A stretch of 64,000 nucleotides of DNA from an uncultured Bacilli bacterium. Its GTDB lineage: Bacteria; Bacillota_I; Bacilli_A; RF39; UBA660. Shown here piece after piece: positions 1 to 64,000 of this stretch. The position numbers and the translations under genes are program-made. The stretch lies in the NCBI GenBank assembly GCA_947581765.1, contig CANPVU010000001.1, positions 5,513 to 69,512 on the forward strand. The letters run 5' to 3'. The notes under the pieces are model-generated. The model made no database searches and had not been told where the DNA came from. It saw only the letters and a program-made list of their open reading frames with translations. Each line of letters opens with the position of its first letter. Positions within the stretch are counted from its first letter, which is position 1.

Positions 1-462
1 GATGCTAGAATCTAATACACAACAAATAGAAGTACAAACATCATTTTTACCCCAAAATTTTCTACAGAACATATCCTTTACTTTATTTTCATATACTCGT
101 CTATAACCGCAAATTGACATATCAATTTTACTATCTAAATTAATATTATTAATTAAAATTTTTAAAAAATCTTTTTCAAGATAATCATCTGAATCAATAA
201 AAGAAATAAAAATTCCTTTTGAAACCTTTAATCCATAATTTCTAGCACTTGATACACCACCATTTTTTTTGTAAAAATATTTAAATCTCAAATCTTTTTT
301 ACAATATTTATTACAAATATTAGAAGAATTGTCAGTCGAACCATCATCTATTATAATAACCTCAAAATTTTTGTACGTTTGTTCAATAATACTCTTCAAA
401 CAACGTTCAATATAATTTTGCGAATTGTAAACTGGAATTATAATTGAGACATCTATTTTCAA
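1..462 (-). CDS. Glycosyltransferase family 2, N-terminal part; gene runs off the window start
   Basis: Reverse-strand translation gives ...DVSIIIPVYNSQNYIERCLKSIIEQTYKNFEVIIIDDGSTDNS...IDSDD, a classic GT2 DxD fold. A TTG/GTG start at about 462-471 overlaps the upstream stop (GTGA), with GAGG as ribosome-binding site. Not in the ORF track because it has no stop inside the window. Confidence 0.6.
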   Translation of the reverse strand, partial: MKIDVSIIIPVYNSQNYIERCLKSIIEQTYKNFEVIIIDDGSTDNSSNICNKYCKKDLRFKYFYKKNGGVSSARNYGLKVSKGIFISFIDSDDYLEKDFLKILINNINLDSKIDMSICGYRRVYENKVKDMFCRKFWGKNDVCTSICCVLDSSI

Positions 463-467
463 GTAAA

Positions 468-1961
468 TCACCTCTGAATTTTTTCTATTCGATAAAACCT
501 TGATATTATACCAAATATAATCATAATAGTTGCATACATTCTAATTCTTACAATAAAATTATAGTACACAAATATTGGAAACAAATAAATAACAAACATT
601 AGCCCACCATAACCAATAATTGAATGAATTTCATTTTTACTCTTTAATAATTTAAATGATCTATAAAATATAATAAAAAAAATTATAATAAAACAGCTAA
701 TTCCTAAAATACCAGATTCTAAAAAAACAGTTCCAAATCCTGTGTTATGATATCCCAAGTTATATGAATATTTTTCATATAAACTAGTATTATAAAATGA
801 CAAATAATTATTGTTTCTTCCAAGTAAATTGTCTCTAAAATCAAACAGAAAATATTGAGGTGGCATAGCGCTTCCAATCCCTAATCCAAAAAATTTCTTT
901 TTTACTGACGTTAAAATATTATTGTACGAATAAATTATTACATCAAATCTACTCATATCCGAATGATTAGTAGCACCAGTGGCATAATAAAAAATATAAT
1001 TTAATAATCCAACACTATTTATTCTACTTTTCCATTTTTGATTAAAAAACAAAAAAGTATAAAATGCAATAATTGAGATTAACGGAACAAAAACAAGTAT
1101 TGCAACCTTTTTATAAGTAATTTCTATGCGTTTTTTTAATTTTTTATTTTTTATTAATATTAATAAAATTTCCAAAATTGGAGCAAGAAGAATTGCAAAC
1201 TTTACTTCACCAAGTATCCAAAACATATAAAATAAAATGTTAAAAAAAAGAAATTTAAAGAAAGAAAATTTATTGTTAATATAAGCCCCTACTACTATTC
1301 CGAATAAGAAAATTGTAATCAAGGAAAAAGGGGTTACACCAAATATTCCAAATATTCCTCCAAAATCATCTACAGAATATTTCCAAAGGAGAATTGGCGC
1401 TGGAATAGCACACTGAATAAGAAATAATTTTATATCCAATTTTTTAAAAAAATTTTTATTAAAAGTTATTATAAAGTATATTGGTAAAGTTCTAAAATAA
1501 ATAAAAGCAACAGAAATTATATTTGAAATGCTATTTCCATTTAGCAATGATATAAATGAAAATAATAAAATAAATAAAACGTAAATATGCAATATTGAAT
1601 CATTTATTTTATTATGAGAACTAAGTCTTGATATTATGAATTTTATTGTTAAAATTAATAGTAATACATCTATAAAATTTAACCAATTTATTGCATTTAT
1701 ACCTATCAATTTTCTATATGTTAAGGTAATAATAAAATACATATATAACATATTATAATAAAAGCAAATTACACTATCAAATAAATTTAATAAAATAAAA
1801 AAAATTATATACAATCCTAAAAGTATGAAACACATTATCATTCCATTAAATCCTAAATTACACTGTATAATTATCCACAAAAAAACAGAAAAAAGAAAAT
1901 TAATTAATGGAATTATAATATAGTTATTTTTTTTACTATTTAGAGTTAAAAAATTTTTCAT
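468..1961 (-). CDS. Polytopic membrane protein, Wzy-like O-antigen/oligosaccharide polymerase
   Basis: 497 aa with more than 10 predicted transmembrane helices and a large extracytoplasmic loop. Sits inside a glycosyltransferase operon. Confidence 0.6.
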   Translation of the reverse strand: MKNFLTLNSKKNNYIIIPLINFLFSVFLWIIIQCNLGFNGMIMCFILLGLYIIFFILLNLFDSVICFYYNMLYMYFIITLTYRKLIGINAINWLNFIDVLLLILTIKFIISRLSSHNKINDSILHIYVLFILLFSFISLLNGNSISNIISVAFIYFRTLPIYFIITFNKNFFKKLDIKLFLIQCAIPAPILLWKYSVDDFGGIFGIFGVTPFSLITIFLFGIVVGAYINNKFSFFKFLFFNILFYMFWILGEVKFAILLAPILEILLILIKNKKLKKRIEITYKKVAILVFVPLISIIAFYTFLFFNQKWKSRINSVGLLNYIFYYATGATNHSDMSRFDVIIYSYNNILTSVKKKFFGLGIGSAMPPQYFLFDFRDNLLGRNNNYLSFYNTSLYEKYSYNLGYHNTGFGTVFLESGILGISCFIIIFFIIFYRSFKLLKSKNEIHSIIGYGGLMFVIYLFPIFVYYNFIVRIRMYATIMIIFGIISRFYRIEKIQR

Positions 1962-1971
1962 ACATACACTC

Positions 1972-2490
1972 CTATTTATAATTTTTTATTACAGATTCTT
2001 TTTTTTGAACTATTAAACTATTTGCTTCATAACTTCCTTTCAAAATTGTACCTGCTCCTACAACTGAATTATCTCCTATAATAGTGTCACGCATAATTAC
2101 GCAATTGGCTCCTATCCAAACGTTATTTCCAATATACACATTACCATTTTTATACCCAACTAAATCATTTTTATAATCGTGATCATGATCAACTATTACA
2201 ACGTTATTAGCAATCTTAACATTATTACCAATTCTTATATTATTTCTAGAAGTTATTGAAACATTAGTATTCAAAAAAACATTTTTTCCAATGATTAAAC
2301 GTCCTTCATCACATACCCGTAATTGAACATTTTTTCTGAAATTACAGTAACTTCCAATTAATAATTTCCCTTTTTTAGAAATTTTTATTTTTAAACAGGA
2401 TTCCCACCTTCTTTGTGGTAATTTCACATCTAAATTTCTATAAATAAATCTCAATATAAAAGGTTTTATTGAATTTATCATTTTTTTCAA
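1972..2490 (-). CDS. Sugar O-acetyltransferase, hexapeptide-repeat left-handed beta-helix family
   Basis: Repeated [LIV]GxxxxI hexapeptides (IGNNVKIANNVVIVDHDHD, IGNNVWIGANCVIM) typical of WbbJ/maltose O-acetyltransferase-like enzymes. Confidence 0.7.
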   Translation of the reverse strand: MKKMINSIKPFILRFIYRNLDVKLPQRRWESCLKIKISKKGKLLIGSYCNFRKNVQLRVCDEGRLIIGKNVFLNTNVSITSRNNIRIGNNVKIANNVVIVDHDHDYKNDLVGYKNGNVYIGNNVWIGANCVIMRDTIIGDNSVVGAGTILKGSYEANSLIVQKKESVIKNYK

Positions 2491-2501
2491 AAAATCACCA
2501 T

Positions 2502-3620
2502 CTATCCTAAAATTTTTATATATATTTTTTCTAATTCAGATACAGTAATCTTTATATCATAACCGGACACTTTTACTTTATCACTCATATTTACACGTTC
2601 ATTTTTACTTGCTTCTAATAATGAATTAACCCATACCGATATTGGTTCTTTTAAAGAAATACGTATTGTTGAACCAGTAACATTCGCCTCATCTGGTATA
2701 GAATCTGATACAACGCATATTAACCCAGATGATTGCGCTTCAATATTAACAATTCCAAATCCCTCATACAAACTTGGTAAAAAGAATACATCCATTGCTT
2801 GATACATATCATTAACATCTTTACGTTGACCTAAAAACAAAACGCTATCCTCTAAGTTTTTTTCAGAAACTAGTCTTTTTATATTGTTTTCCAGTTCACC
2901 TTGACCAATTAAGACTAGAACTGCAGCATTACATTTTTTTTTCAATTCTTCAAAAACATTAATCATAAAAGTATGATTCTTCTGTGAAGTGAATCTACCA
3001 ACATTTCCTATAACAAGTTTGTTTTCTAATTTTAATTCTTTTCTTTTTTTATCTCTTATTTGTTCGTTATAAGAAAATTTATTTGTATTGATTCCATTTT
3101 TTATAATTTTAACTCTTTTCATTCCTTTTTTAGTATACATATATCTAGATGCCAAATTTGAACAAGATAACAACATATCTGATTTATGTTCCAAAATTTT
3201 TTTTATTGGATAAGAAAAAATTTTTTTTATAAATGACCTTCTACCAGCGTTGTGTGAATGAACTATAATTTTTGAATTACTGTATTTTTTAGAAGTATAA
3301 GCAACAATCATATTAAATAATAAAATTCCAGAATTGATATGAATAATATCATATTTATTTTCAAGCAAAAATTTTTTTAATCTTCTGCATAACTTTACTT
3401 TTCCAAATAATGTACTGTTATTAATATTAAATTCATAAACGTTTCCGCCAATATTTATTATCTCGTCAATATATTCAGAGTATGTAGTTTTATTGGGAGT
3501 AAGAAAATCAAATTCAATAATATCTTTATTTATATTTCTATATATATTCAGTAGCATTGCGGACACTCCGCCAAAATTTCTTGAACCAGCGTTAATTTGC
3601 AAAACTCTAATTTTTTTCAC
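2502..3620 (-). CDS. Glycosyltransferase family 4 (GT-B)
   Basis: C-terminal EGFGIVNIEAQSSGLICVVSD motif (E-x7-E donor-binding region). Confidence 0.75.
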   Translation of the reverse strand: MKKIRVLQINAGSRNFGGVSAMLLNIYRNINKDIIEFDFLTPNKTTYSEYIDEIINIGGNVYEFNINNSTLFGKVKLCRRLKKFLLENKYDIIHINSGILLFNMIVAYTSKKYSNSKIIVHSHNAGRRSFIKKIFSYPIKKILEHKSDMLLSCSNLASRYMYTKKGMKRVKIIKNGINTNKFSYNEQIRDKKRKELKLENKLVIGNVGRFTSQKNHTFMINVFEELKKKCNAAVLVLIGQGELENNIKRLVSEKNLEDSVLFLGQRKDVNDMYQAMDVFFLPSLYEGFGIVNIEAQSSGLICVVSDSIPDEANVTGSTIRISLKEPISVWVNSLLEASKNERVNMSDKVKVSGYDIKITVSELEKIYIKILG

Positions 3621-3638
3621 TACTATTCCTCCTAATAA

Positions 3639-4472
3639 TTAATCTTGTTTAACAAATATTATTTCTACGGAATGATTATTTCTTTTATCTATTGGTGGTA
3701 ATTCCATATAATTTCCATATAAGTGTTTCAAGAACTCGTCATAATTTTGAGGGCCATTAAAAAATAAATTCTCAAATTCGTATAGAGCACCTTTTCCATA
3801 CACACTTTTAGGCATCATATCTTTAAATTTATACATTCCCATAAAATTTATAATATACTGCGATTTTTTTATACTACATTTTTTCATCACTTTATCAAGT
3901 TTATACCACATTTTTTCATATGAAAATTTTTTTTGAATTGATGTATGTCTTACAATCCATATTATAATATTTTCATACCAATGTCTCTTTTTATTCAAAG
4001 TAACAATTTCGTCGAATACGGAAATTTGCAACATCATTCTGCGATACAGTAAATGAATTTTTCTTAATCCGATTTTTATCTTATTCTTTGGCATGCCATC
4101 TAGTGGAAATACATCAAGCCAAGCATCACAAAACTCTCCATTTTTATTGTGAGTTCTATATAATTTAATTGAAGGATTTGTTATTCTCAAATAGTATCTA
4201 TGAACATTTTTATCATATAAGAAATGTTTTGCAATATATGGATTATTTAACTCATTTGGTAATACTTCTAATAATTTTTCATAGTCTTCCCTAGGCATTC
4301 TTATATCAGCATCATCATCCCATGGGATAAATCCTTTATGCCTTACAGCACCGAGAAAAGTACCTGCACTTAAATAATATGTAAGATTATTTTTAGAGCA
4401 AATTCTAACAATTTCCTTAAGCATTTCTAACTCAACTAATTGAAGTTGCCTTATGTTATCTACATTATTCAT
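3639..4472 (-). CDS. LicD-family phosphotransferase (phosphocholine/polyol-phosphate transferase)
   Basis: [31 protein letters not shown], the LicD/fukutin-like nucleotidyltransferase-fold signature. Confidence 0.8.
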   Translation of the reverse strand: MNNVDNIRQLQLVELEMLKEIVRICSKNNLTYYLSAGTFLGAVRHKGFIPWDDDADIRMPREDYEKLLEVLPNELNNPYIAKHFLYDKNVHRYYLRITNPSIKLYRTHNKNGEFCDAWLDVFPLDGMPKNKIKIGLRKIHLLYRRMMLQISVFDEIVTLNKKRHWYENIIIWIVRHTSIQKKFSYEKMWYKLDKVMKKCSIKKSQYIINFMGMYKFKDMMPKSVYGKGALYEFENLFFNGPQNYDEFLKHLYGNYMELPPIDKRNNHSVEIIFVKQD

Positions 4473-4488
4473 TTTTTTCCTTTCATAG

Positions 4489-5328
4489 TTACTCGTCTAA
4501 AATAGTAACATGGGCATTTTTTTCGCTATCTTTTGGAGGAATCATATAATCACCATACATTTGTCTCAACACACCATTATAATTTTCTGGCCCAAATAAC
4601 ATATAGTTTTCAAATTTATACTTTTTTCCATTACCATAGTAACATTTTGGAAACATTTCTTTGAATTTATATTGACCCATAAAATTCACAATATAATTTG
4701 AGTTTTCATATGAATATTTTTTTAATAATTTGTCAATTTTATTTAACCACTTGTAAGTATTTTGTTTTCTACCAAAGCCAGTAATCATAACAAATTTTAT
4801 TATTACTCTTTCAGATAAAGGTCGATTAGGTCTTTTTAAATTAACTTTTTCAAAACACGAAATATGATACATAGCTCTAGCAACCAACAATTTTAGCATA
4901 TGAATTTTTCTAATAATAAAATTGTTAGGCATTCCATCTAATGGAAAAATATCAACCCAAACACATTCATTTCTTTCTTTTATACTTCCTAATCGTTTTA
5001 AATTATGTCGTGTATCAACTATTCTTGAAAAATAATAATGGTGTGATTCACTATTCAAATATGTTTGTAACTTTAAATATTCAGGCAAATCTTCAACTAT
5101 CTTTTCTAAAAAAATTTCATACTGTTTTCTTGGTATACCAATATCAATATCATCATCCCATGGGATAAAACCTTCATGCCTTATTGCCCCTAATAAAGTT
5201 CCTCCCAACATATAATATTCAACGTTATTTTTTTCAAGATAATTATATATATAATCAAAAATTTCTATAATCATTTTTTGTATATTTGTTAGGTTGCTAT
5301 TTGACATATTGTTCTCCTTTTTAACCAT
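4489..5328 (-). CDS. LicD-family phosphotransferase, paralog
   Basis: [31 protein letters not shown]. About 35% identical to the preceding gene. Confidence 0.8.
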   Translation of the reverse strand: MVKKENNMSNSNLTNIQKMIIEIFDYIYNYLEKNNVEYYMLGGTLLGAIRHEGFIPWDDDIDIGIPRKQYEIFLEKIVEDLPEYLKLQTYLNSESHHYYFSRIVDTRHNLKRLGSIKERNECVWVDIFPLDGMPNNFIIRKIHMLKLLVARAMYHISCFEKVNLKRPNRPLSERVIIKFVMITGFGRKQNTYKWLNKIDKLLKKYSYENSNYIVNFMGQYKFKEMFPKCYYGNGKKYKFENYMLFGPENYNGVLRQMYGDYMIPPKDSEKNAHVTILDE

Positions 5329-5764
5329 CTATTTTATTATCTATATCATTTCTTAGCATAGTGCTACTTATACCATCAGTATGTTTTATATATATTAAAT
5401 CTACATTGTATGCAGATAATTCTCTTTCTGTTTTTTTCCACCTAGAATTACCTTTCCAATCATCTCCAATGAAAATAACATTATACTTTAATTGATTCAT
5501 TAATTTTACTTTATCTAATGTATCCACAATTATTGCTTTATCAACTGCCTTAATATTTTCTACAATAGTACATCTATTATATTGATTTATTACAGGAGTT
5601 TTATGTTTATATTCTTGAACAAGCTTATCAGAATTAACACCAACAATTAAATAATCGCAATATTTTTTAGCATTATTTATAAGATTTAAATGACCAATAT
5701 GAAACATATCATATACTCCTTGTGTATATCCTATCCTATATTTTTTCATAATTTTTTCTCCCAC
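5321..5764 (-). CDS. Cytidylyltransferase, TagD/CTP:glycerol-3-phosphate cytidylyltransferase family
   Basis: GYTQGVYDMFHIGHLNLI carries the HxGH motif. About 140 aa. Translationally coupled to the upstream gene. Confidence 0.75.
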   Translation of the reverse strand: MGEKIMKKYRIGYTQGVYDMFHIGHLNLINNAKKYCDYLIVGVNSDKLVQEYKHKTPVINQYNRCTIVENIKAVDKAIIVDTLDKVKLMNQLKYNVIFIGDDWKGNSRWKKTERELSAYNVDLIYIKHTDGISSTMLRNDIDNKIDG

Positions 5765-6162
5765 TACTTAGACTTTTTTAAATCTCTTTTAATCTGTGTT
5801 GTACTTATTTCTGGTGTTCTCTTGAGATACACGACTTCAACACCCTCAGACTCTAAAAAATCAAATTTTCCTTTCCAATCATCTCCTATAACAAAAGTAT
5901 CAATATGATACTCATGAGCATCAGTTTTTTTCTGTTCCCAAGAATTTTCTGGAATAACTAAGTCTACATAACGAATTGATTCTAAAAGTGCTTTGCGCTG
6001 TTCATAATTAAAGTAACATTTTTTTTGTTTCATATTCCAATTAAATTCATCTGTTGAAAGAGCAACAACTAGATAGTCCCCTAAAGCCTTAGCTCGTTTC
6101 AAAAGATTTATGTGACCATAATGTAATAAATCAAAAGTCCCATAGGTAATAATTCTTTTCAT
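5764..6162 (-). CDS. tagD: Glycerol-3-phosphate cytidylyltransferase (TagD/TarD-like)
   Basis: ITYGTFDLLHYGHINLLKRAKALGDYLVVALSTDEFN is near-canonical TagD sequence. 132 aa. Confidence 0.8.
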   Translation of the reverse strand: MKRIITYGTFDLLHYGHINLLKRAKALGDYLVVALSTDEFNWNMKQKKCYFNYEQRKALLESIRYVDLVIPENSWEQKKTDAHEYHIDTFVIGDDWKGKFDFLESEGVEVVYLKRTPEISTTQIKRDLKKSK

Positions 6163-6421
6163 TTAATCCCCTCTATTTAATTTTGAATAAAATTCACAAA
6201 GTGAACCCCTTTGTGAACCCCCCCTGTCAATGTGTATATAATACCACAAATTCGACAAAAGTCAAATCGTTTTTTTTGATTTTTTTTTAAGTTTACATTA
6301 ATTGATATTTTTTATTATATAAAGGCTAATTTAATGAATTCATAAATGGGTTCACTCAATGAGATAATTATTTTTAAAAAATCACTAAAAAAATTGCCTC
6401 TTAGTCGTTTATTAATTAGAT
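6163..6421. promoter_or_regulatory. Divergent promoter region between two cassettes
   Basis: AT-rich 259-bp gap between divergent operons. Palindrome TTCACAAAG-N7-CTTTGTGAA at 6193-6217. GTGAACCC appears twice (6201-6208, 6213-6220), which reads GGGTTCAC on the minus strand. ATAAAT-GGGTTCACT at 6342-6356 sits upstream of the plus-strand operon. Confidence 0.5.
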
Positions 6422-6940
6422 ATGGTGAAAAAAATGAAAAAAAATTTTAGAATTGAGTTTCATGTTCACACAATTGCATCTAAAGATAGTTTGCTTACAA
6501 AATGGTTTATGCTTTTTATGTTAAAAATTAAAAAGATAAATGCTATTGCTATAACAGATCATAATGAGATTAAAGGTGCACTTAAATATAAAGATTTCTT
6601 CAAAAAGAAGAATATTGATGTCATTGTTGGCGAAGAGATTTTTACAGCTGATGGAGAAATAATTGGTCTATTTTTGAAAAGAAAAATTCAAGAAGGAATG
6701 AGTGCAATTGATACTGTGAAAGAAATAATTAATCAAAATGGATTTGTTTATATTCCACATCCATATGATGAAAAAAGAAAAGATACTGTATTAACAAAAA
6801 AAGCATTACAAGAAATATATAAATATGTTGACTTTATTGAAGTCCACAATGGTAGAAACATATCTTACGAATTTTCAGAAAAACAAAATGAAATCGCAAA
6901 TGATTTTACTTTAAGAAAAGTTGTTGGAAATTTTTTTTAA
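6422..6940 (+). CDS. PHP-domain metal-dependent phosphoesterase (short form)
   Basis: N-terminal FHVHTIASKDS and ITDHNEI His/Asp metal-binding motifs of the PHP family. Could be a CpsB-like phosphatase. 172 aa is short for the family. Confidence 0.5.
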   Translation: MVKKMKKNFRIEFHVHTIASKDSLLTKWFMLFMLKIKKINAIAITDHNEIKGALKYKDFFKKKNIDVIVGEEIFTADGEIIGLFLKRKIQEGMSAIDTVKEIINQNGFVYIPHPYDEKRKDTVLTKKALQEIYKYVDFIEVHNGRNISYEFSEKQNEIANDFTLRKVVGNFF

Positions 6941-8070
6941 TAATTAGATTAATTACATTGTAAAGAGGTACATAAATGAAAATAGCAATGATAGGTCATA
7001 AGAGAATACCCTCACGTGAAGGTGGAGTTGAAATTGTTGTAGAAGAATTATCAACTAGAATGGTTCAACTTGGTAACGAAGTTACTTGCTACAATAGACG
7101 TGGTAAACATGTATTAGATAAAAATGAGAAGATTAAAAAATTAAAAGAATATAAAGGTATAAAAATAAAAGAAGTATTAACAATTGATAAAAAAGGTTTA
7201 GCAGCTATGACATCTTCTTTTTTTGGAACATTTAAAATACTTTTTTCTAATGCAGAAATAGTACATTACCATGCCGAAGGTCCATGTGCCATGATTCCAA
7301 TAATTAAACTTTTCTCTAGAAAAAAAGTAATTGCAACAATTCATGGATTAGATTGGCAAAGAGCTAAATGGAAAAATGGCTTTGCCTCCAAATATATAAA
7401 ATTTGGTGAAAAAATGGCTGCTAAGTATGCAGATGAAATAATTGTACTTAGTGAAAACGTAAAAAAATATTTCAAAGAAACATACAACAGGGATACAAAC
7501 TTTATACCTAATGGAGTTTCTAAACCAGAAATAAAAGAAGCAAAAATCATAAATGAGAAATATGGATTAAGAAAAAATGACTACATACTTTTTTTGGGAA
7601 GAATTGTTCCAGAAAAAGGAATTCATTATTTAATTGATGCATTTAACAAAATTAAAACAAACAAAAAATTAGTTATTGCTGGCGGTGCTAGTGATACTAA
7701 TGAATATTATTCCGAGTTAAAAGAAAAATCAGAAAATAATAAAAACATTATATTTACCGGTTTTATTCAAGGGCAAGAATTGGAAGAACTATATAGCAAT
7801 GCATACATATATGTTTTACCAAGTGATTTAGAAGGTATGCCTCTTTCACTACTTGAAGCAATGAGTTATGGAAATTGTTGCCTAACTTCTGATATAGAGG
7901 AATGTGCTACTGTAATAAAAGATAATGGATTAACATTTAAAAAATCAAATATTGAAGATTTAAAAAATAAACTTCAAAAATTATTAGATAAAGAAGACAT
8001 TGTTATTAAGTATAAAACTAATGCTCAAGATTATATTCTAAATAAATATAACTGGGATGACGTTGTTATT
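6901..8070. repeat. Inverted repeat A, left copy (about 1.17 kb, near-identical)
   Basis: By-eye alignment: 6901-8070 matches the reverse complement of about 28365-29535. The match covers the last ~40 nt of the PHP gene, the intergenic RBS and about 1085 nt of the GT4 gene. One indel was seen in the T-run. Confidence 0.8.
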
Positions 8071-8100
8071 AAAACTTTAAAGATTTATGAAAATAAATAA
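6976..8100 (+). CDS. Glycosyltransferase family 4, copy 1 of a duplicated gene
   Basis: EGMPLSLLEAMSYGNCCLTSD motif. Residues 1 to about 362 are identical to the gene at 28335-29456 on the opposite strand. Only the last 12 aa differ. Confidence 0.8.
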   Translation: MKIAMIGHKRIPSREGGVEIVVEELSTRMVQLGNEVTCYNRRGKHVLDKNEKIKKLKEYKGIKIKEVLTIDKKGLAAMTSSFFGTFKILFSNAEIVHYHAEGPCAMIPIIKLFSRKKVIATIHGLDWQRAKWKNGFASKYIKFGEKMAAKYADEIIVLSENVKKYFKETYNRDTNFIPNGVSKPEIKEAKIINEKYGLRKNDYILFLGRIVPEKGIHYLIDAFNKIKTNKKLVIAGGASDTNEYYSELKEKSENNKNIIFTGFIQGQELEELYSNAYIYVLPSDLEGMPLSLLEAMSYGNCCLTSDIEECATVIKDNGLTFKKSNIEDLKNKLQKLLDKEDIVIKYKTNAQDYILNKYNWDDVVIKTLKIYENK

Positions 8101-8109
8101 TATTTTGAA

Positions 8110-9195
8110 AGGAAGATTCTCATGGCAGAGAAAAAATTAAACGGAACCGTAATAGTTACTTATAGATGTAATGCTAGATGTACTATGTGTAATAGATATA
8201 AATGTCCTTCAAAACCTGAAGAAGAACTTAGTGTTGAAACAATAAAAAAATTACCTAAAATGTATTTTACAAACATAACAGGTGGAGAACCATTCATAAG
8301 AGAAGATTTACCAGATATAGTACGAGAATTATATAAAAAATCTGATCGTATTGTTATATCAACTAATGGTTTTTTTACAGATAGAATTATTAAATTATGT
8401 GAAGAATTTCCTAATGTTGGAATTAGAATATCAATTGAAGGATTAGAAGAAACAAATAATAAAATTAGAGGATTAGATGATGGATTTAATAAAGGATATT
8501 CAACACTAAAAAAACTTGTTGAAATGAAACATCCAGATGTAGGATTTGGAATGACTGTACAAGATGCTAATGCAAAAGATTTAGTTGAACTATATAAATT
8601 ATCTGATGAATTAAATATGGAATTTGCAACAGCATCCTTACATAATAGTTTCTATTTTGTAGAGGCAAAAAACATTATTCATGATAGACCAATGGTAGCA
8701 AAAGAATTTGAAAAATTAATTAATGAACTTTTAAAGTCTAACTCTCCAAAAAAATGGTTTAGAGCATACTTTAATCATGGATTAATTAATTATATTTATG
8801 GTCAAAAACGTTTGTTACCATGTGATATGGCATTTGATACATTTTTCATAGACCCATATGGTGATGTAATGCCTTGTAATGGAACTAAAGACAAAGAAAT
8901 AATGGGAAATTTAAATGAACAAACTTGGGAAGAACTTTGGAATTCAGAGAAAGCAGAAAGAGTAAGAAATAAAGTACGACATTGTGATAGGCAATGTTGG
9001 ATGATTGGATCTGTTTCTCCAGCAATGCACAAATATATATGGAAACCAGCATGGTGGGTATTTAGACATAAGTTTTTAAAATTTTTTAAACAAAATAAAT
9101 ATTCAATGTATGAAAACAAAATTGTTAGAGATTTTAAAGATGGAAAAGTTAGCAAGGAACAATTGGATAAATGTAGTACATGTGATATGAATTGT
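8110..9195. repeat. Inverted repeat B, left copy (about 1.09 kb, a few percent diverged)
   Basis: Matches the reverse complement of about 24855-25912. A few substitutions (K/R, S/T, Q/E) and differing upstream RBS context. Confidence 0.75.
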
Positions 9196-9309
9196 GTAGT
9201 AAATAATGGATTATCTACTGCTTCACTTGAACAATTAAAAAATAAAACTGGTGAAGAAATTGTTAATGCAGATATAGAAAAACAATTTAAGAATTTTGGT
9301 GATAATTAA
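8122..9309 (+). CDS. Radical SAM / SPASM-domain protein, copy 1
   Basis: CNARCTMC (Cx3Cx2C) at residues 16-23. C-terminal Cys-rich region (CDRQCW...CSTCDMNC) consistent with an auxiliary Fe-S (SPASM/twitch) cluster. Residues 1 to about 355 are near-identical to 24786-25889 (-). Confidence 0.8.
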   Translation: MAEKKLNGTVIVTYRCNARCTMCNRYKCPSKPEEELSVETIKKLPKMYFTNITGGEPFIREDLPDIVRELYKKSDRIVISTNGFFTDRIIKLCEEFPNVGIRISIEGLEETNNKIRGLDDGFNKGYSTLKKLVEMKHPDVGFGMTVQDANAKDLVELYKLSDELNMEFATASLHNSFYFVEAKNIIHDRPMVAKEFEKLINELLKSNSPKKWFRAYFNHGLINYIYGQKRLLPCDMAFDTFFIDPYGDVMPCNGTKDKEIMGNLNEQTWEELWNSEKAERVRNKVRHCDRQCWMIGSVSPAMHKYIWKPAWWVFRHKFLKFFKQNKYSMYENKIVRDFKDGKVSKEQLDKCSTCDMNCVVNNGLSTASLEQLKNKTGEEIVNADIEKQFKNFGDN

Positions 9310-11147
9310 TGAATGTATTTAAGAAATTAAATTATGAGTATTTTTCTTTTGATATATTTGACACATTATTATATAGGAAAATATCACCTAATGAAATACA
9401 TAATTTAGTAGAAAAAAAGCTTATTAAAATTGATAAAAAATTTTTAAATCATGCATCAAAAAGATTAGTCGCAGAAAAAAAAGCACAAAAATCTGAAAAA
9501 ATTGAAGCGACAATATATGAGATTTATGACTATATATCTGATTATAGTAAAGATGAAAAACAAATTGCAATAAAGTTGGAAATTGAAACTGAAATTGAAA
9601 ATTTGTATCCAAATCTAAAATTGAAACAAAAAATTAATAATCTAAAAAAAGATGGCAAAAAAATAATTATAATTTCGGATATGTATTATACAAAAGAGAT
9701 ATTAGAAAAAATCTTAAAGTTTTTTAATTTTGAATTTGATTATCTATTTGTTTCATCTGATATACAACTTAGAAAACATAATGGTAAGATTTTTAAATAT
9801 ATTATTAAAAAACTGGCTATACCCAAAAACAAAATGATTCATATTGGTGATAATAAAATTAGTGATTATATTATGCCGAAATTAAATGGAATAAAAAGTA
9901 TTTTATGGAAAAATAAACAGGATAAACATTTAAAAAAGTTGATAAATTTTAAAGGAGATTATAAAAAATTATATCAATTTATTTCTGATAAGAAAGTTGA
10001 TACCTATTTTGAATATATTGGATATGCTTATTTTGGGCCATTATTATTTGGCTTTTGTAATTGGATACATAGTAAAATAGAACTGGAAAAATTGGATAGT
10101 ATTTGTTTTTTATCAAGAGATGGGCAAATAGTAAAAAAAGCTTATTCATTAATCTATGATGAGGATTATCCTTATTTCTTGGCATCAAGAAGATCGTTAA
10201 CTGTTCCACTATTAGAAAACGCAAAAGAAATGAAAGATATATTATCAATAGTTCCATATATAAAAAAATATGAGGAAATATCTGATTTTTTAAAAAAAAT
10301 TGGAATTGAAAATAAAGAAATAGAAAATATTCTTATTAACAAATATGGAAAAACAATTAATCGAAATTTATTATGTTCTGATGAAGGAAATGATATTTTT
10401 AATATTGTGAAAAGCGAAATGTACAAAAATGCAGCCAATGAACAGATGCAAGCAAGAAAATATATTGAGAAAAACATGAAAAAAGGATTAATCGGGTTAG
10501 TTGATATTGGTTGGTATGGAACAATGCAAAAATCACTAACTGATTTATGCAATTTATTTGATTTAAAAATTGATTTCTATGGATTGTATTTAGGATTACT
10601 TAAAAAAGACAATTATGATTCAAACAAAGCGGACGGTTATATTTACTCATATAATAAAAATAAAAAATATGATTCTAATTTAATATATGGATTTAATGGA
10701 TTGATTGAATTGATGTTTACAGCAGACCATGGTTCTGCAAAAAAATATTTTTCAAAAAATGAAAATGTAATGTGTGAGCTTGAACCAGAAAAAGGAGAAT
10801 ATAGTACTTTCGTTCAGCAAGTTCAGAGTGGTGCTTTGCAATTTATTGAAGAATATAAAAAATCAAAATTAAATTTTAATATCAATTGGATAAAATGTTA
10901 TGCATGTATGGAGGATTTACTTACAAATCCTACTATTTCAGAATGTTATTTATTAGGTGATTTAAAATTTTATGATGCATACTTTGAAAAAATAATTCAA
11001 TATAATGGTTTATTAGATTTTGTAAAACATCCAAGAAAAAATATAAAATTATTTTTAAAATCAAATTGGAAGATTGGATATTTAAAAGAAATGTTTGTTT
11101 TTTTAAACTCTAAAGAAATATATAAAATTATTAATAAATTGAAATGA
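9309..11147 (+). CDS. HAD-like hydrolase domain protein with large C-terminal domain of unknown function
   Basis: N-terminal FDIFDTLL (motif I-like), IIISDMY (motif II), HIGDNKISD (GDxxxD motif IV). The C-terminal ~400 aa are not recognised. ATG overlaps the rSAM stop (TAATG). Confidence 0.5.
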   Translation: MNVFKKLNYEYFSFDIFDTLLYRKISPNEIHNLVEKKLIKIDKKFLNHASKRLVAEKKAQKSEKIEATIYEIYDYISDYSKDEKQIAIKLEIETEIENLYPNLKLKQKINNLKKDGKKIIIISDMYYTKEILEKILKFFNFEFDYLFVSSDIQLRKHNGKIFKYIIKKLAIPKNKMIHIGDNKISDYIMPKLNGIKSILWKNKQDKHLKKLINFKGDYKKLYQFISDKKVDTYFEYIGYAYFGPLLFGFCNWIHSKIELEKLDSICFLSRDGQIVKKAYSLIYDEDYPYFLASRRSLTVPLLENAKEMKDILSIVPYIKKYEEISDFLKKIGIENKEIENILINKYGKTINRNLLCSDEGNDIFNIVKSEMYKNAANEQMQARKYIEKNMKKGLIGLVDIGWYGTMQKSLTDLCNLFDLKIDFYGLYLGLLKKDNYDSNKADGYIYSYNKNKKYDSNLIYGFNGLIELMFTADHGSAKKYFSKNENVMCELEPEKGEYSTFVQQVQSGALQFIEEYKKSKLNFNINWIKCYACMEDLLTNPTISECYLLGDLKFYDAYFEKIIQYNGLLDFVKHPRKNIKLFLKSNWKIGYLKEMFVFLNSKEIYKIINKLK

Positions 11148-11164
11148 GGTAGGTGCTTTGATAT

Positions 11165-12358
11165 ATGAATTTAACAAATATGTCAGATAGAACAAGAAAT
11201 TTTATTATTTTTTTAATTACATTTCTTTTATTATTTTCTAGTTTTACCTCGCCTTTTTTTCAAAGTATAAAACATTTTGATTCAATATATGTTTTATTAC
11301 AGTGCTGTTGCTTTTTTATATCAATTTTTCATTTTAAAAGATTTGATAAAATGCTTATACTTATAACTTTATATTACCTAATATATTTAATCTCTACAGT
11401 AATTAATGGAGGAACACAATTAATGGGTGTTGTAAGGGCATATATAGTAGCATTTAATCTTTTAGTTATCACAAAATATTATATGTATAATAATCCTCAA
11501 GTTTATTTTAAAATAGCATCTTTCTTTTTTTATATTATTTTATTTATTGAAATAATAAGTATGATTTTTTATCCAAATGGATTGTATGATGCAAACAATA
11601 TTAACCCTCATTATTTTTTAGGTCATAGAAATAATACAATTGAATATTTATATCCAGCAATCTCTATAGTTTTTATATCTCATTTTATTAATTACAAAAA
11701 AAATATTAGCCATTATCTTTTTTTGTTCATATGCTTATTTTGCGTAATTGCAACTTGGTCAGCTAATTCTATCATTGCATTATTATTTACTATATTTTAT
11801 ATAAAATTAAATAATAATAATACAATCAAGCGTTTTTTTAATTATTGGCATATGTTTTATATAACAATTATAATGTTTTTTTCTTTTATAATATTTAAGA
11901 TTCAAAATTTATTTAAATGGTTTATTGAAGGTATTTTACATAAAAGTTTAACTTTTACAGGAAGAAGCTTAATATGGGATAAATCAATAGAATGGATAAA
12001 AAAATCTTCAATATATGGATATGGTAATGAGCAACAATTGCTAAAAAAATCAAAAATAGGACATATAAATTCATGCCATAACTATTTCTTAGATTTCATG
12101 TATACTGGCGGAATCATTATGCTATCCGTAATACTTTTTATTGTATATTTTGTTGGAAAAGAACTTAGCAAAAATTTAAAAAGTAATAATGACGTAATAA
12201 AAAAAATTGCATACGTTTTATCGGGAATTTCAGGAGGATATTTTATTATCTGGTTTGCTACTCCTGTTCATTTAAATAGCATTTCATATATGTTTCTAGT
12301 TTTTTATATAATTTACAATTTAAAAAATTTAAAGTTAGGGGTATTTAATTATGAGTGA
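11165..12358 (+). CDS. Wzy-like polymerase / O-antigen ligase family membrane protein
   Basis: About 10 transmembrane helices. GHINSCHNYFLDFMYTGG resembles the Wzy_C (O-antigen ligase) motif. Confidence 0.65.
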   Translation: MNLTNMSDRTRNFIIFLITFLLLFSSFTSPFFQSIKHFDSIYVLLQCCCFFISIFHFKRFDKMLILITLYYLIYLISTVINGGTQLMGVVRAYIVAFNLLVITKYYMYNNPQVYFKIASFFFYIILFIEIISMIFYPNGLYDANNINPHYFLGHRNNTIEYLYPAISIVFISHFINYKKNISHYLFLFICLFCVIATWSANSIIALLFTIFYIKLNNNNTIKRFFNYWHMFYITIIMFFSFIIFKIQNLFKWFIEGILHKSLTFTGRSLIWDKSIEWIKKSSIYGYGNEQQLLKKSKIGHINSCHNYFLDFMYTGGIIMLSVILFIVYFVGKELSKNLKSNNDVIKKIAYVLSGISGGYFIIWFATPVHLNSISYMFLVFYIIYNLKNLKLGVFNYE

Positions 12359-13499
12359 CATTTTATCTATAATTAGGCAAAAATTAATAAAGTTTTTTTT
12401 CCATTGTTTTTTTATCTTTAAAATTAAAAATAATAGAATTTTCCTTATGAACTATAATGGAAAAGGTTATGGTGACAGTCAAAAATACATAAGTGAAGAG
12501 TTGTTAAAAGATGATTATTATGAAATTGTTTGGGCTGTTAATAATATAGAATCTCCTTTTCCAAAAGAAATAATCAAAGTTAAACGAAATTCAATAAAAT
12601 ATTTTTATTATTTGTCAACATCTAAGGTACTTATAAATAATTGTAGATTTCCATTATTTTTTACAAAAAGAAAAGAACAGTATTATATTCAAACTTGGCA
12701 TAGTCCATTAAGATTAAAAAAAATTGAAATGGATGCAAAATCTAATTTTTCTAAATATTATATTTTGACTATGAAAAATGATTCAAAATACATTGATGAA
12801 ATATTGAGTGGTTGTAAATTTAGTTATGATATCTATTCTAGAGCATTTTTATATTCTGGAAAAATATCGAAGACTGGTACACCTAGATGTGATGTTTTTT
12901 TTGATGAAAAAAATAAAGTATCGTTAAAAAAAAGATTAACAAGAGAATTAAATTTGGACTCGAGAAAAAAAATAATTTTATATGCACCAACTTATAGAAA
13001 AAATTGCAGTATGAATGATGTTATGATGAATATAAAAAAGGTATACAGAAAAATAAGTAATAATTATGAACTATTAGTTAGATTTCATCCATTAACTAAG
13101 AAAATAGATTTACAGAAAAATATAAAAAATGTTACATGTTATCCTGATATACAAGAATTATTAACAATTTCAGACATTTTAATTACCGATTATTCAAGTT
13201 GCTTATTTGATATGTTAATTGCAGAAAAAAAATGTATTTTACTACTAAAAGATATAAAAAATTATTTACAAAAAGAGAGAGATTTGTATTTTGATATAAA
13301 TGAGTTACCTTTTCCAAAAGCATATACTGATGATGAATTAATATGTATAATTGAAAACTATGATAAATATTACAATAAAAATCAAATGAATAAATTTAAA
13401 AGAAAAATTGGTTTATATGAACACGGAAATGCGGCTTTTCTTGTAAAAAAAAGAATTGATTCAATTGTGAAAGAAGGAAAAAAATATGAAAAAATATAA
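12351..13499 (+). CDS. CDP-glycerol glycerophosphotransferase (TagF/TagB family)
   Basis: TagF-family C-terminal features: YAPTYRKN, HPL, ITDYSSCLFDMLIAEKK. 382 aa with no transmembrane segment. Confidence 0.7.
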   Translation: MSDILSIIRQKLIKFFFHCFFIFKIKNNRIFLMNYNGKGYGDSQKYISEELLKDDYYEIVWAVNNIESPFPKEIIKVKRNSIKYFYYLSTSKVLINNCRFPLFFTKRKEQYYIQTWHSPLRLKKIEMDAKSNFSKYYILTMKNDSKYIDEILSGCKFSYDIYSRAFLYSGKISKTGTPRCDVFFDEKNKVSLKKRLTRELNLDSRKKIILYAPTYRKNCSMNDVMMNIKKVYRKISNNYELLVRFHPLTKKIDLQKNIKNVTCYPDIQELLTISDILITDYSSCLFDMLIAEKKCILLLKDIKNYLQKERDLYFDINELPFPKAYTDDELICIIENYDKYYNKNQMNKFKRKIGLYEHGNAAFLVKKRIDSIVKEGKKYEKI

Positions 13500-13914
13500 A
13501 ATAGGATATACATCAGGCGTATTTGATATGTTTCATATAGGCCATTTAAATATTTTAAAAAAAGCTAAAGAAAATTGCGATTATTTAATTGTTGGAGTAA
13601 CAACAGATGAACTAGCACTATATAAAAATAAGGTACCAATTATTCCATTTTCAGAACGAAGACAAATTGTTGAAGCAATTAGATATGTTGATATGGTTAT
13701 TCCACAAGAAAATATGAACAAGAAAATAGTTTGCCAAAAATATAATGTAGATGCTATATTTGTTGGTGATGATTGGAAGGGAACCGAAAAGTGGAATAAT
13801 ATAGAATCAGAGCTTAATCAAATTGGAACAGATGTAGTATATTTTCCATATACAAAAGGAACTTCTTCTACAATATTAAGAGAAAAATTATTAAATAAAA
13901 ATAATGGTGAATAA
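13486..13914 (+). CDS. Cytidylyltransferase, TagD family
   Basis: KIGYTSGVFDMFHIGHLNILKKAKENCDYLIVGVTTDE. Confidence 0.75.
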   Translation: MKKYKIGYTSGVFDMFHIGHLNILKKAKENCDYLIVGVTTDELALYKNKVPIIPFSERRQIVEAIRYVDMVIPQENMNKKIVCQKYNVDAIFVGDDWKGTEKWNNIESELNQIGTDVVYFPYTKGTSSTILREKLLNKNNGE

Positions 13915-15318
13915 ATGTCTAGAAATAAAGATTTTATAATGAACACAATAATAATATTTATTGGTAAATTCGCAACTCAATTCATGTCTCTTTTACTTTT
14001 ACCTTTATTTACAAGATATTTGTTGTCAGAAGATTATGGATTAGTTGATTTATTTCAAACATATATCTCTTTATTTACTCCTATTCTTACTTTTAGAATA
14101 GATAGTGCACTATTTAGATTTTTGGTTGATAAGAGAAATAATTACAAAGAAATAAGTAAAACGATAAGTAACTCAATTTTAATTTTATCAATAAGTCTGA
14201 TTATAACAACATCAATCGGACTCGTCTTATTTAAATTTATAAATATAAAGTATTTTGGATATGTAATATTAAATTTGATTGTTTTAATGATAAGCAGTAG
14301 TTTACTCCATGTATTAAGAGGATTAGGAAAAACTAAAGATTATTCAATTGCCAGTATCATTACTGGAATTATTACATTAATAACAAATATTATTTTAATA
14401 ATTGTTGTTCATATGGATGCTAAAAGTATTTTAATATCATCATCTATTGCAAATTCCTTTTGTATAATTTATATCATAATTAGAAGTAATCTATTCAAAT
14501 ATATAAAATTAAACTTAATTAATTTATCAACATTAAAAGAAATATTAAAATATACTCTTCCTATGATTCCTAACTCACTATCATGGTGGATTGTTAATGT
14601 ATCTGATAGAACAATTATATCATTATTTATAGGAATTGCTTACAATGGAATATATACAGTATCATGTAAGTTTTCTAATATACTAAATAGTATATATTCG
14701 ATTTTTCATTTATCATGGCAAGAAACAGTTATATTACACATTGACGATGAAGATAGTGATAAATATTTATCAACCATGATTAACAAATTATTAAATTTAT
14801 TTTCATCTATGTCAATATTAATAGTAGTAGTTTTACCATTTTTATATGATATATTAGTAGGAAAAGAATATTTAACATCATATAATTATATACCAATTTT
14901 ATTATATTCAAACTCTTGGAATGTACTTATAAGCTTAATAGGTGCAATATATGTAGCGCGGAAGGAAACAAAAAAAGTTGCAAATACTACAATAATATCA
15001 GCAATAATAAATTTAATAATACATTTTTGTTTAATTAAATTTATAGGATTATATGCAGCTTGTATCTCTACATTAATATCATATATGGTAATGGCAATAT
15101 ATAGATATATTGATAGTAAAAAGTATGCAAATTATAAATTGGACATCAAAAATATAATTATATTTACAATTATATTTATATTAAGTTATATTATGTATTT
15201 GATAAACAATATATTCATTAATACAATTAATTTAATAATAGCTTTAGTATATATCTTTATAGTTAATAAATATATTTTTAAGTATAAAGATATATTTATA
15301 AATAAAAATAAATATTAA
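13915..15318 (+). CDS. Wzx-type oligosaccharide flippase (MOP superfamily)
   Basis: 467 aa, 12-14 transmembrane helices, polysaccharide biosynthesis protein architecture. Confidence 0.7.
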   Translation: MSRNKDFIMNTIIIFIGKFATQFMSLLLLPLFTRYLLSEDYGLVDLFQTYISLFTPILTFRIDSALFRFLVDKRNNYKEISKTISNSILILSISLIITTSIGLVLFKFINIKYFGYVILNLIVLMISSSLLHVLRGLGKTKDYSIASIITGIITLITNIILIIVVHMDAKSILISSSIANSFCIIYIIIRSNLFKYIKLNLINLSTLKEILKYTLPMIPNSLSWWIVNVSDRTIISLFIGIAYNGIYTVSCKFSNILNSIYSIFHLSWQETVILHIDDEDSDKYLSTMINKLLNLFSSMSILIVVVLPFLYDILVGKEYLTSYNYIPILLYSNSWNVLISLIGAIYVARKETKKVANTTIISAIINLIIHFCLIKFIGLYAACISTLISYMVMAIYRYIDSKKYANYKLDIKNIIIFTIIFILSYIMYLINNIFINTINLIIALVYIFIVNKYIFKYKDIFINKNKY

Positions 15319-15353
15319 ATTTTAACTATTTTTAGTTTTTTAGACCAAATAAT

Positions 15354-15382
15354 AAAGTTGTATTTTTACAACTTTTTATTAT
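15354..15382. terminator. Bidirectional rho-independent terminator between convergent operons
   Basis: AAAGTTGTA-TTTTT-ACAACTTT hairpin flanked by A-run and T-run. Lies between the Wzx stop (15318) and the minus-strand gene stop (15388). Confidence 0.6.
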
Positions 15383-15387
15383 GTTTA

Positions 15388-16104
15388 TTATTTAATTTTT
15401 TTCTTAACCAACAGATATCCTTCAAATAATTCTAAATCTTCTTTAGTAGTTATTTTTATATTTGTTTGACTTCCTTTAGAGAAGTATATTGGAATACCTA
15501 ATTTATACATCAATGTAGTAGTATGGGGTTCTACTTTGTCTATAATGCCTGTTTTAATAGCCTCTTCATATATATTTTTTATTACTTCAAACTTAAAGGC
15601 ATGTGGGGAATTCATACAAACTATTGTTTCTCTATCTATATAATTTGTAGATTTTTCACCATCAGAATCTCTATATCCAGATAATAGATAGAATGGAGTT
15701 GTTGATATTGCATTGCCTTTTTTATTACATACTTTAATTGAATCTAAAATTATTTCTTCACTTACAAATGGAGAAGCACCAAAATGAATTATTACATTGT
15801 CATTTTCATTAATTTTTCCAATTAAATTATTTACTCCATTTAATACAGAATGTTGGAAGTCTTTTCCTCCTGGTGTAATCCATTTTACCTTAGTATATTT
15901 GTTTTCTGTTACTATCTTTGATAAATAATCTATATAATCTTTATGACATACAATTTCTATTTTATCGATTTCGTTGCTATTTTGAAATGCTTCAATTGTG
16001 TAAGCTAATACAGGCTTTCCAAAAATTTCAATAAATTGCTTTGGGATATCTGCACCTAATCTTGTACCAACTCCACCTGCTAAGATTATTGCTATATTAC
16101 TCAT
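15388..16104 (-). CDS. IspD/TarI-family cytidylyltransferase (CDP-polyol, e.g. CDP-ribitol, synthase)
   Basis: MSNIAIILAGGVGTRLGADIPKQFIEIFGKPVLAYTIEAF, the N-terminal signature of 2-C-methyl-D-erythritol-4-P / ribitol-5-P cytidylyltransferases. Confidence 0.75.
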   Translation of the reverse strand: MSNIAIILAGGVGTRLGADIPKQFIEIFGKPVLAYTIEAFQNSNEIDKIEIVCHKDYIDYLSKIVTENKYTKVKWITPGGKDFQHSVLNGVNNLIGKINENDNVIIHFGASPFVSEEIILDSIKVCNKKGNAISTTPFYLLSGYRDSDGEKSTNYIDRETIVCMNSPHAFKFEVIKNIYEEAIKTGIIDKVEPHTTTLMYKLGIPIYFSKGSQTNIKITTKEDLELFEGYLLVKKKIK

Positions 16105-16106
16105 AA

Positions 16107-17702
16107 TTACATCTCCTTGTAACTTTCAATAACTTTATCAATGTTATTTACTAAATATCTATATGAAGGTAATAGAAAGAATCCATCTTCTTCACCTAAA
16201 CTACCTTTATACATTCCCCAAGATACCCAATAAAATGCATTTATTATTGATTGTCCCATTACATGTCTATGCTCTAAATCAGTTAAATCTCTACCGTAAT
16301 ATTCTTTGATTAATTTTTCTTTTATTTCTTCATTATATTCGTATCTAGTTATAATACTACATATATCATTTGCAGGATCCATTATACCAGCATATTCCCA
16401 ATCAATTAAATATAAATCACCGTTCTTTGTTGCAATAAAATTTGGTTCATACACATCATTATGACTTACAACCATTTGTATATTATATTTTTTTCTTTCT
16501 TCCTTTAGATATTCATTTACCATATCTACTTTATCAATTAAATCTTTAAATTCTTTAAATATATTTCCTTTTGTAGAAGATGCTATTTTCCATAATTTTT
16601 TTCCTTCTTCTACATTGTCAAATATTTTTACATCATCACTTATAGGTATTGTATGTGTTTTTCTTAGATATTCCATTCCTTTCTTTAGTTGAGAATGATT
16701 ATTTATAAAATCACATTTAACTATATCTTGAACATAATAAGATAATTTCCAACCAGAAGGATCCATATAAATAAAAGATTTGTCAAGTCCCATTTCTTTT
16801 GCTTTATTTTGAGTATAAAGTTCAGTTTTTCTATCTATTAAATTTCCTGCAGTTCCTCCAGGATGCCTATAAACATACTCAGTTCTATCTACTGTAAATT
16901 TAAATGATACATTTGTTAAACCAGCTTGTATAATTGAAATATCATAAATATCATTTGGATGGCAATTTAATTTACTACAAATATTTTCTACTATTTCTGA
17001 ATCAACATTCAATAAAAAGTCGGAATCAAATCTTCTTAATTCATCAATTGAGTCAAATTCTAATATTTTATCATAATCATATTCTTTCATATATAATGTT
17101 AAATCTTTTATATGTATCGCGAAAAATTCTTCCCAAAACATATTAGCAACACCAAAATCATTTATTTCTTTTTCAAGTAAATTTCTTAATTTATTTGAGA
17201 ATCTTTCATTAAAATAAGCGTGTCCTATCATTGCCATTTTATCATGGCCACCAATATAGCATCCTGATATTACCTTAGCATCTGTATAATCTATAGAAAA
17301 TTCTCTAAATTTTTTTGAATAGTATGTAGCTGCTCTGTATGAGATATTATCACTATTATTATCAATAAATGGGTTGCTTATAAAATAATGGTCTGCACAA
17401 CATATAAAAGTATTTTTTAAGTATGCTTTTGCTACATATAATGAGTAAATATTTCCATATTTTCCATATGTATTATTAACTATAAGTTTAACTTGTTTGT
17501 ATTTTTGCTCTAAATAAAAGAATTTTTCTTTCATATATCCAACAACAATTAAAATTTCTTCAATTCCTGCCTCAATTAATTGCTCAATTTGCCTTTCAAT
17601 TAATACTTCACCCTTAACGATGAATAAACCTTTTGGTTTTTCATAAGTAAACGGTGCAAATCTATTAGATTTACCAGCCGCTAAAATTATTGCATTTTTC
17701 AT
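16107..17702 (-). CDS. Bifunctional LicC-like nucleotidyltransferase / LicA-like choline (aminoalcohol) kinase
   Basis: N-terminal AIILAAGKSNRF...KPKGL (LicC-like). C-terminal HNDVYEPNF...IDWEYAG (Brenner and choline-kinase motifs). Confidence 0.75.
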   Translation of the reverse strand: MKNAIILAAGKSNRFAPFTYEKPKGLFIVKGEVLIERQIEQLIEAGIEEILIVVGYMKEKFFYLEQKYKQVKLIVNNTYGKYGNIYSLYVAKAYLKNTFICCADHYFISNPFIDNNSDNISYRAATYYSKKFREFSIDYTDAKVISGCYIGGHDKMAMIGHAYFNERFSNKLRNLLEKEINDFGVANMFWEEFFAIHIKDLTLYMKEYDYDKILEFDSIDELRRFDSDFLLNVDSEIVENICSKLNCHPNDIYDISIIQAGLTNVSFKFTVDRTEYVYRHPGGTAGNLIDRKTELYTQNKAKEMGLDKSFIYMDPSGWKLSYYVQDIVKCDFINNHSQLKKGMEYLRKTHTIPISDDVKIFDNVEEGKKLWKIASSTKGNIFKEFKDLIDKVDMVNEYLKEERKKYNIQMVVSHNDVYEPNFIATKNGDLYLIDWEYAGIMDPANDICSIITRYEYNEEIKEKLIKEYYGRDLTDLEHRHVMGQSIINAFYWVSWGMYKGSLGEEDGFFLLPSYRYLVNNIDKVIESYKEM

Positions 17703-17769
17703 TTTATCACCTCTAACTTAATTAAACATTTACTTATAAAATCATATTTTTTATATGATAAATTTTTAT

Positions 17770-18939
17770 TTATATTTTTATTTTGAGAAAATTTAGTAAT
17801 CTTTCACAATTATTAACTTTATATTTATTTACAAAATTATTAATTTTAGCTCTATCTTGTTTAAATTTATCAAAATTTTTTGAAATATTTTCAATAAATA
17901 AGTAAAATGAATTTATGTCAATAATGAAATCTCCTGGCATATATTCTTTATAATTAGAAATCATATATCCACGTTTTAATTCATAGTCTTCAACATCTTT
18001 CAAGTAAAATCCAATTGGCTTGTCAAGTAATAAATAATCAAAATAAACAGATGAAAGATCAGTTAAAAGGGCATCAGTACAAGATAGAAGTTCATATAAT
18101 TGAATATTATATTTTATTAAATCGTCATCATTAATGAAAATTATATTTTTTAAATTAATATTATTATCATAATTAAAAATTTGGCAATGATGCGGTTTAA
18201 TTATTAATATAACGTTTTCTTTATCTAACTTATTGTTCAATTGTATTAAATCTAATTCATTTTCTACAAAAGGAATTATGTATTTATTAACAACGGATGA
18301 ATCCTTTCTTTCATTTGTTTGATGATATGTAGGCATACATATAATAACTTTTTGATTATTAATTTTTAATATTTTATTTATTTTTTTATGATTATCTATC
18401 ATCAAGTAATCGTTTCTGGGATATCCACAATATATCATTTTATTTCTAGGGGTACCTGTAAACTTTGAAAGCCAAGGCATAACATTAAAAGATGGACAAA
18501 TCATATAATCATATGTATTACCAATTGAGGTGGTAGGATTTTTGAATGTTGTTCCATGCCATAAATTAACTACAACTTGTTCTTTATGAATTTTTTTAAA
18601 CCACCAAGGATGAGTAAAGAAAAAATATTTAGCAGTACATAATATATTTGATTTTCTTTTTATTTCTAGTGGGTTCCAAGTATAATATTGGAAAAATTTT
18701 TCATATTCGTTATTCCTAAATTCTTTTTTGTTTTTTACTATCCAAATCAATTTTATATTGTTTTTTGTCATATTATTTAAAATATAATCAGAAAGTGCTC
18801 TTGCATTATCTGTATAATCGCCTTCGCTTTGAAATACAAAGAAATTATTCTTTACTTTATTTTTTCTATAAATAAAGCAAAAAAATTTTAACAATGAAGA
18901 GTTATATTTTAAATATATTTTATTGATAAATTTTTTCAT
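17770..18939 (-). CDS. CDP-glycerol glycerophosphotransferase (TagF family), second paralog
   Basis: 389 aa. Similar architecture to 12351-13499 (CMPTYHQTNE, DLSSVYFDYLLLDKP). Confidence 0.65.
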   Translation of the reverse strand: MKKFINKIYLKYNSSLLKFFCFIYRKNKVKNNFFVFQSEGDYTDNARALSDYILNNMTKNNIKLIWIVKNKKEFRNNEYEKFFQYYTWNPLEIKRKSNILCTAKYFFFTHPWWFKKIHKEQVVVNLWHGTTFKNPTTSIGNTYDYMICPSFNVMPWLSKFTGTPRNKMIYCGYPRNDYLMIDNHKKINKILKINNQKVIICMPTYHQTNERKDSSVVNKYIIPFVENELDLIQLNNKLDKENVILIIKPHHCQIFNYDNNINLKNIIFINDDDLIKYNIQLYELLSCTDALLTDLSSVYFDYLLLDKPIGFYLKDVEDYELKRGYMISNYKEYMPGDFIIDINSFYLFIENISKNFDKFKQDRAKINNFVNKYKVNNCERLLNFLKIKI

Positions 18940-20359
18940 TTATATCACCATTCTTATTTTTAGATATTTTTTTTAATATTTTCTTTATTTCTTTATGATT
19001 AATAAATAAAATAAAAAGTAACATAAAAATTTCAACTGTATATAAAACAATATTATATTTTATTGTTAAGATTAAAATTATTTGAAGAATTAATATAATA
19101 TAGGAAAAAAAATCTCTTTTTAAATTTAATTTCAAACTCACATATCTTTTTACCTTTATTAACCTCATTAACCATACAATAAAATATGACATAGCTGTTG
19201 ACATAGCAGCTCCCATAACTCCAATTTTGTATATCAAAATTATATTTAGAATAAAATTTGATATCGCCCCAATTACAGTTGTATAACTTAAAAATTTCGA
19301 GTCTTTAGCTGCTTGAAAAACCCCACCTAATACTCCTGCGAGTGCTCCAAATAAAACAGAAATCATTAATAGTGGAACATATCTCCATGCAGAATAGAAA
19401 TCTTTTGAATATAAAATACTTGCAATTATTTTTGTAAAAATTATCATTACTGAGCATGCTACTATCATTATAAAATTATACGTACAATAAATGTTTTTTA
19501 AAAAAATATCTCTATCATTTTTATCATATAATTTAACAATTGATAACTGCCATGCCTGATTAAATATTGTTTGTACTACTGAAAGAATAGATGGAATTTT
19601 GTATGCAACTGAATATATACCATTTATCGACAATCCACACATCCAAGTAACAATATATCGATCTGAAGCATTGTTTATCCACCAACTTAACGAATTAAGG
19701 ACAAGAGGTCTGCTATACATTATCATACTCTTTTCTAATTTCTTATTTATTTTATTTAAACTTAAATATTTAAAAATTCTAATTCTTATTAATAAATAGA
19801 AACAAGAAAAAACATATGAAATTATGCTAGCTAAAAAATATCCATCCAATCCTAATTTCAATACTAATAGAAAATATAAATTTAAAGATATCATTATTAC
19901 AGTATTAATTACACCACTCATTGCTAAATCAAAAATTTTTCCTAAACCTCTTACAAAGTATTGTAAAATTTGAAAAATAGTAGTAGTTACAAAAAGAAAA
20001 ATAAAATAAGCTGAATATTCATTAAGTATATATACAAATTTAAAATAACAATTTATTATAAATAATATTAAAAAAATAATAAACCCAAAAAGAAAATATT
20101 TTATCGATATCATCATGATTTGTGATTTATCATTATTTTCATCCAACGAAAATCTCAAAATAGATTCCGAAATATTTAAAGTTAAAATAGGTGTTAACAA
20201 AGTTACTGTTGTATATATTAAATCATAACTGCCATAATCAGATGTAGATAATACAGCGGTATAAAGCGGTACAAGGAAAAAACTTAATAATTTACTACTG
20301 AAATTGCTAATTGTTAATAGTCCAATATTTTTTAATAAGTATTTGTATTTATTTTTCAT
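18920..20359 (-). CDS. Wzx-type flippase
   Basis: 479 aa polytopic MOP-family protein. Confidence 0.7.
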   Translation of the reverse strand: MKNKYKYLLKNIGLLTISNFSSKLLSFFLVPLYTAVLSTSDYGSYDLIYTTVTLLTPILTLNISESILRFSLDENNDKSQIMMISIKYFLFGFIIFLILFIINCYFKFVYILNEYSAYFIFLFVTTTIFQILQYFVRGLGKIFDLAMSGVINTVIMISLNLYFLLVLKLGLDGYFLASIISYVFSCFYLLIRIRIFKYLSLNKINKKLEKSMIMYSRPLVLNSLSWWINNASDRYIVTWMCGLSINGIYSVAYKIPSILSVVQTIFNQAWQLSIVKLYDKNDRDIFLKNIYCTYNFIMIVACSVMIIFTKIIASILYSKDFYSAWRYVPLLMISVLFGALAGVLGGVFQAAKDSKFLSYTTVIGAISNFILNIILIYKIGVMGAAMSTAMSYFIVWLMRLIKVKRYVSLKLNLKRDFFSYIILILQIILILTIKYNIVLYTVEIFMLLFILFINHKEIKKILKKISKNKNGDINEKIYQ

Positions 20360-21183
20360 TTTTTTCTTCTTCCTTTAAATTTAATCAAATAATAATTTAA
20401 TGTATGATTTAACCCCTGATTTTTTATTTTTAGAAAGAATTTTTGAGGAAAACTAATTACCTTTATAAATTTTTTTGAATTTTTTACTCCAAATATTGGT
20501 TCAAATTTTTGCATTACATAGTGCCATTTTTTATCGTTATCGTCTATCCAAGACATTGAATATCTATGGATACTATATGTATTTTCAGTAATTTGTAACT
20601 TACCATTATAATAATTTAAAGGACAAAAATATTCTGTAGGGAATATTGCTACTCCGTTTATAAATTGAAGTTTTTTACTAATTTTGAGTCCTTTGTTTTT
20701 TAATATTTCAGTCGTTATTTTGGGACAAGTAATAGTATTGAAAGTACCATCATCATTTATAAACCTCAAGTCATTATAATAATCTAAATTTTCTTTAATG
20801 ATTGGATGATGTTTTACTGCACCAAACCCCAAACCTGTATTAATAAAACCACTTACTTCAAATCCCATAAAGCATTCATATGACAGTAATTTATCGAAAT
20901 TTTTTATTACTTCTACATCAGTATCTAAATAAATTCCACCATTATTATAAATAATATCTAAACGCGCATAATCTGAAACAAAAGCCCATTTTTTATGTTC
21001 ATACGCAGATTTAATAAATTCACATTTTCTAATATCAAAATTTTTTTCGTTCCACTCTATTATTTGATAATCAGGCATGTATTTTTTCCAAGATTCTATA
21101 TAATTTTTATATTCTTCTGGTAATGGTTTTCCACCGAACCAACAATAATGAATAACTTTAGGTATTTTTTTCATAAAATTCAC
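20356..21183 (-). CDS. GT32-like glycosyltransferase (sugar-binding region with DXD motif)
   Basis: IPKVIHYCWFGGKPLPEEY ... LDTDVEV, the Gly_transf_sug (Och1-like) pattern. Confidence 0.7.
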   Translation of the reverse strand: MNFMKKIPKVIHYCWFGGKPLPEEYKNYIESWKKYMPDYQIIEWNEKNFDIRKCEFIKSAYEHKKWAFVSDYARLDIIYNNGGIYLDTDVEVIKNFDKLLSYECFMGFEVSGFINTGLGFGAVKHHPIIKENLDYYNDLRFINDDGTFNTITCPKITTEILKNKGLKISKKLQFINGVAIFPTEYFCPLNYYNGKLQITENTYSIHRYSMSWIDDNDKKWHYVMQKFEPIFGVKNSKKFIKVISFPQKFFLKIKNQGLNHTLNYYLIKFKGRRKK

Positions 21184-21184
21184 C

Positions 21185-22366
21185 TTATAATCTATTTTTA
21201 ATTTTAAATTTAATATTACTAAATTTTTTTCTTAATTTCATTTTAATTTCTTGATTTTTTGTACCTCTACAATACATTTTTAAAAATTTTTTCTTTAATT
21301 CACAATAAGCTTTTAATGCATCATCCTTATATGGATAATAGTATAGTTCATCATATCTAACTATGCTATTTCTGTCTGTATCATAATATGTTTCAATTAA
21401 TATGTTATAATTTTCTTCTGGATCATAACTTAAATCATAAAGTTCTTCAACATTTGTTTCTTTATTATATATATATTTAAATCGCTCACCAATAATTGCA
21501 GTTTTTCTATGTGGTTGCATATAGTATGCAGTGTCAACAATTGTAAATTTTCTTTCAATGATTTTATTATTCAATATTAATTCAACTAAATCCAAATGCG
21601 AAGTTAAAAAATCAACACTTTTTATATTATCAATTCTAGGAGTTATCAATGGAATACAAACTATTGGTTCATAAACGTGAAATCCATAACCTACCAGGCC
21701 CTTATGCATGTTCATATGTCCATGATCAGTTGTTAGGTAAATGTTATCATCACCTACCATTTTTCTTACAAAACCAACAATATTATCAAAATCCTCCATA
21801 TCATCCATATAAGAATTTCTACCTTTTAATATATGTGGAAGATGCATCCAAATAAATACAGGCTTAGATAAATCAATAGAATTTAGTTCAGTATAAATTT
21901 TATTATAGGTTTCTTCCATTTTTTTATCATTTCTTATTATTTTTTTCTCTGCATCTTTCTTTTTATGTGAGCCAGCTGGTTGTGCAATATCAATGTTATG
22001 TATAATTGTTTTATTTTCGTCACCAAATTCACGTACATATTTCCATGCCATGTCCATCCAAGTTTTGTCCCATATTAAATGGCATATATATCCCTTTTTT
22101 TGTAATATGTCAAAAATACTATTAAATTCATTTTTCAAAACAGGTTTATAAGTTTTTCTGCTTGAGAACTCATATGGATACTTTCCTGTTAAAAAAGAAC
22201 TCATTGACATAGATGTAGATGATGCTGTTGTGTAATGCCTTTTGAAAACTGTTCCATTATGTGCTAATGTATCGATATTTGGTGTATTAAATAATTTGTT
22301 ACCATATATTGGTAAAGACTCTTTTGACATACAATCTTTTGTTAGCAAAAAAATAATTTTTTTCAT
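21185..22366 (-). CDS. Sulfatase-fold (alkaline phosphatase superfamily) protein, probable phosphotransferase/hydrolase
   Basis: FNTPNIDTLAHNGTVFKRHYT...LTGKYP is the sulfatase N-terminal fold. The C/S-x-P-x-R formylglycine motif is absent (TSMSMSSF). No transmembrane segment. Confidence 0.55.
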   Translation of the reverse strand: MKKIIFLLTKDCMSKESLPIYGNKLFNTPNIDTLAHNGTVFKRHYTTASSTSMSMSSFLTGKYPYEFSSRKTYKPVLKNEFNSIFDILQKKGYICHLIWDKTWMDMAWKYVREFGDENKTIIHNIDIAQPAGSHKKKDAEKKIIRNDKKMEETYNKIYTELNSIDLSKPVFIWMHLPHILKGRNSYMDDMEDFDNIVGFVRKMVGDDNIYLTTDHGHMNMHKGLVGYGFHVYEPIVCIPLITPRIDNIKSVDFLTSHLDLVELILNNKIIERKFTIVDTAYYMQPHRKTAIIGERFKYIYNKETNVEELYDLSYDPEENYNILIETYYDTDRNSIVRYDELYYYPYKDDALKAYCELKKKFLKMYCRGTKNQEIKMKLRKKFSNIKFKIKNRL

Positions 22367-23646
22367 TCTAGTTCATTCATCTCCTTATATGAAATTATTA
22401 TTGGTGAAAAAGATAACAATAAAAATGATAAATAGGAAATATCTCTTCTACTAGTGCTATTATAGAAAATATTAAAAATCAATAAAATTGATATAATTAC
22501 AATACTTTTTAAAATATAACAATCACTTTTTTTTATTCTTCTGCTTGATAAAATTGTGTAAAATATGATTGATATATAAATGAATATGTATGATATTAAT
22601 CCTGTTAAACCTGTTTCTATATAAATCATGGCCGAAGAAAGATTTCTATATTCATATGATGAGTAAGCATTATAAAAATCACTATTTAAAAATGCGAAAT
22701 TGGAAGACATTTCAGCCGATCCAAAGCCATTTCCTATTATTTGTTTAATATTAGAATTATTAAAAAAATTTTTATTTATTTGATAGTAAAATGAACTTCT
22801 ACCAATTATGTATCTATTATTGTCACCAGTTGAATTAGAATATTTCATAATTTCTGTAATGCTTGAAAAAAAATTTTCAAAGTTTGGAAATAATGTTATC
22901 GTTATACGTATTCCCATTATCCCAATTAATATTATAAAAAATATAATAACTAATTTTTTTATTGAAAATTTATAACTGCAAAAACATACTAGTAATATTA
23001 AAAGTAATTCTAAAAAGAATACCTTTAGTTCAGACATTGCAGATATCAATATACTTGTAATAACTATAAAAATAAAATTTAAACCTGTATTGAAATTTTT
23101 TTTACTATCTTTTTTCAAAGAGAGAAATTTGCTTATAGCAAGGCTTGTAGTAATGATTAAAAATATATTCATAAATCCATTACAACCTTGAGATGTACCG
23201 AATATACCGCCAAGATAATCCCCCTTATACTTAAAAATAAAGTATTGAATTAAAACTAATATAAAATTAAAATAGTGAATTTTGTATAGATCATTAATAA
23301 TTCTTCTTATATCTTCAATATTTAAATTTTCTTTACACAAATAAAAGAAGAAAATAAATCTAAAGGAGTTTCTTAAGGCCCAAAAAAACAAAGTAATTTT
23401 TACTGTATTTAAAATTGCTGATAAAATTACAATTATTAGATAACTTATAATAAAAAAATTTATTAAAGAAGTTTTAGTGTGTTTTTTCTTTTTTTTTAAA
23501 CTTAAAAATATGGAAAAAATTATTAAAAAATCAGGAATATATCGTAAAATCGAAAAAGATGGAATTATTTCTATTAATAATGATGAAAACAAAGTTATGT
23601 ATAATATTATATAAATTATTTTTTTATTTATATCTTTTATTATCAT
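22363..23646 (-). CDS. Wzy-like polysaccharide polymerase membrane protein
   Basis: 427 aa polytopic protein inside a glycosyltransferase operon. Confidence 0.55.
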   Translation of the reverse strand: MIIKDINKKIIYIILYITLFSSLLIEIIPSFSILRYIPDFLIIFSIFLSLKKKKKHTKTSLINFFIISYLIIVILSAILNTVKITLFFWALRNSFRFIFFFYLCKENLNIEDIRRIINDLYKIHYFNFILVLIQYFIFKYKGDYLGGIFGTSQGCNGFMNIFLIITTSLAISKFLSLKKDSKKNFNTGLNFIFIVITSILISAMSELKVFFLELLLILLVCFCSYKFSIKKLVIIFFIILIGIMGIRITITLFPNFENFFSSITEIMKYSNSTGDNNRYIIGRSSFYYQINKNFFNNSNIKQIIGNGFGSAEMSSNFAFLNSDFYNAYSSYEYRNLSSAMIYIETGLTGLISYIFIYISIIFYTILSSRRIKKSDCYILKSIVIISILLIFNIFYNSTSRRDISYLSFLLLSFSPIIISYKEMNELE

Positions 23647-24749
23647 CTATAAAATCCTCCAATTCTACAGAAAAGGTAAATTAAGTAAATCATTTTATGT
23701 TTTATCAAAATTGATATTATTTTCTGCTTTGTTGGATTTTGATGGTAAGGATACTTATCTAAAACTTCTTGAATAACATCATTATTACAGATTTTTTTTA
23801 TTTCTTTTATTTTATTTTTAAAGCTTAAATCTGATACTGTAACAATTTGTTTAAAACATACTCTAGTATTTCCAAGTAAAGTACGTTGAATTCTATTATC
23901 AGCATCTTTAAAACCCAGCTCATGTATTAGTTCTAATTCTTTTTTATATAAAATAATATTTTTTTCAAATCTATTTGAATTATATCTTTTTGTTAAAGAG
24001 TTGTAATTTTTTCGGTAATAATAATCACACTTAGAAGACGTACAAACTATTTTTGAATTTCTTAAAAAATAAATATTAAATATTAAATCTTCTGAAATAT
24101 ATTCTCTTTCTGAAAAAAAGCTAAGTCTATTCTTATCAATAATTTCTTTTCTATATATTGCTACACAACTAGAAATTGGAAAGCTTTGGTCTTTCTTTTT
24201 TTTAGGTGTAGAGCCAAGCATATCTAACATTATTCTATCTATTTGATTGTTTTTCAAAACCATATTACCATATGAATTGGGATTTTTTTTTATTTTTCCA
24301 TTTGGAAATAAATCAATTATTCCAGAATATACTGCATCAGCATCTTCTTTTATTGCAATATTGTATAAGTTATATAACATATTTTCACTAATAAAATCGT
24401 CAGAATCTACAAATGAAATATATTCACCCATAGCAATATTAATACCTGAATTTCTTGCTAACCCTAATCCCTCATTTTTTTTGTGAATTACTCTAACTCT
24501 AGAATCTTTTTCTTTATAATAATCGCAAATTTTTGGGCAATTATCTGGTGAATTATCATCTATTAATATAATTTCAATATTTTTTAGTTTTTGATTTAAT
24601 ATTGATTCAATACATTCTTGCAAATATTTTTCTACATTATATATTGGAACAATAACACTAACTTTAGGCTTTTTCATATTAACTCTCCCATTTAAACATT
24701 TATTAAAAATAAACAAAACATTTTTTAATAATCTATATATTTTGTTCAT
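23643..24749 (-). CDS. Glycosyltransferase family 2
   Basis: VSVIVPIYNVEKYLQECIESILNQ...IILIDDNSPDN...VDSDD. Likely true start at the internal MKKPKVS. Confidence 0.75.
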   Translation of the reverse strand: MNKIYRLLKNVLFIFNKCLNGRVNMKKPKVSVIVPIYNVEKYLQECIESILNQKLKNIEIILIDDNSPDNCPKICDYYKEKDSRVRVIHKKNEGLGLARNSGINIAMGEYISFVDSDDFISENMLYNLYNIAIKEDADAVYSGIIDLFPNGKIKKNPNSYGNMVLKNNQIDRIMLDMLGSTPKKKKDQSFPISSCVAIYRKEIIDKNRLSFFSEREYISEDLIFNIYFLRNSKIVCTSSKCDYYYRKNYNSLTKRYNSNRFEKNIILYKKELELIHELGFKDADNRIQRTLLGNTRVCFKQIVTVSDLSFKNKIKEIKKICNNDVIQEVLDKYPYHQNPTKQKIISILIKHKMIYLIYLFCRIGGFYR

Positions 24750-24785
24750 ATGACAATTTTAGTCATATTTTTTCAATTATCATAC

Positions 24786-25889
24786 TTATTCATCAGGCAA
24801 TCCATTTTTTATAACACAATTCATATCACATGTACTACATTTATCTAATTCTTCCTTGGTAACTTTTCCGTCTTTAAAATCTCTAACAATTTTGTTTTCA
24901 TACATTGAATATTTATTTTGTTTAAAAAATCTTAAAAACTTATGTCTAAATACCCACCATGCTGGTTTCCATATATATTTGTGCATTGCTGGAGAAACAG
25001 ATCCAATCATCCAACATTGCCTATCACAATGTCGTACTTTATTTCTTACTCTTTCTGCTTTCTCTGAATTCCAAAGTTCTTCCCAAGTTTGTTCATTTAA
25101 ATTTCCCATTATTTCTTTGTCTTTAGTTCCATTACAAGGCATTACATCACCATATGGGTCTATGAAAAATGTATCAAATGCCATATCACATGGTAACAAA
25201 CGTTTTTGACCATAAATATAATTAATTAATCCATGATTAAAGTATGCTCTAAACCATTTTTTTGGAGAGTTAGACTTTAAAAGTTCATTAATTAATTTTT
25301 CAAATTCTTTTGCTACCATTGGTCTATCATGAATAATGTTTTTTGCCTCTACAAAATAGAAACTATTATGTAAGGATGCTGTTGCAAATTCCATATTTAA
25401 TTCATCAGATAATTTATATAGTTCAACTAAATCTTTTGCATTAGCATCTTGTACAGTCATTCCAAATCCTACATCTGGATGTTTCATTTCAACAAGTTTT
25501 TTTAGTGTTGAATATCCTTTATTAAATCCATCATCTAATCCTCTAATTTTATTATTTGTTTCTTCTAATCCTTCAATTGATATTCTAATTCCAACATTAG
25601 GAAATTCTTCACATAATTTAATAATTCTATCTGTAAAAAAACCATTAGTTGATATAACAATACGATCAGATTTTTTATATAATTCTCGTACTATATCTGG
25701 TAAATCTTCTCTTATGAATGGTTCTCCACCTGTTATGTTTGTAAAATACATTTTAGGTAATTTTTTTATTGTTTCAACACTAAGTTCTTCTTCAGGTTTT
25801 GAAGGACATTTATATCTATTACACATAGTACATCTAGCGTTACATCTATAAGTAACTATTACGGTTCCGTTTAACTTTTTCTCTGCCAT
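24786..25889 (-). CDS. Radical SAM / SPASM-domain protein, copy 2
   Basis: MAEKKLNGTVIVTYRCNARCTMCNRY..., near-identical to 8122-9309 over about 355 aa. Distinct 13-aa C-terminal tail. The ORF-track N-terminal extension MILM is probably not used. Confidence 0.8.
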   Translation of the reverse strand: MAEKKLNGTVIVTYRCNARCTMCNRYKCPSKPEEELSVETIKKLPKMYFTNITGGEPFIREDLPDIVRELYKKSDRIVISTNGFFTDRIIKLCEEFPNVGIRISIEGLEETNNKIRGLDDGFNKGYSTLKKLVEMKHPDVGFGMTVQDANAKDLVELYKLSDELNMEFATASLHNSFYFVEAKNIIHDRPMVAKEFEKLINELLKSNSPKKWFRAYFNHGLINYIYGQKRLLPCDMAFDTFFIDPYGDVMPCNGTKDKEIMGNLNEQTWEELWNSEKAERVRNKVRHCDRQCWMIGSVSPAMHKYIWKPAWWVFRHKFLRFFKQNKYSMYENKIVRDFKDGKVTKEELDKCSTCDMNCVIKNGLPDE

Positions 25890-25912
25890 GAGAATCACCT
25901 TTCTTTTTATTA
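24855..25912. repeat. Inverted repeat B, right copy
   Basis: Reverse complement matches 8110-9195. Confidence 0.75.
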
Positions 25913-25941
25913 ATTTTGTTATAAAAATATATTTACATTAA

Positions 25942-27111
25942 TTAATTATTATTTTTAAATTCATTTAAATACTTATTAGAAATTACATCCCAGCTATATT
26001 TTTTTACAGCAATATCCCTAGATTTTTTACATATTTTTTTTCTTTCTTGTTCATTTAATATGTAATTTTTTATTAAATTATCAAAACTTTCTTGATTTTC
26101 ATAAAATAAAATTACTTTTTTTAAATCATCTGATACTTCTAATATGTTTTTTTTGTTCATTATTACTGGTAATCCGCACGACATCGCCTCTAATATAACT
26201 AAACTAAATGCTTCAGCTGTAGATGGAAAGATAAAAGCTTTAGCACTGTTATAAAATTTATTTATTTGTTCACCAGGTTGTAGTTCTCCAACATACTCAA
26301 CTTTATTTTTAAGATTATTATTATACACATAAGTATCTATTGCATCTTTATACTTACTATCAATAATTCCACCGGCATATAAATATTTATATCTCTCATC
26401 GTCTTGTAGAAGTTTTGTTAAATTTTTAATAGCTCCTAATTGGTTTTTTCGTTCGCATACTGATCCAGATTGAAAAAACACAAACTTTTCTTGATTACTG
26501 TTTATTTCCTTATATATTTCAGTATTAACCCCATTATCAATTTGTACTAACCTTTTTTCATCTATACCTAAATGATTAATAAAATGATTTGCAGTAATAT
26601 TATTTAGGACAAATACTTTATCAGCTTTTTTGATAGAATAAACCTCTTGAAAATATTTTTTTCTTATGATTGAGGAAATTTTTTCCCACTCATTATTCCA
26701 TATATAACTATGAACTGTATAGAATAAATGTACTCTCTTTCTTATTTTTTTAGAAGTCATAATAAGAAAGAAAAACATATTATATTGATTATGAAAATGT
26801 ATATACAAATTTTCTTTTGAAAATTTTATTTCTTTTTTCAAAGATTTTGCTAAAGATAATGAGTATAGTACTCTTTTAAATTTATGTAAAATTCCCAAAG
26901 TTGTATCTTTTTTTCTAAAACATTTTGGAATATTCACTTCTCTAATTTTTAAATTTGTTTTTTTTCTATTTTCGTCTTTAACATCAAATATTTCATAATT
27001 GATTTTTTTGTTTTGAAAAGATTTTGATAACTCTTCTACTACTATTTCAGTAGCAGCTCCCATATTTGCTGGAATTGAGGTGTAACCAGTTCCTACTTCG
27101 ATTATTTTCAT
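25942..27111 (-). CDS. Glycosyltransferase family 4
   Basis: FPSTAEAFSLVILEAMSCGLPVI motif. Confidence 0.7.
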   Translation of the reverse strand: MKIIEVGTGYTSIPANMGAATEIVVEELSKSFQNKKINYEIFDVKDENRKKTNLKIREVNIPKCFRKKDTTLGILHKFKRVLYSLSLAKSLKKEIKFSKENLYIHFHNQYNMFFFLIMTSKKIRKRVHLFYTVHSYIWNNEWEKISSIIRKKYFQEVYSIKKADKVFVLNNITANHFINHLGIDEKRLVQIDNGVNTEIYKEINSNQEKFVFFQSGSVCERKNQLGAIKNLTKLLQDDERYKYLYAGGIIDSKYKDAIDTYVYNNNLKNKVEYVGELQPGEQINKFYNSAKAFIFPSTAEAFSLVILEAMSCGLPVIMNKKNILEVSDDLKKVILFYENQESFDNLIKNYILNEQERKKICKKSRDIAVKKYSWDVISNKYLNEFKNNN

Positions 27112-27126
27112 AAATTTATCACTACC

Positions 27127-28326
27127 TTAAATATTTTTATATAAGCTTATTAATTTTTCCGCATAATTTTTTATTGTAACAACTTTATTATTTTTACAAT
27201 TTTTAGAATATCTTTCTAACTTTTGTTTATCATTCCACAACATTAAAATTTTATTTTTTAATTCTGTTTTATTTTTTGCTTCAAATATTTCTCCATTTAT
27301 ACCTTCATTAATTAATTCTGGAATTCCACCCATATTAGAACCAATAACTGGAGTTCCACACATTATTGATTCAATCACGGAAAATGGGCAATTTTCATAC
27401 CATTCAGAGGGGCAAATACTAATTTTAGCTTCTGCAATTAAGCTTTCAAGCTCCTTTCCACTTTTAAATCCAACAAACTCAGCATTAGTAATTTTTTGAA
27501 TTTTATTTTCTAAAGGTCCATATCCAGCAAAAACAAATTTAATATTTTTTAACTCTTTAGCTACTTCAATTAAAGTTTCTACCCCTTTATCTTTACATAA
27601 TTTTCCAAAATAAATTATATAGTCTTTTTTTTCATAATTATTAGTTTCAATTTTTTTATCAACATAATTATGAATGACAATTGTTTTATTCTTAAATAAA
27701 TCACACGTATCCAATTTACTTTTCATAAAATAACTAGGACATATTATTTTATCAACATAATTATATGTTTTTCTTTTATGCCAATAAAAACTATCAAGCA
27801 TTGCTATTAAACTTTTGATTCTAGAATTTTTCATACACTTACTTTTAAAACAATTTATATATTTTCCATTTAAACATTTTTCACATGGATTGATATTATT
27901 ATCAAATAATCCGTGACTTGGGCAAACTAATTGATAATCATGTGCAACATAAAAAACTTTTATTTTTTTATTCTTTTTTTTGTATATTCCTATAGCATCT
28001 ATAATTGATGGTGTAAGATGATATTCTATATTGTTCAATATAACTAAATTTGGTTCATAAACATTAAGTAATCTAATCATTTTTTTCTTTGCTTCTTTGT
28101 TGTTTATCATGCTTTTTACCTGAAAAATATTTTTAAATGTTTTGGGTGAAAAATCTTTTTCGGAAACATATAAATTATAATCATTCTTTAATATATTTTT
28201 TGAATTTTTCATTCCAAAATATTGAACCTCATGACCTTGTAATTTAAAAAAATTGCCTAGTTTAATTACATAAGTTTCAGCACCACCTTTTTGGTATAGG
28301 AACTTATTAACTAATAAAATTTTCAT
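27127..28326 (-). CDS. Glycosyltransferase family 4
   Basis: ICPSEWYENCPFSVIESIMCGTPVIGSNMGGIPELI. Confidence 0.7.
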   Translation of the reverse strand: MKILLVNKFLYQKGGAETYVIKLGNFFKLQGHEVQYFGMKNSKNILKNDYNLYVSEKDFSPKTFKNIFQVKSMINNKEAKKKMIRLLNVYEPNLVILNNIEYHLTPSIIDAIGIYKKKNKKIKVFYVAHDYQLVCPSHGLFDNNINPCEKCLNGKYINCFKSKCMKNSRIKSLIAMLDSFYWHKRKTYNYVDKIICPSYFMKSKLDTCDLFKNKTIVIHNYVDKKIETNNYEKKDYIIYFGKLCKDKGVETLIEVAKELKNIKFVFAGYGPLENKIQKITNAEFVGFKSGKELESLIAEAKISICPSEWYENCPFSVIESIMCGTPVIGSNMGGIPELINEGINGEIFEAKNKTELKNKILMLWNDKQKLERYSKNCKNNKVVTIKNYAEKLISLYKNI

Positions 28327-28334
28327 ATTAGCAC

Positions 28335-29456
28335 CTACTTTTTATATAAATTTAATGTTATTTGTACAACATCATCCCAGTTATATTTATTTAGAATATA
28401 ATCTTGAGCATTAGTTTTATACTTAATAACAATGTCTTCTTTATCTAATAATTTTTGAAGTTTATTTTTTAAATCTTCAATATTTGATTTTTTAAATGTT
28501 AATCCATTATCTTTTATTACAGTAGCACATTCCTCTATATCAGAAGTTAGGCAACAATTTCCATAACTCATTGCTTCAAGTAGTGAAAGAGGCATACCTT
28601 CTAAATCACTTGGTAAAACATATATGTATGCATTGCTATATAGTTCTTCCAATTCTTGCCCTTGAATAAAACCGGTAAATATAATGTTTTTATTATTTTC
28701 TGATTTTTCTTTTAACTCGGAATAATATTCATTAGTATCACTAGCACCGCCAGCAATAACTAATTTTTTGTTTGTTTTAATTTTGTTAAATGCATCAATT
28801 AAATAATGAATTCCTTTTTCTGGAACAATTCTTCCCAAAAAAAGTATGTAGTCATTTTTTCTTAATCCATATTTCTCATTTATGATTTTTGCTTCTTTTA
28901 TTTCTGGTTTAGAAACTCCATTAGGTATAAAGTTTGTATCCCTGTTGTATGTTTCTTTGAAATATTTTTTTACGTTTTCACTAAGTACAATTATTTCATC
29001 TGCATACTTAGCAGCCATTTTTTCACCAAATTTTATATATTTGGAGGCAAAGCCATTTTTCCATTTAGCTCTTTGCCAATCTAATCCATGAATTGTTGCA
29101 ATTACTTTTTTTCTAGAGAAAAGTTTAATTATTGGAATCATGGCACATGGACCTTCGGCATGGTAATGTACTATTTCTGCATTAGAAAAAAGTATTTTAA
29201 ATGTTCCAAAAAAAGAAGATGTCATAGCTGCTAAACCTTTTTTATCAATTGTTAATACTTCTTTTATTTTTATACCTTTATATTCTTTTAATTTTTTAAT
29301 CTTCTCATTTTTATCTAATACATGTTTACCACGTCTATTGTAGCAAGTAACTTCGTTACCAAGTTGAACCATTCTAGTTGATAATTCTTCTACAACAATT
29401 TCAACTCCACCTTCACGTGAGGGTATTCTCTTATGACCTATCATTGCTATTTTCAT
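28335..29456 (-). CDS. Glycosyltransferase family 4, copy 2 of the duplicated gene
   Basis: Identical to 6976-8100 except the last ~12 aa. Confidence 0.8.
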   Translation of the reverse strand: MKIAMIGHKRIPSREGGVEIVVEELSTRMVQLGNEVTCYNRRGKHVLDKNEKIKKLKEYKGIKIKEVLTIDKKGLAAMTSSFFGTFKILFSNAEIVHYHAEGPCAMIPIIKLFSRKKVIATIHGLDWQRAKWKNGFASKYIKFGEKMAAKYADEIIVLSENVKKYFKETYNRDTNFIPNGVSKPEIKEAKIINEKYGLRKNDYILFLGRIVPEKGIHYLIDAFNKIKTNKKLVIAGGASDTNEYYSELKEKSENNKNIIFTGFIQGQELEELYSNAYIYVLPSDLEGMPLSLLEAMSYGNCCLTSDIEECATVIKDNGLTFKKSNIEDLKNKLQKLLDKEDIVIKYKTNAQDYILNKYNWDDVVQITLNLYKK

Positions 29457-29535
29457 TTATGTACCTCTTTACAATGTAATTAATCTAATTATTAAAAAAA
29501 ATTTCCAACAACTTTTCTTAAAGTAAAATCCTTAG
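28365..29535. repeat. Inverted repeat A, right copy (includes a 40-nt remnant of the PHP gene 3' end)
   Basis: Reverse complement of 29457-29535 reproduces GATTTTACTTTAAGAAAAGTTGTTGGAAATTTTTTTTAATAATTAG...AAGAGGTACATAAATG found at 6901-6978. Confidence 0.8.
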
Positions 29536-29650
29536 TGAAAAATAATTTAAATGATTAATAATAAAAACTCATAGTTTTCTTATGTTTAAGATAAAACTAT
29601 GAGTTTTTTCTATAATGGGTTCACTTTAAGAAAATTTTAAATATCATAAA
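29457..29650. promoter_or_regulatory. Divergent promoter region with 16-bp perfect inverted repeat and TATAAT-GGGTTCACT element
   Basis: AAAAACTCATAGTTTT (29563-29578), 14-nt spacer, AAAACTATGAGTTTTT (29593-29608), then TATAAT (29611-29616) and GGGTTCACT (29617-29625). This is about 26 bp upstream of the 29651 start. Confidence 0.5.
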
Positions 29651-30529
29651 ATGTTTTTACTACAAAAAAAGAACAAATTGAAATGTTATGGAGGAAATAT
29701 GACAAAAAATAACTTATCATCAGTGCAAGCTCATGTGTTAGATATATTACATCAATTGATTGAATTATTTGAAAAAGAAAATATTTCTTATTACATCCTT
29801 GGTGGTACTATGTTAGGTGCTATTCGTCACAAAGGATTTATTCCATGGGATGATGATGTTGACATAGGTATACCCAGGGAAGACTACGAACGATTTTTAA
29901 AAGAATGTAACTCTAAACTATCACAATATTTAAAAATCAGAACATATAATGATGAATCATATCATCATTATTACTATGCAAGAGTAGTAGATACAAGATA
30001 CCATATAAAAAGAAAAGGTAGTATTAAAGAAAGAGAAGAAGAATTATGGGTAGACATTTTTCCTTTAGATGGAATGCCTAATAGCAAAATAAAAACAATA
30101 ATTCATAAAATTAAATTGTTGTTTATAAGACTGTTATATCATATGTCATGCTTTGATAAAGTTAATATAAAACGTCCGGGAAGGCCTGTAATTGATAGGA
30201 TAATAATTAAAGTTCTTATGGTTACCCATATATGCTCCTCTCTTAATAGTACTAAGCTTCTGAATAAAATTGACAAACTTTTAAAAAAATACCCTATTTC
30301 TAGTTCAAAATATGTATTTAATTTTATGGGAAGTACCCATGCATTTCGTGAGATTTTTAATAAAGAGTGTTTCGCAGAAGGTACTAAATATGATTTTGAA
30401 GATATGAGATTAATTGGTCCCAAAAACTATGATTTTTATTTAAAAAAACTGTATGGAGATTATATGAAACTGCCTCCCGAAAACGAAAGAAATATTCATG
30501 CAGATGAATTCGTTGAAAAGGAAGAATAG
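29651..30529 (+). CDS. LicD-family phosphotransferase
   Basis: [31 protein letters not shown]. Confidence 0.8.
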
Positions 30530-30548
30530 TTTTTAGAAAGGAGTAATA

Positions 30549-31433
30549 ATGCGTTTACATGATGTTTCTAAAAGTGCTTCAAATAGTGAAGTTCCTATTC
30601 TTTCTGAAGAGCAATTAAAAAAACTACAAAAATTATTATTATCCATACTAGAAGATATTGATTATATATGTGATAAATATAACCTAAAATATATTCTTAT
30701 AGGTGGTTCTGCAATTGGGGCAATGAGACATAAAGGATTTATTCCATGGGATGATGATATAGACATTGCTATAACCAGAAAAGATTATAATGAATTAGTA
30801 AAAATTATACGTACAGAATATTCAAATAAATATTCGATTTTTGATGCTAATGATGATAAAAATTATGGTAGAATTATTCCAAAAATTAGATTAAAAGGAA
30901 CTACATATAGAACAATACTAGAACCTGATCTTGAAGATTGTGGAATAAGAATTGATATATTTTTAATTGAAAATGTATTCAATAATTTCTTGCTCCGAAA
31001 TATTCAGGGTATCGGTTGTTTATTTTTTGGTTTTGCTTTATCATGCAGAAGACTTTATAGTCATAAAAACGAATTTAAAAATATTGTATCGGGTGTTTCA
31101 TTTAAAATTAAAAAGTTTCTAGGATTTATTTTTAGTTTTGCATCGTTAGAAACATGGGCAAGATGGACTAATAAATGGTATTCAATATGTAAAAAAGATG
31201 ATTCAAAGTATGTATCTGTTCCAACAGATGGAGCTCACTTTTTTGGTGAACTTACTAACAGAACAAATCTTTGTGATAGAAAAGAAATAATATTTGAAGG
31301 AAAAAAAAGATATGTACCAAGTTCGGTTGATTCTTATCTTACAAGAATTTATGGTAATTATATGAAAATTCCACCAATTGAAAAGCAACTTAGAAGTAAA
31401 TATTTAGAATATAATCTTGGTAAATATGAATAA
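30549..31433 (+). CDS. LicD-family phosphotransferase
   Basis: [31 protein letters not shown]. Confidence 0.8.
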   Translation: MRLHDVSKSASNSEVPILSEEQLKKLQKLLLSILEDIDYICDKYNLKYILIGGSAIGAMRHKGFIPWDDDIDIAITRKDYNELVKIIRTEYSNKYSIFDANDDKNYGRIIPKIRLKGTTYRTILEPDLEDCGIRIDIFLIENVFNNFLLRNIQGIGCLFFGFALSCRRLYSHKNEFKNIVSGVSFKIKKFLGFIFSFASLETWARWTNKWYSICKKDDSKYVSVPTDGAHFFGELTNRTNLCDRKEIIFEGKKRYVPSSVDSYLTRIYGNYMKIPPIEKQLRSKYLEYNLGKYE

Positions 31434-31436
31434 TTT

Positions 31437-32528
31437 ATGAGGAGGGATATTATGATTAATTTTACAGTTGGTCCTGTTCAATCAGACGAAAAGGTTCTTG
31501 AAATTGGTTCAAAAAATGTACCATATTTTAGAACACCAGAGTTTTCAGAAATAATGCTTGAAAATGAAAGAATAATGAAAAAATTGACTTTTGCCTCCGA
31601 AAATGATCGAGTTGTATTTATTACTGGATCTGGCACAGCTTCTATGGAAGCAGCTATTATGAATGTTTTTACACAAAACGATAAAGTTTTAGTAATAAAT
31701 GGAGGAAGTTTTGGACAAAGATTTGCGGAAATGTGTGAAATTCACGATATTCCATATACAGAAATTAAGCTTCAAACTGGTAAAACAATTGATGAAGAAT
31801 TATTAAAAAAATATGATAACCAAGGATATACAGGATTCTTAGTAAATATCCATGAGACATCTACTGGGGTTTATTATAATCTAAATATTATAAGTGATTT
31901 TTGTAAAAGAAATAACATTTTCCTTGTTGTTGATGCAATAAGTTCATTTCTAGCTGATTCGTTTAATATGACTGAATTAGGTGTCGATGTCATGATTACT
32001 GGTTCACAAAAAGCATTAGCCTGTCCACCTGGAATTTCAATAATTATACTTTCTGAAAAAGCTATAAATCGTGTAATGAATAATAATGTTAAATCAATGT
32101 ATTTCGATTTAAAACTAGCATTAAAGAATGGTGAACGAGGACAAACTCCTTTTACACCGGCTGTAGGTATTTTATTACAAATTCATGAAAGACTTAAACA
32201 AATTGAAAAAAATGGTGGAATAGCCGTTGAACAAAAGAAAATTTCAAAATTGGCAAACGATTTTAGAAATCGTATTAAGGATTTGCCACTTGATATTTGT
32301 TCGGAATCACTTTCGAATGCAGTTACTCCTCTTTCAACAAGAAATTGTTCAGCATATAATATTTTTACAACACTTAAAGATGAGTACGGAATATGGATTT
32401 GCCCCAATGGTGGTGATTTGAAAGACAAAGTATTTCGTGTTGGGCATATAGGAAATTTAACAATTAATGATAATATTAAACTTTCAGATGCACTTCATGA
32501 TTTATTCAAAAAAGGAATATTAAAATAA
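31437..32528 (+). CDS. Class V (AGAT/SPT-family) pyridoxal-phosphate aminotransferase
   Basis: MINFTVGPV...ITGSGTASMEAAIMNV...SQKAL(A)CPPG follows the layout of serine-pyruvate / 2-aminoethylphosphonate-pyruvate type transaminases. Likely start at MINF (31452). Confidence 0.6.
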   Translation: MRRDIMINFTVGPVQSDEKVLEIGSKNVPYFRTPEFSEIMLENERIMKKLTFASENDRVVFITGSGTASMEAAIMNVFTQNDKVLVINGGSFGQRFAEMCEIHDIPYTEIKLQTGKTIDEELLKKYDNQGYTGFLVNIHETSTGVYYNLNIISDFCKRNNIFLVVDAISSFLADSFNMTELGVDVMITGSQKALACPPGISIIILSEKAINRVMNNNVKSMYFDLKLALKNGERGQTPFTPAVGILLQIHERLKQIEKNGGIAVEQKKISKLANDFRNRIKDLPLDICSESLSNAVTPLSTRNCSAYNIFTTLKDEYGIWICPNGGDLKDKVFRVGHIGNLTINDNIKLSDALHDLFKKGILK

Positions 32529-32548
32529 ATTTATAAGGAGATTAGAAA

Positions 32549-33484
32549 ATGAAAATAATAACACATAAAATGATTGATAATTTAAACCTTGATTCAAATG
32601 TTTGGTACGAATGGGCTGAACATGTAATAAAAAATAAGCATATGTATAATATGCCAGCCAAAACTAGTATCCATTTTGGAAGTTCATACTTTAATACTAT
32701 GCCAAGTATTCTTCCACCCGAAAATGTAATGGGAGTTAAAGTAGTTAATCGTTATCTTGGAAGAATTCCATCTTTAGATAGTCAAATTTTACTATATAAA
32801 TATGATAATGGAGAAAATATTGCACTCATGGATGCAAGTAAGATTACGGCAATGAGAACTGGGGCAGTAGCTGTACATACTATGGAACTTTTTGCTAATG
32901 ATGACTTTTATGAAGTTGGTATTATGGGATTTGGAAATATAGGTATAGCAACAATGGATATTTTAACATCACATTATTCGAATAGAAATATGAAAATAAA
33001 ACTTCTACGTTATAAAGATCATGCAGAAAAAGTCATAGAACGTTATAAAGAATATTCGAATATTTCATTTGAAATTGTAGATTCTGTTAAAGAAATTATT
33101 GTTGGAAGTGATGTAATAATATCATGTATCACATATACAGAAGATTTGCTTGGTGAAGATGAATGGTATAAAGAGGGATGCCTCGTTATACCAGTACATT
33201 TAAGAGGTTTCCAAAATTGTGATTTATTCTTTGATAAAGTATATGGAGATGACTATAATCAAATAAAAGGATTTGAATATTTTGATAAATTTAAATATTT
33301 TGCTGAAACTGCTGAAGTACTTCGTGGAGAAAAAAAAGGTCGTGAAAATAAATCTGAACGTATAATATGTTATAGTGTTGGAATGTCTTTACACGATATA
33401 TATGCAGCATCAAAAATTTATTCATATTTTGATAATATTGATGATACTTTATCACTTTCACCTGATACAAGATATTGGATATAA
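32549..33484 (+). CDS. Ornithine cyclodeaminase / mu-crystallin family NAD(P)-dependent dehydrogenase
   Basis: ITAMRTGAVAVHT and GIMGFGNIG (Rossmann fold) match the OCD/mu-crystallin family (SbnB/alanine dehydrogenase-like). Confidence 0.55.
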   Translation: MKIITHKMIDNLNLDSNVWYEWAEHVIKNKHMYNMPAKTSIHFGSSYFNTMPSILPPENVMGVKVVNRYLGRIPSLDSQILLYKYDNGENIALMDASKITAMRTGAVAVHTMELFANDDFYEVGIMGFGNIGIATMDILTSHYSNRNMKIKLLRYKDHAEKVIERYKEYSNISFEIVDSVKEIIVGSDVIISCITYTEDLLGEDEWYKEGCLVIPVHLRGFQNCDLFFDKVYGDDYNQIKGFEYFDKFKYFAETAEVLRGEKKGRENKSERIICYSVGMSLHDIYAASKIYSYFDNIDDTLSLSPDTRYWI

Positions 33485-34833
33485 AAATTGGAGTTTCCAT
33501 GAAAAAAGTAATTACATACGGAACATACGATTTATTACATTATGGTCATATTCGGTTACTTGAAAGAGCCAAAGCTTTAGGGGATTATTTAATCGTAGCT
33601 GTAACATCCGATGATTATGATAAGTCACGTGGAAAAATCAATGTCAAACAATCGTTAATTGAACGTGTAGAAGCGGTACGTAAAACCGGACTTGCAGATG
33701 AAATAATTGTAGAAGAATATGAAGGTCAAAAAATTGATGATATTAAAAAATTTGATATTGATATATTTACTGTAGGTTCAGATTGGAAAGGTGTATTTGA
33801 TTATCTTTCAGAATATTGTGAGGTTGTTTATTTGGATAGAACTGAAGGAATTTCTAGTTCTGAACTTAGAAAATCAGAATATTTAATCAATTTAGGAATT
33901 GTAGGAGATTCATCATTTTTAAATAGAATTGAAAAAGAAGCTAAATTTGTTAATGGTATTGTATTATCTGGAATTTGTACAAATAAATGTGAAAAAATGT
34001 CTAATGCAATTTTGAAACTTCCTTTGGTAACTGATAACTACAAAACTTTATTAGAACATTCAGATGCTGTTTATATTCATTCAATACCTGAGGAACATTA
34101 TGTCCAAATTAAACAAGCATTACAAATGGGAAAACATGTTCTTTGTGAATCACCTATTGCTATGTCAATGGTTGAGTGGGAGGAACTACAAAAAATTGCA
34201 AAACAAAATAATTGTATCTTGATGGATGCCCTAAGAACTGCATATTCTACTGCATTTTGTAGATTATTACTTTTAGCAAAAACTGGTAAGATTGGGAAAG
34301 TACTATCAGTAGATGCTACTTGTACTAGTTTACGAAAAATTGATAAAAATCAACTATCCAAATCTTGGAATAGTATTTCAGCATGGGGACCCACTGCATT
34401 GTTACCGATATTTCAATTATTTGGTACAGAATATAAAATAAAGCAGATTGTTTCAAATTTTATTGATTCTAATCAAACGTTTGATTCATTTACTAAAATT
34501 TCATTTGTTTATCAAAATTCAGTGGCATCTCTAAAGGTAGGCATGGGGCTAAAATCTGAAGGAGAATTAATTATATCTGGTACAAAAGGATATATATACG
34601 TCCCTTCCCCATGGTGGAAAACTGACTATTTTGAAATTAGATATGAAAATCCATCTGAAAACAAGAGATATTTTTATCAACTTGATGGTGAAGGTATTAG
34701 ACTAGAACTTGTAACTTTTGCAAAATCTATATCTAGTGGAAAAAATCTTTCGTCAATAGACCAAGAAGTGTCTAAAGCAATTTGTAAAATTTTAGAAGAT
34801 TTTAAAAACTGTGAAGATATGATTATTATTTAA
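33475..34833 (+). CDS. Fusion protein: TagD-family cytidylyltransferase (N-terminal) plus Gfo/Idh/MocA-like oxidoreductase (C-terminal)
   Basis: N-terminal VITYGTYDLLHYGHIRLLERAKALGDYLIVAVTSDDYD. The C-terminal ~320 aa start LGIVGDSSF (Rossmann) with the dehydrogenase alpha/beta layout. Confidence 0.65.
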   Translation: MDIKIGVSMKKVITYGTYDLLHYGHIRLLERAKALGDYLIVAVTSDDYDKSRGKINVKQSLIERVEAVRKTGLADEIIVEEYEGQKIDDIKKFDIDIFTVGSDWKGVFDYLSEYCEVVYLDRTEGISSSELRKSEYLINLGIVGDSSFLNRIEKEAKFVNGIVLSGICTNKCEKMSNAILKLPLVTDNYKTLLEHSDAVYIHSIPEEHYVQIKQALQMGKHVLCESPIAMSMVEWEELQKIAKQNNCILMDALRTAYSTAFCRLLLLAKTGKIGKVLSVDATCTSLRKIDKNQLSKSWNSISAWGPTALLPIFQLFGTEYKIKQIVSNFIDSNQTFDSFTKISFVYQNSVASLKVGMGLKSEGELIISGTKGYIYVPSPWWKTDYFEIRYENPSENKRYFYQLDGEGIRLELVTFAKSISSGKNLSSIDQEVSKAICKILEDFKNCEDMIII

Positions 34834-34851
34834 GGAGCTGCGATATAGAAT

Positions 34852-35856
34852 ATGAAAAATAATAAACAAATCGAAAAAATTGATTTTGTAATTATATGGG
34901 TTGATGGAGATGATCCAGAATGGCAAAAAGAATATAATAAGTACAGAAATGTTGATGGTGATAAAAGAAATTCACGTTTTAGAGATATGGAATTATTGCA
35001 ATATTGGTTTAGAGGTGTAGAGAAATTTACTCCATGGGTAAATAAGATATATTTTGTTACATGCGGTCAAAAACCTACATGGTTAAACACTAATCATCCA
35101 AAACTTGTATGTATAAATCATAAAGATTATATACCTAAACAATATCTTCCTACTTTCTCAAGTCATACAATTGAGGACAATTTACATAGAATTAAGGATT
35201 TAAGTGAACGTTTTGTTTATTTTAATGACGATACATTTATAATCAAATCAATGCAACCAGAAGATTTTTTTAAAAATGGTCTTCCATGTGAATCTGCAGT
35301 TATGAACTATTCAGCCCCAAGAAAAGAACCACTCAATCTTGTTCCTTTTGTTAATGTGGCAACAATCAATAGAAATTTTATAAAAAAAGATGTATTAAGG
35401 AAAAATTTAAGAAAGTTTTTTTCCTTTAAATATAATAAATATTTAATAAAGAATTTCCAGTTTATTATTGGTACATGGTTTCCTGGATTTAAATATTTTC
35501 ACTTACCAACGTCATTCTTAAAATCTACCTTTGAAGAAGTGTGGCAAAAAGAATATGACCTACTTGATAAAACCAGTAGTCACAAATTTCGTGTTCTTAC
35601 AGACGTTAATCAATGGCTATTTAAAGATTGGCAAATATGTAGTGGAAAATTTTATCCTAGAAACACAAACATCGGATATTATGCAGTAATCGATAGTGAT
35701 ACTGCTTTGTATAATGCTATTGCAGCTATGAAAAAAAGAAAATATAAACTATTTTGTGCTAATGATGAAGATTATGAAAATTTTGATTTGATGAAATCAG
35801 AACTAAAAAAAGCATTCAATGACTTGCTACCCGAAAAAAGTAAATTTGAAATATAG
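34852..35856 (+). CDS. Stealth-family capsular hexose-1-phosphoryltransferase
   Basis: Stealth conserved regions: IDFVIIWVDGDDPEW (CR1), ELLQYWFRGVEKFTPWVNKIYFVTCGQ (CR2), FVYFNDD (CR3). Confidence 0.7.
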   Translation: MKNNKQIEKIDFVIIWVDGDDPEWQKEYNKYRNVDGDKRNSRFRDMELLQYWFRGVEKFTPWVNKIYFVTCGQKPTWLNTNHPKLVCINHKDYIPKQYLPTFSSHTIEDNLHRIKDLSERFVYFNDDTFIIKSMQPEDFFKNGLPCESAVMNYSAPRKEPLNLVPFVNVATINRNFIKKDVLRKNLRKFFSFKYNKYLIKNFQFIIGTWFPGFKYFHLPTSFLKSTFEEVWQKEYDLLDKTSSHKFRVLTDVNQWLFKDWQICSGKFYPRNTNIGYYAVIDSDTALYNAIAAMKKRKYKLFCANDEDYENFDLMKSELKKAFNDLLPEKSKFEI

Positions 35857-35867
35857 TAAGGTGTTGT

Positions 35868-36959
35868 ATGTTGAAATCAAAAAAAAATATTTTATTTTAT
35901 ATCTCATGGATTCTTTATTCTAGTTCATACTTCTTATTTGTTGCTTCAAGTTTGAAATACATAACTAACATTCATGCATATTATAAATTCTTTCAATATA
36001 TTGTAATTTTTTTACTTGCAATACAATTAATAAAATTAAAATATAATTTAAAAAATTTTTTAATAATTACTCTTTTGATTATTTTAGCATTTTTGGTTAT
36101 GAACATGGAAATTATGATTATAATACTTTTTATACTGTGTGCGAGAAATATCAATATAAAAAAATTTTTAAATTTTGATATTAAATTGAAATTGTTTTGG
36201 ATTATATCTATTATTTTTTTATTTATTATAGGAATATTACCTAATGTAGATGGTATTTTTTATCAAACATATAAACAATCATTTGGATTTCAACACCCAA
36301 ATACGTTAGCAATGAATTCATATCTAGTAATGATAGAATTTCTTAGTATTAAATTTAAAAATTTAAAACGTTTAGATATTATTTTATTATTTATTTTATT
36401 CATATTTGTGAATTCTATTACACATTCACGAACAGCAGGATATTCATTTGTTTTTTTATTTATTTTTACATTGATATCAAAAATATATCCAAAAGTTTTT
36501 AATCTAAAAATTGTAAAAATTGCAATAATTTTTCTTGCCCCGATGTTAGCACTTTTGACTGTATATTTAACTTTACAATATAGCTCTGGAAGTGATTTTA
36601 TTTTATCTTTAAATAAATTACTTTCTGGTAGAATCTTTTTGCAATATATGAATATGAAAAAATATAAAATTACATTATTTGGTCAAGAATTTGATGAATC
36701 TTTTATGTATTTTTTAGATAGTGGATATCTAAGGGCATTACTAGAATTCGGATTATTATTTTTAGTTTTAATGTGTACATTATATATTAGATTGATGCAT
36801 AAATGTTTAAAAAATAAAGAATATGGATTAACAATTCTTATTATATTTTGTGTGCTCTTAGGTTTCACTGAAAGCTCATTTTTGAAAATTGTTGTAAATG
36901 TCTCGTTTATATTATTTTTAAACAATGAATTAAGAAAAAAAATAGATAGTTTTGATTGA
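35868..36959 (+). CDS. Wzy-like polymerase membrane protein
   Basis: 363 aa, about 10 transmembrane helices, sits between Stealth and GT2 genes. Confidence 0.55.
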   Translation: MLKSKKNILFYISWILYSSSYFLFVASSLKYITNIHAYYKFFQYIVIFLLAIQLIKLKYNLKNFLIITLLIILAFLVMNMEIMIIILFILCARNINIKKFLNFDIKLKLFWIISIIFLFIIGILPNVDGIFYQTYKQSFGFQHPNTLAMNSYLVMIEFLSIKFKNLKRLDIILLFILFIFVNSITHSRTAGYSFVFLFIFTLISKIYPKVFNLKIVKIAIIFLAPMLALLTVYLTLQYSSGSDFILSLNKLLSGRIFLQYMNMKKYKITLFGQEFDESFMYFLDSGYLRALLEFGLLFLVLMCTLYIRLMHKCLKNKEYGLTILIIFCVLLGFTESSFLKIVVNVSFILFLNNELRKKIDSFD

Positions 36960-36986
36960 TTTTTTTACTAAATATGAGGTGATAAA

Positions 36987-37970
36987 GTGAACAAATTAGT
37001 ATCAATTATAATCCCTGTTTATAATGTTGAAAAATATTTAAATAGATGTGTTGAAAGTGTTGTAAACCAAATCTATAAAAATATTGAAATTATTTTGGTA
37101 GATGATGGTTCTCCAGATTCTTGCGGGAAAATGTGTGATGAATGGGGTAAAAAAGATTTGAGGATTAAAGTTATTCATAAAAAAAATGGTGGTCTGTCTG
37201 ATGCTAGAAACTTTGGTTTAAAAATAGCAACAGGAGAATACGTGCTATTTGTAGATTCAGATGATTGGATTTCAACTTCAATGGTTAAAGATATGGTCGA
37301 AAATATGGAAAAAAATAACGTCGATATGGTAATTTGCCAATTTTATCTTGCGTATGCAAACGGTAAAAAAATATGCAAATATAACAATATAATTGAAAAT
37401 CAAATATTTGATGTTAGACAGACTATTAAATTATTGCTAGATGATAAAATAATTACAAATCATATTTGGAGAAAATTATATAAAAGAAGGTTATTATATT
37501 CTAATTGTTTTCCAATTGGAATGAATTATGAAGATATTTATGTAATGCCTAAATTAATTTTTTCTTGCAAAAAAATATATTATACTAATAATCCATATTA
37601 TTACTATTTTCAAAATCAAAATAGTATTACGAATACAGCATCTTATAAAAATTCACTTGATCATTTTAAAGCAAAAAAACATAGTTTTGAACAAATTATA
37701 GAAAAATTTCCTGAAATGAAGCAAGAAGTTAAAATTATACAAGAAAAAACAATATTACATATATGCAATAATTTGATTAAGAATGAAAACAATTACAAGT
37801 TAACTAAATTAAAATTGAACATATTTACTGAATTAAGGAAAGAAAGTAAAAATTTAAATGGCTTAGATTTAAAATTCGGGCAAATGATTTTATTTAAAAC
37901 TTTTAAGCATTCTTTTAAAATTTTTCTAATACTTTGTTGGTTAAAAAAAATATATACTAGGAAAGGATAA
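36987..37970 (+). CDS. Glycosyltransferase family 2
   Basis: VSIIIPVYNVEKYLNRCVESVVNQ...ILVDDGSPDS...VDSDD. GTG start. Confidence 0.75.
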   Translation: MNKLVSIIIPVYNVEKYLNRCVESVVNQIYKNIEIILVDDGSPDSCGKMCDEWGKKDLRIKVIHKKNGGLSDARNFGLKIATGEYVLFVDSDDWISTSMVKDMVENMEKNNVDMVICQFYLAYANGKKICKYNNIIENQIFDVRQTIKLLLDDKIITNHIWRKLYKRRLLYSNCFPIGMNYEDIYVMPKLIFSCKKIYYTNNPYYYYFQNQNSITNTASYKNSLDHFKAKKHSFEQIIEKFPEMKQEVKIIQEKTILHICNNLIKNENNYKLTKLKLNIFTELRKESKNLNGLDLKFGQMILFKTFKHSFKIFLILCWLKKIYTRKG

Positions 37971-37974
37971 TAAA

Positions 37975-39051
37975 ATGAATTTAAGCAGAAAAAAATTTTT
38001 TATCAAGAATTTTCTTAAAATGATAATAGGATATTTTTTAAATATTAAGAATTTTAAAAATTATGACGAAAATACTATATTCTTTATAGGCGTGCCAGAG
38101 TATGGAAATTTAGGTGATCAGGCAATTGCTAAAGCTGAAATAAACTTTTTAAAAAAAATTTTACCTGAAAGTGAAATTGTGGTTATTACAGAGAAAAAAA
38201 GTATGGAAAATTTACTATGCATAAAAAAAACAACTAATAAATTTCACAATATTTGTACATTCATTGGTGGTGGAAATATGGGAGATTTATATTTTTTTCA
38301 AGAAAATCTTAGATTAACTGCAATAAAATTATTAAAAAAAGGAAAAATTATTATATTTCCTCAATCTATAGATTATAATGGAACCTCAAAACGATATAAA
38401 AAAGCAAAAAAAATATATGAGTCACATGATAATTTATTTTTATTTACACGTGAAAAAAATAGTGAGAAAAAAAGGAAATTATTATTTCCAATGTGCAAAG
38501 GTGGATTAGTTCCTGACATAGTATTATCATTAGAACCTAAAATTGAAAAAATAACTAGAAATGGAATTTACTTTTGCCTTAGAAATGACATAGAAAAAAA
38601 TGATAAAAGCTTAAAAATTATAACTGAATTAGAAAATTTTTCAAAAAAATTAAATTTTGAAATTAAAAAAATAGATACTAGTTGTTCTAAATATTGTACA
38701 AAATATGAAAAACAAAATATGCAATTAACTAATTTTCTAAAAGAGTTTTCTAAAGCTAATATAATTATAACAGATCGACTACATGGAATGATATTCAGTG
38801 TTATAACAAATACACCCTGTGTGGCTTTCGATAACACTACTGGAAAAAATAAGAGTCTATATAACACATGGCTAAATAAAGAAATGGTTTGTTTTATCGA
38901 TAATATTAATGATATTGAAAAAGCTAAATATTATATAAAAAAACATCAACAAAATAATCAGTATAATAAGAATTATCTGAATGAAATTAATAAATATTAT
39001 AAAATTTTAGAAAAAAGTATATTAGATTTTTACCAAAAAAGTTTTAAATAA
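37975..39051 (+). CDS. Polysaccharide pyruvyl transferase (CsaB/WcaK family)
   Basis: GNLGDQAIAKAE... and C-terminal ITDRLHGMIFSVITNTPCVAFDN, typical of PS_pyruv_trans. Confidence 0.7.
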   Translation: MNLSRKKFFIKNFLKMIIGYFLNIKNFKNYDENTIFFIGVPEYGNLGDQAIAKAEINFLKKILPESEIVVITEKKSMENLLCIKKTTNKFHNICTFIGGGNMGDLYFFQENLRLTAIKLLKKGKIIIFPQSIDYNGTSKRYKKAKKIYESHDNLFLFTREKNSEKKRKLLFPMCKGGLVPDIVLSLEPKIEKITRNGIYFCLRNDIEKNDKSLKIITELENFSKKLNFEIKKIDTSCSKYCTKYEKQNMQLTNFLKEFSKANIIITDRLHGMIFSVITNTPCVAFDNTTGKNKSLYNTWLNKEMVCFIDNINDIEKAKYYIKKHQQNNQYNKNYLNEINKYYKILEKSILDFYQKSFK

Positions 39052-39114
39052 ATTTGATTAAAAATTCATATGCTTATTTACAATCATTTTAGATTGGAGA
39101 TGAAAATCTGAATA

Positions 39115-40623
39115 ATGCGCACAAAAAAGTCAATTACAAACATATTTTTCAACTTCAGCAATCAATTTATTACTTTAATTTTAAGCTTTTTTTCAAGAAA
39201 CATTTTTATCCATACATTAGGTGTTGAATATCTTGGAATAAATGGACTATTTAGTGATGTTTTAGGAATGTTATCACTTGCAGATTTAGGATTTAATACA
39301 GCAATGGTTTATAGCTTTTATAAGCCTATTGCTGAAAACAATCAAGAAAAGATTTCAGCTTTAATAACATTTTATCGAAAAATATATAATTTAATAGCAA
39401 TTGCTATTTCAATTATTGGTCTATGCTTAACACCTTTCATAAAATATATTGTTAATACAGATAAATCAATTTCAAACCTCGAAATTTATTATTTATTTGC
39501 ACTAACAGGTGTAGTAATATCATATTTATTTGTTTATAAAACTTCTATAATAACAGCTGATCAAAAAAATTATATTGTAACAAGAATTACAATTGTTACA
39601 AATATAATAAAAACAATAATTCAAATAATATCATTAATTATATTTAAAAATTTTATTATGTATTTATCTATAAATATATTATTTAATTTGTTAAACAATA
39701 TAATTGCTTCACATAAAGCTGTTACTATGTATCCATATATAAAAAACAAAAGAAATTTACCAAAAAGTGAGATTAAAAACATATTTATAAATTTAAAATC
39801 TGTATTTTTATATAAACTTTCTTCTTTAATGTTAAATGCTACAGACAATATTTTAATCTCTATAATTGTTGGTACTATAGCTGTTGGATATTATTCAAAT
39901 TATTTAATGATTAGTAATAAACTTTCACAAATTATTTCCTTATTTTTTACATCTGTAACTGCAAGTATAGGAAATATTATTGTAAAAGAAAAAGCATCTA
40001 AAAGATATGAAATATTTTCTGTTGAACAATCAATAAGTTTTATTATAAGTGGAATTGTTATACCATGTTTTACAATACTTATAAATGATTTAATTATACT
40101 ATGGTTAGGAAAAGATTATTCATTAGGATATGTTTTAGCAATTGTATTAGCTTTAAACTTATATCTTTCTTGTGTTTTACAACCATTATGGTCATATAGA
40201 GAAGCAACTGGTTTATACCAAAAAACAAAATGGATTATGTTTATATGTGCAATTATTAATATTGTTTTGTCAATTATATTTGGTTTACTATTTGGACTAT
40301 CCGGTATAATATTAGCATCATTCATTGCTAGAATATCAACATATGTGTGGTATGAACCTCATATTTTATTTAAAGAATATTTCGAAAGTCCTCCATATAC
40401 ATACTTTAAAGATTTAATAAAAAATTTTATTACTATAATAATCATTACTGTATTTTTATTTATTATATCTTCTAAATTTACTTCAATATCATTTACTACA
40501 CTTATAATTAAAGGTTTAATTTGTAGCACAGTATCTATTCTTATGATATTAGTAATTTATAAGAATAGTGATGGTATTAAATATTTAAAGAAGAAATTAA
40601 TAAGGAAGAAAAATAAACTTTAA
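39115..40623 (+). CDS. Wzx-type flippase (MOP superfamily)
   Basis: 502 aa, 12-14 transmembrane helices. Confidence 0.7.
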   Translation: MRTKKSITNIFFNFSNQFITLILSFFSRNIFIHTLGVEYLGINGLFSDVLGMLSLADLGFNTAMVYSFYKPIAENNQEKISALITFYRKIYNLIAIAISIIGLCLTPFIKYIVNTDKSISNLEIYYLFALTGVVISYLFVYKTSIITADQKNYIVTRITIVTNIIKTIIQIISLIIFKNFIMYLSINILFNLLNNIIASHKAVTMYPYIKNKRNLPKSEIKNIFINLKSVFLYKLSSLMLNATDNILISIIVGTIAVGYYSNYLMISNKLSQIISLFFTSVTASIGNIIVKEKASKRYEIFSVEQSISFIISGIVIPCFTILINDLIILWLGKDYSLGYVLAIVLALNLYLSCVLQPLWSYREATGLYQKTKWIMFICAIINIVLSIIFGLLFGLSGIILASFIARISTYVWYEPHILFKEYFESPPYTYFKDLIKNFITIIIITVFLFIISSKFTSISFTTLIIKGLICSTVSILMILVIYKNSDGIKYLKKKLIRKKNKL

Positions 40624-40646
40624 AAGGATATAAAATCCTTTTTTTT
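40624..40646 (+). terminator. Rho-independent terminator after the flippase gene
   Basis: AAGGAT-ATAAA-ATCCTT followed by T8. Confidence 0.55.
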
Positions 40647-40673
40647 GTTTATTATATATAACGAAAAGCGAGG

Positions 40674-41597
40674 ATGATTTATATGAGAAAGAAAAAAGAA
40701 AATAAAGAATATTTAGGATATTATATAAATGAATTTATAAATATATCCAAGATAAGGAATAAGGAGTCTACTTATTCAAATTATTTATATACTATTAATT
40801 CTAGAATGATTGTATTATATAATACTAAGATAAAAAATATAGATATTAAGTTTATAAATGAGTATACTAATTATTTATTTGATAAAGGTTTATGTAGTAA
40901 AAGTATTAAAGATACTTTAATACTTTTAAATGAAATATTAAAATTAGCAGATATACATATTAATATACCTATGCCTAAAGTAATTAAAAAAGAAATTTCA
41001 GTATTTAATGAAGATGAACAAATAGAACTTGAAAAATACCTTTTAAATAGTCCTAATAGCGTTAATTTAGGTATATACCTATCACTTTATACTGGAATTA
41101 GAATTGGTGAACTATGCGCCTTAAAATGGGAAAATATAGACCTTATTAATAATAAGATAACTATTAAAAAAACAATGTTAAGAATTAAAGATACAAACCC
41201 TAATAATAGAAACAAAACTAAAGTAATAGTAGATTCACCAAAAAGTACATCATCTATAAGAGATATTCCACTACCACCTTTTATATCATCTATGTTATCT
41301 AAAATAACTAATATATTACCAGAATACTATTTACTTACAAATAGTATATCTTATATAGAACCTAGATTATTATATAAAAAATATAAACAAATACTTAGTG
41401 AATTAAACTTATCTAAATATAACTTTCATACAATGAGACATACATTTGCTACACGTTGTATAAACCAAAACTTCCCTATTAAAATAGTCTCAGAAATATT
41501 AGGACACTCTAGTGTTAAAATAACACTAGATAGATATGTACATCCTAATTATAATGAAAAAGTAAAAATGATGAATAATTTACAAAAATTATATTAA
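40674..41597 (+). CDS. Tyrosine site-specific recombinase (phage integrase / Xer family), stand-alone
   Basis: C-terminal HTMRHTFATRCINQNFPIKIVSEILGHSSVKITLDRYVH (R...HxxR...Y catalytic box) and an N-terminal SAM-like core-binding domain. Probable start at the second ATG (40683), preceded by GAGGA. Confidence 0.8.
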   Translation: MIYMRKKKENKEYLGYYINEFINISKIRNKESTYSNYLYTINSRMIVLYNTKIKNIDIKFINEYTNYLFDKGLCSKSIKDTLILLNEILKLADIHINIPMPKVIKKEISVFNEDEQIELEKYLLNSPNSVNLGIYLSLYTGIRIGELCALKWENIDLINNKITIKKTMLRIKDTNPNNRNKTKVIVDSPKSTSSIRDIPLPPFISSMLSKITNILPEYYLLTNSISYIEPRLLYKKYKQILSELNLSKYNFHTMRHTFATRCINQNFPIKIVSEILGHSSVKITLDRYVHPNYNEKVKMMNNLQKLY

Positions 41598-41598
41598 A

Positions 41599-41621
41599 AG
41601 TGTCTAAAGACACTTTTTTGA
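41599..41621 (+). terminator. Rho-independent terminator after the recombinase gene
   Basis: AAGTGTC-TAAA-GACACTT followed by T6. A second palindrome GATGAT-ATCTC-ATCATC at 41633-41650 lies next to the convergent gene end. Confidence 0.55.
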
Positions 41622-41654
41622 TAAAAAAAAGATGATATCTCATCATCAATATAA

Positions 41655-42338
41655 TTACTTAGATCCCTTACGTGATAATACTACTTTAAATGTCTTAAAA
41701 AATATTTTTACATCCATTTTAAATGATACATGATTAGAATAATACTTTTCTAACTCTAATCTCTTATCAAATGTAGTATCACTTCTTCCAGATACTTGCC
41801 AGTATCCAGTAAGACCAGGTTTAGTTTTAACTATATCATTATAGTAAACACCCATATCAAATTTTTCTCTTGGTAGGTAAGGTCTATTTCCTATTAAGGA
41901 CATATCCCCTTTTAATACATTAATTAATTGTGGTAATTCATCTAAAGATGCTATTCTAAGTATTTTCCCCATCTTAGTTATTCTAGGATCATTTTCCAAC
42001 TTTTTATTTATTTTATATTCTTGTGCCAACTCTTTGTTATTTTTAAGAATTTTTTCTAACTCATCATCAGCATTTACAATCATAGTTCTAAATTTATAAA
42101 ATTTAAATAATACCCCATTTTTCCCAATTCTTTTTTGTGTAAAAAATATCGAATGAAAATCCCCAGATAGCATATACGATATCTTTACAATAATAGAAAT
42201 AGGAATTAAAAGTAAACATCCAATAAATGAAAATATAATATCAAAAATTCTCTTTGATATTAAATATAATCTTTGTTTTGAAATACTAGTTGTTTTTACA
42301 TCCATACCAACAACATCAAACTGTGATATTTCATTCAT
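41655..42338 (-). CDS. Initiating undecaprenyl-phosphate sugar-phosphate transferase (Bac_transf family, small form)
   Basis: KRIFDIIFSFIGCLLL...FYKFRTM...DELPQLINVLKGDMSLIGNRP...PGLTGYWQVSGRS, the canonical bacterial sugar transferase C-terminal domain. Confidence 0.8.
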   Translation of the reverse strand: MNEISQFDVVGMDVKTTSISKQRLYLISKRIFDIIFSFIGCLLLIPISIIVKISYMLSGDFHSIFFTQKRIGKNGVLFKFYKFRTMIVNADDELEKILKNNKELAQEYKINKKLENDPRITKMGKILRIASLDELPQLINVLKGDMSLIGNRPYLPREKFDMGVYYNDIVKTKPGLTGYWQVSGRSDTTFDKRLELEKYYSNHVSFKMDVKIFFKTFKVVLSRKGSK

Positions 42339-42487
42339 AGTCTATACCCCTTTATCTAATTTTAAAACTAGCTTAAAAGCTAATTTTTTCAAGAAAACAG
42401 TCACTATAATACTACAAATTTTATATTTTTGCAACTCTTTATGTATATTTTTATTCAAAGTGATGTATATAATGAGTAATTATAAAA

Positions 42488-44023
42488 TTACTCATTATAT
42501 ACAGATATTATTTTACTTCTTGCTTTGTCTATTTCAGCTTGAGATGGTTCCATAACATATGTCCATGTTTCAGGTATTGTATAAGTATATCCTCTTGAAT
42601 CTTTTCCATCTACACTTTGCTTAACAATTTTCCAAGCACTCATATTATTTAACTGATTTTTTACTAATTTTTGAATAACACTTTTTGGCATATCAGTTAG
42701 ATAAAATGAACTAAATGATTGTAATAATTCATCATATTTTAACAACAATGATTTGTTTTTAAACATTTTATTCATAATAGCTTCTAATACTTGTTGTTGA
42801 TTTAATACTCTATGTCTATCTCCGCCTTTATATGCATATCTTTCTCTTGCATATGCTAAGGCATGTTCACCGTCTAAGTGATTCCATCCTTTAGGAACTA
42901 CCCATCCTTTAATATGGTATGAATTAAATGTTATATCTGAGTATACATCTACTCCCCCTATTAAGTCTACTAATTTAACTACAGAAGTAAATCCTACTTT
43001 AACAGTATAATCAATTTTTATATCAAATATACTCTCTATAGTCTTTTTAGTCATATTCATTCCATACATACCACTATGTGTTAACTTATCTCTTAACCCT
43101 GTTGTACCAGGTAATTGTATATAATAATCTCTTGGTATACTAGTAAGTAATATAGTCCTTGTACTAGGATTTAATGTCATAATCATATTAACATCAGATA
43201 AAGAATTATTTACTATATTAGTAGTTCTACTATCACTACCAGATATTAATATATTTATTCCATTAGCATTACTTTTTTGTTTTACAGTATTAGAATTATT
43301 ACTAGTACTAGTTTTATTACTACTATTACTATTACTTACATCATTACTAGTATTATTACTATTACTGTTACTATTACTATTATTATTGCTTACATCATTA
43401 TTAATAATAATTTTATCTTCATATTCATAAGAATAAATAATTCTAATATTTGAAGCAGAATCACTAACTACTTCCTCTAATAAATCTAAGTAAACACTAT
43501 TAGATACAAATGAATCTATCTTATTATTTTTTAAATCCTTATATAATTGACTTACATCTTTATAACTTTTAAATTGAATATTTATTTTACTTTTAATCTC
43601 ACTTAAATAATCAGGACTAATAGTACTATTATCTATATATCCCATAGTTTTATTATTTAATGATTCAATCTTATCATAATTACTATCCTTTAATACTACT
43701 ACATTATATGCTGATTTCTCAACTTCGTAATTATTAAATCCATTATCTAAAAAATCATTAGTACTATCTACATACTTAATACCTATACCACATAATATAA
43801 TTAATATTACATATATAATACCACTAACTATTTTAGTCCATATCTTCTTAACAAATATACCTATAATACCAATTATATTTAATATAACAATACCTGCTAT
43901 TATTAAGTATAAATATTTATTAGGAATCATATCAAGATCTATTAACTCTTTTACAAGCCAACCAGAAAGAACTAATACTACAAATACTATAATTATTCTT
44001 AATATAGTCCATATCTTCTTCAT
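42488..44023 (-). CDS. LytR-CpsA-Psr (LCP) family glycopolymer-to-peptidoglycan ligase
   Basis: N-terminal transmembrane segments, Asn/Ser-rich linker, then INILISGSDSR...VNMIMTLNPSTRTILLTSIPRDYY LCP core. Confidence 0.75.
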   Translation of the reverse strand: MKKIWTILRIIIVFVVLVLSGWLVKELIDLDMIPNKYLYLIIAGIVILNIIGIIGIFVKKIWTKIVSGIIYVILIILCGIGIKYVDSTNDFLDNGFNNYEVEKSAYNVVVLKDSNYDKIESLNNKTMGYIDNSTISPDYLSEIKSKINIQFKSYKDVSQLYKDLKNNKIDSFVSNSVYLDLLEEVVSDSASNIRIIYSYEYEDKIIINNDVSNNNSNSNSNSNNTSNDVSNSNSSNKTSTSNNSNTVKQKSNANGINILISGSDSRTTNIVNNSLSDVNMIMTLNPSTRTILLTSIPRDYYIQLPGTTGLRDKLTHSGMYGMNMTKKTIESIFDIKIDYTVKVGFTSVVKLVDLIGGVDVYSDITFNSYHIKGWVVPKGWNHLDGEHALAYARERYAYKGGDRHRVLNQQQVLEAIMNKMFKNKSLLLKYDELLQSFSSFYLTDMPKSVIQKLVKNQLNNMSAWKIVKQSVDGKDSRGYTYTIPETWTYVMEPSQAEIDKARSKIISVYNE

Positions 44024-44076
44024 AATAAAATCTCCTCCTCGGACTAATTTATTATAACATACCCTAAGAAAAAATA

Positions 44077-45183
44077 CTAGAATATTTTATCTAGTATTTT
44101 ACTGTTTACAATTTTATTTTTCACATTATCTATCTTTATACTTATTTTATCTACTAATTTAGTATATCTTTTTTCTAATAAATATATTCTTAATAATTCT
44201 ATAACTGAACATACTATAAATATAAAACTAATAACAAATATAGAATAAATAATAAAATAACTTGTATTAAATATAGTATCTACTTTAAATACATTTTGCC
44301 AAATACGTACAAATTTTCTAAGCATTCTAGAATCATGTATTAAATATATACCAAATGTAGTACTAGACACTAAATTAATAAATTTATTATTTTTAATATT
44401 TATATTTTTAAATCCTAAAAACATAATAAGTGCTATTAATAGTACATCTATAGAATACATATCATAATAATAAAATATATAATCACGTAATACTGAATAC
44501 TTAGTACTAGCTACACTTAAAACTATTCCAAAAAAAGCACTAATTAATAATAATACAATAGATATACATATACACATACCACCATTTAACTTTATATCAT
44601 CTTTATACAACTTTATATATCCACCTACTCCATATAAATATATAAGCCATATTAACTGATTAACATATAAATTAACTTTAACAAAAGTAGGAATAATAAC
44701 CCATAATATAGTACATAATATTAATATTTTTTTATATGTTAATTTATCTATTTTGCTAATAAATAAATTTATATATGGTATAAATAAATAAAGTACAAAG
44801 TATGTTGTTGCAAACCACCAACATGAATGTGTAATTGGCATAACAGCATTAATAAATTCTTGCTTATTAAATTTAACAGAAGTAAATAATACTGCTAATA
44901 CATATATAGTTATAGAATAAAAGAATGCTTGTAACCATAACTTTAATAACTTAGATATCTTAATATCTTTTTTATGTATCATAAAATATCCAGTAATTAA
45001 TACAAATACATCTACTCCTACTTTTCCACCTACTCTTAAAAGATAAAGCCAAAATTCATTTAATCCCATAGCATTATAATTACATGTTATACTACTATGT
45101 ACAGATAAGTGATGTCCTATAATCATCACCATACTAATTATTCTTAGTAATTCAATATTAGATTTTCTATTCATAATAACCAT
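44077..45183 (-). CDS. Acyltransferase family 3 membrane O-acyltransferase
   Basis: NIELLRIISMVMIIGHH start and a 10-TM topology typical of acyltransferase family 3 (OatA/WecH-like). No SGNH domain. Confidence 0.7.
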   Translation of the reverse strand: MVIMNRKSNIELLRIISMVMIIGHHLSVHSSITCNYNAMGLNEFWLYLLRVGGKVGVDVFVLITGYFMIHKKDIKISKLLKLWLQAFFYSITIYVLAVLFTSVKFNKQEFINAVMPITHSCWWFATTYFVLYLFIPYINLFISKIDKLTYKKILILCTILWVIIPTFVKVNLYVNQLIWLIYLYGVGGYIKLYKDDIKLNGGMCICISIVLLLISAFFGIVLSVASTKYSVLRDYIFYYYDMYSIDVLLIALIMFLGFKNINIKNNKFINLVSSTTFGIYLIHDSRMLRKFVRIWQNVFKVDTIFNTSYFIIYSIFVISFIFIVCSVIELLRIYLLEKRYTKLVDKISIKIDNVKNKIVNSKILDKIF

Positions 45184-45198
45184 TCCCCCTATAGCAAT

Positions 45199-45981
45199 CT
45201 ACTCTAAATAACTATTACCTGTTTCATAATCAATAACTATCCCCTTTTGTACATTAAATACATATACATTAAATTTTATTCCTTCACCATTATCCTCAAC
45301 AGAATATCCTTCCATTAATACTCCACTTGCTACTAAGTTATTACCATCATATATAGGAGTAACTCTATATAGTACATGGTTTTTAGTCTCCTTTACATAT
45401 TCTGCTACTAAATCTTCAAAATATAACATACCTACATTATTCATATACCTAGTACAAGTAATTAAATTTTTTTCATTAGCATTCTCACCAGTCAATTGAT
45501 ATCCAATTAAATGACATCTATTATATAAATACTTACCCTCTACTATATCATACTTAACAGTATGCCATCCTGATGGCTTAATCATACCAATACTTTCTCT
45601 TTTAGTAGTAGGCATAATATCTATTCCAACAGAAGCAAAAGCTACTCCACATCTACCTAATGAATCTAAATTACTATATTTTTCAAATGACTTAGTAGTA
45701 ATATCACTATCAGTAAAATATGGTTCATTATTATTAATAACTACATAAGGACTACCACTATACTTTGGTATATTATCTAAAGTTATTACCTCATCTATAT
45801 TATTATTTACTTTAGTAGTTACATTAGAACTATTATTACTACCTAATACATAGTTAGCAACATTATCATTATAAATAAGTACTAAGTATACAATAAATAA
45901 AAATAAAACAATATATTCAATTGGATTTAAATTTAATCTTCTTAAAATACTTTTTTTAATTTTTCTACTACGTCTTCTCAT
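45199..45981 (-). CDS. Membrane-anchored DNA/RNA non-specific endonuclease (EndA/NucA DNA-entry nuclease family)
   Basis: KPSGWHTVKY...YLYNRCHLIGYQL...FNVYVFNVQKGIVIDYETGN is colinear with pneumococcal EndA (TPPGWHQVKN...DRGHLLGYAL...NVLVPNVQKGLQLDYRTGE). N-terminal TM anchor. Confidence 0.7.
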   Translation of the reverse strand: MRRRSRKIKKSILRRLNLNPIEYIVLFLFIVYLVLIYNDNVANYVLGSNNSSNVTTKVNNNIDEVITLDNIPKYSGSPYVVINNNEPYFTDSDITTKSFEKYSNLDSLGRCGVAFASVGIDIMPTTKRESIGMIKPSGWHTVKYDIVEGKYLYNRCHLIGYQLTGENANEKNLITCTRYMNNVGMLYFEDLVAEYVKETKNHVLYRVTPIYDGNNLVASGVLMEGYSVEDNGEGIKFNVYVFNVQKGIVIDYETGNSYLE

Positions 45982-46042
45982 ATCTTTCCTACCCTATAAC
46001 AATTATAACACATAATAAAAAAAGATAACAAGTACTGTTATC

Positions 46043-47590
46043 TTAATAAAGTGATTGTGAATACTCAATTGGTTCATATACAGTTCCTGTAAACCATACC
46101 TCACCTGAGTTTTTATCTCTAACTAAGAATAAATATGGTTTATCAAAAGTTAAATCTATACTTTCTATTGGAACTTCATATAAATAATCAAATCCACATT
46201 TAGAAGATCCTAACCCTTCAAGTGTAACTGGATCTGCTTCCTTAATTCCATCATTTGAAAAATCTACATCTACTTTGTGCTCTATACTATCTAAATAAAC
46301 CTTACTATCTATTAAATTAGATAAATTAGCCTTCTTACTATCAAAAACATCAGTTATACCTAATTTATTTAAATCTTCCTCTAAATTAATTCTAGATAAA
46401 ATATCAAATACTGGAATAGTTCCTTCTACTTTTGTAATTACTCCATCTTTAAAGCTATCTAACTCTATACCTTTAAGATTATTAATTAAATTATTTATAT
46501 CTGAAGAATTAATACCATCAATATATTTTTTCAAACTTACCTTTGTTGGCATAATACCTACATATTGTAATGTAATACCATTATACTCTTTTAAATCTTT
46601 AGCAAATACCTTTACGTTATCATCAGTATAAAACATAAAGTCAGTAGAACTAGTCACATCATCATAACCAATATTAATTTCTTGAAGATATTTATCTACA
46701 TATACTTTTGCAGGCATTTCTTTTGTAGGATCACCAGAACATGATTTTGGAGCACCCTCTTCTAACCATTTTTTATACTCATTAATTACATTTTGTCTTA
46801 TATTTTCCATACCTAAAGAATTAATAATATCATACCTATTAGCTACTGCTGATATTTTTACAGCCTTAGCCTCCATTGCATTATCATTAAACTTTAAATT
46901 AGTATAATCTTTTGCATTTAATGGTCCTATATACTCAAGAAACTTTCTATGGTGATAATTAATAAAATATGGTCTATCAGAATCTTGTATCTTATTTTCC
47001 CAATCCATATCTATAGCAAGTGTATTAAGTAAAACAAAATTCTTATCAGATATATCATCAACCATGTTATCAATTAAATTAAATGTTCTATTTCCAACCC
47101 AACTATTTATTTTATCTGATGTATTAAATGAATCATATATAACATCAGCATCATATTTATCTTTTATTGAACTAATATATTTACTCTTTATTTTATCTTT
47201 TAGGGAATCTCTAACAAATAAAGCATTTACAAAAGACATAGTCTCAGTATTTGTATATCTACCATAATCATAAGTACCTATAACATCAGTTATCTGTTTT
47301 TTACTATTACCAACAGATCCTTCCTGTAACATTTTTAGTGCATACTTAATAGCAATTGGACTATATGCCTTATTCTTCTCTTCATTTTCAAGTTTCAAAA
47401 AATATAAATCAAAATCTTGTAAACTATTACCATTTAATCTATATTTGGAACTTTCTTTATTAATCTTAATTGGGAGCAATAAACTTATCCCTAAAGCTAT
47501 AACAATAAACAATAATAATACAATTACTATTCTCATTATACTATTATATTTGTTATTATTAACAGTTTCAACATTTTGATCTTTTTCCAT
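46043..47590 (-). CDS. Serpin (serine protease inhibitor) with N-terminal membrane anchor
   Basis: C-terminal DKPYLFLVRDKNSGEVWFTGTVYEP matches the serpin signature (PFLFxIR...FxGRVxxP). Internal AIKYALKMLQEGSVGNSKKQI and NALFVRDSL resemble serpin helix A and the s3A region. One transmembrane segment near the N-terminus. Confidence 0.65.
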   Translation of the reverse strand: MEKDQNVETVNNNKYNSIMRIVIVLLLFIVIALGISLLLPIKINKESSKYRLNGNSLQDFDLYFLKLENEEKNKAYSPIAIKYALKMLQEGSVGNSKKQITDVIGTYDYGRYTNTETMSFVNALFVRDSLKDKIKSKYISSIKDKYDADVIYDSFNTSDKINSWVGNRTFNLIDNMVDDISDKNFVLLNTLAIDMDWENKIQDSDRPYFINYHHRKFLEYIGPLNAKDYTNLKFNDNAMEAKAVKISAVANRYDIINSLGMENIRQNVINEYKKWLEEGAPKSCSGDPTKEMPAKVYVDKYLQEINIGYDDVTSSTDFMFYTDDNVKVFAKDLKEYNGITLQYVGIMPTKVSLKKYIDGINSSDINNLINNLKGIELDSFKDGVITKVEGTIPVFDILSRINLEEDLNKLGITDVFDSKKANLSNLIDSKVYLDSIEHKVDVDFSNDGIKEADPVTLEGLGSSKCGFDYLYEVPIESIDLTFDKPYLFLVRDKNSGEVWFTGTVYEPIEYSQSLY

Positions 47591-47656
47591 CTAACTACTC
47601 CTCCTATGCTATCAAATTAATTATAAAATTATACAAAAAAAAAGTCAATTAAAAAG

Positions 47657-48598
47657 CTACATATTATGTAACTTTTCTACAAATTCTCTAATTATATGAT
47701 AACTATTAGAATCTACTCTATATGCATAAGCATACTCTCTTTTAGGTAACTTAAAATCAGTTTTAATTGGTATTAATTCTTTATTTTCTAATTCTTTTTT
47801 TACTAAATTAGTAACTACTAATCCTATACCTATACCTAACTTAACATATTCTTCTACTAAATAATTATGTGACAACTGATATGTTGGTAAAAATTTTAAT
47901 CCTGCTTTACTAAATTCATTCTCTAAATTCTTTCTACCAGTTCCACTACCTAATTTACATATAATAGGATAATTATTTAATTCTTTTAACGTTATATAAC
48001 TTGGATACTTATCACAAACCAAACTACTAACAACTAACTCATCTTCAACAGTAATCCATTTTTCAATTACTATATTATCATATGTTTCATTAACTTCCTG
48101 TTTAGTAAAGAATATAATATCATATTTTCCTTCTCTTAATTTTTGAAGTGCTATATCATAGTCATCTGAACTAAGATTAAATTTTATTTTAGGATACTTC
48201 TCATTAAATTTAGCAAGAACTTTTAATATATAACATTTAGTAGTAGAAAAACCTGCATTAATACAAATTTCTTTATCAAATTCATTACTCTTCTTAGCAA
48301 ATGCATTAGAAGTACCATTTAATTTTTCTATAGGTTCTTTTATTTCATTATAAAGTATCATACCATCATGTGTTAACTCTATACCTTTTGTATTCTTAGT
48401 TATAAGTTTTTTTCCAAGTGATTCTTCTAATTTTCTAATACTTTTTGTAATAGCTGGTTGACTAACACATAAAAAGTTAGCAGCTTTTGTAACATTTTTA
48501 AATTCACAAACATAATAAAAAACATTATACCAATCAAAATTTATATTCATAACATCACCGTTACAAGGTATTATATCAAAATAAAAAGAACTATACAA
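47657..48598 (-). CDS. LysR-family transcriptional regulator
   Basis: HTH region VTKAANFLCVSQPAITKSIRKLEESLGKKLITKNTKGIELTHDG, followed by a substrate-binding domain. Likely start at the internal MNINFD. Confidence 0.75.
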   Translation of the reverse strand: MYSSFYFDIIPCNGDVMNINFDWYNVFYYVCEFKNVTKAANFLCVSQPAITKSIRKLEESLGKKLITKNTKGIELTHDGMILYNEIKEPIEKLNGTSNAFAKKSNEFDKEICINAGFSTTKCYILKVLAKFNEKYPKIKFNLSSDDYDIALQKLREGKYDIIFFTKQEVNETYDNIVIEKWITVEDELVVSSLVCDKYPSYITLKELNNYPIICKLGSGTGRKNLENEFSKAGLKFLPTYQLSHNYLVEEYVKLGIGIGLVVTNLVKKELENKELIPIKTDFKLPKREYAYAYRVDSNSYHIIREFVEKLHNM

Positions 48599-48609
48599 TT
48601 TGTATAATT

Positions 48610-49470
48610 CTATTTTTTAGTACAATCATATTGTAATGCTGTTGCTGAAACACTATCAATATAATGAGCTTTTTTACCATCTTTATCTAGTCCAAAAATA
48701 AATCCATAGTTTCCACTATCTAATGCTACCTCTGTACCAGCTGCATTTGCTTTAGCATTCTTAATTTGATATTGAACATATTTAAATCCATCTTTTTTAG
48801 CTGCAGGTTTTACATTAGATGAAAACTTAGAATAATCTCCAGTTAAAGTAACAGTCATTCCACTTTGAGTCATATCCATAGTTACCTTTTTATCAGTGAA
48901 ATTAATTTTTACACTTCCATTTGTTCCTGTACATTCCCAATCACCTTTTACATTAGATGAAGATTTTCCAGATACCATTACAAATACTATAATTCCAACT
49001 ACTACAGCTACAACTATACCAATAATTAAACCTGTTTTATTATTTTTTTGATTTACAGGTTGAGCAATAGCTCCTGGCATACCATTATTATTAATAGGTG
49101 CCGCATTCATATTTATTTGATTTGCATCTGGCATAGGAACTACTTCAGGTTGTGGAACTGGTTCTGGTGTTGGTTCTGGTGTTGACTCAGGTGCTACCTC
49201 TTGTGCTGGTACTTCCTCAGGTGTAGAAACTGGTTCTGGTGCAGAAACTGGTTCTGGTGTTGTTACTTCACTTGAAGTATCCTCTTCTTTTGGTAAACTA
49301 GTATCTTCTGATACCCCTTCAGTACTTTCTGGCGCTACATTTGATACACTTGAATCAACTGTTGAATTTACATCATTATTATTATTTAAGTTTTGACTAT
49401 CACTACTTGAACTATCATAAATATTTTCTTCGTTATTCATATACACTCCTCCTACTATTAAGAGTATCAT
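48610..49470 (-). CDS. Pro/Glu/Thr/Val-rich single-pass membrane protein of unknown function
   Basis: Acidic Pro-rich N-terminal region (PEPVSAPEPVSTPEEVPAQEVAPESTPEPTPEPVP), one transmembrane segment, and a ~110-aa C-terminal domain with two Cys. Likely start at MNNEEN after AGGAGG. Confidence 0.5.
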   Translation of the reverse strand: MILLIVGGVYMNNEENIYDSSSSDSQNLNNNNDVNSTVDSSVSNVAPESTEGVSEDTSLPKEEDTSSEVTTPEPVSAPEPVSTPEEVPAQEVAPESTPEPTPEPVPQPEVVPMPDANQINMNAAPINNNGMPGAIAQPVNQKNNKTGLIIGIVVAVVVGIIVFVMVSGKSSSNVKGDWECTGTNGSVKINFTDKKVTMDMTQSGMTVTLTGDYSKFSSNVKPAAKKDGFKYVQYQIKNAKANAAGTEVALDSGNYGFIFGLDKDGKKAHYIDSVSATALQYDCTKK

Positions 49471-49481
49471 ATTTTTATGAA

Positions 49482-50753
49482 TTAATCAAATACTTTTTGT
49501 AATTCATCTATATTTTTGATATAAAATTCTTTTCCTAATTTCATATCTCTTATCTTAAATTCTTTATTTTCTACTTCTTCACTACCTAATATTATTACAT
49601 ACCTAATATTTTCCTTATTGGCAAACTCTAAGCTTTTCTTAAGTTTTCTATTACTCATCTCTACATCTACACTATATCCTAAATTTCTTAAAAAAGTAGC
49701 TAATTTTAAACTTTCTATATTAGTATCAAGTGGTATTATGTATATATAATCATTATTAACTATATCCTTATCTTTTAATAACTCATATATAGATGTTAAT
49801 CCAAAACTAATACCAACTGCAGGATAGATATTACCATCATTAATAAACTCTGTTATCATATTATCATATCTACCTCCTCCACCAATACTACAACTTATCT
49901 TATTATTCTTTTCATATACTTCAAATACATTACCAGTATAATAATCTTGTCCCCTAGCTAGTGTTGGACTAAACTTGACATAATCATTTAATTTTAATTC
50001 ATTAATATACATATTTAATTCATTTATCTCTTTTAATCCAATACTAAATTCTTCATTATCTATATTTAATTTATTTAACTGTTCTATATTACAATTAAAA
50101 TAATTTAATAACTCTTCTATATTATTTTTATTTAAACCAATACTTATAAATAAATCATTAAGTTCTTTTTTAGATAATTTATCAAATTTATCTACAATAG
50201 TAATAACTTTAGAAACTAAATTATCACTAATACCACAAGATTTAATTAATCCTCTCATTAAATTTCTACTATTATATTTTATTAATATATCAATATTTAA
50301 TTTATTAAATGCACTAACATATAAACTTATTAGTTCTGCTTCTATCATTGAACCCTTTATACCTACTACATCCACATCACATTGTGTAAACTCTCTATCT
50401 CTTCCTAATTTAACTGGTCCATCTCTAAATACCTTAGCTATCTCATATCTTTTAAATGGTAATTTTATACTATTTTTAGAAAGTGCTATTAATTTAGCAA
50501 ATGGTACTGTTAAATCATACCTTAATCCTAGTTTTCTATTTCCTTGATCAGTTAATTTATATATTTCATTTAATAAATCATTATTTTCATCATATTTATC
50601 ACTTAATATATCATAATATGTAAGTATTGGGGTTTCAACTGGTTTATATCCATACTCCTTAAAAGTTTCTATTAAAACATCATTTATATAATTTCTTATT
50701 ACTTGTTCTTTTGGTAAATAATTATTACCACCTTTTACATTTTCAATTTTCAT
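49482..50753 (-). CDS. hisS: Histidine--tRNA ligase
   Basis: Class II aaRS motifs (LRYDLTVPFAKLIA, FRDGPVKLGRDREFTQCDVDVVG) plus a C-terminal anticodon-binding domain (VIILGSEEVEN). True start at MKIENVKG, preceded by AAGAGGAG. The ORF-track extension covers the leader. Confidence 0.75.
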   Translation of the reverse strand: MKIENVKGGNNYLPKEQVIRNYINDVLIETFKEYGYKPVETPILTYYDILSDKYDENNDLLNEIYKLTDQGNRKLGLRYDLTVPFAKLIALSKNSIKLPFKRYEIAKVFRDGPVKLGRDREFTQCDVDVVGIKGSMIEAELISLYVSAFNKLNIDILIKYNSRNLMRGLIKSCGISDNLVSKVITIVDKFDKLSKKELNDLFISIGLNKNNIEELLNYFNCNIEQLNKLNIDNEEFSIGLKEINELNMYINELKLNDYVKFSPTLARGQDYYTGNVFEVYEKNNKISCSIGGGGRYDNMITEFINDGNIYPAVGISFGLTSIYELLKDKDIVNNDYIYIIPLDTNIESLKLATFLRNLGYSVDVEMSNRKLKKSLEFANKENIRYVIILGSEEVENKEFKIRDMKLGKEFYIKNIDELQKVFD

Positions 50754-50971
50754 ATATACTCCTCTTTCTTTTTTATAAAAAAAGCTATACAGAATCCTGT
50801 ATAGCTTTATATTTATACAGGCAAGCACCACAAATAGCACTTGCCTACGATATATTAATGTCGTATTAACAAGTGCAAAGTATTATGATGATGTCTGTTT
50901 AATAACTGTTTCATAAAATACTTCCCTTTCTTAAATACTAGATTAACACAATATATCATTTTAGTCAAATA
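50754..50971 (-). promoter_or_regulatory. Putative T-box-like leader / attenuator upstream of hisS
   Basis: On the transcribed strand: hairpin GGCAAGUGCUAUUUGUGGUGCUUGCC (contains UGGU) followed by the perfect terminator AAAGCUAUACAG-GAUU-CUGUAUAGCUUU plus a U-run just before the RBS. Upstream in the leader is a CAUCAUCAU run (His codons). Confidence 0.4.
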
Positions 50972-51502
50972 TTATTTAGTTTTAATAGTAATATCTTCAT
51001 CTTCTAATAATTCAGCAATTGCTGAATAATCTTCAGCTAATTCTCCTATTGATGGATTTTCCTCTACTTTATGTTTTAATCCACCATCTTTTTGCCTTTC
51101 TTCAATTTTTTTTATGTACCCTTCTATTTCTGCTGTATTATCCAAATTTTCTTTCTTTTTTTCTGTTACTACTTCTTCTTTATCATAAGTTTCTTTTAAA
51201 GAAACATTTTTATCTTCAATATTTTTAGTATTACAACTACAAAATTCATCTTTAATGTTTAATAACTTATTATATTTTGCAATTAATTCTAAAGAACAAT
51301 TACCTGTTCTAATATAATCTTGCAAATTAATTCCCATTAAAGCTTCATTAACAGCACTCTCAAATTGATGTAGTAAAGATTCTCTTATATTACCCGTATT
51401 TTCAAATTTCATTAGAAAATAATCGGCAATATCACTTAATACGGCATTAATATCTGACCATTTTATTTCTTTTATTTTCTCCGTTGAACGATCCAATATC
51501 AT
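50972..51502 (-). CDS. Acidic hypothetical protein
   Basis: 176 aa, highly acidic C-terminal half, no recognisable motif. Confidence 0.35.
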   Translation of the reverse strand: MILDRSTEKIKEIKWSDINAVLSDIADYFLMKFENTGNIRESLLHQFESAVNEALMGINLQDYIRTGNCSLELIAKYNKLLNIKDEFCSCNTKNIEDKNVSLKETYDKEEVVTEKKKENLDNTAEIEGYIKKIEERQKDGGLKHKVEENPSIGELAEDYSAIAELLEDEDITIKTK

Positions 51503-51684
51503 TTTATCACCAACTTAATTCTATCATTATTAAAAACAATTATCAAGGATTAAGGTAAAATTAATAAAAAAAAACAAACCCTAAATTAGAAATTAAGATT
51601 TGTTTTTTTGTGTCTTAGAAAAAATTAAGAAGGAATAATGTTTTCTACTTTATTCATATTCCACATTTTGTAAGAGTATTCAAA

Positions 51685-54600
51685 CTAAAATATAATAAAT
51701 GGTCTTGTTTTACTACCTGTACCACTTCTTATTTCAATATTTTTTCCTAAATAGAATACTGGTCTTATATTAAACCAAGTATCTGCTAAAAAACCTCTTG
51801 CATTCTTGTCTCCAGGATGAATGTAGTATATATAAGCAGAATATATTGTACTATCGTAATCTTTTCTTGTAATTGTCCATTCACTATAAGGTGTTGATAA
51901 ATAACTATCACAATAAATTTTTTGACAATTTTCACTACCCGAACCATCATTATAAGCATAATAATAATCACTTAGATACATTAAGCCAAACTTATCTCTT
52001 ACAATTTTTTCTTTAATCTCTTTTTTATAGACAGCCTCTCCTGTTTTATCATCACTTGTAACACTACCATAATACCACGTTGCAACATCTATTTTTAGTT
52101 TCCAATACTTATCCAAAGTGTTTGAATAAGTTTCATTTAAAACTTTATAAATATCACTTACTGGATATTTGCATCTATCACCATTTTTTCCACAACTTTC
52201 AATAGTATATCTTCTATTCCATTGATATTGACCAAAGGTTTCTGCTTTCATAAGCTTAAATTTACCTCCTTCTGTTACACCAATGATTCTAAAAAGATAT
52301 TTATCAGATTGATTTAAACACTCATCAACATCCTTAGTACCAAAACAGATATAATTTTCTACATCAATACCAGAATAACGATACATACCTGATTTAAGAG
52401 TTTTACTCAATCCTTTTGGTTCATACTCCATTAACTTCTCTGCTTTACCTGTAAAATCCTTTTTTATATAAGAAATAGTATCCTTCGAAACAGAAGAATA
52501 AACACCTTCATCATTCTTTAGATAAGCATAATAAGTATAGGTATTATAAGAATTAAAATTCAATTGTTCCGTAATTTCTTTTTTACCCTGAGTATCTTTC
52601 CAAACACATTTACTCTTATCTTCCTCTGTTACTAAACAGTATTGTGTAACATTATCATCTTTCCAAGAAAGATGATAAGAAACAGTGTTCGAGAAAGTAC
52701 TTTCCGTCTTAGGATCATCACCTAAATAGAATTCTTCTATTACTGGAGCTTTGATTTCATCATACTGAGCATAATAATCAATATCACCAGAACTCAAAGT
52801 AGCTTTCATCTTACCTAACTCGTCTGTAGAAATTTTTCCAGACTCTAGTTCTCCTTCATATTCCCAATTATTATTAAAAATATATTTCTTTTCTGTAGCA
52901 TTATTCAAATACTTATAATTAGAACCATCCTCTTTAAACGAAGTTGGAACAAAATATTGTTCATTATTAATATAAGCAATATTTATATAAGACCTACCCA
53001 TAGTTATATAATCAACAAAGATTAATCTAGAGTTTTTATAGTCTTTATAATAATGAATATAATCTTTAACTTGTTTACTTTCTTCTCCTGTACCATCTTC
53101 TTTTCTTGTTATATTATAAATATATTCTTGTCTATTTCCACCTAAAACATTCATCGTAGCATCACGAGTAGCTAAAACTGTTGGACTACCATAGATCTCA
53201 TCTTGATATGAGATATTGTTAGCATATAAAGTACCCTTTAATAAAATTGCTGCATTTTCATTAATTGTAACTGTACTAGCCATAAGATCTTCATCACTAA
53301 TTTTTAATGTCTTAGTATCAATTGTTTCTTTATTTTTGACATAGAAATTATTTGCCGTCAAAGTAGCACCTTCACCAACTTCTATACCAATTGTATTTTT
53401 ATCAACTTTAGCTTTCCCCGACACTTTATCATATTCAGATGGTTTTAATACATCAATTTTTAATGTTAAATCCTTGATAACAACACTTCCAGATGTAATA
53501 TTAAAGACTGATTTGCTATTACTTATTTCAGATGTTATTTCTGCATTTCTACCATCAATAACAACGTCTCTAGAAATATTCAAAGGTTTAGATATAGTTC
53601 CTTTCCAATCTTTAATAATAATTTCTTTATTACCAGATAAAGCCTTTTCTAGTTCATCTTCATTGCTTACAAAAACAAAGTTTGTCATAAATTTTGCTGT
53701 ATAGTTATCTGTATTTGTGTTTTTTTCATTTTTTACACCATCTGCCAATGTAAAGTTGATAATAAATGATTTTTGATGTAAGTTTTCTAATGTAGCTTTA
53801 TCAAAAGGAGTTGGAGAAAGTAAACTTTTAAATATACTTTCTAGCCCTTCTTCAACTTTTCCACTTGTTAATGGAAGACCACTAATTTGAATACTTTCAA
53901 CATTTTTTACTTCAATAAACTTTTGTAATGCAGATGCCACCTTCTTCAAATTTTCAGATAATGATTGATCTTTCTTTAGTATTGCAATTTCTAATTGTGA
54001 ACCTTCTTTTACATAAGCAGAAATATTATCACTCGTAATTTCAGAAGCAAAACTTTGAATCATTTTATTGGTATAAACAACAGGTTGATATTTTGCTTTT
54101 AAGGTAATATTAGATGTTATTGTTTCTTCATCAAAATTAAACTCTTCATCTTCACAGACATTGTTATCACATTTATACCATCCAATAAATTCGTACCCAT
54201 TATAGTCATCTGTACTAGTTTTTGAAGCATTTCCAGGATTTGCTACTTTTTCTCCATGTTTTACTTGAGCATCTCCGATTTTTATTCCTCCATCTGTATC
54301 AAATTTAACGGTATAAACTTTTGTTTCCCATTTACCAATGACCGTCGTTTCTAATTTTGAAAATTTGTAATTTGTAAGATCAATTTGTTTATCATCTTCT
54401 TGTAAAAACCATCCTTTAAAGTTATACCCCTCTTGTTCTTCTGTTGGAATTTGCTCTTTCGTTAATTGATTTAGAGCATTAGCAAGTTGCGTTTTCTTTC
54501 CTAAAACAAAATTATCATTGGCTTGATTATCAATTTGGCCTTTAAAATTAATTCTTAAAGCGTCTTCCCATTTTGCTTTTAAAGTAATCGTTTTTGAAAG

Positions 54601-55440
54601 CTCATCTTGGCTTAATTCCAATTTTTTCGTAAAATCAAAAGCAGTCGCATCATCTGTTGTAGAATCATACCAATACCTAAAAATGTATCCTTCTTTTGGT
54701 TTTGGTTGAACATTTGCTAAATCATTAGGTGTAATATCTGGATAAGTGTATATCTTCTCTTTCTCACCTTCCTGGATATCTTCTTCAAACTGAATTTTTA
54801 CATTCTTAGCTCCCCACTTTTGCTTCAAAGTAATATCTTTAGTAATATTTTCTTCATCTACATCAAATAATTGATCATCCTCTGTATTATACCAACCTAA
54901 AAATTGATAATTTTGTTTCAAATCAACATTTGGTCTTATTGCTTTATGTCCTTCAATAATTTCATGTCTTTCTAATTCTTTTCCATTTTCATCTTGAAAA
55001 ATAACTGTATAAATATTATTTAATCGATTATAATCAATATATTCTACTTCAAATTTTGTAGCATTATTAATTTTATTTTCCCCGATTAAATTCGCACCAA
55101 CATACCAATCGGTAACATCTCCATAGCTATCGGTATGAGCTAGTATTTGATAAACACTCATTTTCTTATAAGCTTCTGTTCCTCTTACTTTTTTATCTGT
55201 TTCTGAAATATTAATAGAATGAGCTGCAAGCATAAAATCTTCTGTATTCAAATTATTTTTTTCAACATAACTCATGGTAAAAATATACTTTCCAACAACG
55301 TAAAATGATTCGGCTTCTGGATTTTCTTGTAAAACAAGTTCTCCCACTGTCTGTAAATCATACTCTTTTGCAAAAGCATTAATGATACCAATTAAAAATA
55401 CAATGAAACTAAAAATTATATATTTTCCTACTTTTTTCAT
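51685..55440 (-). CDS. Large secreted surface protein with Listeria-Bacteroides (Flg_new) repeats
   Basis: Signal peptide MKKVGKYIIFSFIVFLIGIINAFA. Five or more Flg_new-type units (FLGWYNTEDDQLFD, GYIFRYWYDSTTDD, GYNFKGWFLQEDD, YTVKFDTDGG...GYEFIGWYKCD). The large ~800-aa C-terminal region is unassigned. Confidence 0.6.
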   Translation of the reverse strand: MKKVGKYIIFSFIVFLIGIINAFAKEYDLQTVGELVLQENPEAESFYVVGKYIFTMSYVEKNNLNTEDFMLAAHSINISETDKKVRGTEAYKKMSVYQILAHTDSYGDVTDWYVGANLIGENKINNATKFEVEYIDYNRLNNIYTVIFQDENGKELERHEIIEGHKAIRPNVDLKQNYQFLGWYNTEDDQLFDVDEENITKDITLKQKWGAKNVKIQFEEDIQEGEKEKIYTYPDITPNDLANVQPKPKEGYIFRYWYDSTTDDATAFDFTKKLELSQDELSKTITLKAKWEDALRINFKGQIDNQANDNFVLGKKTQLANALNQLTKEQIPTEEQEGYNFKGWFLQEDDKQIDLTNYKFSKLETTVIGKWETKVYTVKFDTDGGIKIGDAQVKHGEKVANPGNASKTSTDDYNGYEFIGWYKCDNNVCEDEEFNFDEETITSNITLKAKYQPVVYTNKMIQSFASEITSDNISAYVKEGSQLEIAILKKDQSLSENLKKVASALQKFIEVKNVESIQISGLPLTSGKVEEGLESIFKSLLSPTPFDKATLENLHQKSFIINFTLADGVKNEKNTNTDNYTAKFMTNFVFVSNEDELEKALSGNKEIIIKDWKGTISKPLNISRDVVIDGRNAEITSEISNSKSVFNITSGSVVIKDLTLKIDVLKPSEYDKVSGKAKVDKNTIGIEVGEGATLTANNFYVKNKETIDTKTLKISDEDLMASTVTINENAAILLKGTLYANNISYQDEIYGSPTVLATRDATMNVLGGNRQEYIYNITRKEDGTGEESKQVKDYIHYYKDYKNSRLIFVDYITMGRSYINIAYINNEQYFVPTSFKEDGSNYKYLNNATEKKYIFNNNWEYEGELESGKISTDELGKMKATLSSGDIDYYAQYDEIKAPVIEEFYLGDDPKTESTFSNTVSYHLSWKDDNVTQYCLVTEEDKSKCVWKDTQGKKEITEQLNFNSYNTYTYYAYLKNDEGVYSSVSKDTISYIKKDFTGKAEKLMEYEPKGLSKTLKSGMYRYSGIDVENYICFGTKDVDECLNQSDKYLFRIIGVTEGGKFKLMKAETFGQYQWNRRYTIESCGKNGDRCKYPVSDIYKVLNETYSNTLDKYWKLKIDVATWYYGSVTSDDKTGEAVYKKEIKEKIVRDKFGLMYLSDYYYAYNDGSGSENCQKIYCDSYLSTPYSEWTITRKDYDSTIYSAYIYYIHPGDKNARGFLADTWFNIRPVFYLGKNIEIRSGTGSKTRPFIIF

Positions 55441-55459
55441 TTCTATCTCCTAAACTACT

Positions 55460-56839
55460 CTATTGATAAGATACTGTTACCTTATCAATAACGACATCCT
55501 CTATTTTTATCGATGCTGTTTTTACTTTTTCATCAATTTCATCCATTGCTGCAAAGAAATCTGCAAACTTTTTAGTACTACCTCTATAAATAATAGAAGT
55601 AAATCCTGTCCAAACTTTTTTATTTTTATAAACGGTTAAATGATAACCAACAGGAACTTTATAATTGTTATATTTTTTAGCAAATACAAGTTCATAAAGT
55701 GTTGTAACCGTAATTGTTTTTTTATCCGAATAATTTCCATCTTTGGTCGTAACTGTAATCGTTACTTCTCCATCTTGAACTCCAACAACTTTTCCATTTT
55801 GATCGACAGTTGCGATTTTATTATCACTACTTTCCCATCGAACATCCTGGTTTGTTGCATTTTTTGGGTCAATAATTGCAGTTAATTGTAAAGTCTCACT
55901 GACATAAACACTACTTCCTCCGTCAATTTTAACACCTTTAACTGGAATCTTCTTTTCAGGAGCAGGCGTAGGTTTTGATGCTGGTTTAGATTCTGGATTA
56001 GTTTCTGATTCTGAAGAAGAACCTTGATTTTTAGACGGACTCATATCTGCTTTAACTGTGATATTTTTCTTTGCTGTTTTATTTCCATCTTCTGTAGTAA
56101 CTGTAATCGTAACTTTACCTGCCTTAATTCCATGCACACGTCCAAATTCATCTACTGTAGCAATTTTTTCATCACTACTTGTCCAAACAACAACCTTATT
56201 CGATGCATCTTCAGGTTGAATATTAGCACTAAGTTGAATAGTTCTTCCAACAGTAACCTCACTAGCTCCACGAATTGATACACTCATAACACTTACTAAA
56301 TCATCTGTAACTGTGACTTCACAAGTATCTTGATACTTTCCATCTTCTGTCATAACAGTGATGGTAACCACTCCTATTTTTAAAGCTGTAATTTTACCAT
56401 TCTCATCAACACTTACTATACTGCTATCACTACTTGTCCACTTCAATTTTTGTTTCGTATTATTCTCAACATCAAAGGTATGTGTAGAGCCTGGATTTAA
56501 AGATAATTCCTCCAAGTCCAAATGAACTTTCCTTTCTTCTTCTTTTATCCATCTAGCCTTTAAAATAATATCGGAGGTAATTTTCGTTTGAAAATCAAAT
56601 AGCTCATCTTCATAATACCAACCATCAAAGATGTATCCTTCTTTTATAGGATCTTCAGGTTGAGAGACTCGACCATTTTTTCGAACAGTGATGCTATTAA
56701 TAGTACTTCCACCATCCGTATCAAAAGTTACTTCATATTCTTTTGTTTTGCCCCAAAACATAAAAAACAAAATCAAGAGAATAATAAGTATTCCCAAAAT
56801 GATAAGCAAAATATTTCTTTGCTTCTTTGAAATCTCCAT
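55460..56839 (-). CDS. Membrane-anchored surface protein: Flg_new repeat plus three Big_2 (Ig-like) domains
   Basis: N-terminal TM. YEVTFDTDGG...GYIFDGWYYEDELFDF (Flg_new). Three ~85-aa repeats ending VTITVMTEDGKYQD / VTITVTTEDGNKTA / VTITVTTKDGNYSD (Big_2-like). Confidence 0.6.
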   Translation of the reverse strand: MEISKKQRNILLIILGILIILLILFFMFWGKTKEYEVTFDTDGGSTINSITVRKNGRVSQPEDPIKEGYIFDGWYYEDELFDFQTKITSDIILKARWIKEEERKVHLDLEELSLNPGSTHTFDVENNTKQKLKWTSSDSSIVSVDENGKITALKIGVVTITVMTEDGKYQDTCEVTVTDDLVSVMSVSIRGASEVTVGRTIQLSANIQPEDASNKVVVWTSSDEKIATVDEFGRVHGIKAGKVTITVTTEDGNKTAKKNITVKADMSPSKNQGSSSESETNPESKPASKPTPAPEKKIPVKGVKIDGGSSVYVSETLQLTAIIDPKNATNQDVRWESSDNKIATVDQNGKVVGVQDGEVTITVTTKDGNYSDKKTITVTTLYELVFAKKYNNYKVPVGYHLTVYKNKKVWTGFTSIIYRGSTKKFADFFAAMDEIDEKVKTASIKIEDVVIDKVTVSYQ

Positions 56840-57519
56840 ATCTTACTCCTTCCTACTTTATATATACAATATACCATGAATGGGTACTTATTTACAAGGC
56901 AATTTACTACTTTTTTTGGTCTTATAAAGATCTAAATTCAATTGTTCATCATTATGAATATAAAGAAAAACAATTCGAACAATATTATAATTTTCTTTGA
57001 CATTTTAAAGTCAAATTTCATTTTGAACTCCCTGTAATATAACAAGATTATAATTTTTTTCAGTAATAAGGAATATACACATAAACAAAGGTATTAAAAA
57101 GAATTAAGGAACTCTTAGACGAAAGTCAATTAAGATATGTTTTCAAAAATTAAGAGAACTTTTAGACATAAAAAAACAAACAGATAAAAATATATCTATT
57201 TGTTAATTTACCAGATTATATACTTATATATTAAGTATTATAAAATCAACTTAGAAACTGGTTAAGAAACCACTACTATTAACTATCTATATATTCCTGT
57301 TAATAATTAAAGACTCTTATTAGAGTTCAAAATACTTATTATACAAATATTATAATATGATAAAATTCAGGATAAACCTTTCATTTTAAATTTATCATTT
57401 ATTTAAAATAAATGCAAATACATATAATTTATACCACTTATAATTTTTTTTTATAACATTAATGCTCATTGAAAAAAATAACAATTTATGATAGAATTTT
57501 TATGATAGGAGGATAGAAT

Positions 57520-58458
57520 ATGGGGACTGAAAATAACAATAATAATCAAACAAATGAAACAAACCAAACAAATCAAGTAAATGAAACTACTAAAGTAATA
57601 AAAAAGCATCATGGACCGCTTTATTGGGTAATTGTAGTAGCAGGTGTTGCATTCATAGTTGCAGCAAGTATTAATATTGGTGAGAAACTTGGTAAATTAG
57701 CAAGTGGTGAGACTGACTCTAGTACAAAAACTGAATCAAATAGTAATTCAAATTCTAATATAGAAAGTAACAGTAATGTAGAAAATAATGTATCAAATAA
57801 TGAATTAACAGATACTCAAAAAACTGATTTATCAGAAAAATTAGCATTATTAGTTGGTAGTAACTATAATGGAAATAAATTAATTGATAATGCAACTATA
57901 AATTCTTATTTATTTACTACATCATTAGATGAAACACAAAAAGCATATATCATAACTCGTATAACTGGATCTACACTAGCTAATTTAGATAAAAATAATT
58001 TTAAATTTAACGAAGAAATAGAACAAAGCGAAATAGATAGCCAAGATGGTCAATATAGAGTAATAAACAAGGGTGATTATGATACAAATTATAAGAAGAT
58101 TTTTGGAACTTCACCAACTTCATATCCAAGAACCCCTGCTTGTCCAAGTTATGTTTTTGATACTAATTCACAACGTTATATATCTATAGGAGCATGTGAT
58201 GTTGCTATTAATAGTGGATTAGCATATATTGATGATATTAAATTAGAAGGTAATAATGCTATTGTAAGTGTATATGTAGGTTCAAAATTTGATAATAAAA
58301 TATATAATGATTACCTAAGATTTAATGAAACTGATAAAACAGTTGATGCTACTACTATAACAGAAGAAAACAAAACTCAATTTGCTAAATATAATTTCAT
58401 ATTTGAAAAATCAACTGACGGAAATTACTACTATAAATCAACACAAAAAGCAAGCTAA
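57520..58458 (+). CDS. Membrane-anchored hypothetical protein with Asn/Ser-rich linker
   Basis: Asn-rich N-terminus, TM (LYWVIVVAGVAFIVAASI), S/N-rich low-complexity linker, ~200-aa C-terminal domain with Cys residues. Confidence 0.45.
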   Translation: MGTENNNNNQTNETNQTNQVNETTKVIKKHHGPLYWVIVVAGVAFIVAASINIGEKLGKLASGETDSSTKTESNSNSNSNIESNSNVENNVSNNELTDTQKTDLSEKLALLVGSNYNGNKLIDNATINSYLFTTSLDETQKAYIITRITGSTLANLDKNNFKFNEEIEQSEIDSQDGQYRVINKGDYDTNYKKIFGTSPTSYPRTPACPSYVFDTNSQRYISIGACDVAINSGLAYIDDIKLEGNNAIVSVYVGSKFDNKIYNDYLRFNETDKTVDATTITEENKTQFAKYNFIFEKSTDGNYYYKSTQKAS

Positions 58459-58478
58459 AAGAATCGAAAGATTCTTTT

Positions 58479-59326
58479 TTAGTTTAAATAAATCCTTACT
58501 GTTTCACCTTCTAATATCTTAGTTCCTTCTACAGGTGATTGATATATAACTTTACCACTACCTTCACTTTTTACATTATATCCTTTTAATGTTTTTTTAG
58601 CTTCACTTAAATCCATACCTACTACATTAGGAACAGTTAAATATTTTTTATCTAGATATGTATATTCCTTTTCTATACCATTTTTATCTTCTTTTATATC
58701 TAAAACTTCTATTATTGAATTCATTACTGACTTTGCTATAGGTGCTGCTACTGTACCACCATATTGAGTAACACCTTTAGCATTATCAACTGCAACATAA
58801 ACAACTACTTCTGGATTATCTGCTGGTAAAATACCAATAAATGAAGTAATGTAATTTCCAACCATATATTTTCCATCACTTACTTTTTGAGCAGTACCAG
58901 TCTTACCACCAACTCTGTAATCTGCTATATACGCATTATGTCCTGTACCTTTAGCTACAACACTTTCAAGTGCATATCTAACCTTACTACTAGTTTCTCT
59001 ACTAATTACATCCCTAACCTTAGTAGGAGTATTTTGAAGTACTACTTGATTAGTTTCTGGATCATTTACACTTTTTACAATATATGGTTTATATAATGTT
59101 CCTCCATTAACAGCAGCACTAACTGCTGTTACTTGTTGTATAGCAGTAACTGATACACCTTGTCCAAATGCTGTTGTAGCAATTTCTAATTCTCCTATTT
59201 TATCTTCATTAAAAAGTATTCCGTTTTCTTCACCACTTAACTCTATATTAGTTTTTTTACCAAATCCAAAGTTTTTTATATATTTAAACAATTTCTCTTT
59301 ACCTAATTTAAGTCCTATATTTACAA
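58479..59326 (-). pseudogene. 3' fragment of a class B penicillin-binding protein (transpeptidase C-terminus plus single PASTA domain, SpoVD-like), cut at its 5' side
   Basis: NTGFVNIGLKLGKEKLFKYIKNFGFGKKT...ATTAFGQGVSVT...GGKTGTAQK... plus one C-terminal PASTA domain. The frame is open back to an in-frame TGA at 59327-59329. There the PBP similarity stops abruptly, corresponding to the conserved SSN(T/V)G motif region. The N-terminal ~400 aa are missing. Confidence 0.65.
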
Positions 59327-59360
59327 ACCCTGTATTTCAAGGATTAAACCAAGAGATACT

Positions 59361-60950
59361 CTAATCCATATTAAAATTTAATTTTAAATTTTCTCTTTTA
59401 TAATTAAATATTATTTCAAAATTAACATACTTTCTATCATTATTTATTTTACTAACAAATACTTTATCTATAAAAAGATTAAAATACATACCTATATTAT
59501 TTTTAATATTCAATTTTTCATGTAATACAGATTTTATTTTTTTTAATAAATTTTCATTATATTGTTTTTTACAGTCTATACTTAATTTATTTTTTAAATT
59601 TAATATTTCATTTTTTATACTAATATTTTTTTCATTAAATTCATCATATGTAATAATATTTTTTAAAACCATATCAAATATTTTATCTTTATATTTTTCT
59701 TGTTCTTTTATTTTATTTTTTATATCATTTACATCATCATATTCATTAATTAAATTAATATAGTCATTAGAAATTAGATCAATTAATTTTATTTTATGTT
59801 CTATTTCATTTTCTAATATTTCTGAAAAAAAATAATCTAATTTTTTTTCATATAGTCTAGGAGTAATACAACCTTTTAGTCCATGTCTTAAATATTCATT
59901 GCATTGCCATACAGGATTACTTTTTCTTTTACCACTTGCACACCTAATAAATGTTTTATTATGTTCAATACAATATATCTTAGATGTATATTTTTTATTT
60001 TCTATATATATTTCTTTATTTAATACATTTTTATTCCATTTATTACATCTTTTACATAATAAGCTATTAGCCTTATTCCATAATTTTTCATCTACTATTG
60101 ATGGAACATTACCTTTATTATCTTTATATATTATCCACTCTTCTTTTGGTTTCATTACCTTTTTATGAGTTTTATAATCTTTAACCTCACTCATATTAGC
60201 AGTATACCAACCCTTATACCTAGGATTTTTTATCATTTTTTTTAATGTAGTATCACTAAATACATTACCTTTCCTTGTATAATACCCCCTACTGGCTAAT
60301 ATCTCACCAATCTTTCTAAGTCCATATTTTTCAGAAGCATACAATTCATATATAATTTTAACTACCTTAGATTCTTCATTATTAACACTTAATTTGCAAT
60401 CTTTCTTATCATAACCATAAATACCTCCTCCACCAACTTTTCCATCCTTAATACTCCTCTTAATACCAAATTTTACCCTTTCTGATAATTTTCTTACCTC
60501 ATCTTGTGCCATACTAGCCATTAAAGTTAATCTAAACTCACTATCAGGATAAATTGTATTAATATTATCAGATATAAAATAAACAACTACACCATACTTT
60601 AATAAAAGCTCAGTATAACTTATACTATCAACAGTATTACGTGCAAACCTAGATACCTCCTTAGTTAAAATTAAATCTATCTTTCCACATCTAGCATCCT
60701 CTATCATCTTTAAAAATTTTTCTCTTTTATAAACTTGAGTACCACTTATACCATAATCATTATAACCACAAACACAATTCCAACTTTTGACACTAGAAAT
60801 CATATCACAAAAATACTTTTTTTGATTTTCTAATGAATTTAACTGGTCATTCTTATCTGTAGAAACACGTCCATAGTATGCTACATTCAAATTCATATCA
60901 AAAATTGTTTTTCCCAATTTTAATTCTTCACGTGCCTTTGCTATATCCAT
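59361..60950 (-). CDS. Large serine recombinase (resolvase/integrase family)
   Basis: N-terminal VAYYGRVSTDKNDQLNSLENQKKYF (catalytic Ser in the RVST motif), then a recombinase domain, zinc-ribbon-like Cys cluster (CIEHNK...C...CNEY...C) and a C-terminal coiled-coil. 529 aa. Confidence 0.8.
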   Translation of the reverse strand: MDIAKAREELKLGKTIFDMNLNVAYYGRVSTDKNDQLNSLENQKKYFCDMISSVKSWNCVCGYNDYGISGTQVYKREKFLKMIEDARCGKIDLILTKEVSRFARNTVDSISYTELLLKYGVVVYFISDNINTIYPDSEFRLTLMASMAQDEVRKLSERVKFGIKRSIKDGKVGGGGIYGYDKKDCKLSVNNEESKVVKIIYELYASEKYGLRKIGEILASRGYYTRKGNVFSDTTLKKMIKNPRYKGWYTANMSEVKDYKTHKKVMKPKEEWIIYKDNKGNVPSIVDEKLWNKANSLLCKRCNKWNKNVLNKEIYIENKKYTSKIYCIEHNKTFIRCASGKRKSNPVWQCNEYLRHGLKGCITPRLYEKKLDYFFSEILENEIEHKIKLIDLISNDYINLINEYDDVNDIKNKIKEQEKYKDKIFDMVLKNIITYDEFNEKNISIKNEILNLKNKLSIDCKKQYNENLLKKIKSVLHEKLNIKNNIGMYFNLFIDKVFVSKINNDRKYVNFEIIFNYKRENLKLNFNMD

Positions 60951-61129
60951 ATATCTTTCCTTTGTATATCATCCATTTTATTAATTAAAATATTTTGCAT
61001 TTTACTATATATTTCATATGGTATAACTTCTTTTTCATATAACTCATTATTAAATTGCATCCTTAGTTTTAGCATAATATAATCTTTTGGTAATTTTCTT
61101 GAATTAATATATTTATCATTACCATTCAA
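60941..61129 (-). CDS. Small hypothetical protein directly upstream of and overlapping the serine recombinase
   Basis: 62-aa ORF whose stop overlaps the recombinase start. Its position fits a recombination directionality factor or small regulator, but there is no sequence support. Confidence 0.3.
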   Translation of the reverse strand: MNGNDKYINSRKLPKDYIMLKLRMQFNNELYEKEVIPYEIYSKMQNILINKMDDIQRKDIWI

Positions 61130-61268
61130 AATAATCCCTCCAATTAAGAATATTTAATTTAGAAAAAAAAAGAACAATTAATTATTGTTATATATTTGTG
61201 ATTTTTAAATATTTATTATGAAAAAAGAGCTAACGATTAATTCGTTAACTCTAATTCATTTTTTTAGA

Positions 61269-64000
61269 TTAAATAGCTTCGTATACAGCTTCAAATACTT
61301 GTATTGTAACATTTTTTATTTTCTCTTCAGATACTTTCCAACCAACAAATTTATATCCATCTTTAGCTTTTGGAGCTGTCATTTCAATTTCATGAATTTC
61401 TGCTCTTCTACCTTCAGTAATGCTTTCTTGGCCACCATCAAAGCCTTCGCACATATTTAAATCACATTTAAACTTTGCCCACCATATTATAGATGACTCA
61501 GCATTATTATGTTTTTTTAACCATTCTTGAACATTTTTATCATTGCTTACTTTAGCAACTACTTTATTTTCAGTAGAATAATATTCATTAGACTTAATAG
61601 ATGATAATTTAACAACTTGTTTTGGTGTTAACATTTCACCTGTTGATAACTTATTTGATGATTCTTCATCTTTTTCATAATTTGCTTTATAGTATGACCA
61701 AGAGAAACCATCTACAGTTAAGTCATATTTCTTCCATCCAACAAAATGATAACCCTCTCTTGCTTCTGGTGCATCAACTGTAAGTTCTGTTCCACCTCTT
61801 CTACTTTCTGTTAATTTATCAGAACCATTAAATCCTACACACTCGTTTAAATCACAAACAAATTGAGCGAAACTTACATAATGATGACAACCTTCATATT
61901 TAATAGTAAGCTTTCCATTTTCATTTTTTACTATATTAGTCCAAATGCCATCTTCTGGTTTAGAACATTCATGGTCTTTTTTTTCAGTAGACTGGTTTAA
62001 TTCTTTAACATCAGCTAATTTTTCTTTTAATAATAATGTTGAAAATTCAGTTTCTTTATCTTCTTCATAAACAGCTTCATAACCATAAACCTTATATCCA
62101 TCGTCTAAAGCTTTTATAAGATAACGTTTCCATCCTGCAAAGTGATAACCATTTTTTGCCTCTGGTGCTGTAATAGTTATATCAGAATCCCCTCTTCTAC
62201 TCAAAAGAATAGATTCTTGACCATCAAAACCATTACATTTAGTTAAATCACATTTAAATTTTGACCACCAAATTACAGAATAATCATTATATCCTTTATG
62301 TTTAGATAAAAACTCTCCTAAACTATCTTTTGAATCAATAGTAATTTCTTCTTCATCAGAATAATTTTCCTCTTTAACATCAGAAATTTGAGATTCAAAA
62401 GTTAAAATTTCATCTTCAGATAATACAAGACTATCAGATTCAACTACTGAATCATTTACTTTTGGAGTTACCTCCTCTGTCTTTTCATCTTTTTCATAAA
62501 CAGCTTTATAGCTTTGAACAGTTATTTTACCATCTTTATCTATGGCTACTTCACCTAAATATTTCCATCCAACAAATTTATATCCTTCTTTTGCTGCTGG
62601 AGCAGTCATTTTAATTTCAGAAATTTCTGCTCTTCTACCTTCAAGTAAAGTTCCTGTTTTTCCTTTTTCAAGGTGATTATCAAATCCTTCACATTCATTT
62701 AAATCACAACTAAATTGTGCCCACCATATTATAGATGATTCATGACCTGGATTTTTTTCTAGCCACTTTTGTATACGGCTATCATTTTTAACATTTACAG
62801 AAATCTCTTCAGCTTCGATAAGTTTTCCTTCACTTTCTTCTTCATCTGATTCTAATGAATCAAATAATTCAGAACTTAATGTAAATGAATTATCTCTATA
62901 TTCAACGGCTTGATCAAAAATTTGTGGATTTTCAAATGATGGTTCTGATGACTCCTCTGTCTTTTCATCTTCTTCATAAATTGCTTCATAGTTTCTAACA
63001 GTTACTTTGCTAGTTCCAATTGTTGTAGTACTTTTTTTCCATCCAACAAAATGGTAACCGTCTTTCGCTTCTGGAGCAGTCATTTTAATTTCAGAAATTT
63101 CTGCCCTTCTACCTTCTAGTAGCGTATCAGTTTTTCTTGATTCAAGATGATTATCAAATCCTTCACACTTAGTCATATCACAACTAAATTGTACCCACCA
63201 AATTACACTTTGTTTTGGATATTTTGGATGATTCTTGAAAAATTCTTTTAATTCTTCATCGTCATCAACACTTACTGAAATTTCTTTACCTTCAATAAGT
63301 TCCTCATCTTCAGTTTGATCTTCACTTGATTGTGATGAATTAGGTGCTGCTTCTTTTACTGTGAATGAATTGTTATTATACTCAACAACATCATCAAATA
63401 CTTCTGGAACATCAAATGGTAAATTTTCTGATTTTGGAGTTACCTCCTCTGTCTTTTCATCTGCTTCATAAATAGCTTCATAACTTTGAACAGTTACTTC
63501 ACTCTCTCCAATTGTTGTAGTACCTTTTTTCCATCCAACAAAATGGTAACCATCTTTTGCTTTTGGAGCTGTCATTTCAATTTCAGAAATTTCTGCTCTT
63601 CTACCTTCAAGTAATTTATCAGTTTTTCCTTTTCCAAGATGATTATCGAATCCTTCACATTTATCTAGGTCACAACTAAATTGTACCCACCAGATAATAT
63701 TGGCATCACGTCCAGAATGTTCTTTTAACCATTCTTGTACATAGCTATCGCTTTCAACACTTACTGTAACTTTTTCATCTTTAATTGTATCTTCTTCAAC
63801 TGATTTTGAAGAGCTATACAAACTACCATTTAATGTAAATGAGTTAGATTCATACTCAAATGCACCATCAAACATTTCTGGAGTTTGTTCTTTATCTTCT
63901 TCATAAATTGCTTTATAGCTTTGAACAGTTACTCCACTATTTCCAATTGTTGTAGTACCTTTTTCCCATCCAACAAAATGGTAACCTTCTTTTGCTTCTG
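61269..64000 (-). CDS. Giant tandem-repeat surface protein (Flg_new-like repeats with a conserved Cys pair), 5'-partial
   Basis: At least 6 tandem units of ~150-190 aa. Each has (I/V)IWW(V/A)QFSCDLxxCEGFDNHL...LLEGRRAEISEIxMTAPxAKDGYHFVGWKK...YEAIYEEDEKTEE and is separated by acidic linkers. The reading frame continues to the window end. The DNA repeats are also near-identical (e.g. CCATCCAACAAAATGGTAACC recurs). Confidence 0.65.
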   Translation of the reverse strand, partial: EAKEGYHFVGWEKGTTTIGNSGVTVQSYKAIYEEDKEQTPEMFDGAFEYESNSFTLNGSLYSSSKSVEEDTIKDEKVTVSVESDSYVQEWLKEHSGRDANIIWWVQFSCDLDKCEGFDNHLGKGKTDKLLEGRRAEISEIEMTAPKAKDGYHFVGWKKGTTTIGESEVTVQSYEAIYEADEKTEEVTPKSENLPFDVPEVFDDVVEYNNNSFTVKEAAPNSSQSSEDQTEDEELIEGKEISVSVDDDEELKEFFKNHPKYPKQSVIWWVQFSCDMTKCEGFDNHLESRKTDTLLEGRRAEISEIKMTAPEAKDGYHFVGWKKSTTTIGTSKVTVRNYEAIYEEDEKTEESSEPSFENPQIFDQAVEYRDNSFTLSSELFDSLESDEEESEGKLIEAEEISVNVKNDSRIQKWLEKNPGHESSIIWWAQFSCDLNECEGFDNHLEKGKTGTLLEGRRAEISEIKMTAPAAKEGYKFVGWKYLGEVAIDKDGKITVQSYKAVYEKDEKTEEVTPKVNDSVVESDSLVLSEDEILTFESQISDVKEENYSDEEEITIDSKDSLGEFLSKHKGYNDYSVIWWSKFKCDLTKCNGFDGQESILLSRRGDSDITITAPEAKNGYHFAGWKRYLIKALDDGYKVYGYEAVYEEDKETEFSTLLLKEKLADVKELNQSTEKKDHECSKPEDGIWTNIVKNENGKLTIKYEGCHHYVSFAQFVCDLNECVGFNGSDKLTESRRGGTELTVDAPEAREGYHFVGWKKYDLTVDGFSWSYYKANYEKDEESSNKLSTGEMLTPKQVVKLSSIKSNEYYSTENKVVAKVSNDKNVQEWLKKHNNAESSIIWWAKFKCDLNMCEGFDGGQESITEGRRAEIHEIEMTAPKAKDGYKFVGWKVSEEKIKNVTIQVFEAVYEAI

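Follow-up and report, generated by a model that had tools for sequence, protein, structure and literature searches.

Which head group is made for the two LicD-family phosphotransferases of a surface-glycan cassette is the question raised by three genes in a stretch of 64,000 nucleotides of DNA from an uncultured Bacilli bacterium, called here the window. An earlier note had placed these genes between the LicD pair and a Stealth gene and had read them as a class V aminotransferase, an ornithine-cyclodeaminase (OCD)/mu-crystallin-type dehydrogenase and a fusion of a TagD-like cytidylyltransferase with a Gfo/Idh/MocA oxidoreductase, forming a self-contained module that makes and CDP-activates an amino-alcohol phosphate. 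The three reported open reading frames (31437-32528, 32549-33484 and 33475-34833, + strand) are present and intact, with all subfamily-invariant residues in place, and Pfam supports each family assignment as well as the flanking genes. With the starts discussed below, the cassette is laid out as follows:

29651..30529, + strand: LicD-family phosphotransferase 1 (Pfam LicD, 167 bits)
30549..31433, + strand: LicD-family phosphotransferase 2 (Pfam LicD, 120.7 bits)
31452..32528, + strand: AT5w, class V PLP aminotransferase, 358 aa (Pfam Aminotran_5, 77.9 bits)
32549..33484, + strand: OCD/mu-crystallin-family dehydrogenase, 311 aa (Pfam OCD_Mu_crystall, 96.1 bits)
33499..33879, + strand: fusion protein, TagD/TarD-like cytidylyltransferase domain (Pfam CTP_transf_like, 67.1 bits)
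33886..34833, + strand: fusion protein, Gfo/Idh/MocA-fold domain (Pfam GFO_IDH_MocA, 56.1 bits, partial match)
34852..35856, + strand: Stealth-family hexose-1-phosphate transferase (Pfam Stealth CR1, CR2 and CR3)
35868..40623, + strand: remainder of the operon, comprising a polytopic membrane protein (Wzy-like, no Pfam match), a GT2 glycosyltransferase, a polysaccharide pyruvyl transferase and a Wzx flippase (Pfam)

The likely start of AT5w is 31452 and not 31437, the AGGAGGG Shine-Dalgarno sequence serving ATG 31452 and ATG 31437 falling just ahead of it. The fusion gene likewise probably starts at 33499 and not at 33475: GGAG serves ATG 33499, TTG 33475 lies upstream of this GGAG, and the resulting protein of 444 aa has an N-terminus, MKKVITYGT, that resembles TagD. 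The likely start of the OCD-like gene is 32549. Identical sequence is present on 7 metagenome contigs, where public gene calls also use 31452 and 33499; for LicD 1 they place the start at ~29699 (276 aa; identical contig L004). From LicD 1 through Wzx the intergenic gaps measure 11-63 bp, which fits a single operon, and the gene order of its remainder is the same on contigs L004 and L005. The OCD-like gene sits between AT5w and the fusion gene with gaps of 20 bp and 14 bp, an order also found in loci L008, L010 and L011. The Stealth gene of the same operon, whose product is 44% identical to the Stealth protein of a Streptococcus suis locus (L090), probably builds a phosphodiester polymer. The claim that the cassette lacks LicC and LicA holds for the + strand cassette itself, but a LicC-like nucleotidyltransferase fused to a choline/ethanolamine kinase is encoded 12 kb upstream, at 16107-17702 on the - strand, in a divergently transcribed neighbouring cassette.

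The conserved unit consists of two genes, AT5w and the fusion; of the three-gene module proposed earlier this pair stands, and the OCD gene is an add-on in a minority of loci. No OCD gene accompanies the adjacent LicD, AT5w and fusion genes of S. suis (L090), of Clostridium sp. MSJ-11 (L092), of Prevotella sp. (L093) and of a plasmid of Ruminococcus albus 7 (L100). The AT5w copies of S. suis, Clostridium, Prevotella and R. albus, 59-72% identical to that of the window (59-67% in these four loci), always lie immediately upstream of the fusion gene, and the fusion proteins of S. suis, Clostridium sp. MSJ-11, Prevotella sp. and R. albus 7 are 58-65% identical to the window's own. Each of the 8,000 candidate sequences scored reaches E ≤ 1e-20; full-length fusions with at least 63% identity make up the 120 best-scoring clusters. 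The pair is present in capsule loci of S. suis, in E. rectale, in R. albus and in LPS-core regions of Prevotella, where it carries only generic database names. With a cytidylyltransferase gene beside LicD, in a glycan locus and conserved across genomes, the pair qualifies as a LicD-dependent CDP-alcohol head-group system. The suggestion of a dedicated head-group supply for LicD, as opposed to housekeeping metabolism, is upheld: AT5w and the fusion adjoin LicD in all the independent contexts that were inspected. In sister loci, genes for N-acyl tailoring (a GNAT gene between the LicD genes of R. albus, a hexapeptide acetyltransferase gene in L011) imply a free amine on the head group.

The cytidylyltransferase domain of the fusion aligns over its full length with TarD (2b7l, E = 1.1e-36) and TagD (1coz, E = 7e-35). 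The marks of TagD and TarD are the HxGH and RTEGISTT nucleotide-binding motifs together with phosphate-contacting basic residues, K44 and K46 in TagD. The corresponding HYGH, R44/K46 and RTEGISS of the fusion align with both structures and are invariant in the family. Unlike genuine TagD/TarD enzymes of CDP-glycerol synthesis, the domain stays under the NCBIfam equivalog cut-off (TIGR01518, 112.6 bits against 165.4), and the loop after K46 is one residue longer and dissimilar. In joining a cytidylyltransferase to a dehydrogenase-fold domain, the protein resembles TarI/TarJ (Bcs1) of CDP-ribitol synthesis; however, the dehydrogenase-fold domain of the window belongs to another family, is always paired with an aminotransferase and has lost its catalytic residues. 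This domain does keep the two-domain Gfo/Idh/MocA fold (AF2 model, pLDDT 84.5; Foldseek target-normalised TM-scores of 0.82-0.84 to 3evn, 3e9m, 4had and KijD10). The GxGxxG motif, the EKP lysine and the downstream catalytic Asp/His or Tyr of Gfo/Idh/MocA enzymes are all absent from it: EKP is replaced by ESP, Leu stands at the Tyr/His position (Tyr in 3e9m) and the glycine motif reads G-D-S-S-F-L. Across the subfamily the Tyr/His position is Leu or Met, the glycine motif is G-x-S-x-x-L, and the EKP lysine occurs in 0 of the 107 members with a scorable motif, E-[SAPTL]-P being found in all 107. An AT5-less sister subfamily (L062 type) retains GIAGHG, CEKP and ELGSY, and it scores 89 bits in Pfam with a C-terminal domain match, against 53-66 bits for AT5-linked members. 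Since the canonical NAD-binding and catalytic residues are missing across the subfamily, the oxidoreductase role given to this half in the earlier note is doubtful; judged by its residues, the domain is probably a pseudo-dehydrogenase without a redox role and may serve as a scaffold or binding domain. Its 63-74% identity across phyla and its fully retained fold count against inactivity, and it could also catalyse or bind NAD(P) in an unconventional way.

The OCD-like protein is a clear member of its family (PF02423, 96.1 bits against a gathering cut-off of 24), and its carboxylate-binding triad K38, K64 and R103 aligns with those of 6t3e, CRYM, SbnB and AlaDH. Specific functions fit far less well: against ornithine cyclodeaminase, archaeal alanine dehydrogenase, SbnB, Pyr2C/Pip2C reductase and BhcD the best scores are 75-80 bits, with NCBIfam equivalog cut-offs at 322-409. 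As a profile, the subfamily matches Pyr2C reductase (6t3e) and SbnB (4m54) best, two enzymes whose substrates are N-substituted imines, and its match to alanine dehydrogenase falls behind by ten orders of magnitude. An invariant VH-LRGFQNCD stands in place of the usual hINAVG..D/E motif. The subfamily lies almost always in glycan loci beside nucleotidyltransferase, PLP-enzyme and LicD genes, its neighbours elsewhere being genes for other, aminoethyl-phosph(on)ate head groups. OCD is flanked by at least 2.5 kb on each side in 47 loci, 34 of which carry, within two genes of it, a fusion of an NTP_transferase with a CobD-like PLP domain. The best PDB match of the latter is the serine-phosphate decarboxylase 6oux (E = 5e-48), rhizobial HisC-like proteins scoring alike; Cj1436-type chemistry is likely for it, an aminotransferase being the other reading. 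Between L018 and L024 the NTP-PLP fusion is exchanged for PntC, PepM, Ppd and AEPT with OCD retained; in both loci OCD stands with this other head-group module and not with AT5w. It also occurs without any aminotransferase where the amine supply is kinase-based (L075, L084) or import-based (L039). In six loci chosen through the NTP-PLP fusion, the gene after the fusion is in every case either OCD (L094, L096, L097) or a member of the Octopine_DH family (L095, L098, L099), and the L096 fusion, which has an OCD partner, is 87-89% identical to fusions with Octopine_DH partners; overall, the exchange is seen among partner genes that are 82-91% identical. The only PDB sequence matches of the Octopine_DH-family protein are octopine dehydrogenase and CENDH. 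L011 and L086 hold both genes, the L011 copy being split, which fits strict redundancy poorly. On the strength of these sequence patterns we propose that the OCD-like protein tailors the amine of the head group as a dehydrogenase of the opine type, forming a secondary amine; in view of its replacement by Octopine_DH-family genes, this is a better reading than the amino-alcohol-making step previously assumed. In the window, it is by gene order alone that this enzyme would be assigned to the product of AT5w.

Taken together, we tentatively favour, at somewhat below an even chance, a pathway in which the gene set of this gut bacterium makes a CDP-activated amino-alcohol phosphate, the opine-type dehydrogenase modifies it and LicD attaches it to a surface polymer. 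AT5w would transaminate a small phosphorylated carbonyl metabolite, the most economical candidate being DHAP, which would yield serinol phosphate; serinol or aminopropanediol phosphate is a plausible product, and the amine in the window is probably other than ethanolamine phosphate. Comparative genomics suggests that the OCD-family enzyme would then condense the new primary amine reductively with a 2-oxo acid, using NAD(P)H, to give an N-(1-carboxyalkyl), opine-like amino-alcohol phosphate. The TagD-like domain, whose motifs are in place, would join this presumed substrate to CMP, and, as expected from the family function, one or both LicD enzymes would move the phospho-head group onto a glycan assembled by the Stealth, GT2, pyruvyl-transferase, Wzy and Wzx gene products.

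A literature search gave no published description of the combination, in agreement with the earlier note. The Lic phosphocholine pathway (LicA, LicC and LicD of Streptococcus pneumoniae and Haemophilus) shares the cytoplasmic CDP-activation of a phospho-alcohol, the transfer to a glycan by LicD-family enzymes and the location of LicD genes beside activation genes. It relies on uptake and a kinase, whereas the head group of the window would be made de novo via a PLP aminotransferase, and its cytidylyltransferase is LicC-type (PF00483) while that of the window is TagD-type (PF01467) and is accompanied by an extra dehydrogenase. In the CMP-2-aminoethylphosphonate pathway (PepM, Ppd, AEPT/PhnW and PntC) a class V aminotransferase also installs the amine, here on a two-carbon phosphorus compound, before nucleotidyl activation and LicD transfer, and clusters of this pathway in L024 and L086 carry the same OCD subfamily as the window. 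However, the phosphonate route is excluded for the window, as the earlier note had expected: tblastn finds no PEP mutase or phosphonopyruvate decarboxylase there, and the product must be a phosphate ester and not a phosphonate. AT5w shares only 25-29% identity with the AEPT enzymes of L024 and L086, scores 163 bits for the PhnW/AepZ equivalog (NCBIfam cut-off 360.8), also falls under the BhcA cut-off and matches in the PDB an Eubacterium rectale protein without an assigned function (3f0h, E = 4e-143). Opine-type dehydrogenases (octopine, tauropine, CENDH and, within the OCD family, SbnB) likewise form, or cleave, a secondary amine between a primary amine and a 2-oxo acid in an NAD(P)H-dependent reaction; taurine, the substrate of tauropine dehydrogenase, is isosteric with aminoethylphosphonate and phosphoethanolamine, and no OCD-family enzyme is known to act on phospho-head groups. 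Cj1436 and Cj1437 of Campylobacter jejuni are class I/II PLP enzymes whose products are amide-joined to glucuronate and then dephosphorylated, with neither CDP-activation nor phosphodiester transfer. They supply capsule amino-alcohol phosphates, Cj1437 transaminating DHAP to (S)-serinol phosphate and Cj1436 converting serine phosphate to ethanolamine phosphate (PMC11800397). Proteus mirabilis O-polysaccharides carry N-[(R)-1-carboxyethyl]ethanolamine phosphate (PMC9630907), which falls precisely into the class of products that the sister systems are predicted to make.

The same genes can be arranged differently. Oxidation followed by transamination could take place on the nucleotide, the TagD-like domain making CDP-glycerol, the Gfo domain oxidising C2 (or C1), AT5w forming CDP-serinol (or CDP-aminopropanediol) and an alanine-dehydrogenase-type OCD enzyme regenerating the amino donor and NAD+ in a "hydrogen-borrowing" cascade. 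This follows the usual logic of Gfo/Idh/MocA and aminotransferase pairs and agrees with the intact Gfo fold, with weak NCBIfam matches to UDP-GlcNAc 3-dehydrogenase and inositol 2-dehydrogenase, with a cytidylyltransferase domain most like genuine glycerol-3-phosphate cytidylyltransferases and with the known donor-recycling pair of an OCD-family enzyme and a class V aminotransferase, BhcA/BhcD, to which both proteins have weak NCBIfam matches. We nevertheless consider it unlikely, given that the EKP lysine, the Tyr/His and the second dinucleotide-motif glycine are missing in all AT5-linked members and retained in the AT5-less sister, that the AT5w module does without OCD in four of four independent loci, and that alanine dehydrogenase matches OCD less well than SbnB or Pyr2C reductase does. 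Moreover, OCD also accompanies amine sources independent of any aminotransferase, and the opine-dehydrogenase-family gene that takes its place is incapable of the alanine dehydrogenase role.

That OCD acts outside the AT5w pathway, tailoring phosphoethanolamine from the LicC-kinase fusion so that the two LicD enzymes would serve two head groups, appears quite improbable. The fusion 12 kb upstream, the linkage of OCD to a LicC-kinase fusion in L075 and L084, the travelling of OCD with a non-AT5w module in L018 and L024 and the two LicD genes of the window speak for it; OCD is, however, inserted between AT5w and the fusion gene here and in L008, L010 and L011, and L008 has one LicD gene and no LicC-kinase fusion seen within ±10 kb. 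We give very little weight to an OCD enzyme making alanine, proline or a similar amino acid for polymer attachment or amino donation, even though the family includes alanine dehydrogenase, ornithine and lysine cyclodeaminase and P2C reductase and two loci (L053 and L087) contain ATP-grasp genes: a ligase gene is absent from most loci, the window included, all function-specific equivalogs are far under cut-off, and the Octopine_DH-family replacement would be left unexplained. The TagD-like domain and the nearby LicC-kinase fusion would also suit a cassette that installs only glycerol phosphate or phosphocholine, with the three genes as housekeeping or inactive passengers, yet the intact frames with their invariant residues, the identical sequence on seven contigs and the synteny conserved between Firmicutes and Bacteroidetes at ~60-70% identity make this scarcely credible.

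Phosphocholine, phosphoethanolamine, aminoethylphosphonate and similar phospho-head groups govern charge, recognition by the immune system, adsorption of phages and the binding of surface proteins. It is possible, although we place it short of an even prospect and hold it a shade less firmly than the pathway itself, that gut, rumen and oral bacteria and some S. suis make phospho-amino-alcohol head groups de novo via two unrecognised routes, one through AT5w and the TagD-like cytidylyltransferase-pseudo-dehydrogenase fusion and the other through the NTP-transferase-CobD-like PLP fusion, with the amine made opine-like, as an N-(1-carboxyalkyl) group, by a dedicated OCD-family enzyme interchangeable with one of the octopine-dehydrogenase family. 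If true, opine-synthase chemistry would for the first time be assigned to head groups of the cell surface, and substituents like the N-(1-carboxyethyl)ethanolamine phosphate of Proteus would gain a genetic basis. The replacement of OCD by Octopine_DH provides a testable hypothesis for the synthesis of N-carboxyethylated head groups, and the motif-less yet highly conserved Gfo-fold domain is a candidate pseudoenzyme. The AT5w and fusion pair being very common, assignment of its product would annotate thousands of glycan loci and would predict zwitterionic surface polymers in the gut microbiota, acidic and opine-like where the OCD gene is present.

The three open reading frames singled out in the earlier note are real genes, since they lie within a tightly spaced + strand run of ten genes, with intergenic gaps of 4-63 bp. 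The order of the run is as follows:

+ strand, LicD phosphotransferase
+ strand, second LicD phosphotransferase
31452-32528 (+), class V PLP aminotransferase (AT5w); start at 31452 with AGGAGGG upstream, as in public gene calls
32549-33484 (+), OCD/mu-crystallin-family protein (OCD); start at 32549 with a Shine-Dalgarno sequence, as in public gene calls
33499-34833 (+), CTP_transf_like and GFO_IDH_MocA domains in one protein (the fusion); start at 33499 with GGAG upstream, product starting MKKVITYGT in TagD-like manner, as in public gene calls
+ strand, Stealth protein
+ strand, polytopic membrane protein
+ strand, GT2 glycosyltransferase
+ strand, pyruvyl transferase
+ strand, Wzx

The window is very AT-rich (21-31% GC per 2 kb) and consists mostly of polysaccharide cassettes; the head-group genes (30000-36000) have a GC content of 27.6-28.8%, compared with 21-25% in most flanking cassettes. 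The locus, of Gram-positive type and with 24% GC, is seen only on gut metagenome contigs, and an identical copy of the OCD protein occurs on seven such contigs with the gene order unchanged. A Phage_integrase tyrosine recombinase (40674-41597 (+)) closes the LicD-to-Wzx operon, facing convergent Bac_transf (41655-42338) and LytR-CpsA-Psr (42488-44023) genes, and may mark a cassette boundary or exchange point.

What is conserved beyond this locus is a unit of two genes, AT5w and the fusion, rather than the three-gene module originally proposed. AT5w matches 3f0h (4e-143), a structural-genomics entry from Eubacterium rectale with no assigned function; against the PhnW/AepZ, BhcA and SerC models it scores far under the curated thresholds, and its clade shares only 25-29% identity with genuine AEP aminotransferases. 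Residues 1-127 of the fusion align over the full length of Staphylococcus aureus TarD (1e-36) and Bacillus subtilis TagD (7e-35), retaining HYGH, RTEGISS and two basic phosphate-binding residues; the loop after K46 differs from TagD/TarD, and the domain falls under the TIGR01518 cut-off. The fusion family is very large and unusually conserved, as all 8,000 candidates scored at E ≤ 1e-20, the best 120 clusters being full-length fusions of 63-100% identity whose database source names are only generic. In four loci picked solely through the fusion protein (Streptococcus suis, Clostridium sp. MSJ-11, Prevotella sp. GTC17253 and the Ruminococcus albus 7 plasmid pRUMAL01), LicD was always present and AT5w always lay directly upstream of the fusion (59-67% and 58-65% identity to the window copies, respectively), and an OCD gene was found in none of the four. 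Enterocloster citroniae is a further cultured carrier of this core module. The S. suis locus has the LicD-LicD and Stealth layout in common with the window, and that of Prevotella adjoins LPS-core genes. A GNAT N-acetyltransferase between the LicD genes of R. albus and a hexapeptide acetyltransferase after the fusion in L011, a locus of the window type, are both compatible with a free amine on the head group.

The second half of the fusion folds as a Gfo/Idh/MocA enzyme (AlphaFold model, pLDDT 84.5; target-normalised TM-score 0.82-0.84), but it lacks the defining residues of that family. The lysine position of EKP is Ser in the window and S, A, P, T or L in all 107 scorable relatives, the position of the catalytic Tyr of 3e9m is Leu, and the dinucleotide motif reads G-D-S-S-F-L. 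Members of a sister subfamily represented by L062, which are 44% identical and have LicD nearby and no class V aminotransferase, retain GIAGHG, CEKP and ELGSY; they give a full-length 89-bit Pfam match as well as a match to the C-terminal domain, compared with 53-66 bits and no C-terminal match for the AT5-linked members. Canonical redox chemistry thus appears to have been lost in the AT5-linked modules, as judged from sequence, and oxidation of CDP-glycerol by this domain was accordingly demoted as a candidate; the domain still performs some role, because it is very strongly conserved.

The OCD-like protein passes the Pfam threshold and fails every NCBIfam equivalog model. Its subfamily profile matches Pyr2C reductase (2.6e-32) and SbnB (5.5e-31) best, with alanine dehydrogenase much weaker (1.9e-21), and the triad binding the 2-oxo-acid carboxylate is retained. 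The substrates of Pyr2C reductase and SbnB are N-substituted imines of 2-oxo acids. Searches with the OCD protein found only three distant Bacteroidales loci among genome contigs and no match among plasmid sequences; one of the comparison loci, L001 (6983-7900, Bacteroides MAG), has a 42%-identical homologue between nadC and electron-transfer-flavoprotein genes, and this non-glycan setting places the subfamily boundary near 42% identity. Neighbourhoods were compared, by ORF clustering, across eighty metagenome loci (out of 486 confirmed relatives) together with the earlier loci. Within two genes of OCD, 34 of the 47 loci having at least 2.5 kb on each side encode a fusion of about 603 aa (NTP-PLP fusion), composed of a LicC/PntC-like nucleotidyltransferase and a CobD-like PLP domain, with LicD usually adjoining. 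Two allelic loci, L018 and L024, share OCD and an upstream pair of AT5w and fusion; where L018 has the NTP-PLP fusion, L024 has PntC, a PepM fusion, Ppd and AEPT instead. Elsewhere OCD stands alongside a LicC-kinase trio and no PLP enzyme (L075, L084), or beside an ABC importer that is joined to a nucleotidyltransferase (L039). OCD is therefore the constant partner of several independent aminoethyl-phosph(on)ate supply routes, and the window clade of OCD (at least 64% identity) occurs both with the AT5w module and with the NTP-PLP module (L006, 73%). Since L018 and L024 each combine the AT5w module with an adjoining ethanolamine-phosphate or AEP module, AT5w is unlikely to serve as a second route to phosphoethanolamine. 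In L039 (11358-15822), a solute-binding protein, ABC ATPase and permease-nucleotidyltransferase fusion adjoin OCD, a layout for importing and activating a head-group precursor. The recurring trio (L095, 10918-15205; L075, L084) comprises a 304-aa nucleotidyltransferase, a 523-aa Amidohydro_3 protein and a LicC-choline-kinase fusion, and lies beside OCD or Octopine_DH genes.

In six loci selected via the NTP-PLP fusion (L094-L099), the following gene was in every case a dehydrogenase, 1-24 bp downstream or with a 4-bp overlap, of the OCD family in L094, L096 and L097 and of the Octopine_DH family in L095, L098 and L099. The L096 fusion, partnered by OCD, is 87-89% identical to the Octopine_DH-partnered fusions and less so to other OCD-partnered copies. 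The replacement of one family by the other is established by this analysis, as are gene content, motifs and synteny. In the PDB, the Octopine_DH-family protein matches by sequence only octopine dehydrogenase and N-(1-D-carboxyethyl)-L-norvaline dehydrogenase. Both families have in common that they use NAD(P)H to join an amine and a 2-oxo acid into a secondary amine. A product of this kind, N-[(R)-1-carboxyethyl]ethanolamine phosphate, is documented on Proteus mirabilis O-polysaccharides (PMC9630907). Methyltransferase genes at L006, L012 and L028 and a formyltransferase in Fusobacterium vincentii represent other ways of tailoring the amine, which fits the opine-type picture. In L011 (10955-11913), an Octopine_DH-family gene between OCD and the fusion is broken into ORFs of 162 and 208 aa that overlap, reflecting either decay of a redundant copy or an error in the assembly.

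The cassette of LicD, NTP-PLP fusion and OCD- or Octopine_DH-family dehydrogenase is very common in gut and rumen bacteria (Butyrivibrio, Oscillospiraceae, Muribaculum), being seen in L013, L094-L099 and about 58 further loci (for example L094, 8001-10781), and no published description of it was found. Among cultured strains, Butyrivibrio sp. MC2021 and VCB2006 have the version with OCD. The best solved relative of its PLP domain is SMUL_1544 (5e-48), deposited as a threonine-phosphate-decarboxylase-like enzyme, which we take to be the serine-phosphate decarboxylase of norcobamide synthesis; a Sulfurospirillum homologue among the sequence matches carries that name. CobD outscores HisC for this domain, and a HisC/Cj1437-like aminotransferase role is possible. 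In L101 (F. vincentii SB055, 4023-11399; a 2.1-Mb, chromosome-sized record labelled as a plasmid), LicD, an unknown 427-aa protein, the formyltransferase, the NTP-PLP fusion, a DUF1015 protein and Wzx occur with both OCD and Octopine_DH genes absent, which suggests N-formylation in their place. NTP-PLP fusions of 32% identity on plasmids of Bacillus cereus (L102) and Erwinia rhapontici (L103) lie in clusters resembling natural-product pathways (ATP-grasp, ACP, an aminoacyl-tRNA-ligase-like gene and CDP-alcohol phosphatidyltransferase), where the same fusion is put to different use.

For the window we propose that AT5w would aminate a small phosphorylated carbonyl, most economically DHAP to serinol phosphate because no further enzyme is needed, a reaction with a precedent in Cj1437 (PMC11800397). 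The OCD-like enzyme would turn the amine into an N-(1-carboxyalkyl) derivative, the TagD-like domain would make the CDP donor, and LicD would transfer it; here we infer the substrates, the order of the OCD and TagD-like steps, which 2-oxo acid is used and that the Gfo-like domain is inactive. The model as a whole is held tentatively, at somewhat short of an even chance. An active Gfo domain converting CDP-glycerol via a ketone into CDP-serinol, while OCD recycles the amino donor as an alanine dehydrogenase, was given serious weight for its analogy to BhcA/BhcD and its neat redox balance. The lost Gfo motifs and the distribution of OCD among loci make it unlikely: OCD is absent from all four independent AT5w loci, is found where the amine is supplied by a decarboxylase, a kinase or import, and can have its place taken by an opine-dehydrogenase-family gene.

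A divergently transcribed neighbouring cassette within the window contains:

16107-17702 (-), LicC-like nucleotidyltransferase fused to choline/ethanolamine kinase
15388-16104 (-), IspD-type cytidylyltransferase
17770-18939 (-), CDP-glycerol glycerophosphotransferase

The claim that LicC and LicA are lacking is therefore valid for the + strand operon but not for the window. A LicD gene is missing from this cassette, which could be the source of CDP-choline or CDP-ethanolamine for one + strand LicD; that OCD acts on phosphoethanolamine from its LicC-kinase fusion seems quite improbable. A phosphonate (AEP) route, already considered unlikely in the earlier note, was rejected, as neither PEP mutase (PepM) nor phosphonopyruvate decarboxylase (Ppd) is encoded within the 64 kb. 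Radical SAM/SPASM (24786-25898 (-)) and sulfatase/LtaS-like (21185-22366 (-)) proteins, both unusual for a polysaccharide operon, lie in a neighbouring glycosyltransferase cassette. Three more TagD-like cytidylyltransferase matches in other cassettes (tblastn with a cytidylyltransferase domain), at 13507-13854 (+), 5378-5728 (-) and 5872-6162 (-), suggest several CDP-alcohol-dependent polymers within one region.

The proposal of a self-contained head-group pathway thus survives in its main lines, with revised roles required for two of its three proteins. Full-text searches for the gene combination, for CDP-serinol, for serinol phosphate in capsules or teichoic acids, and for OCD together with PepM turned up nothing relevant beyond Campylobacter jejuni and Proteus. 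The general scheme, in which LicD transfers a CDP-activated head group, is already known; the enzymes and their predicted products, for which no description was found in those searches, are new.

Follow-up and report, generated by a model that had tools for sequence, protein, structure and literature searches.

Candidate invertase and 9-7-9 target sites at a cell-wall polysaccharide locus of an uncultured gut Bacilli bacterium

Gene organization of the locus

The DNA analysed here (hereafter the window) is a stretch of 64,000 nucleotides from an uncultured member of the Bacilli. It carries four polysaccharide cassettes, a gene for a tyrosine recombinase and a conserved module that includes genes for an initiating phosphoglycosyl transferase (PGT) and an LCP ligase (Table 1). 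The cassettes are operons of 6-14 kb, the first of which runs on past the left edge of the window with genes for a GT2 protein, a pyruvyl transferase and a flippase. The window showed no repeated cassette-end element. We also looked for UpxY (NusG-like)/UpxZ proteins at the operon heads, and none of the window ORFs scanned has a NusG-like domain. In addition to the 1.2-kb inverted repeat listed in Table 1, the window harbours a second one of 1.1 kb, whose arms are also 99% identical.

Table 1. Coordinates of the genes, repeats and candidate sites in the window
Feature	Position	Strand	Remarks
Cassette 1	468..6162	-	CTP-transferases, two LicD, GT4, acetyltransferase
Site A	6193..6217		TTCACAAAG TGAACCC CTTTGTGAA; head of cassette 1; centre 6202-6208; perfect 9-7-9
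Candidate invertible promoter segment between A and B	6218..6338		139 bp between the centres; sites 146 bp apart
Promoter TTGACT-16-TGgTATTAT	6238..6265	-	Sigma-70-like; only strong one in the A-B region
Site B	6339..6363		TTCATAAAT GGGTTCA CTCAATGAG; head of cassette 2; inverted relative to A, identical centre, weak arms
Cassette 2	6422..15318	+	PHP (6422-6893), GT4, radical SAM, HAD, Wzy, TagF-like, cytidylyltransferase, flippase
Site D'	6893..6917		ATCGCAAAT GATTTTA CTTTAAGAA; within the PHP gene, at its 3' end; inverted partner of D
1.2-kb inverted repeat (99%), left arm	6902..8093		GT4 gene; identity begins exactly at the D' centre
Cassette 3	15388..29456	-	Three GT4, radical SAM, GT2, sulfatase-like, flippase, TagF-like, choline kinase/NTP-transferase, IspD-like; GT4 genes specific to this cassette at 25942-28326
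1.2-kb inverted repeat, right arm	28339..29530		Identity stops exactly at the D centre
Site D	29515..29539		TTCTTAAAG TAAAATC CTTAGTGAA; head of cassette 3; near-perfect
Hairpin between D and C	29563..29608		Terminator-like on both strands; -20.5 and -19.6 kcal/mol
Site C	29608..29632		TTCTATAAT GGGTTCA CTTTAAGAA; head of cassette 4; centre as in B
Cassette 4	29651..40623	+	LicD, aminotransferase, Stealth, GT2, pyruvyl transferase, flippase
Hairpin + U8 upstream of recombinase gene	40622..40648	+	-8.4 kcal/mol; terminator-like for cassette 4
Tyrosine recombinase gene (short form)	40683..41597	+	304 aa; longest ORF from 40674 (307 aa)
Hairpin + U6 downstream of recombinase gene	41597..41620	+	-9.4 kcal/mol; terminator-like
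PGT gene (Bac_transf)	41655..42338	-	Initiating enzyme; tail-to-tail with recombinase gene
LCP (LytR-CpsA-Psr) ligase gene	42488..44023	-	Part of conserved module

A preliminary description of this DNA had placed the recombinase gene exactly at the border between variable and conserved DNA, and comparison of strains bears this out. Three different cassettes precede the gene among contigs of this species, the slot of cassette 4 being filled by a different cassette in other strains, and these contigs are 99.2-100% identical to the window from ~40612-40624 onward whichever cassette precedes. The strain-variable DNA stops at ~40624, upstream of the gene, and a sister species (83% nucleotide identity) is alignable from position 40619. 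The gene had also been described as bracketed by terminators; hairpins followed by U-runs are indeed found on both sides, and the convergent PGT gene has a weaker hairpin of its own (-5.4 kcal/mol). These structures appear terminator-like, but they are AT-rich and hence not strong. Neither the junction hairpin nor the sequence upstream of the gene has a second copy in the window, and all repeated 13-mers of the cassette/gene and gene/PGT junctions are AT-rich noise.

The recombinase and its clade

The ATG at 40683 is probably the true start of the recombinase gene, because it is preceded at 10 nt by a GAGG motif and is the codon from which the gene is called on public contigs. The product of the ORF at 40674..41597 matches the Pfam Phage_integrase family (PF00589, 2e-22) and a SAM-like core-binding domain (4e-6). 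Residues R143, K190, H252, R255, H278 and Y288 (numbering of the 307-residue form) are all present and, in the family alignments, sit in columns that are invariant or nearly so. The earlier claim of an intact recombinase of ~300 residues with an R-H-R-Y box is thus sound. As to its assignment as a Xer/phage-integrase-type protein, the second half holds, but the first is not supported, as the NCBIfam Xer models scored far under their cut-offs (XerC, 51 versus 335; XerD, 41 versus 330; XerS, 34 versus 267; XerA, 82 versus 220). The integron integrase model TIGR02249 similarly gave 41 for a cut-off of 265.

An AF2 model of the protein has a pLDDT of 90. Its top PDB match in Foldseek is residues 82-397 of Tn1549 Int, with a TM-score of 0.71, and further matches include lambda Int, XerA/XerH and Cre. 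The SAM-like match, the model and the Foldseek results point to a two-domain fold, with a helical core-binding domain and a catalytic domain. As the match is to residues 82-397 of Tn1549 Int, the window protein corresponds to the core-binding and catalytic part. It begins at the core-binding domain and has no N-terminal arm-binding domain; the Tn1549 construct that it matched is itself devoid of residues 1-81.

In a neighbour-joining tree, the window gene falls within a clade of proteins of 290-318 residues, which lack the first ~55-60 residues of their ~364-residue long-form relatives. The extra N-terminal segment of the latter, which has no Pfam or PDB sequence match, may be an arm-binding domain, by position alone. 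The short-clade gene is found among polysaccharide genes in all seven lineages examined, and it is tail-to-tail with a Bac_transf (PGT) gene in five of them; this link to polysaccharide loci is kept across short-clade proteins that are only ~47% identical. At 80 genome loci, nearly all with long-form genes, the recombinase/Bac_transf pair occurred once, and that recombinase is a member of the short clade. No motif shared across lineages was found in the recombinase-PGT spacer, and our literature searches yielded no account of this pairing or of the 9-7-9 sites described below. A difference in gene length between loci L009 and L010/L011 turned out to be a point difference, and hence not an inversion. 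The window protein is 51-57% identical to the proteins of the P0003-P0066 group, with 53% for P0042 within it, all members that adjoin 9-7-9 sites (the family limit was set at ~47% identity to such members), and no phage or plasmid relative closer than 38% was found.

Comparison with the sister species indicated purifying selection on the recombinase, with a dN/dS of 0.15 and 89% amino acid identity. It is the best conserved among seven neighbouring genes (80% amino acid identity for HisRS), and its dS is 0.37 versus 0.44-0.76 for its neighbours. The prospect of a frameshifted remnant in relatives had been raised in the preliminary description; the gene is instead intact and strongly conserved. 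The low dN/dS together with the association with polysaccharide loci in seven of seven clade lineages support the view that the recombinase is functional and dedicated to this locus.

Target sites of the family and natural inversion in relatives

The core-type site of the family spans 25 bp, in which two 9-bp arms in inverted orientation (WTCWYAAAG and CTTTRWGAW) surround an asymmetric centre of 7 bp. Beside relatives of the window recombinase, we found 22 distinct pairs of such 9-7-9 sites at spacings of 136-178 bp, the two centres of each pair being reverse complements, where ~0.5 pairs would be expected by chance (per-window shuffle rate scaled to the ~1.1 Mb scanned). They flank promoters and are mostly located just 3' of the recombinase gene, and in long-form relatives the inverton begins 35-60 bp past that gene. 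Paired sites have only 19-23 of their 25 bases in common, and the lowest arm score in the family set is 4.6 bits.

One promoter segment was found in both orientations in nature. Loci L014 and L017 differ from L015, L016 and L018 solely in that the 146 bp separating the centres are exactly reverse-complemented, with no mismatch and with identical flanks. All five carry the same recombinase, the homologue P0042, which is 53% identical to that of the window. On this evidence from genome comparison, the relatives of the window recombinase are DNA invertases that act on 9-7-9 sites.

In the short clade, an independent lineage (L100) has two sites with 18/18 matches around a TTGACA-17-TATAAT promoter between divergent polysaccharide operons. 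All the other observed or pristine adjacent invertons go with long-form genes. No core sites were found in the regions examined of four other short-clade lineages, and inverted-repeat and dyad searches in L008, L009, L101, L013 and L103 returned nothing convincing. Neither scanning metagenomes for site A nor looking for relatives of P0072 gave anything useful.

Candidate sites in the window

The preliminary description had reported that no short inverted repeat pair flanking a promoter could be seen by eye. The site search did reveal one, A and B around the promoter at 6238-6265, among five 9-7-9-type sites at the cassette heads (A, B, D', D and C). Such sites are missed by eye because paired sites share 19-23 of 25 bases, and in the window only a 7-11-bp core. 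On a position weight matrix (PWM) trained only on other loci, site A has 18/18 matches and scores 25-26 bits (25.3), and site D has 17/18 matches and scores 22-23 bits (22.3). In 20 shuffles, the best site per shuffle scored 7-19 bits, and at most 19.3. A and B lie inverted at a distance of 146 bp with reverse-complementary centres, and any pair of this kind arose in only 8 of 300 shuffles. The promoter inside the pair, which like all our promoter calls is a consensus match only, is aimed at cassette 1 in the sequenced state. No good promoter was found in the D-C interval.

The other sites have arms that score below the family minimum of 4.6 bits on the family PWM, with 2.1 and 0.8 bits for B, -2.2 for the promoter-side (left) arm of C and 2.8 for the outer arm of D'; in C, only the cassette-side arm is good. 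Judged solely by the scores of their arms, B and C would be indistinguishable from chance matches. The centres of the window sites are T-N5-C in all five cases, versus T-N5-A in 42 of 42 other centres. The sites are located 11-34 kb away from the recombinase gene. B and C are direct repeats, and recombination between them would therefore delete 23 kb.

The sequence GGGTTCAC occurs four times in the window, for 0.34 occurrences expected, and only at cassette heads. We considered it as a JUMPStart/ops-like leader or a known RNA and rejected both, given that there is no NusG paralogue, no Rfam match and no tRNA; it is better explained as the centre of core sites. The hairpin upstream of the recombinase gene, which shares TAAAATCCTT with D, was likewise rejected as a core site, since its arms have 11/18 matches and a common 10-mer is no more than chance would give.

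Strain L002 shows no difference from the window until 4 nt past the centre of C and has another cassette thereafter, this being where strain-to-strain cassette divergence begins, and the identity between the arms of the 1.2-kb repeat starts exactly at the centres of D' and D. As read from these alignments, historical crossovers evidently took place at the centres of C and of D/D'. The D-hairpin-C arrangement is unchanged in L002 and L004. The organism is present in ENA samples ERZ27249221, ERZ27249088 and ERZ27249097 and in runs ERR10663677, ERR10663742, ERR10663743, DRR849008 and DRR848826. The A-B orientation is identical in five of five observations, the window and one contig found in four samples, and no flipped form of A-B was seen among them in this species.

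A proposed model for promoter switching

Selection on the gene, the invertons of its relatives, the natural inversion and the sites at the cassette heads support the idea, already put forward in the preliminary description, of site-specific inversion at a polysaccharide switch. We consider it somewhat probable that the gene encodes an active invertase dedicated to the cell-wall polysaccharide locus, by which one promoter is reassigned among the four cassettes. We infer that the enzyme acts on the A-D sites, that this species still undergoes inversions and that the switch has a four-state logic.

According to this model, the recombinase would belong to a family in uncultured, AT-rich gut Firmicutes that acts on 9-7-9 core-type sites, and recombination would be possible only between sites with identical centres. 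A and B (TGAACCC/GGGTTCA) bracket the segment with the only strong promoter, and D' and D (GATTTTA/TAAAATC) bracket cassettes 2 and 3. Inversion between A and B would turn the promoter to cassette 2, with the predicted junctions (marked by slashes) ATAAAATTCACAAAGTGAACCC/ATTTATGAATTCATTAAATTAGCC on the left (short form ...TTCACAAAGTGAACCC/ATTTATGAATTCATTAAA) and CATTGACAGGGGGGGTTCACAAAG/GGGTTCACTCAATGAGATAATT on the right. The 23.4-kb inversion between A and C would bring the promoter to cassette 4, with the predicted junctions ...GTGAACCC/ATTATAGAAAAAACTCATAGTTTTATC on the left (short form ...TTCACAAAGTGAACCC/ATTATAGAAAAAACTCATAG) and ...GGGGGGGTTCACAAAG/GGGTTCACTTTAAGAAAATTTT on the right (short form ...GGGGGGGTTCACAAAG/GGGTTCACTTTAAGAAAA). 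Finally, the 22.6-kb inversion between D' and D would exchange cassette 3 for cassette 2. Cassettes 3 and 4, which have no good promoter, would be kept apart by the two-strand terminator-like hairpin, and the PGT and LCP genes, which would not be part of the switch, would be shared by all cassettes and work with the one that is on.

More tentatively, and with some doubt on our part, the locus might represent a four-state 'operon shufflon' run by an undescribed recombinase family of uncultured gut Bacilli, with the 7-bp centre as an address code and with one branch permanently recruited to polysaccharide loci. One promoter, five core sites of two centre classes and one recombinase devoid of an arm domain would then give nested inversions of 0.14, 22.6 and 23.4 kb, and each state would express exactly one of the four wall-polysaccharide cassettes on a common PGT/LCP chassis. 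If the address code is true, many independent switches per genome could be run by one enzyme.

Alternative explanations

An unlikely alternative, compatible with inversion and in part raised in the preliminary description as cassette acquisition, is that the recombinase captures or exchanges whole cassettes, excising and integrating them as circles at core sites such as C or the directly oriented pair B and C. This would generate strain-to-strain cassette replacement beside the gene. Such a process would fit with the three cassettes found in the slot by the gene within one species, the sharp borders at the C centre and at 40624, and the common centre and direct orientation of B and C, as well as with a 2.4-kb indel that ends 15-67 bp upstream of the gene in a second lineage (L009 versus L101). 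However, the right border at 40624 has no site (best match 11-12/18), there are no repeated junction motifs, and flank-driven homologous replacement yields sharp borders too. In addition, one variant cassette (L003) has a truncated glf gene at its end, a sign of probable illegitimate or homologous exchange.

We find it similarly improbable that the sites are fossils or that the enzyme has another present function. Cassette diversity would then come from homologous recombination, and RecA-driven inversion between the 1.2-kb repeats would be part of it. The 99%-identical inverted repeats of 1.2 and 1.1 kb are ample RecA substrates, the arms at B, C and D' are weak, and a single orientation was seen in all five observations. 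Nevertheless, the GC content of the genome is 25%, and 25-bp dyads that are perfect or nearly so, as A and D are, would be hard to maintain there in the absence of selection. The dN/dS value, the polysaccharide link conserved across strongly diverged proteins and the pristine inverton of L100 also argue against this explanation.

Less probable still, the real invertase might be a long-form paralogue encoded elsewhere in the genome, the short protein being a locus-specific modulator, for instance one that competes for the same arms or sets directionality on them. Adjacent invertons do go with long-form genes except in L100, and the short form is far from its sites. Conversely, the short form has retained every catalytic residue, and L100 combines a short form with a perfect inverton. 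The T-N5-C centres of the five window sites argue for a lineage-specific enzyme.

Lastly, it is very improbable that the gene encodes a mobile-island integrase for which the 3' end of PGT genes is the target and the cassettes are the cargo. Integrases next to their attachment site are typically tail-to-tail with a conserved target gene, as is the case here. However, the gene and its flank have diverged together (dS values above), its GC content is that of the host, the variable DNA lies upstream rather than downstream of it, there are neither att-like direct repeats nor a duplicated PGT 3' end, and the closest phage or plasmid relative is no more than 38% identical.

Comparison with known systems

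In the CPS invertons of Bacteroides, i.e. Mpi of B. fragilis and the recombinases found by the CPS loci of B. thetaiotaomicron, promoter segments between inverted repeats are flipped by a site-specific recombinase, and few loci are on at once. The likeness is that of a gut commensal with several alternative polysaccharide loci. In contrast, the window comes from another phylum and has no UpxY/UpxZ, and Mpi is a serine recombinase. Furthermore, in our model one promoter would serve four cassettes around a single PGT/LCP module, and the proposed inversions include 23-kb blocks.

At the sap locus of Campylobacter fetus, one promoter lies on an invertible segment, and inversions of differing size, which move the promoter alone or together with adjacent cassettes, lead to the expression of one among several alternative surface-layer genes. 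The sap 5' regions resemble the 1.2-kb repeat of the window in being repeated and conserved, but unlike in our model the sap system relies on RecA-dependent homologous recombination and concerns S-layer proteins. The tyrosine recombinase RecV of Clostridioides difficile serves several inverted-repeat sites, and in the R64 shufflon (Rci/sfx) multi-site inversion works with one well-conserved arm per site. The targets of RecV and Rci are flagellar, cwpV or pilV genes, whereas those in the window are polysaccharide cassettes. The Tn1549/Tn916 integrase, the best structural match, is only ~19% identical to the window protein, which has neither the N-terminal arm-binding domain nor a transposon context.

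In the eps2 locus of Bifidobacterium breve UCC2003, opposed polysaccharide operons flank an intergenic promoter with inverted repeats, and one operon is silent until reorientation (PMC4155821). That host is Gram-positive like that of the window, but the system comprises only two operons instead of four, large nested inversions are absent, and its recombinase is unidentified (PMC4155821). In Eggerthella lenta, 16-bp identical inverted repeats at CPS clusters give rise to very large reversible inversions that alter the choice of CPS clusters expressed (PMC13131767, a 2026 preprint). This case differs from the window in that it concerns Actinobacteria and the megabase scale, with no recombinase found beside the breakpoints (PMC13131767).

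Significance

Phase-variable surface polysaccharides bear on phage resistance, immune recognition and colonization. To our knowledge, such switching is well understood mainly in Bacteroides, and almost nothing is known of it in the abundant uncultured AT-rich gut Firmicutes. The present analysis provides a defined recombinase clade with a 25-bp site grammar, made of arms and an address-like centre, together with a natural inversion in a homologue as a proof of principle, and exact junctions that can be sought in existing metagenomic reads. Ordinary inverted-repeat searches miss such invertons because the paired sites are alike at only 19-23 of 25 bases, and the site grammar could reveal them. 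Coat switching in these bacteria and its mechanism thereby become directly testable.

The recombinase gene and its relatives

The tyrosine recombinase ORF of about 300 aa reported in the preliminary description is present and intact, with 307 codons; ATG 40683, which has a GAGG 10 nt 5' of it and at which public gene calls also begin, is its likely start, giving 304 aa. Phage_integrase (Pfam, 2e-22) and a SAM-like core-binding domain are recognized in the protein, which retains the entire catalytic box (R143, K190, H252, R255, H278 and Y288, all in conserved alignment columns), as had been claimed. The closest structural match of its AlphaFold model (pLDDT 90, pTM 0.83) is residues 82-397 of the Tn1549 integrase (TM 0.71), a construct devoid of the arm-binding domain. 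The assignment to the Xer type did not hold: both the NCBIfam Xer models and the integron models score far under their cut-offs, and hence 'Xer' is unsuitable as a name. The proposed terminators correspond to AT-rich hairpins with U-runs before (-8.4 kcal/mol) and after (-9.4 kcal/mol) the gene. The GC content of the gene is 21%, that of the window 24.9%. Relatives were found in MAGs labelled uncultured Bacilli, Tenericutes or Erysipelotrichaceae, and the nearest phage or plasmid relative is no closer than 38%.

The possibility that the gene is a remnant was checked against a sister species. The dN/dS ratio is 0.15, and with 89% amino acid identity the recombinase is the best conserved among seven neighbouring genes, including those of the initiating phosphoglycosyl transferase (PGT, 86%), the LytR-CpsA-Psr ligase (LCP, 82%) and HisRS (80%). 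Judged by these sequence comparisons, it is not a remnant.

Most homologues are ~364 aa long, with about 55-60 additional N-terminal residues for which neither Pfam nor PDB yielded a sequence match. Neighbour joining places the window protein in a clade of 290-318-aa proteins lacking this segment (short form). Polysaccharide genes surround every short-clade lineage with visible context. The recombinase gene is tail-to-tail with Bac_transf, the PGT gene, in five of them (the window, L008, L009/L031, L101 and L013); in L103, WecG and an acetyltransferase adjoin it, and the L100 contig stops 400 bp past it. The convergent pair is found at only one of 80 genome loci, nearly all of which are long-form, and that one belongs to the short clade. 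The contexts of the long-form neighbours P0042 and P0118 are unrelated.

A 2.4-kb indel (L009 5530-7985 vs L101 4183-4234) comprising two genes, for a 527-aa coiled/membrane protein and a 243-aa product, ends 15-67 bp before the recombinase gene begins, making L009/L101 a second lineage with structural variation abutting this gene. The GT_STM0557_N glycosyltransferase adjoining the PGT (L009 9890-11359) is called as 489 aa, versus 377 aa in L010/L011, contigs 99.9-99.99% identical to L009; the change results from a point difference that may switch the gene start.

A strain-variable boundary in the polysaccharide locus

Left of the recombinase gene lie four operon-sized cassettes, each with its own flippase and glycosyl- or phospho-transferases; right of it, on the minus strand, are a single PGT, the LCP ligase, an acyltransferase and housekeeping genes. 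Strain comparison bore out the proposed position between variable cassettes and a conserved module. An identical 304-aa protein is encoded on contigs with three upstream cassette types, the window's own (L001), a second (L002, L004-L007) and a third (L003), among which 99.2-100% DNA identity starts at window ~40612-40624, at a hairpin 50 bp ahead of the recombinase gene. The sister species has a fourth cassette type, and its alignment to the window starts at 40619.

Wide intergenic gaps and a truncated glf (175 aa) adjoining the recombinase gene suggest that the third cassette type found in the window's species (L003 1-10000) is decaying. Between the LCP and PGT genes, a palindrome with a perfect 18-bp stem runs across the stop codon of LCP; its RNA fold (-21 kcal/mol, z -7.2) is not followed by a U-run, and it might act on PGT expression through processing, stability or attenuation. 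The locus is flanked by genes for a 515-aa serpin and for several large surface proteins bearing Listeria-Bacteroides (Flg_new) and Big_2 repeats, among them an 868-aa protein with internal DNA repeats of ~480 bp. A large serine recombinase is encoded directly upstream of a penicillin-binding-protein (PBP) fragment whose match to the transpeptidase profile begins at position 120 and which has a PASTA domain at its end; the region 58479-60950 resembles a spoVD/pbp-like gene into which an element has been inserted.

Features of the window. Site sequences are given as arm, centre, arm; scores are from a position weight matrix (PWM)
Feature	Position	Strand	Description	PWM (bits)
Cassette 1	468-6162	-	extends past window edge
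Site A	6193-6217		TTCACAAAG TGAACCC CTTTGTGAA	25.3
C7/G7 tract	6218-6224		just inside site A
Promoter	6265->6238	-	TTGACT-16-TGgTATTAT
Site B	6339-6363		TTCATAAAT GGGTTCA CTCAATGAG	2.4
Cassette 2	6422-15318	+
Site D'	6893-6917		ATCGCAAAT GATTTTA CTTTAAGAA	15.1
First inverted repeat	6894-8093, 28339-29538		1.2 kb, 99%
Second inverted repeat	8115-9242, 24769-25896		1128 nt, 98%
Cassette 3	15388-29456	-
Two GT4 genes	25942-28326		cassette 3
Site D	29515-29539		TTCTTAAAG TAAAATC CTTAGTGAA	22.3
Site C	29608-29632		TTCTATAAT GGGTTCA CTTTAAGAA	10.4
Cassette 4	29651-40623	+
Recombinase gene	40674-41597	+
Palindrome	42464-42503		LCP/PGT
Serpin and surface proteins	46043-47590, 51685-63875
PBP fragment	58479-59291
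Serine recombinase	59361-60950	-	529 aa; Resolvase, Recombinase, Zn-ribbon
868-aa surface protein	61269-63875

Target sites of the recombinase family

In L100, an independent short-clade lineage, the divergent intergenic region at the operon head contains two 9-7-9 sites, i.e. a 9-bp arm (WTCWYAAAG), a 7-bp centre and the inverted arm. These sites, TTCATAAAG TAACTAA CTTTGTGAA and TTCTTAAAG TTAGTTA CTTTATGAA, are inverted to each other, with a 12/12 consensus promoter between them; their arms are the same as those around GGGTTCA in the window, the difference being confined to the centre. Scanning all retrieved loci yielded 22 distinct pairs with reverse-complementary centres and a spacing of 136-178 bp, for a chance expectation of ~0.5 (per-window shuffle rate scaled to the ~1.1 Mb scanned). 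At long-form loci, the first pair is typically found 35-60 bp past the recombinase gene, and L019 harbours four such invertons within 6 kb, each with a different centre. The stretches examined of short-clade lineages other than L100 and the window contained no sites.

The P0042 recombinase, 53% identical to that of the window, is encoded as an identical copy on five contigs that differ solely in the 146 bp between centres TGTATTA and TAATACA. This segment, which carries a promoter-like TTGACT...TATAAT, has one orientation in L015, L016 and L018 and is exactly reverse-complemented in L014 and L017, with 0 mismatches and identical flanks. In addition, L107, a 1385-bp contig from four samples, ends exactly at the two sites flanking the P0118 gene; such boundaries are the assembler product expected at a flipping segment. 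Together, this natural inversion and the L107 boundaries identify the 9-7-9 elements as recombination sites of the recombinase family.

In more distant relatives (L035, L037, L081, L082, L090 and L106/L107), inverted 9-7-9 sites ~1.36 kb apart enclose the recombinase gene itself; further downstream, L106 carries a tandem duplication of six genes, one of them signal-peptidase-like. The invertons after long-form genes in L014-L020 and L029 precede operons for Amidoligase_2, GGACT, a metallophosphoesterase and two unknown proteins of ~290 aa, which may be phase-variable and serve in conflict or defence.

Candidate sites and crossover scars in the window

Four copies of the 8-mer GGGTTCAC are present in the window (0.34 expected), all in the two divergent intergenic regions at cassette heads. 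Target sites had escaped inspection by eye; five candidate 9-7-9 sites are present at these heads, but some of their arms are weak. With a PWM trained solely on other loci, the top site per null shuffle scored 7-19 bits (20 shuffles). Family pairs have four good arms (mean 10-12 bits, minimum 4.6), and the arms of B, the left arm of C and the outer arm of D' score under this range. The centres read T-N5-C in all five window sites versus T-N5-A in 42/42 elsewhere, which may represent drifted specificity. Sites A and B are inverted, with a common centre, 146 bp apart, and any such pair arose in only 8 of 300 shuffles. The sole strong promoter of that region lies between them and is aimed at cassette 1. 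We found no good promoter between D and C; this interval holds a hairpin resembling a terminator on either strand (-20.5 and -19.6 kcal/mol, z about -7). The recombinase gene is 11-34 kb from the sites, and one orientation only was seen in the window's species (the window and a contig found in four samples). The C7/G7 tract, unusual at 25% GC, separates the strong promoter from cassette 1 and may act as a slipped-strand element.

In the first inverted repeat, identity sets in precisely where the D'/D centres have their outer edge; outside them the outer arms are only arm-like, and further out there is no similarity. L002 and the window are identical across site D, the hairpin and site C as far as GGGTTCA+CTTT. 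A different cassette then begins in L002; its opening bases, CTTTGTGAC, resemble an arm of site A. The D'/D repeat edge and the L002 divergence point at C are crossover scars. The second inverted repeat covers the radical-SAM/SPASM genes of cassettes 2 and 3, and two additional GT4 genes of cassette 3 lie between the first and second repeats.

A putative promoter switch

Recombination would be possible only between sites with equal centres. A x B would redirect the promoter, now facing cassette 1, to cassette 2. With A x C (23.4 kb), the promoter would come to lie ahead of cassette 4, leaving cassette 1 beside the terminator-like hairpin, and D' x D (22.6 kb) would exchange cassettes 2 and 3 behind the PHP gene. 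The outcome would be four states with one promoter and a PGT/LCP module common to all. Alternatively, inversion may be driven by RecA via the 1.2-kb repeats, which permit flipping without any recombinase, or a paralogue elsewhere in the genome may act on the window's sites.

As for the proposed site-specific switch, invertible promoters governing alternative polysaccharides are classic in Bacteroides. For B. breve eps2, such a promoter is suspected, with no recombinase assigned to it (PMC4155821), and huge CPS-cluster inversions at 16-bp repeats, with no adjacent recombinase, were recently reported in Eggerthella lenta (PMC13131767). Literature searches turned up neither the recombinase clade nor its association with the PGT gene nor the 9-7-9 sites. 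Systems of this kind are known; new variants here are the recombinase family, the site grammar and the arrangement of several cassettes with a single promoter.

What the first reader, a model, noticed from the sequence alone, without database searches (positions are those of the whole stretch)
45199..47590. Membrane-anchored serpin adjacent to an EndA-like DNA-entry nuclease, downstream of the glycopolymer initiation module
The 515-aa protein ends with the canonical serpin C-terminal signature and has an N-terminal TM anchor. Serpins are sporadic in Firmicutes. The adjacent gene is clearly related to the pneumococcal competence nuclease EndA. Both lie in one orientation with the LCP/acyltransferase/sugar-transferase genes. 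The arrangement (surface polymer ligase, O-acyltransferase, surface nuclease, surface protease inhibitor) suggests a cell-envelope protection or host-interaction module, or a possible competence link.
Basis: partly seen in the sequence, partly recalled or inferred. Interest (0 to 1): 0.55.

Follow-up and report, generated by a model that had tools for sequence, protein, structure and literature searches.

The report
Relocated hinge-defective membrane serpin beside nuclease

Summary
The two ORFs exist exactly as described. The 515-aa protein (46043-47590, minus strand) is a serpin (Pfam 3e-37; AlphaFold model matches native-state serpins) with one N-terminal transmembrane helix. The 260-aa protein (45199-45981, minus strand) is an EndA/NucA/Spd1/Sda1-type nuclease whose catalytic His, Asn and Glu are in register. 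The proposed module is not supported. None of 80 related serpin loci has the nuclease within 10 kb. A related contig has the same LysR-nuclease-acyltransferase-LCP-sugar-transferase order without the serpin. The serpin also has its own promoter-like site and terminator-like hairpin. The more interesting result concerns the serpin. It belongs to a large uncharacterised clade, found in 259 species-level genomes of uncultured gut Bacilli. Members have a membrane anchor, roughly 100 extra residues and a reactive loop about 12 residues longer than usual. Two cysteines (one in the insertion, one at loop position P3') are gained or lost together, which suggests a disulfide. In 182 of 184 standard-length members the hinge is canonical (P12-P9 = A-[A/S/G]-A-[A/V]). 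Only this species has E-A-D-P, which predicts a non-inhibitory protein. Overall: ordinary genes in an accidental adjacency, with a modestly novel serpin variant.

The parts
46043..47590 (-). Serpin CDS, 515 aa. Predicted type II membrane-anchored extracellular serpin, a divergent member of a large clade in gut Bacilli.
   Evidence: Pfam PF00079 at 3.3e-37. PDB serpin matches. AlphaFold2 model pLDDT 86. Foldseek best hits are native-state serpins. More than 120 homologues at 50-59% identity.
47468..47536 (-). N-terminal transmembrane anchor, residues about 19-41.
   Evidence: Kyte-Doolittle 19-residue maximum of 3.43 at residue 21. Modelled as helix 15-38. 120 of 121 family proteins have such a segment N-terminal of the serpin core.
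46646..46918 (-). Clade-specific insertion, residues about 225-315, containing Cys284 (codon 46739-46741). It is modelled as extra strands plus helices 261-277 and 294-305. Boundaries are approximate.
   Evidence: The family profile needs about 100 more positions than conserpin between profile positions 227 and 400. Secondary structure from DSSP on the model. No Pfam match.
46169..46255 (-). Reactive-centre loop, residues 446-474 (P17 to about P12'). The hinge G448-V455 reads G-I-K-E-A-D-P-V (46226-46249). The hinge-counted P1 is Ser462. Cys465, at P3', is codon 46196-46198. The conserved primed-side motif is CGFDYLYEVP.
   Evidence: HMM alignment places the family motif neGikaaaat on EEGTEAAAAT of conserpin. 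Position statistics. DNA read directly. Residues 451-464 have pLDDT below 50.
47620..47648 (-). Promoter-like site for the serpin (TTGACT, 17-nt spacer, TATAAT; 11 of 12 matches), between the LysR stop and the serpin start.
   Evidence: This is a consensus match only; such matches are no more frequent here than in shuffled sequence.
46015..46044 (-). Terminator-like hairpin (9-bp stem, 5-nt loop) followed by seven U residues, starting at the serpin stop codon.
   Evidence: Free energy -7.8 kcal/mol, z-score -2.6 against shuffles. Sequence. The built-in scan missed it because the stem has fewer than 3 G-C pairs.
46002..46031 (-). Promoter-like site for the nuclease, with an extended -10 element (TGTTATAAT).
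   Evidence: The -10 element and leader (TATAATTGTTATAG) are conserved upstream of the nuclease in L084, which has no serpin.
46011..47660 (-). The 1.65-kb serpin cassette (promoter, CDS, terminator). It is present here and in strains of the same species, and absent from the otherwise collinear contig L084.
   Evidence: blastn: L084 2546-3939 aligns to window 49047-47661, and L084 4002-9326 aligns to window 46010-40619. No flanking repeats or mobile-element genes.
45199..45981 (-). Nuclease CDS, 260 aa. EndA/NucA/Spd1/Sda1-type beta-beta-alpha-metal nuclease with an N-terminal anchor (residues about 18-40, nt 45862-45930).
   Evidence: PF13930 at 1.2e-22. PDB hits. Hydropathy. All 8000 scored candidates reached E <= 0.001, some named DNA-entry nuclease by their source.
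45412..45522 (-). Nuclease active-site block, residues 154-190: N-R-C-H157-L-I-G-Y ... K-N172-L ... Y-F-E189-D.
   Evidence: His157 aligns with the His of NRGHLVGY in Spd1, and with the positions occupied by Gly in the Sda1 chain and Ala in the NucA chain. NRCHLIG occurs in 116 of 120 close homologues.
47657..48598 (-). LysR-family regulator upstream of the serpin. In L084 the same gene lies directly upstream of the nuclease.
   Evidence: Pfam HTH_1 plus LysR_substrate. Gene order in L084.
41655..45183 (-). Acyl_transf_3 (44077-45183), LCP/CpsA-like (42488-44023) and Bac_transf priming sugar-phosphate transferase (41655-42338). This is the edge of the glycopolymer region.
   Evidence: The order is conserved with the nuclease in L084. 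Bac_transf follows the nuclease in L085-L087, but not in L088-L090.

Best explanation
These are two independent single-gene units that both encode surface-anchored proteins. They became neighbours when a 1.65-kb serpin cassette came to lie between a LysR gene and a nuclease gene in this species' lineage.

The nuclease is an ordinary, catalytically intact EndA-family membrane nuclease. It probably degrades extracellular DNA or RNA at the cell surface for nucleotide scavenging, and possibly for DNA uptake (inferred).

The serpin belongs to a large clade in uncultured gut Bacilli. Members are held on the outer face of the membrane by one N-terminal helix. They carry an insertion of roughly 100 residues near the top of the molecule. 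Their reactive loop is lengthened on the primed side and is probably stapled to the insertion by a Cys284-Cys465 disulfide (inferred from covariation). Typical members have a canonical inhibitory hinge and small P1 residues. They are best read as suicide inhibitors that protect the cell surface from elastase- or subtilisin-like gut proteases (inferred).

The copy in this window has Glu at P12, Asp at P10 and Pro at P9, plus Ser80 to Ala in the conserved S-P-x-S-I motif. Rapid loop insertion should therefore fail. The protein is most likely a protease substrate or a non-inhibitory serpin: either a decaying copy or one with a changed, non-inhibitory role.
For: Gene identities.

No module:
- The nuclease is within 10 kb of the serpin in 0 of 80 loci. 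The largest neighbour cluster covers only 9 of 80 loci. No other window gene recurs near the serpins.
- L084 is collinear with the window but lacks the serpin.
- The serpin has its own promoter-like site and terminator-like hairpin. The nuclease promoter-like element is conserved in L084.

Clade: 259 species-level genomes. 120 of 121 proteins have an N-terminal transmembrane segment.

Hinge:
- P12 is Ala in 182 of 184, P10 is Ala in 172 of 184, and P9 is Ala or Val in 171 of 184. E-A-D-P occurs only in the window and in P0001.
- P0001 is 99% identical and was found on 5 contigs, from at least 3 samples.
- The changes are point substitutions, not a frameshift.
- The published rule is P17-P9 = ExGTEAAAA (PMC8233489) with P12-P9 drawn from [AGS]. 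Charged residues at P14 or Pro at P12/P10 abolish inhibition (PMC2689274). Antithrombin P12 Ala to Thr loses activity (PMC3268027).

Divergence: the window copy departs at 10 of 128 highly conserved columns, against a median of 2.

Cysteines: 179 sequences have both, 17 have neither and 2 have one. There are at least 6 concerted changes on a neighbour-joining tree.
Against: - No biochemistry exists for any member of this clade, so inhibitory activity is unproven even for the canonical members.
- The published hinge rules name Pro at P12 or P10 and a charge at P14. They do not name exactly Glu at P12, Asp at P10 or Pro at P9, so loss of inhibition is an extrapolation.
- The ORF is intact and nearly identical in several samples, and it keeps the Cys pair and most core motifs. 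That argues against simple decay.
- pN/pS between strains rests on 5-6 differences and is uninformative.
- The direction of the indel is inferred by parsimony. A deletion in L084 remains possible.
- The disulfide rests on covariation only.
Confidence: 0.7

Rival explanations
1. The serpin, nuclease, O-acyltransferase, LCP ligase and sugar transferase form one co-regulated envelope-protection or host-interaction module, possibly under the upstream LysR regulator.
For: All six genes are on the same strand with short gaps of 15-149 bp. All the products act at the cell surface. The nuclease-to-Bac_transf order recurs in related contigs L084-L087.
Against: The serpin is never near the nuclease or any of these genes in 80 other genomes. 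L084 has the same cluster without the serpin. A terminator-like hairpin and a separate promoter-like site lie between the serpin and the nuclease. In more distant relatives the nuclease lies in unrelated contexts, so the recurrence in close relatives is best explained by shared descent.
Confidence: 0.08
2. The window serpin is still a working inhibitor. The clade's unusual architecture (stapled, lengthened loop, Ile at P14) tolerates Glu at P12, Asp at P10 and Pro at P9, or it uses a non-canonical tight-binding mechanism without full loop insertion.
For: The ORF is intact and 99% conserved across samples. The Cys pair, the primed-side motif and most core residues are retained. The clade already departs from the textbook hinge at P17 (Asn) and P14 (Ile).
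Against: 182 of 184 clade members keep Ala at P12 and 172 of 184 keep Ala at P10, which shows strong selection for the canonical hinge within this same architecture. Published rules link non-small residues at P12-P9 to loss of inhibition (PMC2689274, PMC3268027, PMC8233489). A further substitution, Ser80 to Ala, falls in the conserved S-P-x-S-I motif.
Confidence: 0.2
3. Competence link: the nuclease is a true EndA orthologue that processes incoming DNA during natural transformation, and the serpin protects the uptake machinery.
For: The nuclease is in the same family as EndA (3owv) and NucA (4qgo), has the same membrane anchoring, and some homologues are named DNA-entry nuclease by their source.
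Against: No ComEA, ComEC, ComF or pilin genes were found among the window ORFs that were scanned (ORFs between 30.5 and 40.6 kb were not scanned). The family also includes purely secreted DNases (Sda1, Spd1) and phage-borne members (phrog_36807). The best PDB matches are Sda1 and Spd1, not EndA. The serpin adjacency is accidental.
Confidence: 0.1
4. The serpin position in the window is ancestral, and the L084 lineage deleted the cassette. On this reading the serpin was not inserted here.
For: The indel is clean and has no mobile-element hallmarks. The more distant outgroups L085-L087 also lack LysR at this junction, so they cannot polarise the event.
Against: None of 80 other serpin loci shares any neighbour with the window. 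The nearest serpin relative is only 59% identical, whereas the nuclease has relatives at 79% and 70%. This fits a relocated or acquired, fast-evolving copy.
Confidence: 0.2

Closest known systems
Characterised bacterial inhibitory serpins: tengpin (PDB 2pee), miropin (5ncs), siropins of Eubacterium siraeum (PMC5127057) and the Bifidobacterium longum serpin (recalled from memory)
   Same: The serpin fold in the native five-stranded state (Foldseek TM-score 0.71-0.73 normalised to the target). An exposed reactive loop. At clade level, a canonical Ala-rich hinge. An extracellular location in a gut bacterium, pointing to protection against host or microbial serine proteases.
   Different: Only about 17% identity to any solved serpin. 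The protein is anchored by an uncleaved N-terminal transmembrane helix. It has roughly 100 extra residues, a reactive loop about 12 residues longer on the primed side, and a covarying Cys pair linking P3' to the insertion. The clade has Asn at P17 and Ile at P14. The window copy has E-A-D-P at P12-P9.
Non-inhibitory serpins and natural hinge mutants: ovalbumin, PEDF, maspin; antithrombin P12 Ala to Thr (PMC3268027); C1-inhibitor Ma P12 Ala to Glu (recalled from memory)
   Same: The serpin fold is intact, but the hinge carries bulky, charged or Pro residues that hinder insertion of the loop into sheet A. P12 Glu is the same substitution I recall for C1-inhibitor Ma.
   Different: Here the change is a fixed, species-level state within an otherwise canonical bacterial clade, combined with relocation of the gene. 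Any non-inhibitory function is unknown.
EndA (S. pneumoniae, 3owv), NucA (S. agalactiae, 4qgo), Spd1 (2xgr) and Sda1 (5fgw) beta-beta-alpha-metal nucleases, Pfam PF13930
   Same: The domain itself, a catalytic His in the R-x-H-L-[IVL]-G-Y block, and the Asn and Glu aligned with the N-L and Y-Y-E motifs of Spd1 and NucA. The N-terminal membrane anchor resembles that of EndA.
   Different: The motif has Cys where the streptococcal enzymes have Gly (NRCH against NRGH/DRGH); this is the subfamily norm. There is no evidence of a competence regulon. The family is very widespread: all 8000 scored candidates reached E <= 0.001.

Membership tests
Serpin superfamily (PF00079) | Significant match to the family profile across the domain | tested here: met
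   E = 3.3e-37, 129 bits against a cut-off of 27, in two stretches split by the insertion. The family profile matches PDB serpins down to E = 1.6e-30.
Serpin superfamily (PF00079) | Serpin fold with an exposed reactive-centre loop (native state) | tested here: met
   AlphaFold2 pLDDT 86, with the loop at residues 451-464 disordered. The top Foldseek hits are native tengpin, neuroserpin, conserpin and alpha-1-antitrypsin, at E about 1e-24.
Inhibitory serpins | Hinge consensus: P15 Gly, P14 Thr/Ser, P12-P9 small residues (Ala/Gly/Ser) (PMC8233489, PMC2689274) | tested here: not met
   The window has G-I-K-E-A-D-P-V, so P12 is Glu, P10 is Asp and P9 is Pro. The clade as a whole does meet the P15 and P12-P9 criteria, with Ile at P14 in 184 of 184.
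Inhibitory serpins | About 17 residues from P17 to P1, with a plausible P1 | tested here: inconclusive
   Counting from the hinge gives P1 = Ser462; in the clade P1 is Ala, Gly, Ser, Asp or Asn. The most variable position is P3 (A/K/L/F/R/M/Y), so the true scissile bond is uncertain.
Inhibitory serpins | Formation of a covalent SDS-stable complex with a target protease | not testable with these tools
   This needs biochemistry.
Serpin superfamily (PF00079) | C-terminal signature ...[DNQ]-[RKHQS]-[PST]-F-[LIVMFY]... (PROSITE pattern, recalled from memory) | tested here: inconclusive
   The window reads F-D-K-P-Y-L-F-L-V, with Tyr in place of the signature Phe. Tyr is the norm for the clade.
EndA/Spd1-type nucleases (PF13930) | Profile match above the curated cut-off | tested here: met
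   E = 1.2e-22, 81 bits against a cut-off of 27. PDB hits are EndA, NucA, Spd1 and Sda1.
EndA/Spd1-type nucleases (PF13930) | Catalytic His and the metal-site Asn and Glu in register | tested here: met
   His157 aligns with the His of NRGHLVGY in Spd1, and with the Gly and Ala that occupy this position in the Sda1 and NucA chains. I take those to be active-site mutations, from memory. Asn172 and Glu189 align with the RNL and YYE motifs of Spd1.
Competence DNA-entry nuclease (EndA in the functional sense) | Association with a competence regulon or DNA-uptake genes (ComEA, ComEC, ComG) | tested here: inconclusive
   No such domains were found among the window ORFs scanned (ORFs between 30.5 and 40.6 kb were not scanned) or in the contexts of six nuclease homologues (L089 has one weak N_methyl hit). 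The rest of the genome is not available.
Operon or functional module (serpin plus nuclease plus glycopolymer genes) | Gene neighbourhood conserved across genomes | tested here: not met
   0 of 80 serpin loci have the nuclease, LCP or Bac_transf within 10 kb. L084 has the cluster without the serpin.
Operon or functional module (serpin plus nuclease plus glycopolymer genes) | Co-transcription, meaning no terminator or promoter between the genes | tested here: not met
   A terminator-like hairpin with a U7 tail starts at the serpin stop. An extended -10 promoter-like site before the nuclease is conserved in L084. This is prediction only; there are no transcript data.
Anti-phage defence system or phage cargo | Match to PADLOC or PHROG families | tested here: not met
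   PADLOC gives no hit for the serpin, nuclease, LysR or acyltransferase. In PHROGs the nuclease family has phage members (phrog_36807, 4e-43) but the serpin has none. The nuclease here sits in conserved chromosomal synteny.

The most novel reading that the evidence does not exclude
The clade is a distinct, undescribed structural class of serpin. It is a type II membrane-tethered inhibitor whose reactive loop is stapled at P3' by a disulfide to a clade-specific insertion of roughly 100 residues. It is conserved across hundreds of species of uncultured gut Bacilli as a cell-surface shield against gut proteases. The copy in this window would then be a natural hinge-dead derivative that was relocated and repurposed for a non-inhibitory role, such as a protease decoy or a binding protein, rather than a decaying gene.
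Probability: 0.3. Interest if true: 0.55.

Novelty: new variant of a known kind. Interest (0 to 1): 0.35.

Why it matters
The proposed envelope or competence module would have been a new functional association, but the evidence says it is an accident of gene order. What remains useful has four parts.

- Hundreds of uncultured gut Bacilli species encode a membrane-tethered serpin. Its architecture is not represented among solved structures (about 17% identity to the nearest) and has no NCBIfam model. This is relevant to how wall-poor commensals survive pancreatic and neutrophil proteases, and to the gut serpin catalogue discussed for inflammatory bowel disease (PMC8201313).
- The covarying Cys pair gives a concrete, testable structural hypothesis: a stapled reactive loop.
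- This species offers a natural experiment, a hinge-mutated copy inside an otherwise canonical clade.
- For annotation, a protein labelled 'serpin family protein' here should not be assumed to be an inhibitor.

Tried and rejected
- Conserved partners of the serpin: I clustered all ORFs within 6 kb of the serpin in 80 loci. The largest cluster (ThrRS-like) covers only 9 loci, so there is no conserved partner.
- Window genes near other serpins: I searched all window ORFs of at least 120 aa against the 80 loci. Only sporadic single hits appeared.
- Insertion scars: I looked for flanking direct or inverted repeats and mobile-element genes around the 1.65-kb cassette. Only AT-rich chance matches turned up.
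- Frameshift in the hinge: rejected. The reading frame and the length from Gly448 to Cys465 are the same as in the family, and the changes are single-base substitutions.
- Sequencing error: rejected. The same hinge occurs on 5 contigs from at least 3 samples.
- Strain-level pN/pS: the serpin has 3 non-synonymous and 2-3 synonymous differences. There are too few to say anything.
- Second serpin copy in the window: none found.
- The insertion as a known domain: no Pfam match.
- Defence system: no PADLOC hits.
- Cys-Cys distance in the model: not possible, because model coordinates are not exposed.
- Literature on membrane-anchored or loop-stapled bacterial serpins: two searches found nothing on this clade, and PMC8201313 has no relevant mention.
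Full report

Yes. Two adjacent ORFs occupy the stated coordinates on the minus strand: 46043-47590 (515 aa) and 45199-45981 (260 aa). The window has about 24% G+C throughout.

The 515-aa protein is a serpin.
- It matches Pfam Serpin at E = 3.3e-37 and 134 PDB serpin sequences at E <= 1e-3.
- An AlphaFold2 model built on 57 homologues has mean pLDDT 86 and pTM 0.81.
- The best Foldseek matches of the model are native-state serpins: tengpin 2pee, neuroserpin 3f5n, conserpin 5cdx and alpha-1-antitrypsin 1hp7. E-values are about 1e-24 and TM-scores 0.7-0.8 normalised to the target.
- A single very hydrophobic stretch near residues 21-39 (Kyte-Doolittle 3.4) is modelled as helix 15-38. No second membrane segment is present.

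The 260-aa protein is an EndA-type nuclease.
- It matches PF13930 (Endonuclea_NS_2) at 1.2e-22.
- Its only PDB relatives are Sda1, Spd1, NucA (4qgo) and EndA (3owv).
- It also has one N-terminal hydrophobic segment.

**2. The nuclease is intact and ordinary**

- His157 in N-R-C-H-L-I-G-Y aligns with the His of NRGHLVGY in Spd1. It also aligns with the positions occupied by Gly in the Sda1 chain and Ala in the NucA chain; I take these to be engineered active-site mutations (from memory).
- Asn172 (K-N-L) and Glu189 (Y-F-E-D) align with the RNL and YYE motifs of Spd1.
- The family is very widespread. All 8000 scored candidates reached E <= 0.001, many are 60-80% identical, and several are named 'DNA-entry nuclease' by their source. 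Phages carry members too (phrog_36807).
- No PADLOC defence model matches.

**3. The serpin belongs to a large, uncharacterised clade**

- More than 120 clusters at 50-59% identity and 503-637 aa were returned. The only name any source gives is 'serpin family protein [Bacilli bacterium]'.
- A scan of one genome per species found 259 genomes encoding a relative. Almost all are uncultured gut or faecal Bacilli, for example Clostridium sp. CAG:451, CAG:710 and CAG:762, Mycoplasma sp. CAG:956, and Candidatus Onthousia and Onthocola, which NCBI places in Bacilli incertae sedis.
- 120 of 121 proteins have a transmembrane-grade segment N-terminal of the serpin core. It follows a cytoplasmic tail of very variable length.
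- Against solved serpins, the clade profile needs about 100 extra positions between the s3A/s4C region and the s6A/hI region. In the model these form extra strands and two helices, 261-277 and 294-305. They match no Pfam family.
- No NCBIfam model covers the protein.

**4. The reactive-centre loop**

The HMM alignments place the clade motif N-[ED]-G-I-K-A-A-A-A-T on E-E-G-T-E-A-A-A-A-T of conserpin. Gly448 is therefore P15.

Across the 184 members of standard length:

| Position | Residues |
|---|---|
| P15 | Gly in 184 |
| P14 | Ile in 184 |
| P12 | Ala in 182 |
| P11 | Ala, Ser or Gly |
| P10 | Ala in 172 |
| P9 | Ala or Val in 171 |
| P8 | Thr in 163 |
| P5 to P2 | Gly-Gly-x-Gly |
| P1 | Ala, Gly, Ser, Asp or Asn |
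| P3' | Cys in 165 |
| after P3' | conserved G-F-D-Y-x-Y-[DE]-V-P |

- Apart from Asn at P17 and Ile at P14, this fits the published inhibitory hinge. That hinge is P17-P9 = ExGTEAAAA (PMC8233489), with P12-P9 drawn from [AGS] (PMC2689274).
- By my count against alpha-1-antitrypsin (sequence recalled from memory), the distance from P15 to the P-[FY] motif of strand s1C is 37 residues rather than 25. The HMM alignment to conserpin shows a 13-residue gap at the same place. The extra length lies on the primed side.
- That primed-side part is modelled with high confidence from about residue 465 onward. Residues 451-464 are disordered.

**5. A probable disulfide staple**

- Most members have exactly two cysteines. 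These correspond to Cys284, in the insertion loop between the two extra helices, and Cys465, at P3'.
- 179 sequences have both, 17 have neither, and 2 have only one.
- On a neighbour-joining tree the both/neither state changes at least 6 times.
- This repeated concerted gain or loss is what a disulfide predicts. It remains an inference because I could not read model coordinates.

**6. This copy is the odd one out**

- The window hinge reads G-I-K-E-A-D-P-V, giving Glu at P12, Asp at P10 and Pro at P9. Among about 200 sequences only the window and P0001 have this.
- P0001 is 99% identical and was found on five contigs, from at least three samples. The hinge is therefore not an assembly error.
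- The DNA shows in-frame single-base substitutions: gaa, gat and cca where relatives have Ala codons.
- The window protein also departs from the clade at 10 of 128 highly conserved columns, against a median of 2 and a 95th percentile of 7. One of these is Ser80 to Ala in the S-P-x-S-I motif. I recall this as the shutter Ser56 of alpha-1-antitrypsin.
- It sits on a long branch, at the 90th percentile of root-to-tip distance.
- Published rules link small residues at P12-P9 to inhibition. They link a charge at P14, Pro at P12 or P10, and P12 Ala to Thr to its loss (PMC2689274, PMC3268027). From memory, P12 Ala to Glu is the C1-inhibitor Ma substrate variant.
- I conclude, at roughly 65-70% confidence, that this protein cannot insert its loop fast enough to trap a protease.

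**7. The adjacency is accidental**

- I searched ten window proteins against 80 serpin loci, each with up to 10 kb of flank. The nuclease, LCP, Bac_transf and HisRS were never present.
- Clustering all flanking ORFs gave no partner in more than 9 of 80 loci.
- No other window ORF recurs near serpins.
- The decisive comparison is contig L084, which carries the closest nuclease homologue from another species (79% identity). Its gene order is HisRS, small membrane protein, LysR, nuclease, Acyl_transf_3, LCP, Bac_transf, integrase. That is the window order without the serpin.
- blastn aligns L084 to window 49047-47661 and to 46010-40619. Exactly 46011-47660 is left as a 1.65-kb indel.
- That segment carries a promoter-like TTGACT-17-TATAAT site (47648-47620), the CDS, and a 9-bp hairpin with a U7 tail starting at the stop codon (free energy -7.8 kcal/mol, z-score -2.6).
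- Directly after the hairpin lies an extended -10 promoter-like site (TGTTATAAT). It is conserved upstream of the nuclease in L084.
- No flanking repeats or mobile-element genes were found.
- Slightly more distant relatives (L085-L087) show HisRS, then the nuclease, then Bac_transf and a teichoic-acid-like locus.
- More distant ones (L088-L090) place the nuclease beside an HtrA-like protease and pilus genes, beside a RelA/SpoT-domain protein and a polysaccharide deacetylase, or among unrelated genes. The nuclease-glycopolymer adjacency is therefore local synteny by descent.

**8. Competence**

None of the window ORFs I scanned carries a DNA-uptake domain. ORFs between 30.5 and 40.6 kb were not scanned. 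The rest of the genome is unavailable, so a competence role for the nuclease cannot be excluded. Nothing here supports it.

**9. Mechanism**

Shown:
- Both family assignments and both single N-terminal hydrophobic segments.
- The nuclease catalytic residues in register.
- The canonical clade hinge and the aberrant window hinge.
- The cysteine covariation.
- The lack of conserved synteny, and the indel relative to L084.

Inferred:
- Type II membrane topology.
- The disulfide.
- Protection against elastase- or subtilisin-like proteases for the clade, based on small P1 residues and a gut habitat.
- Loss of inhibition in the window copy.
- Nucleotide scavenging as the main role of the nuclease. 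One serpin-bearing relative has a 1.31-Mb chromosome, which is typical of nutritionally dependent Bacilli.
- Insertion, rather than deletion, as the direction of the indel.

**10. Novelty and score**

The nuclease is a routine member of a known family. The serpin is a new structural variant of a known superfamily, and this copy is a natural hinge variant. The proposed module, the core of the finding, is not supported. Interest is 0.35.

Noticed in passing
window 29600-41600; junction near 40621; tyrosine recombinase gene 40674-41597 (+): A strain of the same species (L081, 99.3% identical) matches the window from 56998 down to 40621. Homology stops just past the integrase-type gene. Beyond that point the polysaccharide genes differ: L081 has Fer4/FrhB, a different flippase and a pyruvyl transferase. 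This points to a strain-variable glycopolymer locus with a recombinase gene at the junction. L084 has the same integrase position.
   Followed up: partly
window 6902-8093 vs 28339-29530, and 8107-9212 vs 24799-25903: There are two near-identical inverted repeats, 1.2 kb at 99.2% and 1.1 kb at 98.9%. They duplicate a GT4/DUF1972 glycosyltransferase and a radical SAM/SPASM gene in two glycopolymer loci. Recombination between them could invert about 15-20 kb.
   Followed up: partly
window 1-45200: About 45 kb is devoted to surface glycopolymer synthesis. It includes three Polysacc_synt flippases, three Glyphos_transf (teichoic-acid-type) enzymes, three LicD proteins, a choline kinase/nucleotidyltransferase fusion (16107-17702), IspD-like and Wzy_C proteins, and a sulfatase-family protein. 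The content suggests phosphocholine-decorated teichoic-acid-like polymers in a small-genome gut bacillus.
   Followed up: partly
window 58479-59291 (-) and 59361-60950 (-): The 270-aa ORF contains only the C-terminal part of a penicillin-binding transpeptidase domain (profile positions 120-298) plus a PASTA domain. It lies directly downstream of a large serine recombinase (Resolvase plus Recombinase domains). The PBP gene may be split by an integrated element.
   Followed up: no
window 51685-55440, 55460-56839 and 61269-63875 (all -): These are large surface proteins with Flg_new/InlB-type B repeats and Big_2 domains. The 868-aa protein has internal DNA repeats at 77-83% identity (62460-63700). 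Between strains these genes are the most diverged in the region, with the highest pN values (0.0056 and 0.0074).
   Followed up: no
L088 5831-7729: In one more distant relative the nuclease homologue lies directly after an HtrA-type Trypsin-PDZ protease and before a signal peptidase, SpaA pilin and sortase cluster. This is a different surface-protein context from the window.
   Followed up: no
window 48610-49470 (-): A 286-aa protein with an acidic, Pro/Glu/Thr/Val-rich low-complexity N-terminal half, a single central transmembrane segment (about residues 148-166) and a small C-terminal domain. It has no meaningful Pfam match. It shows a 3-base indel between strains and is shorter (228 aa) in L084.
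   Followed up: no
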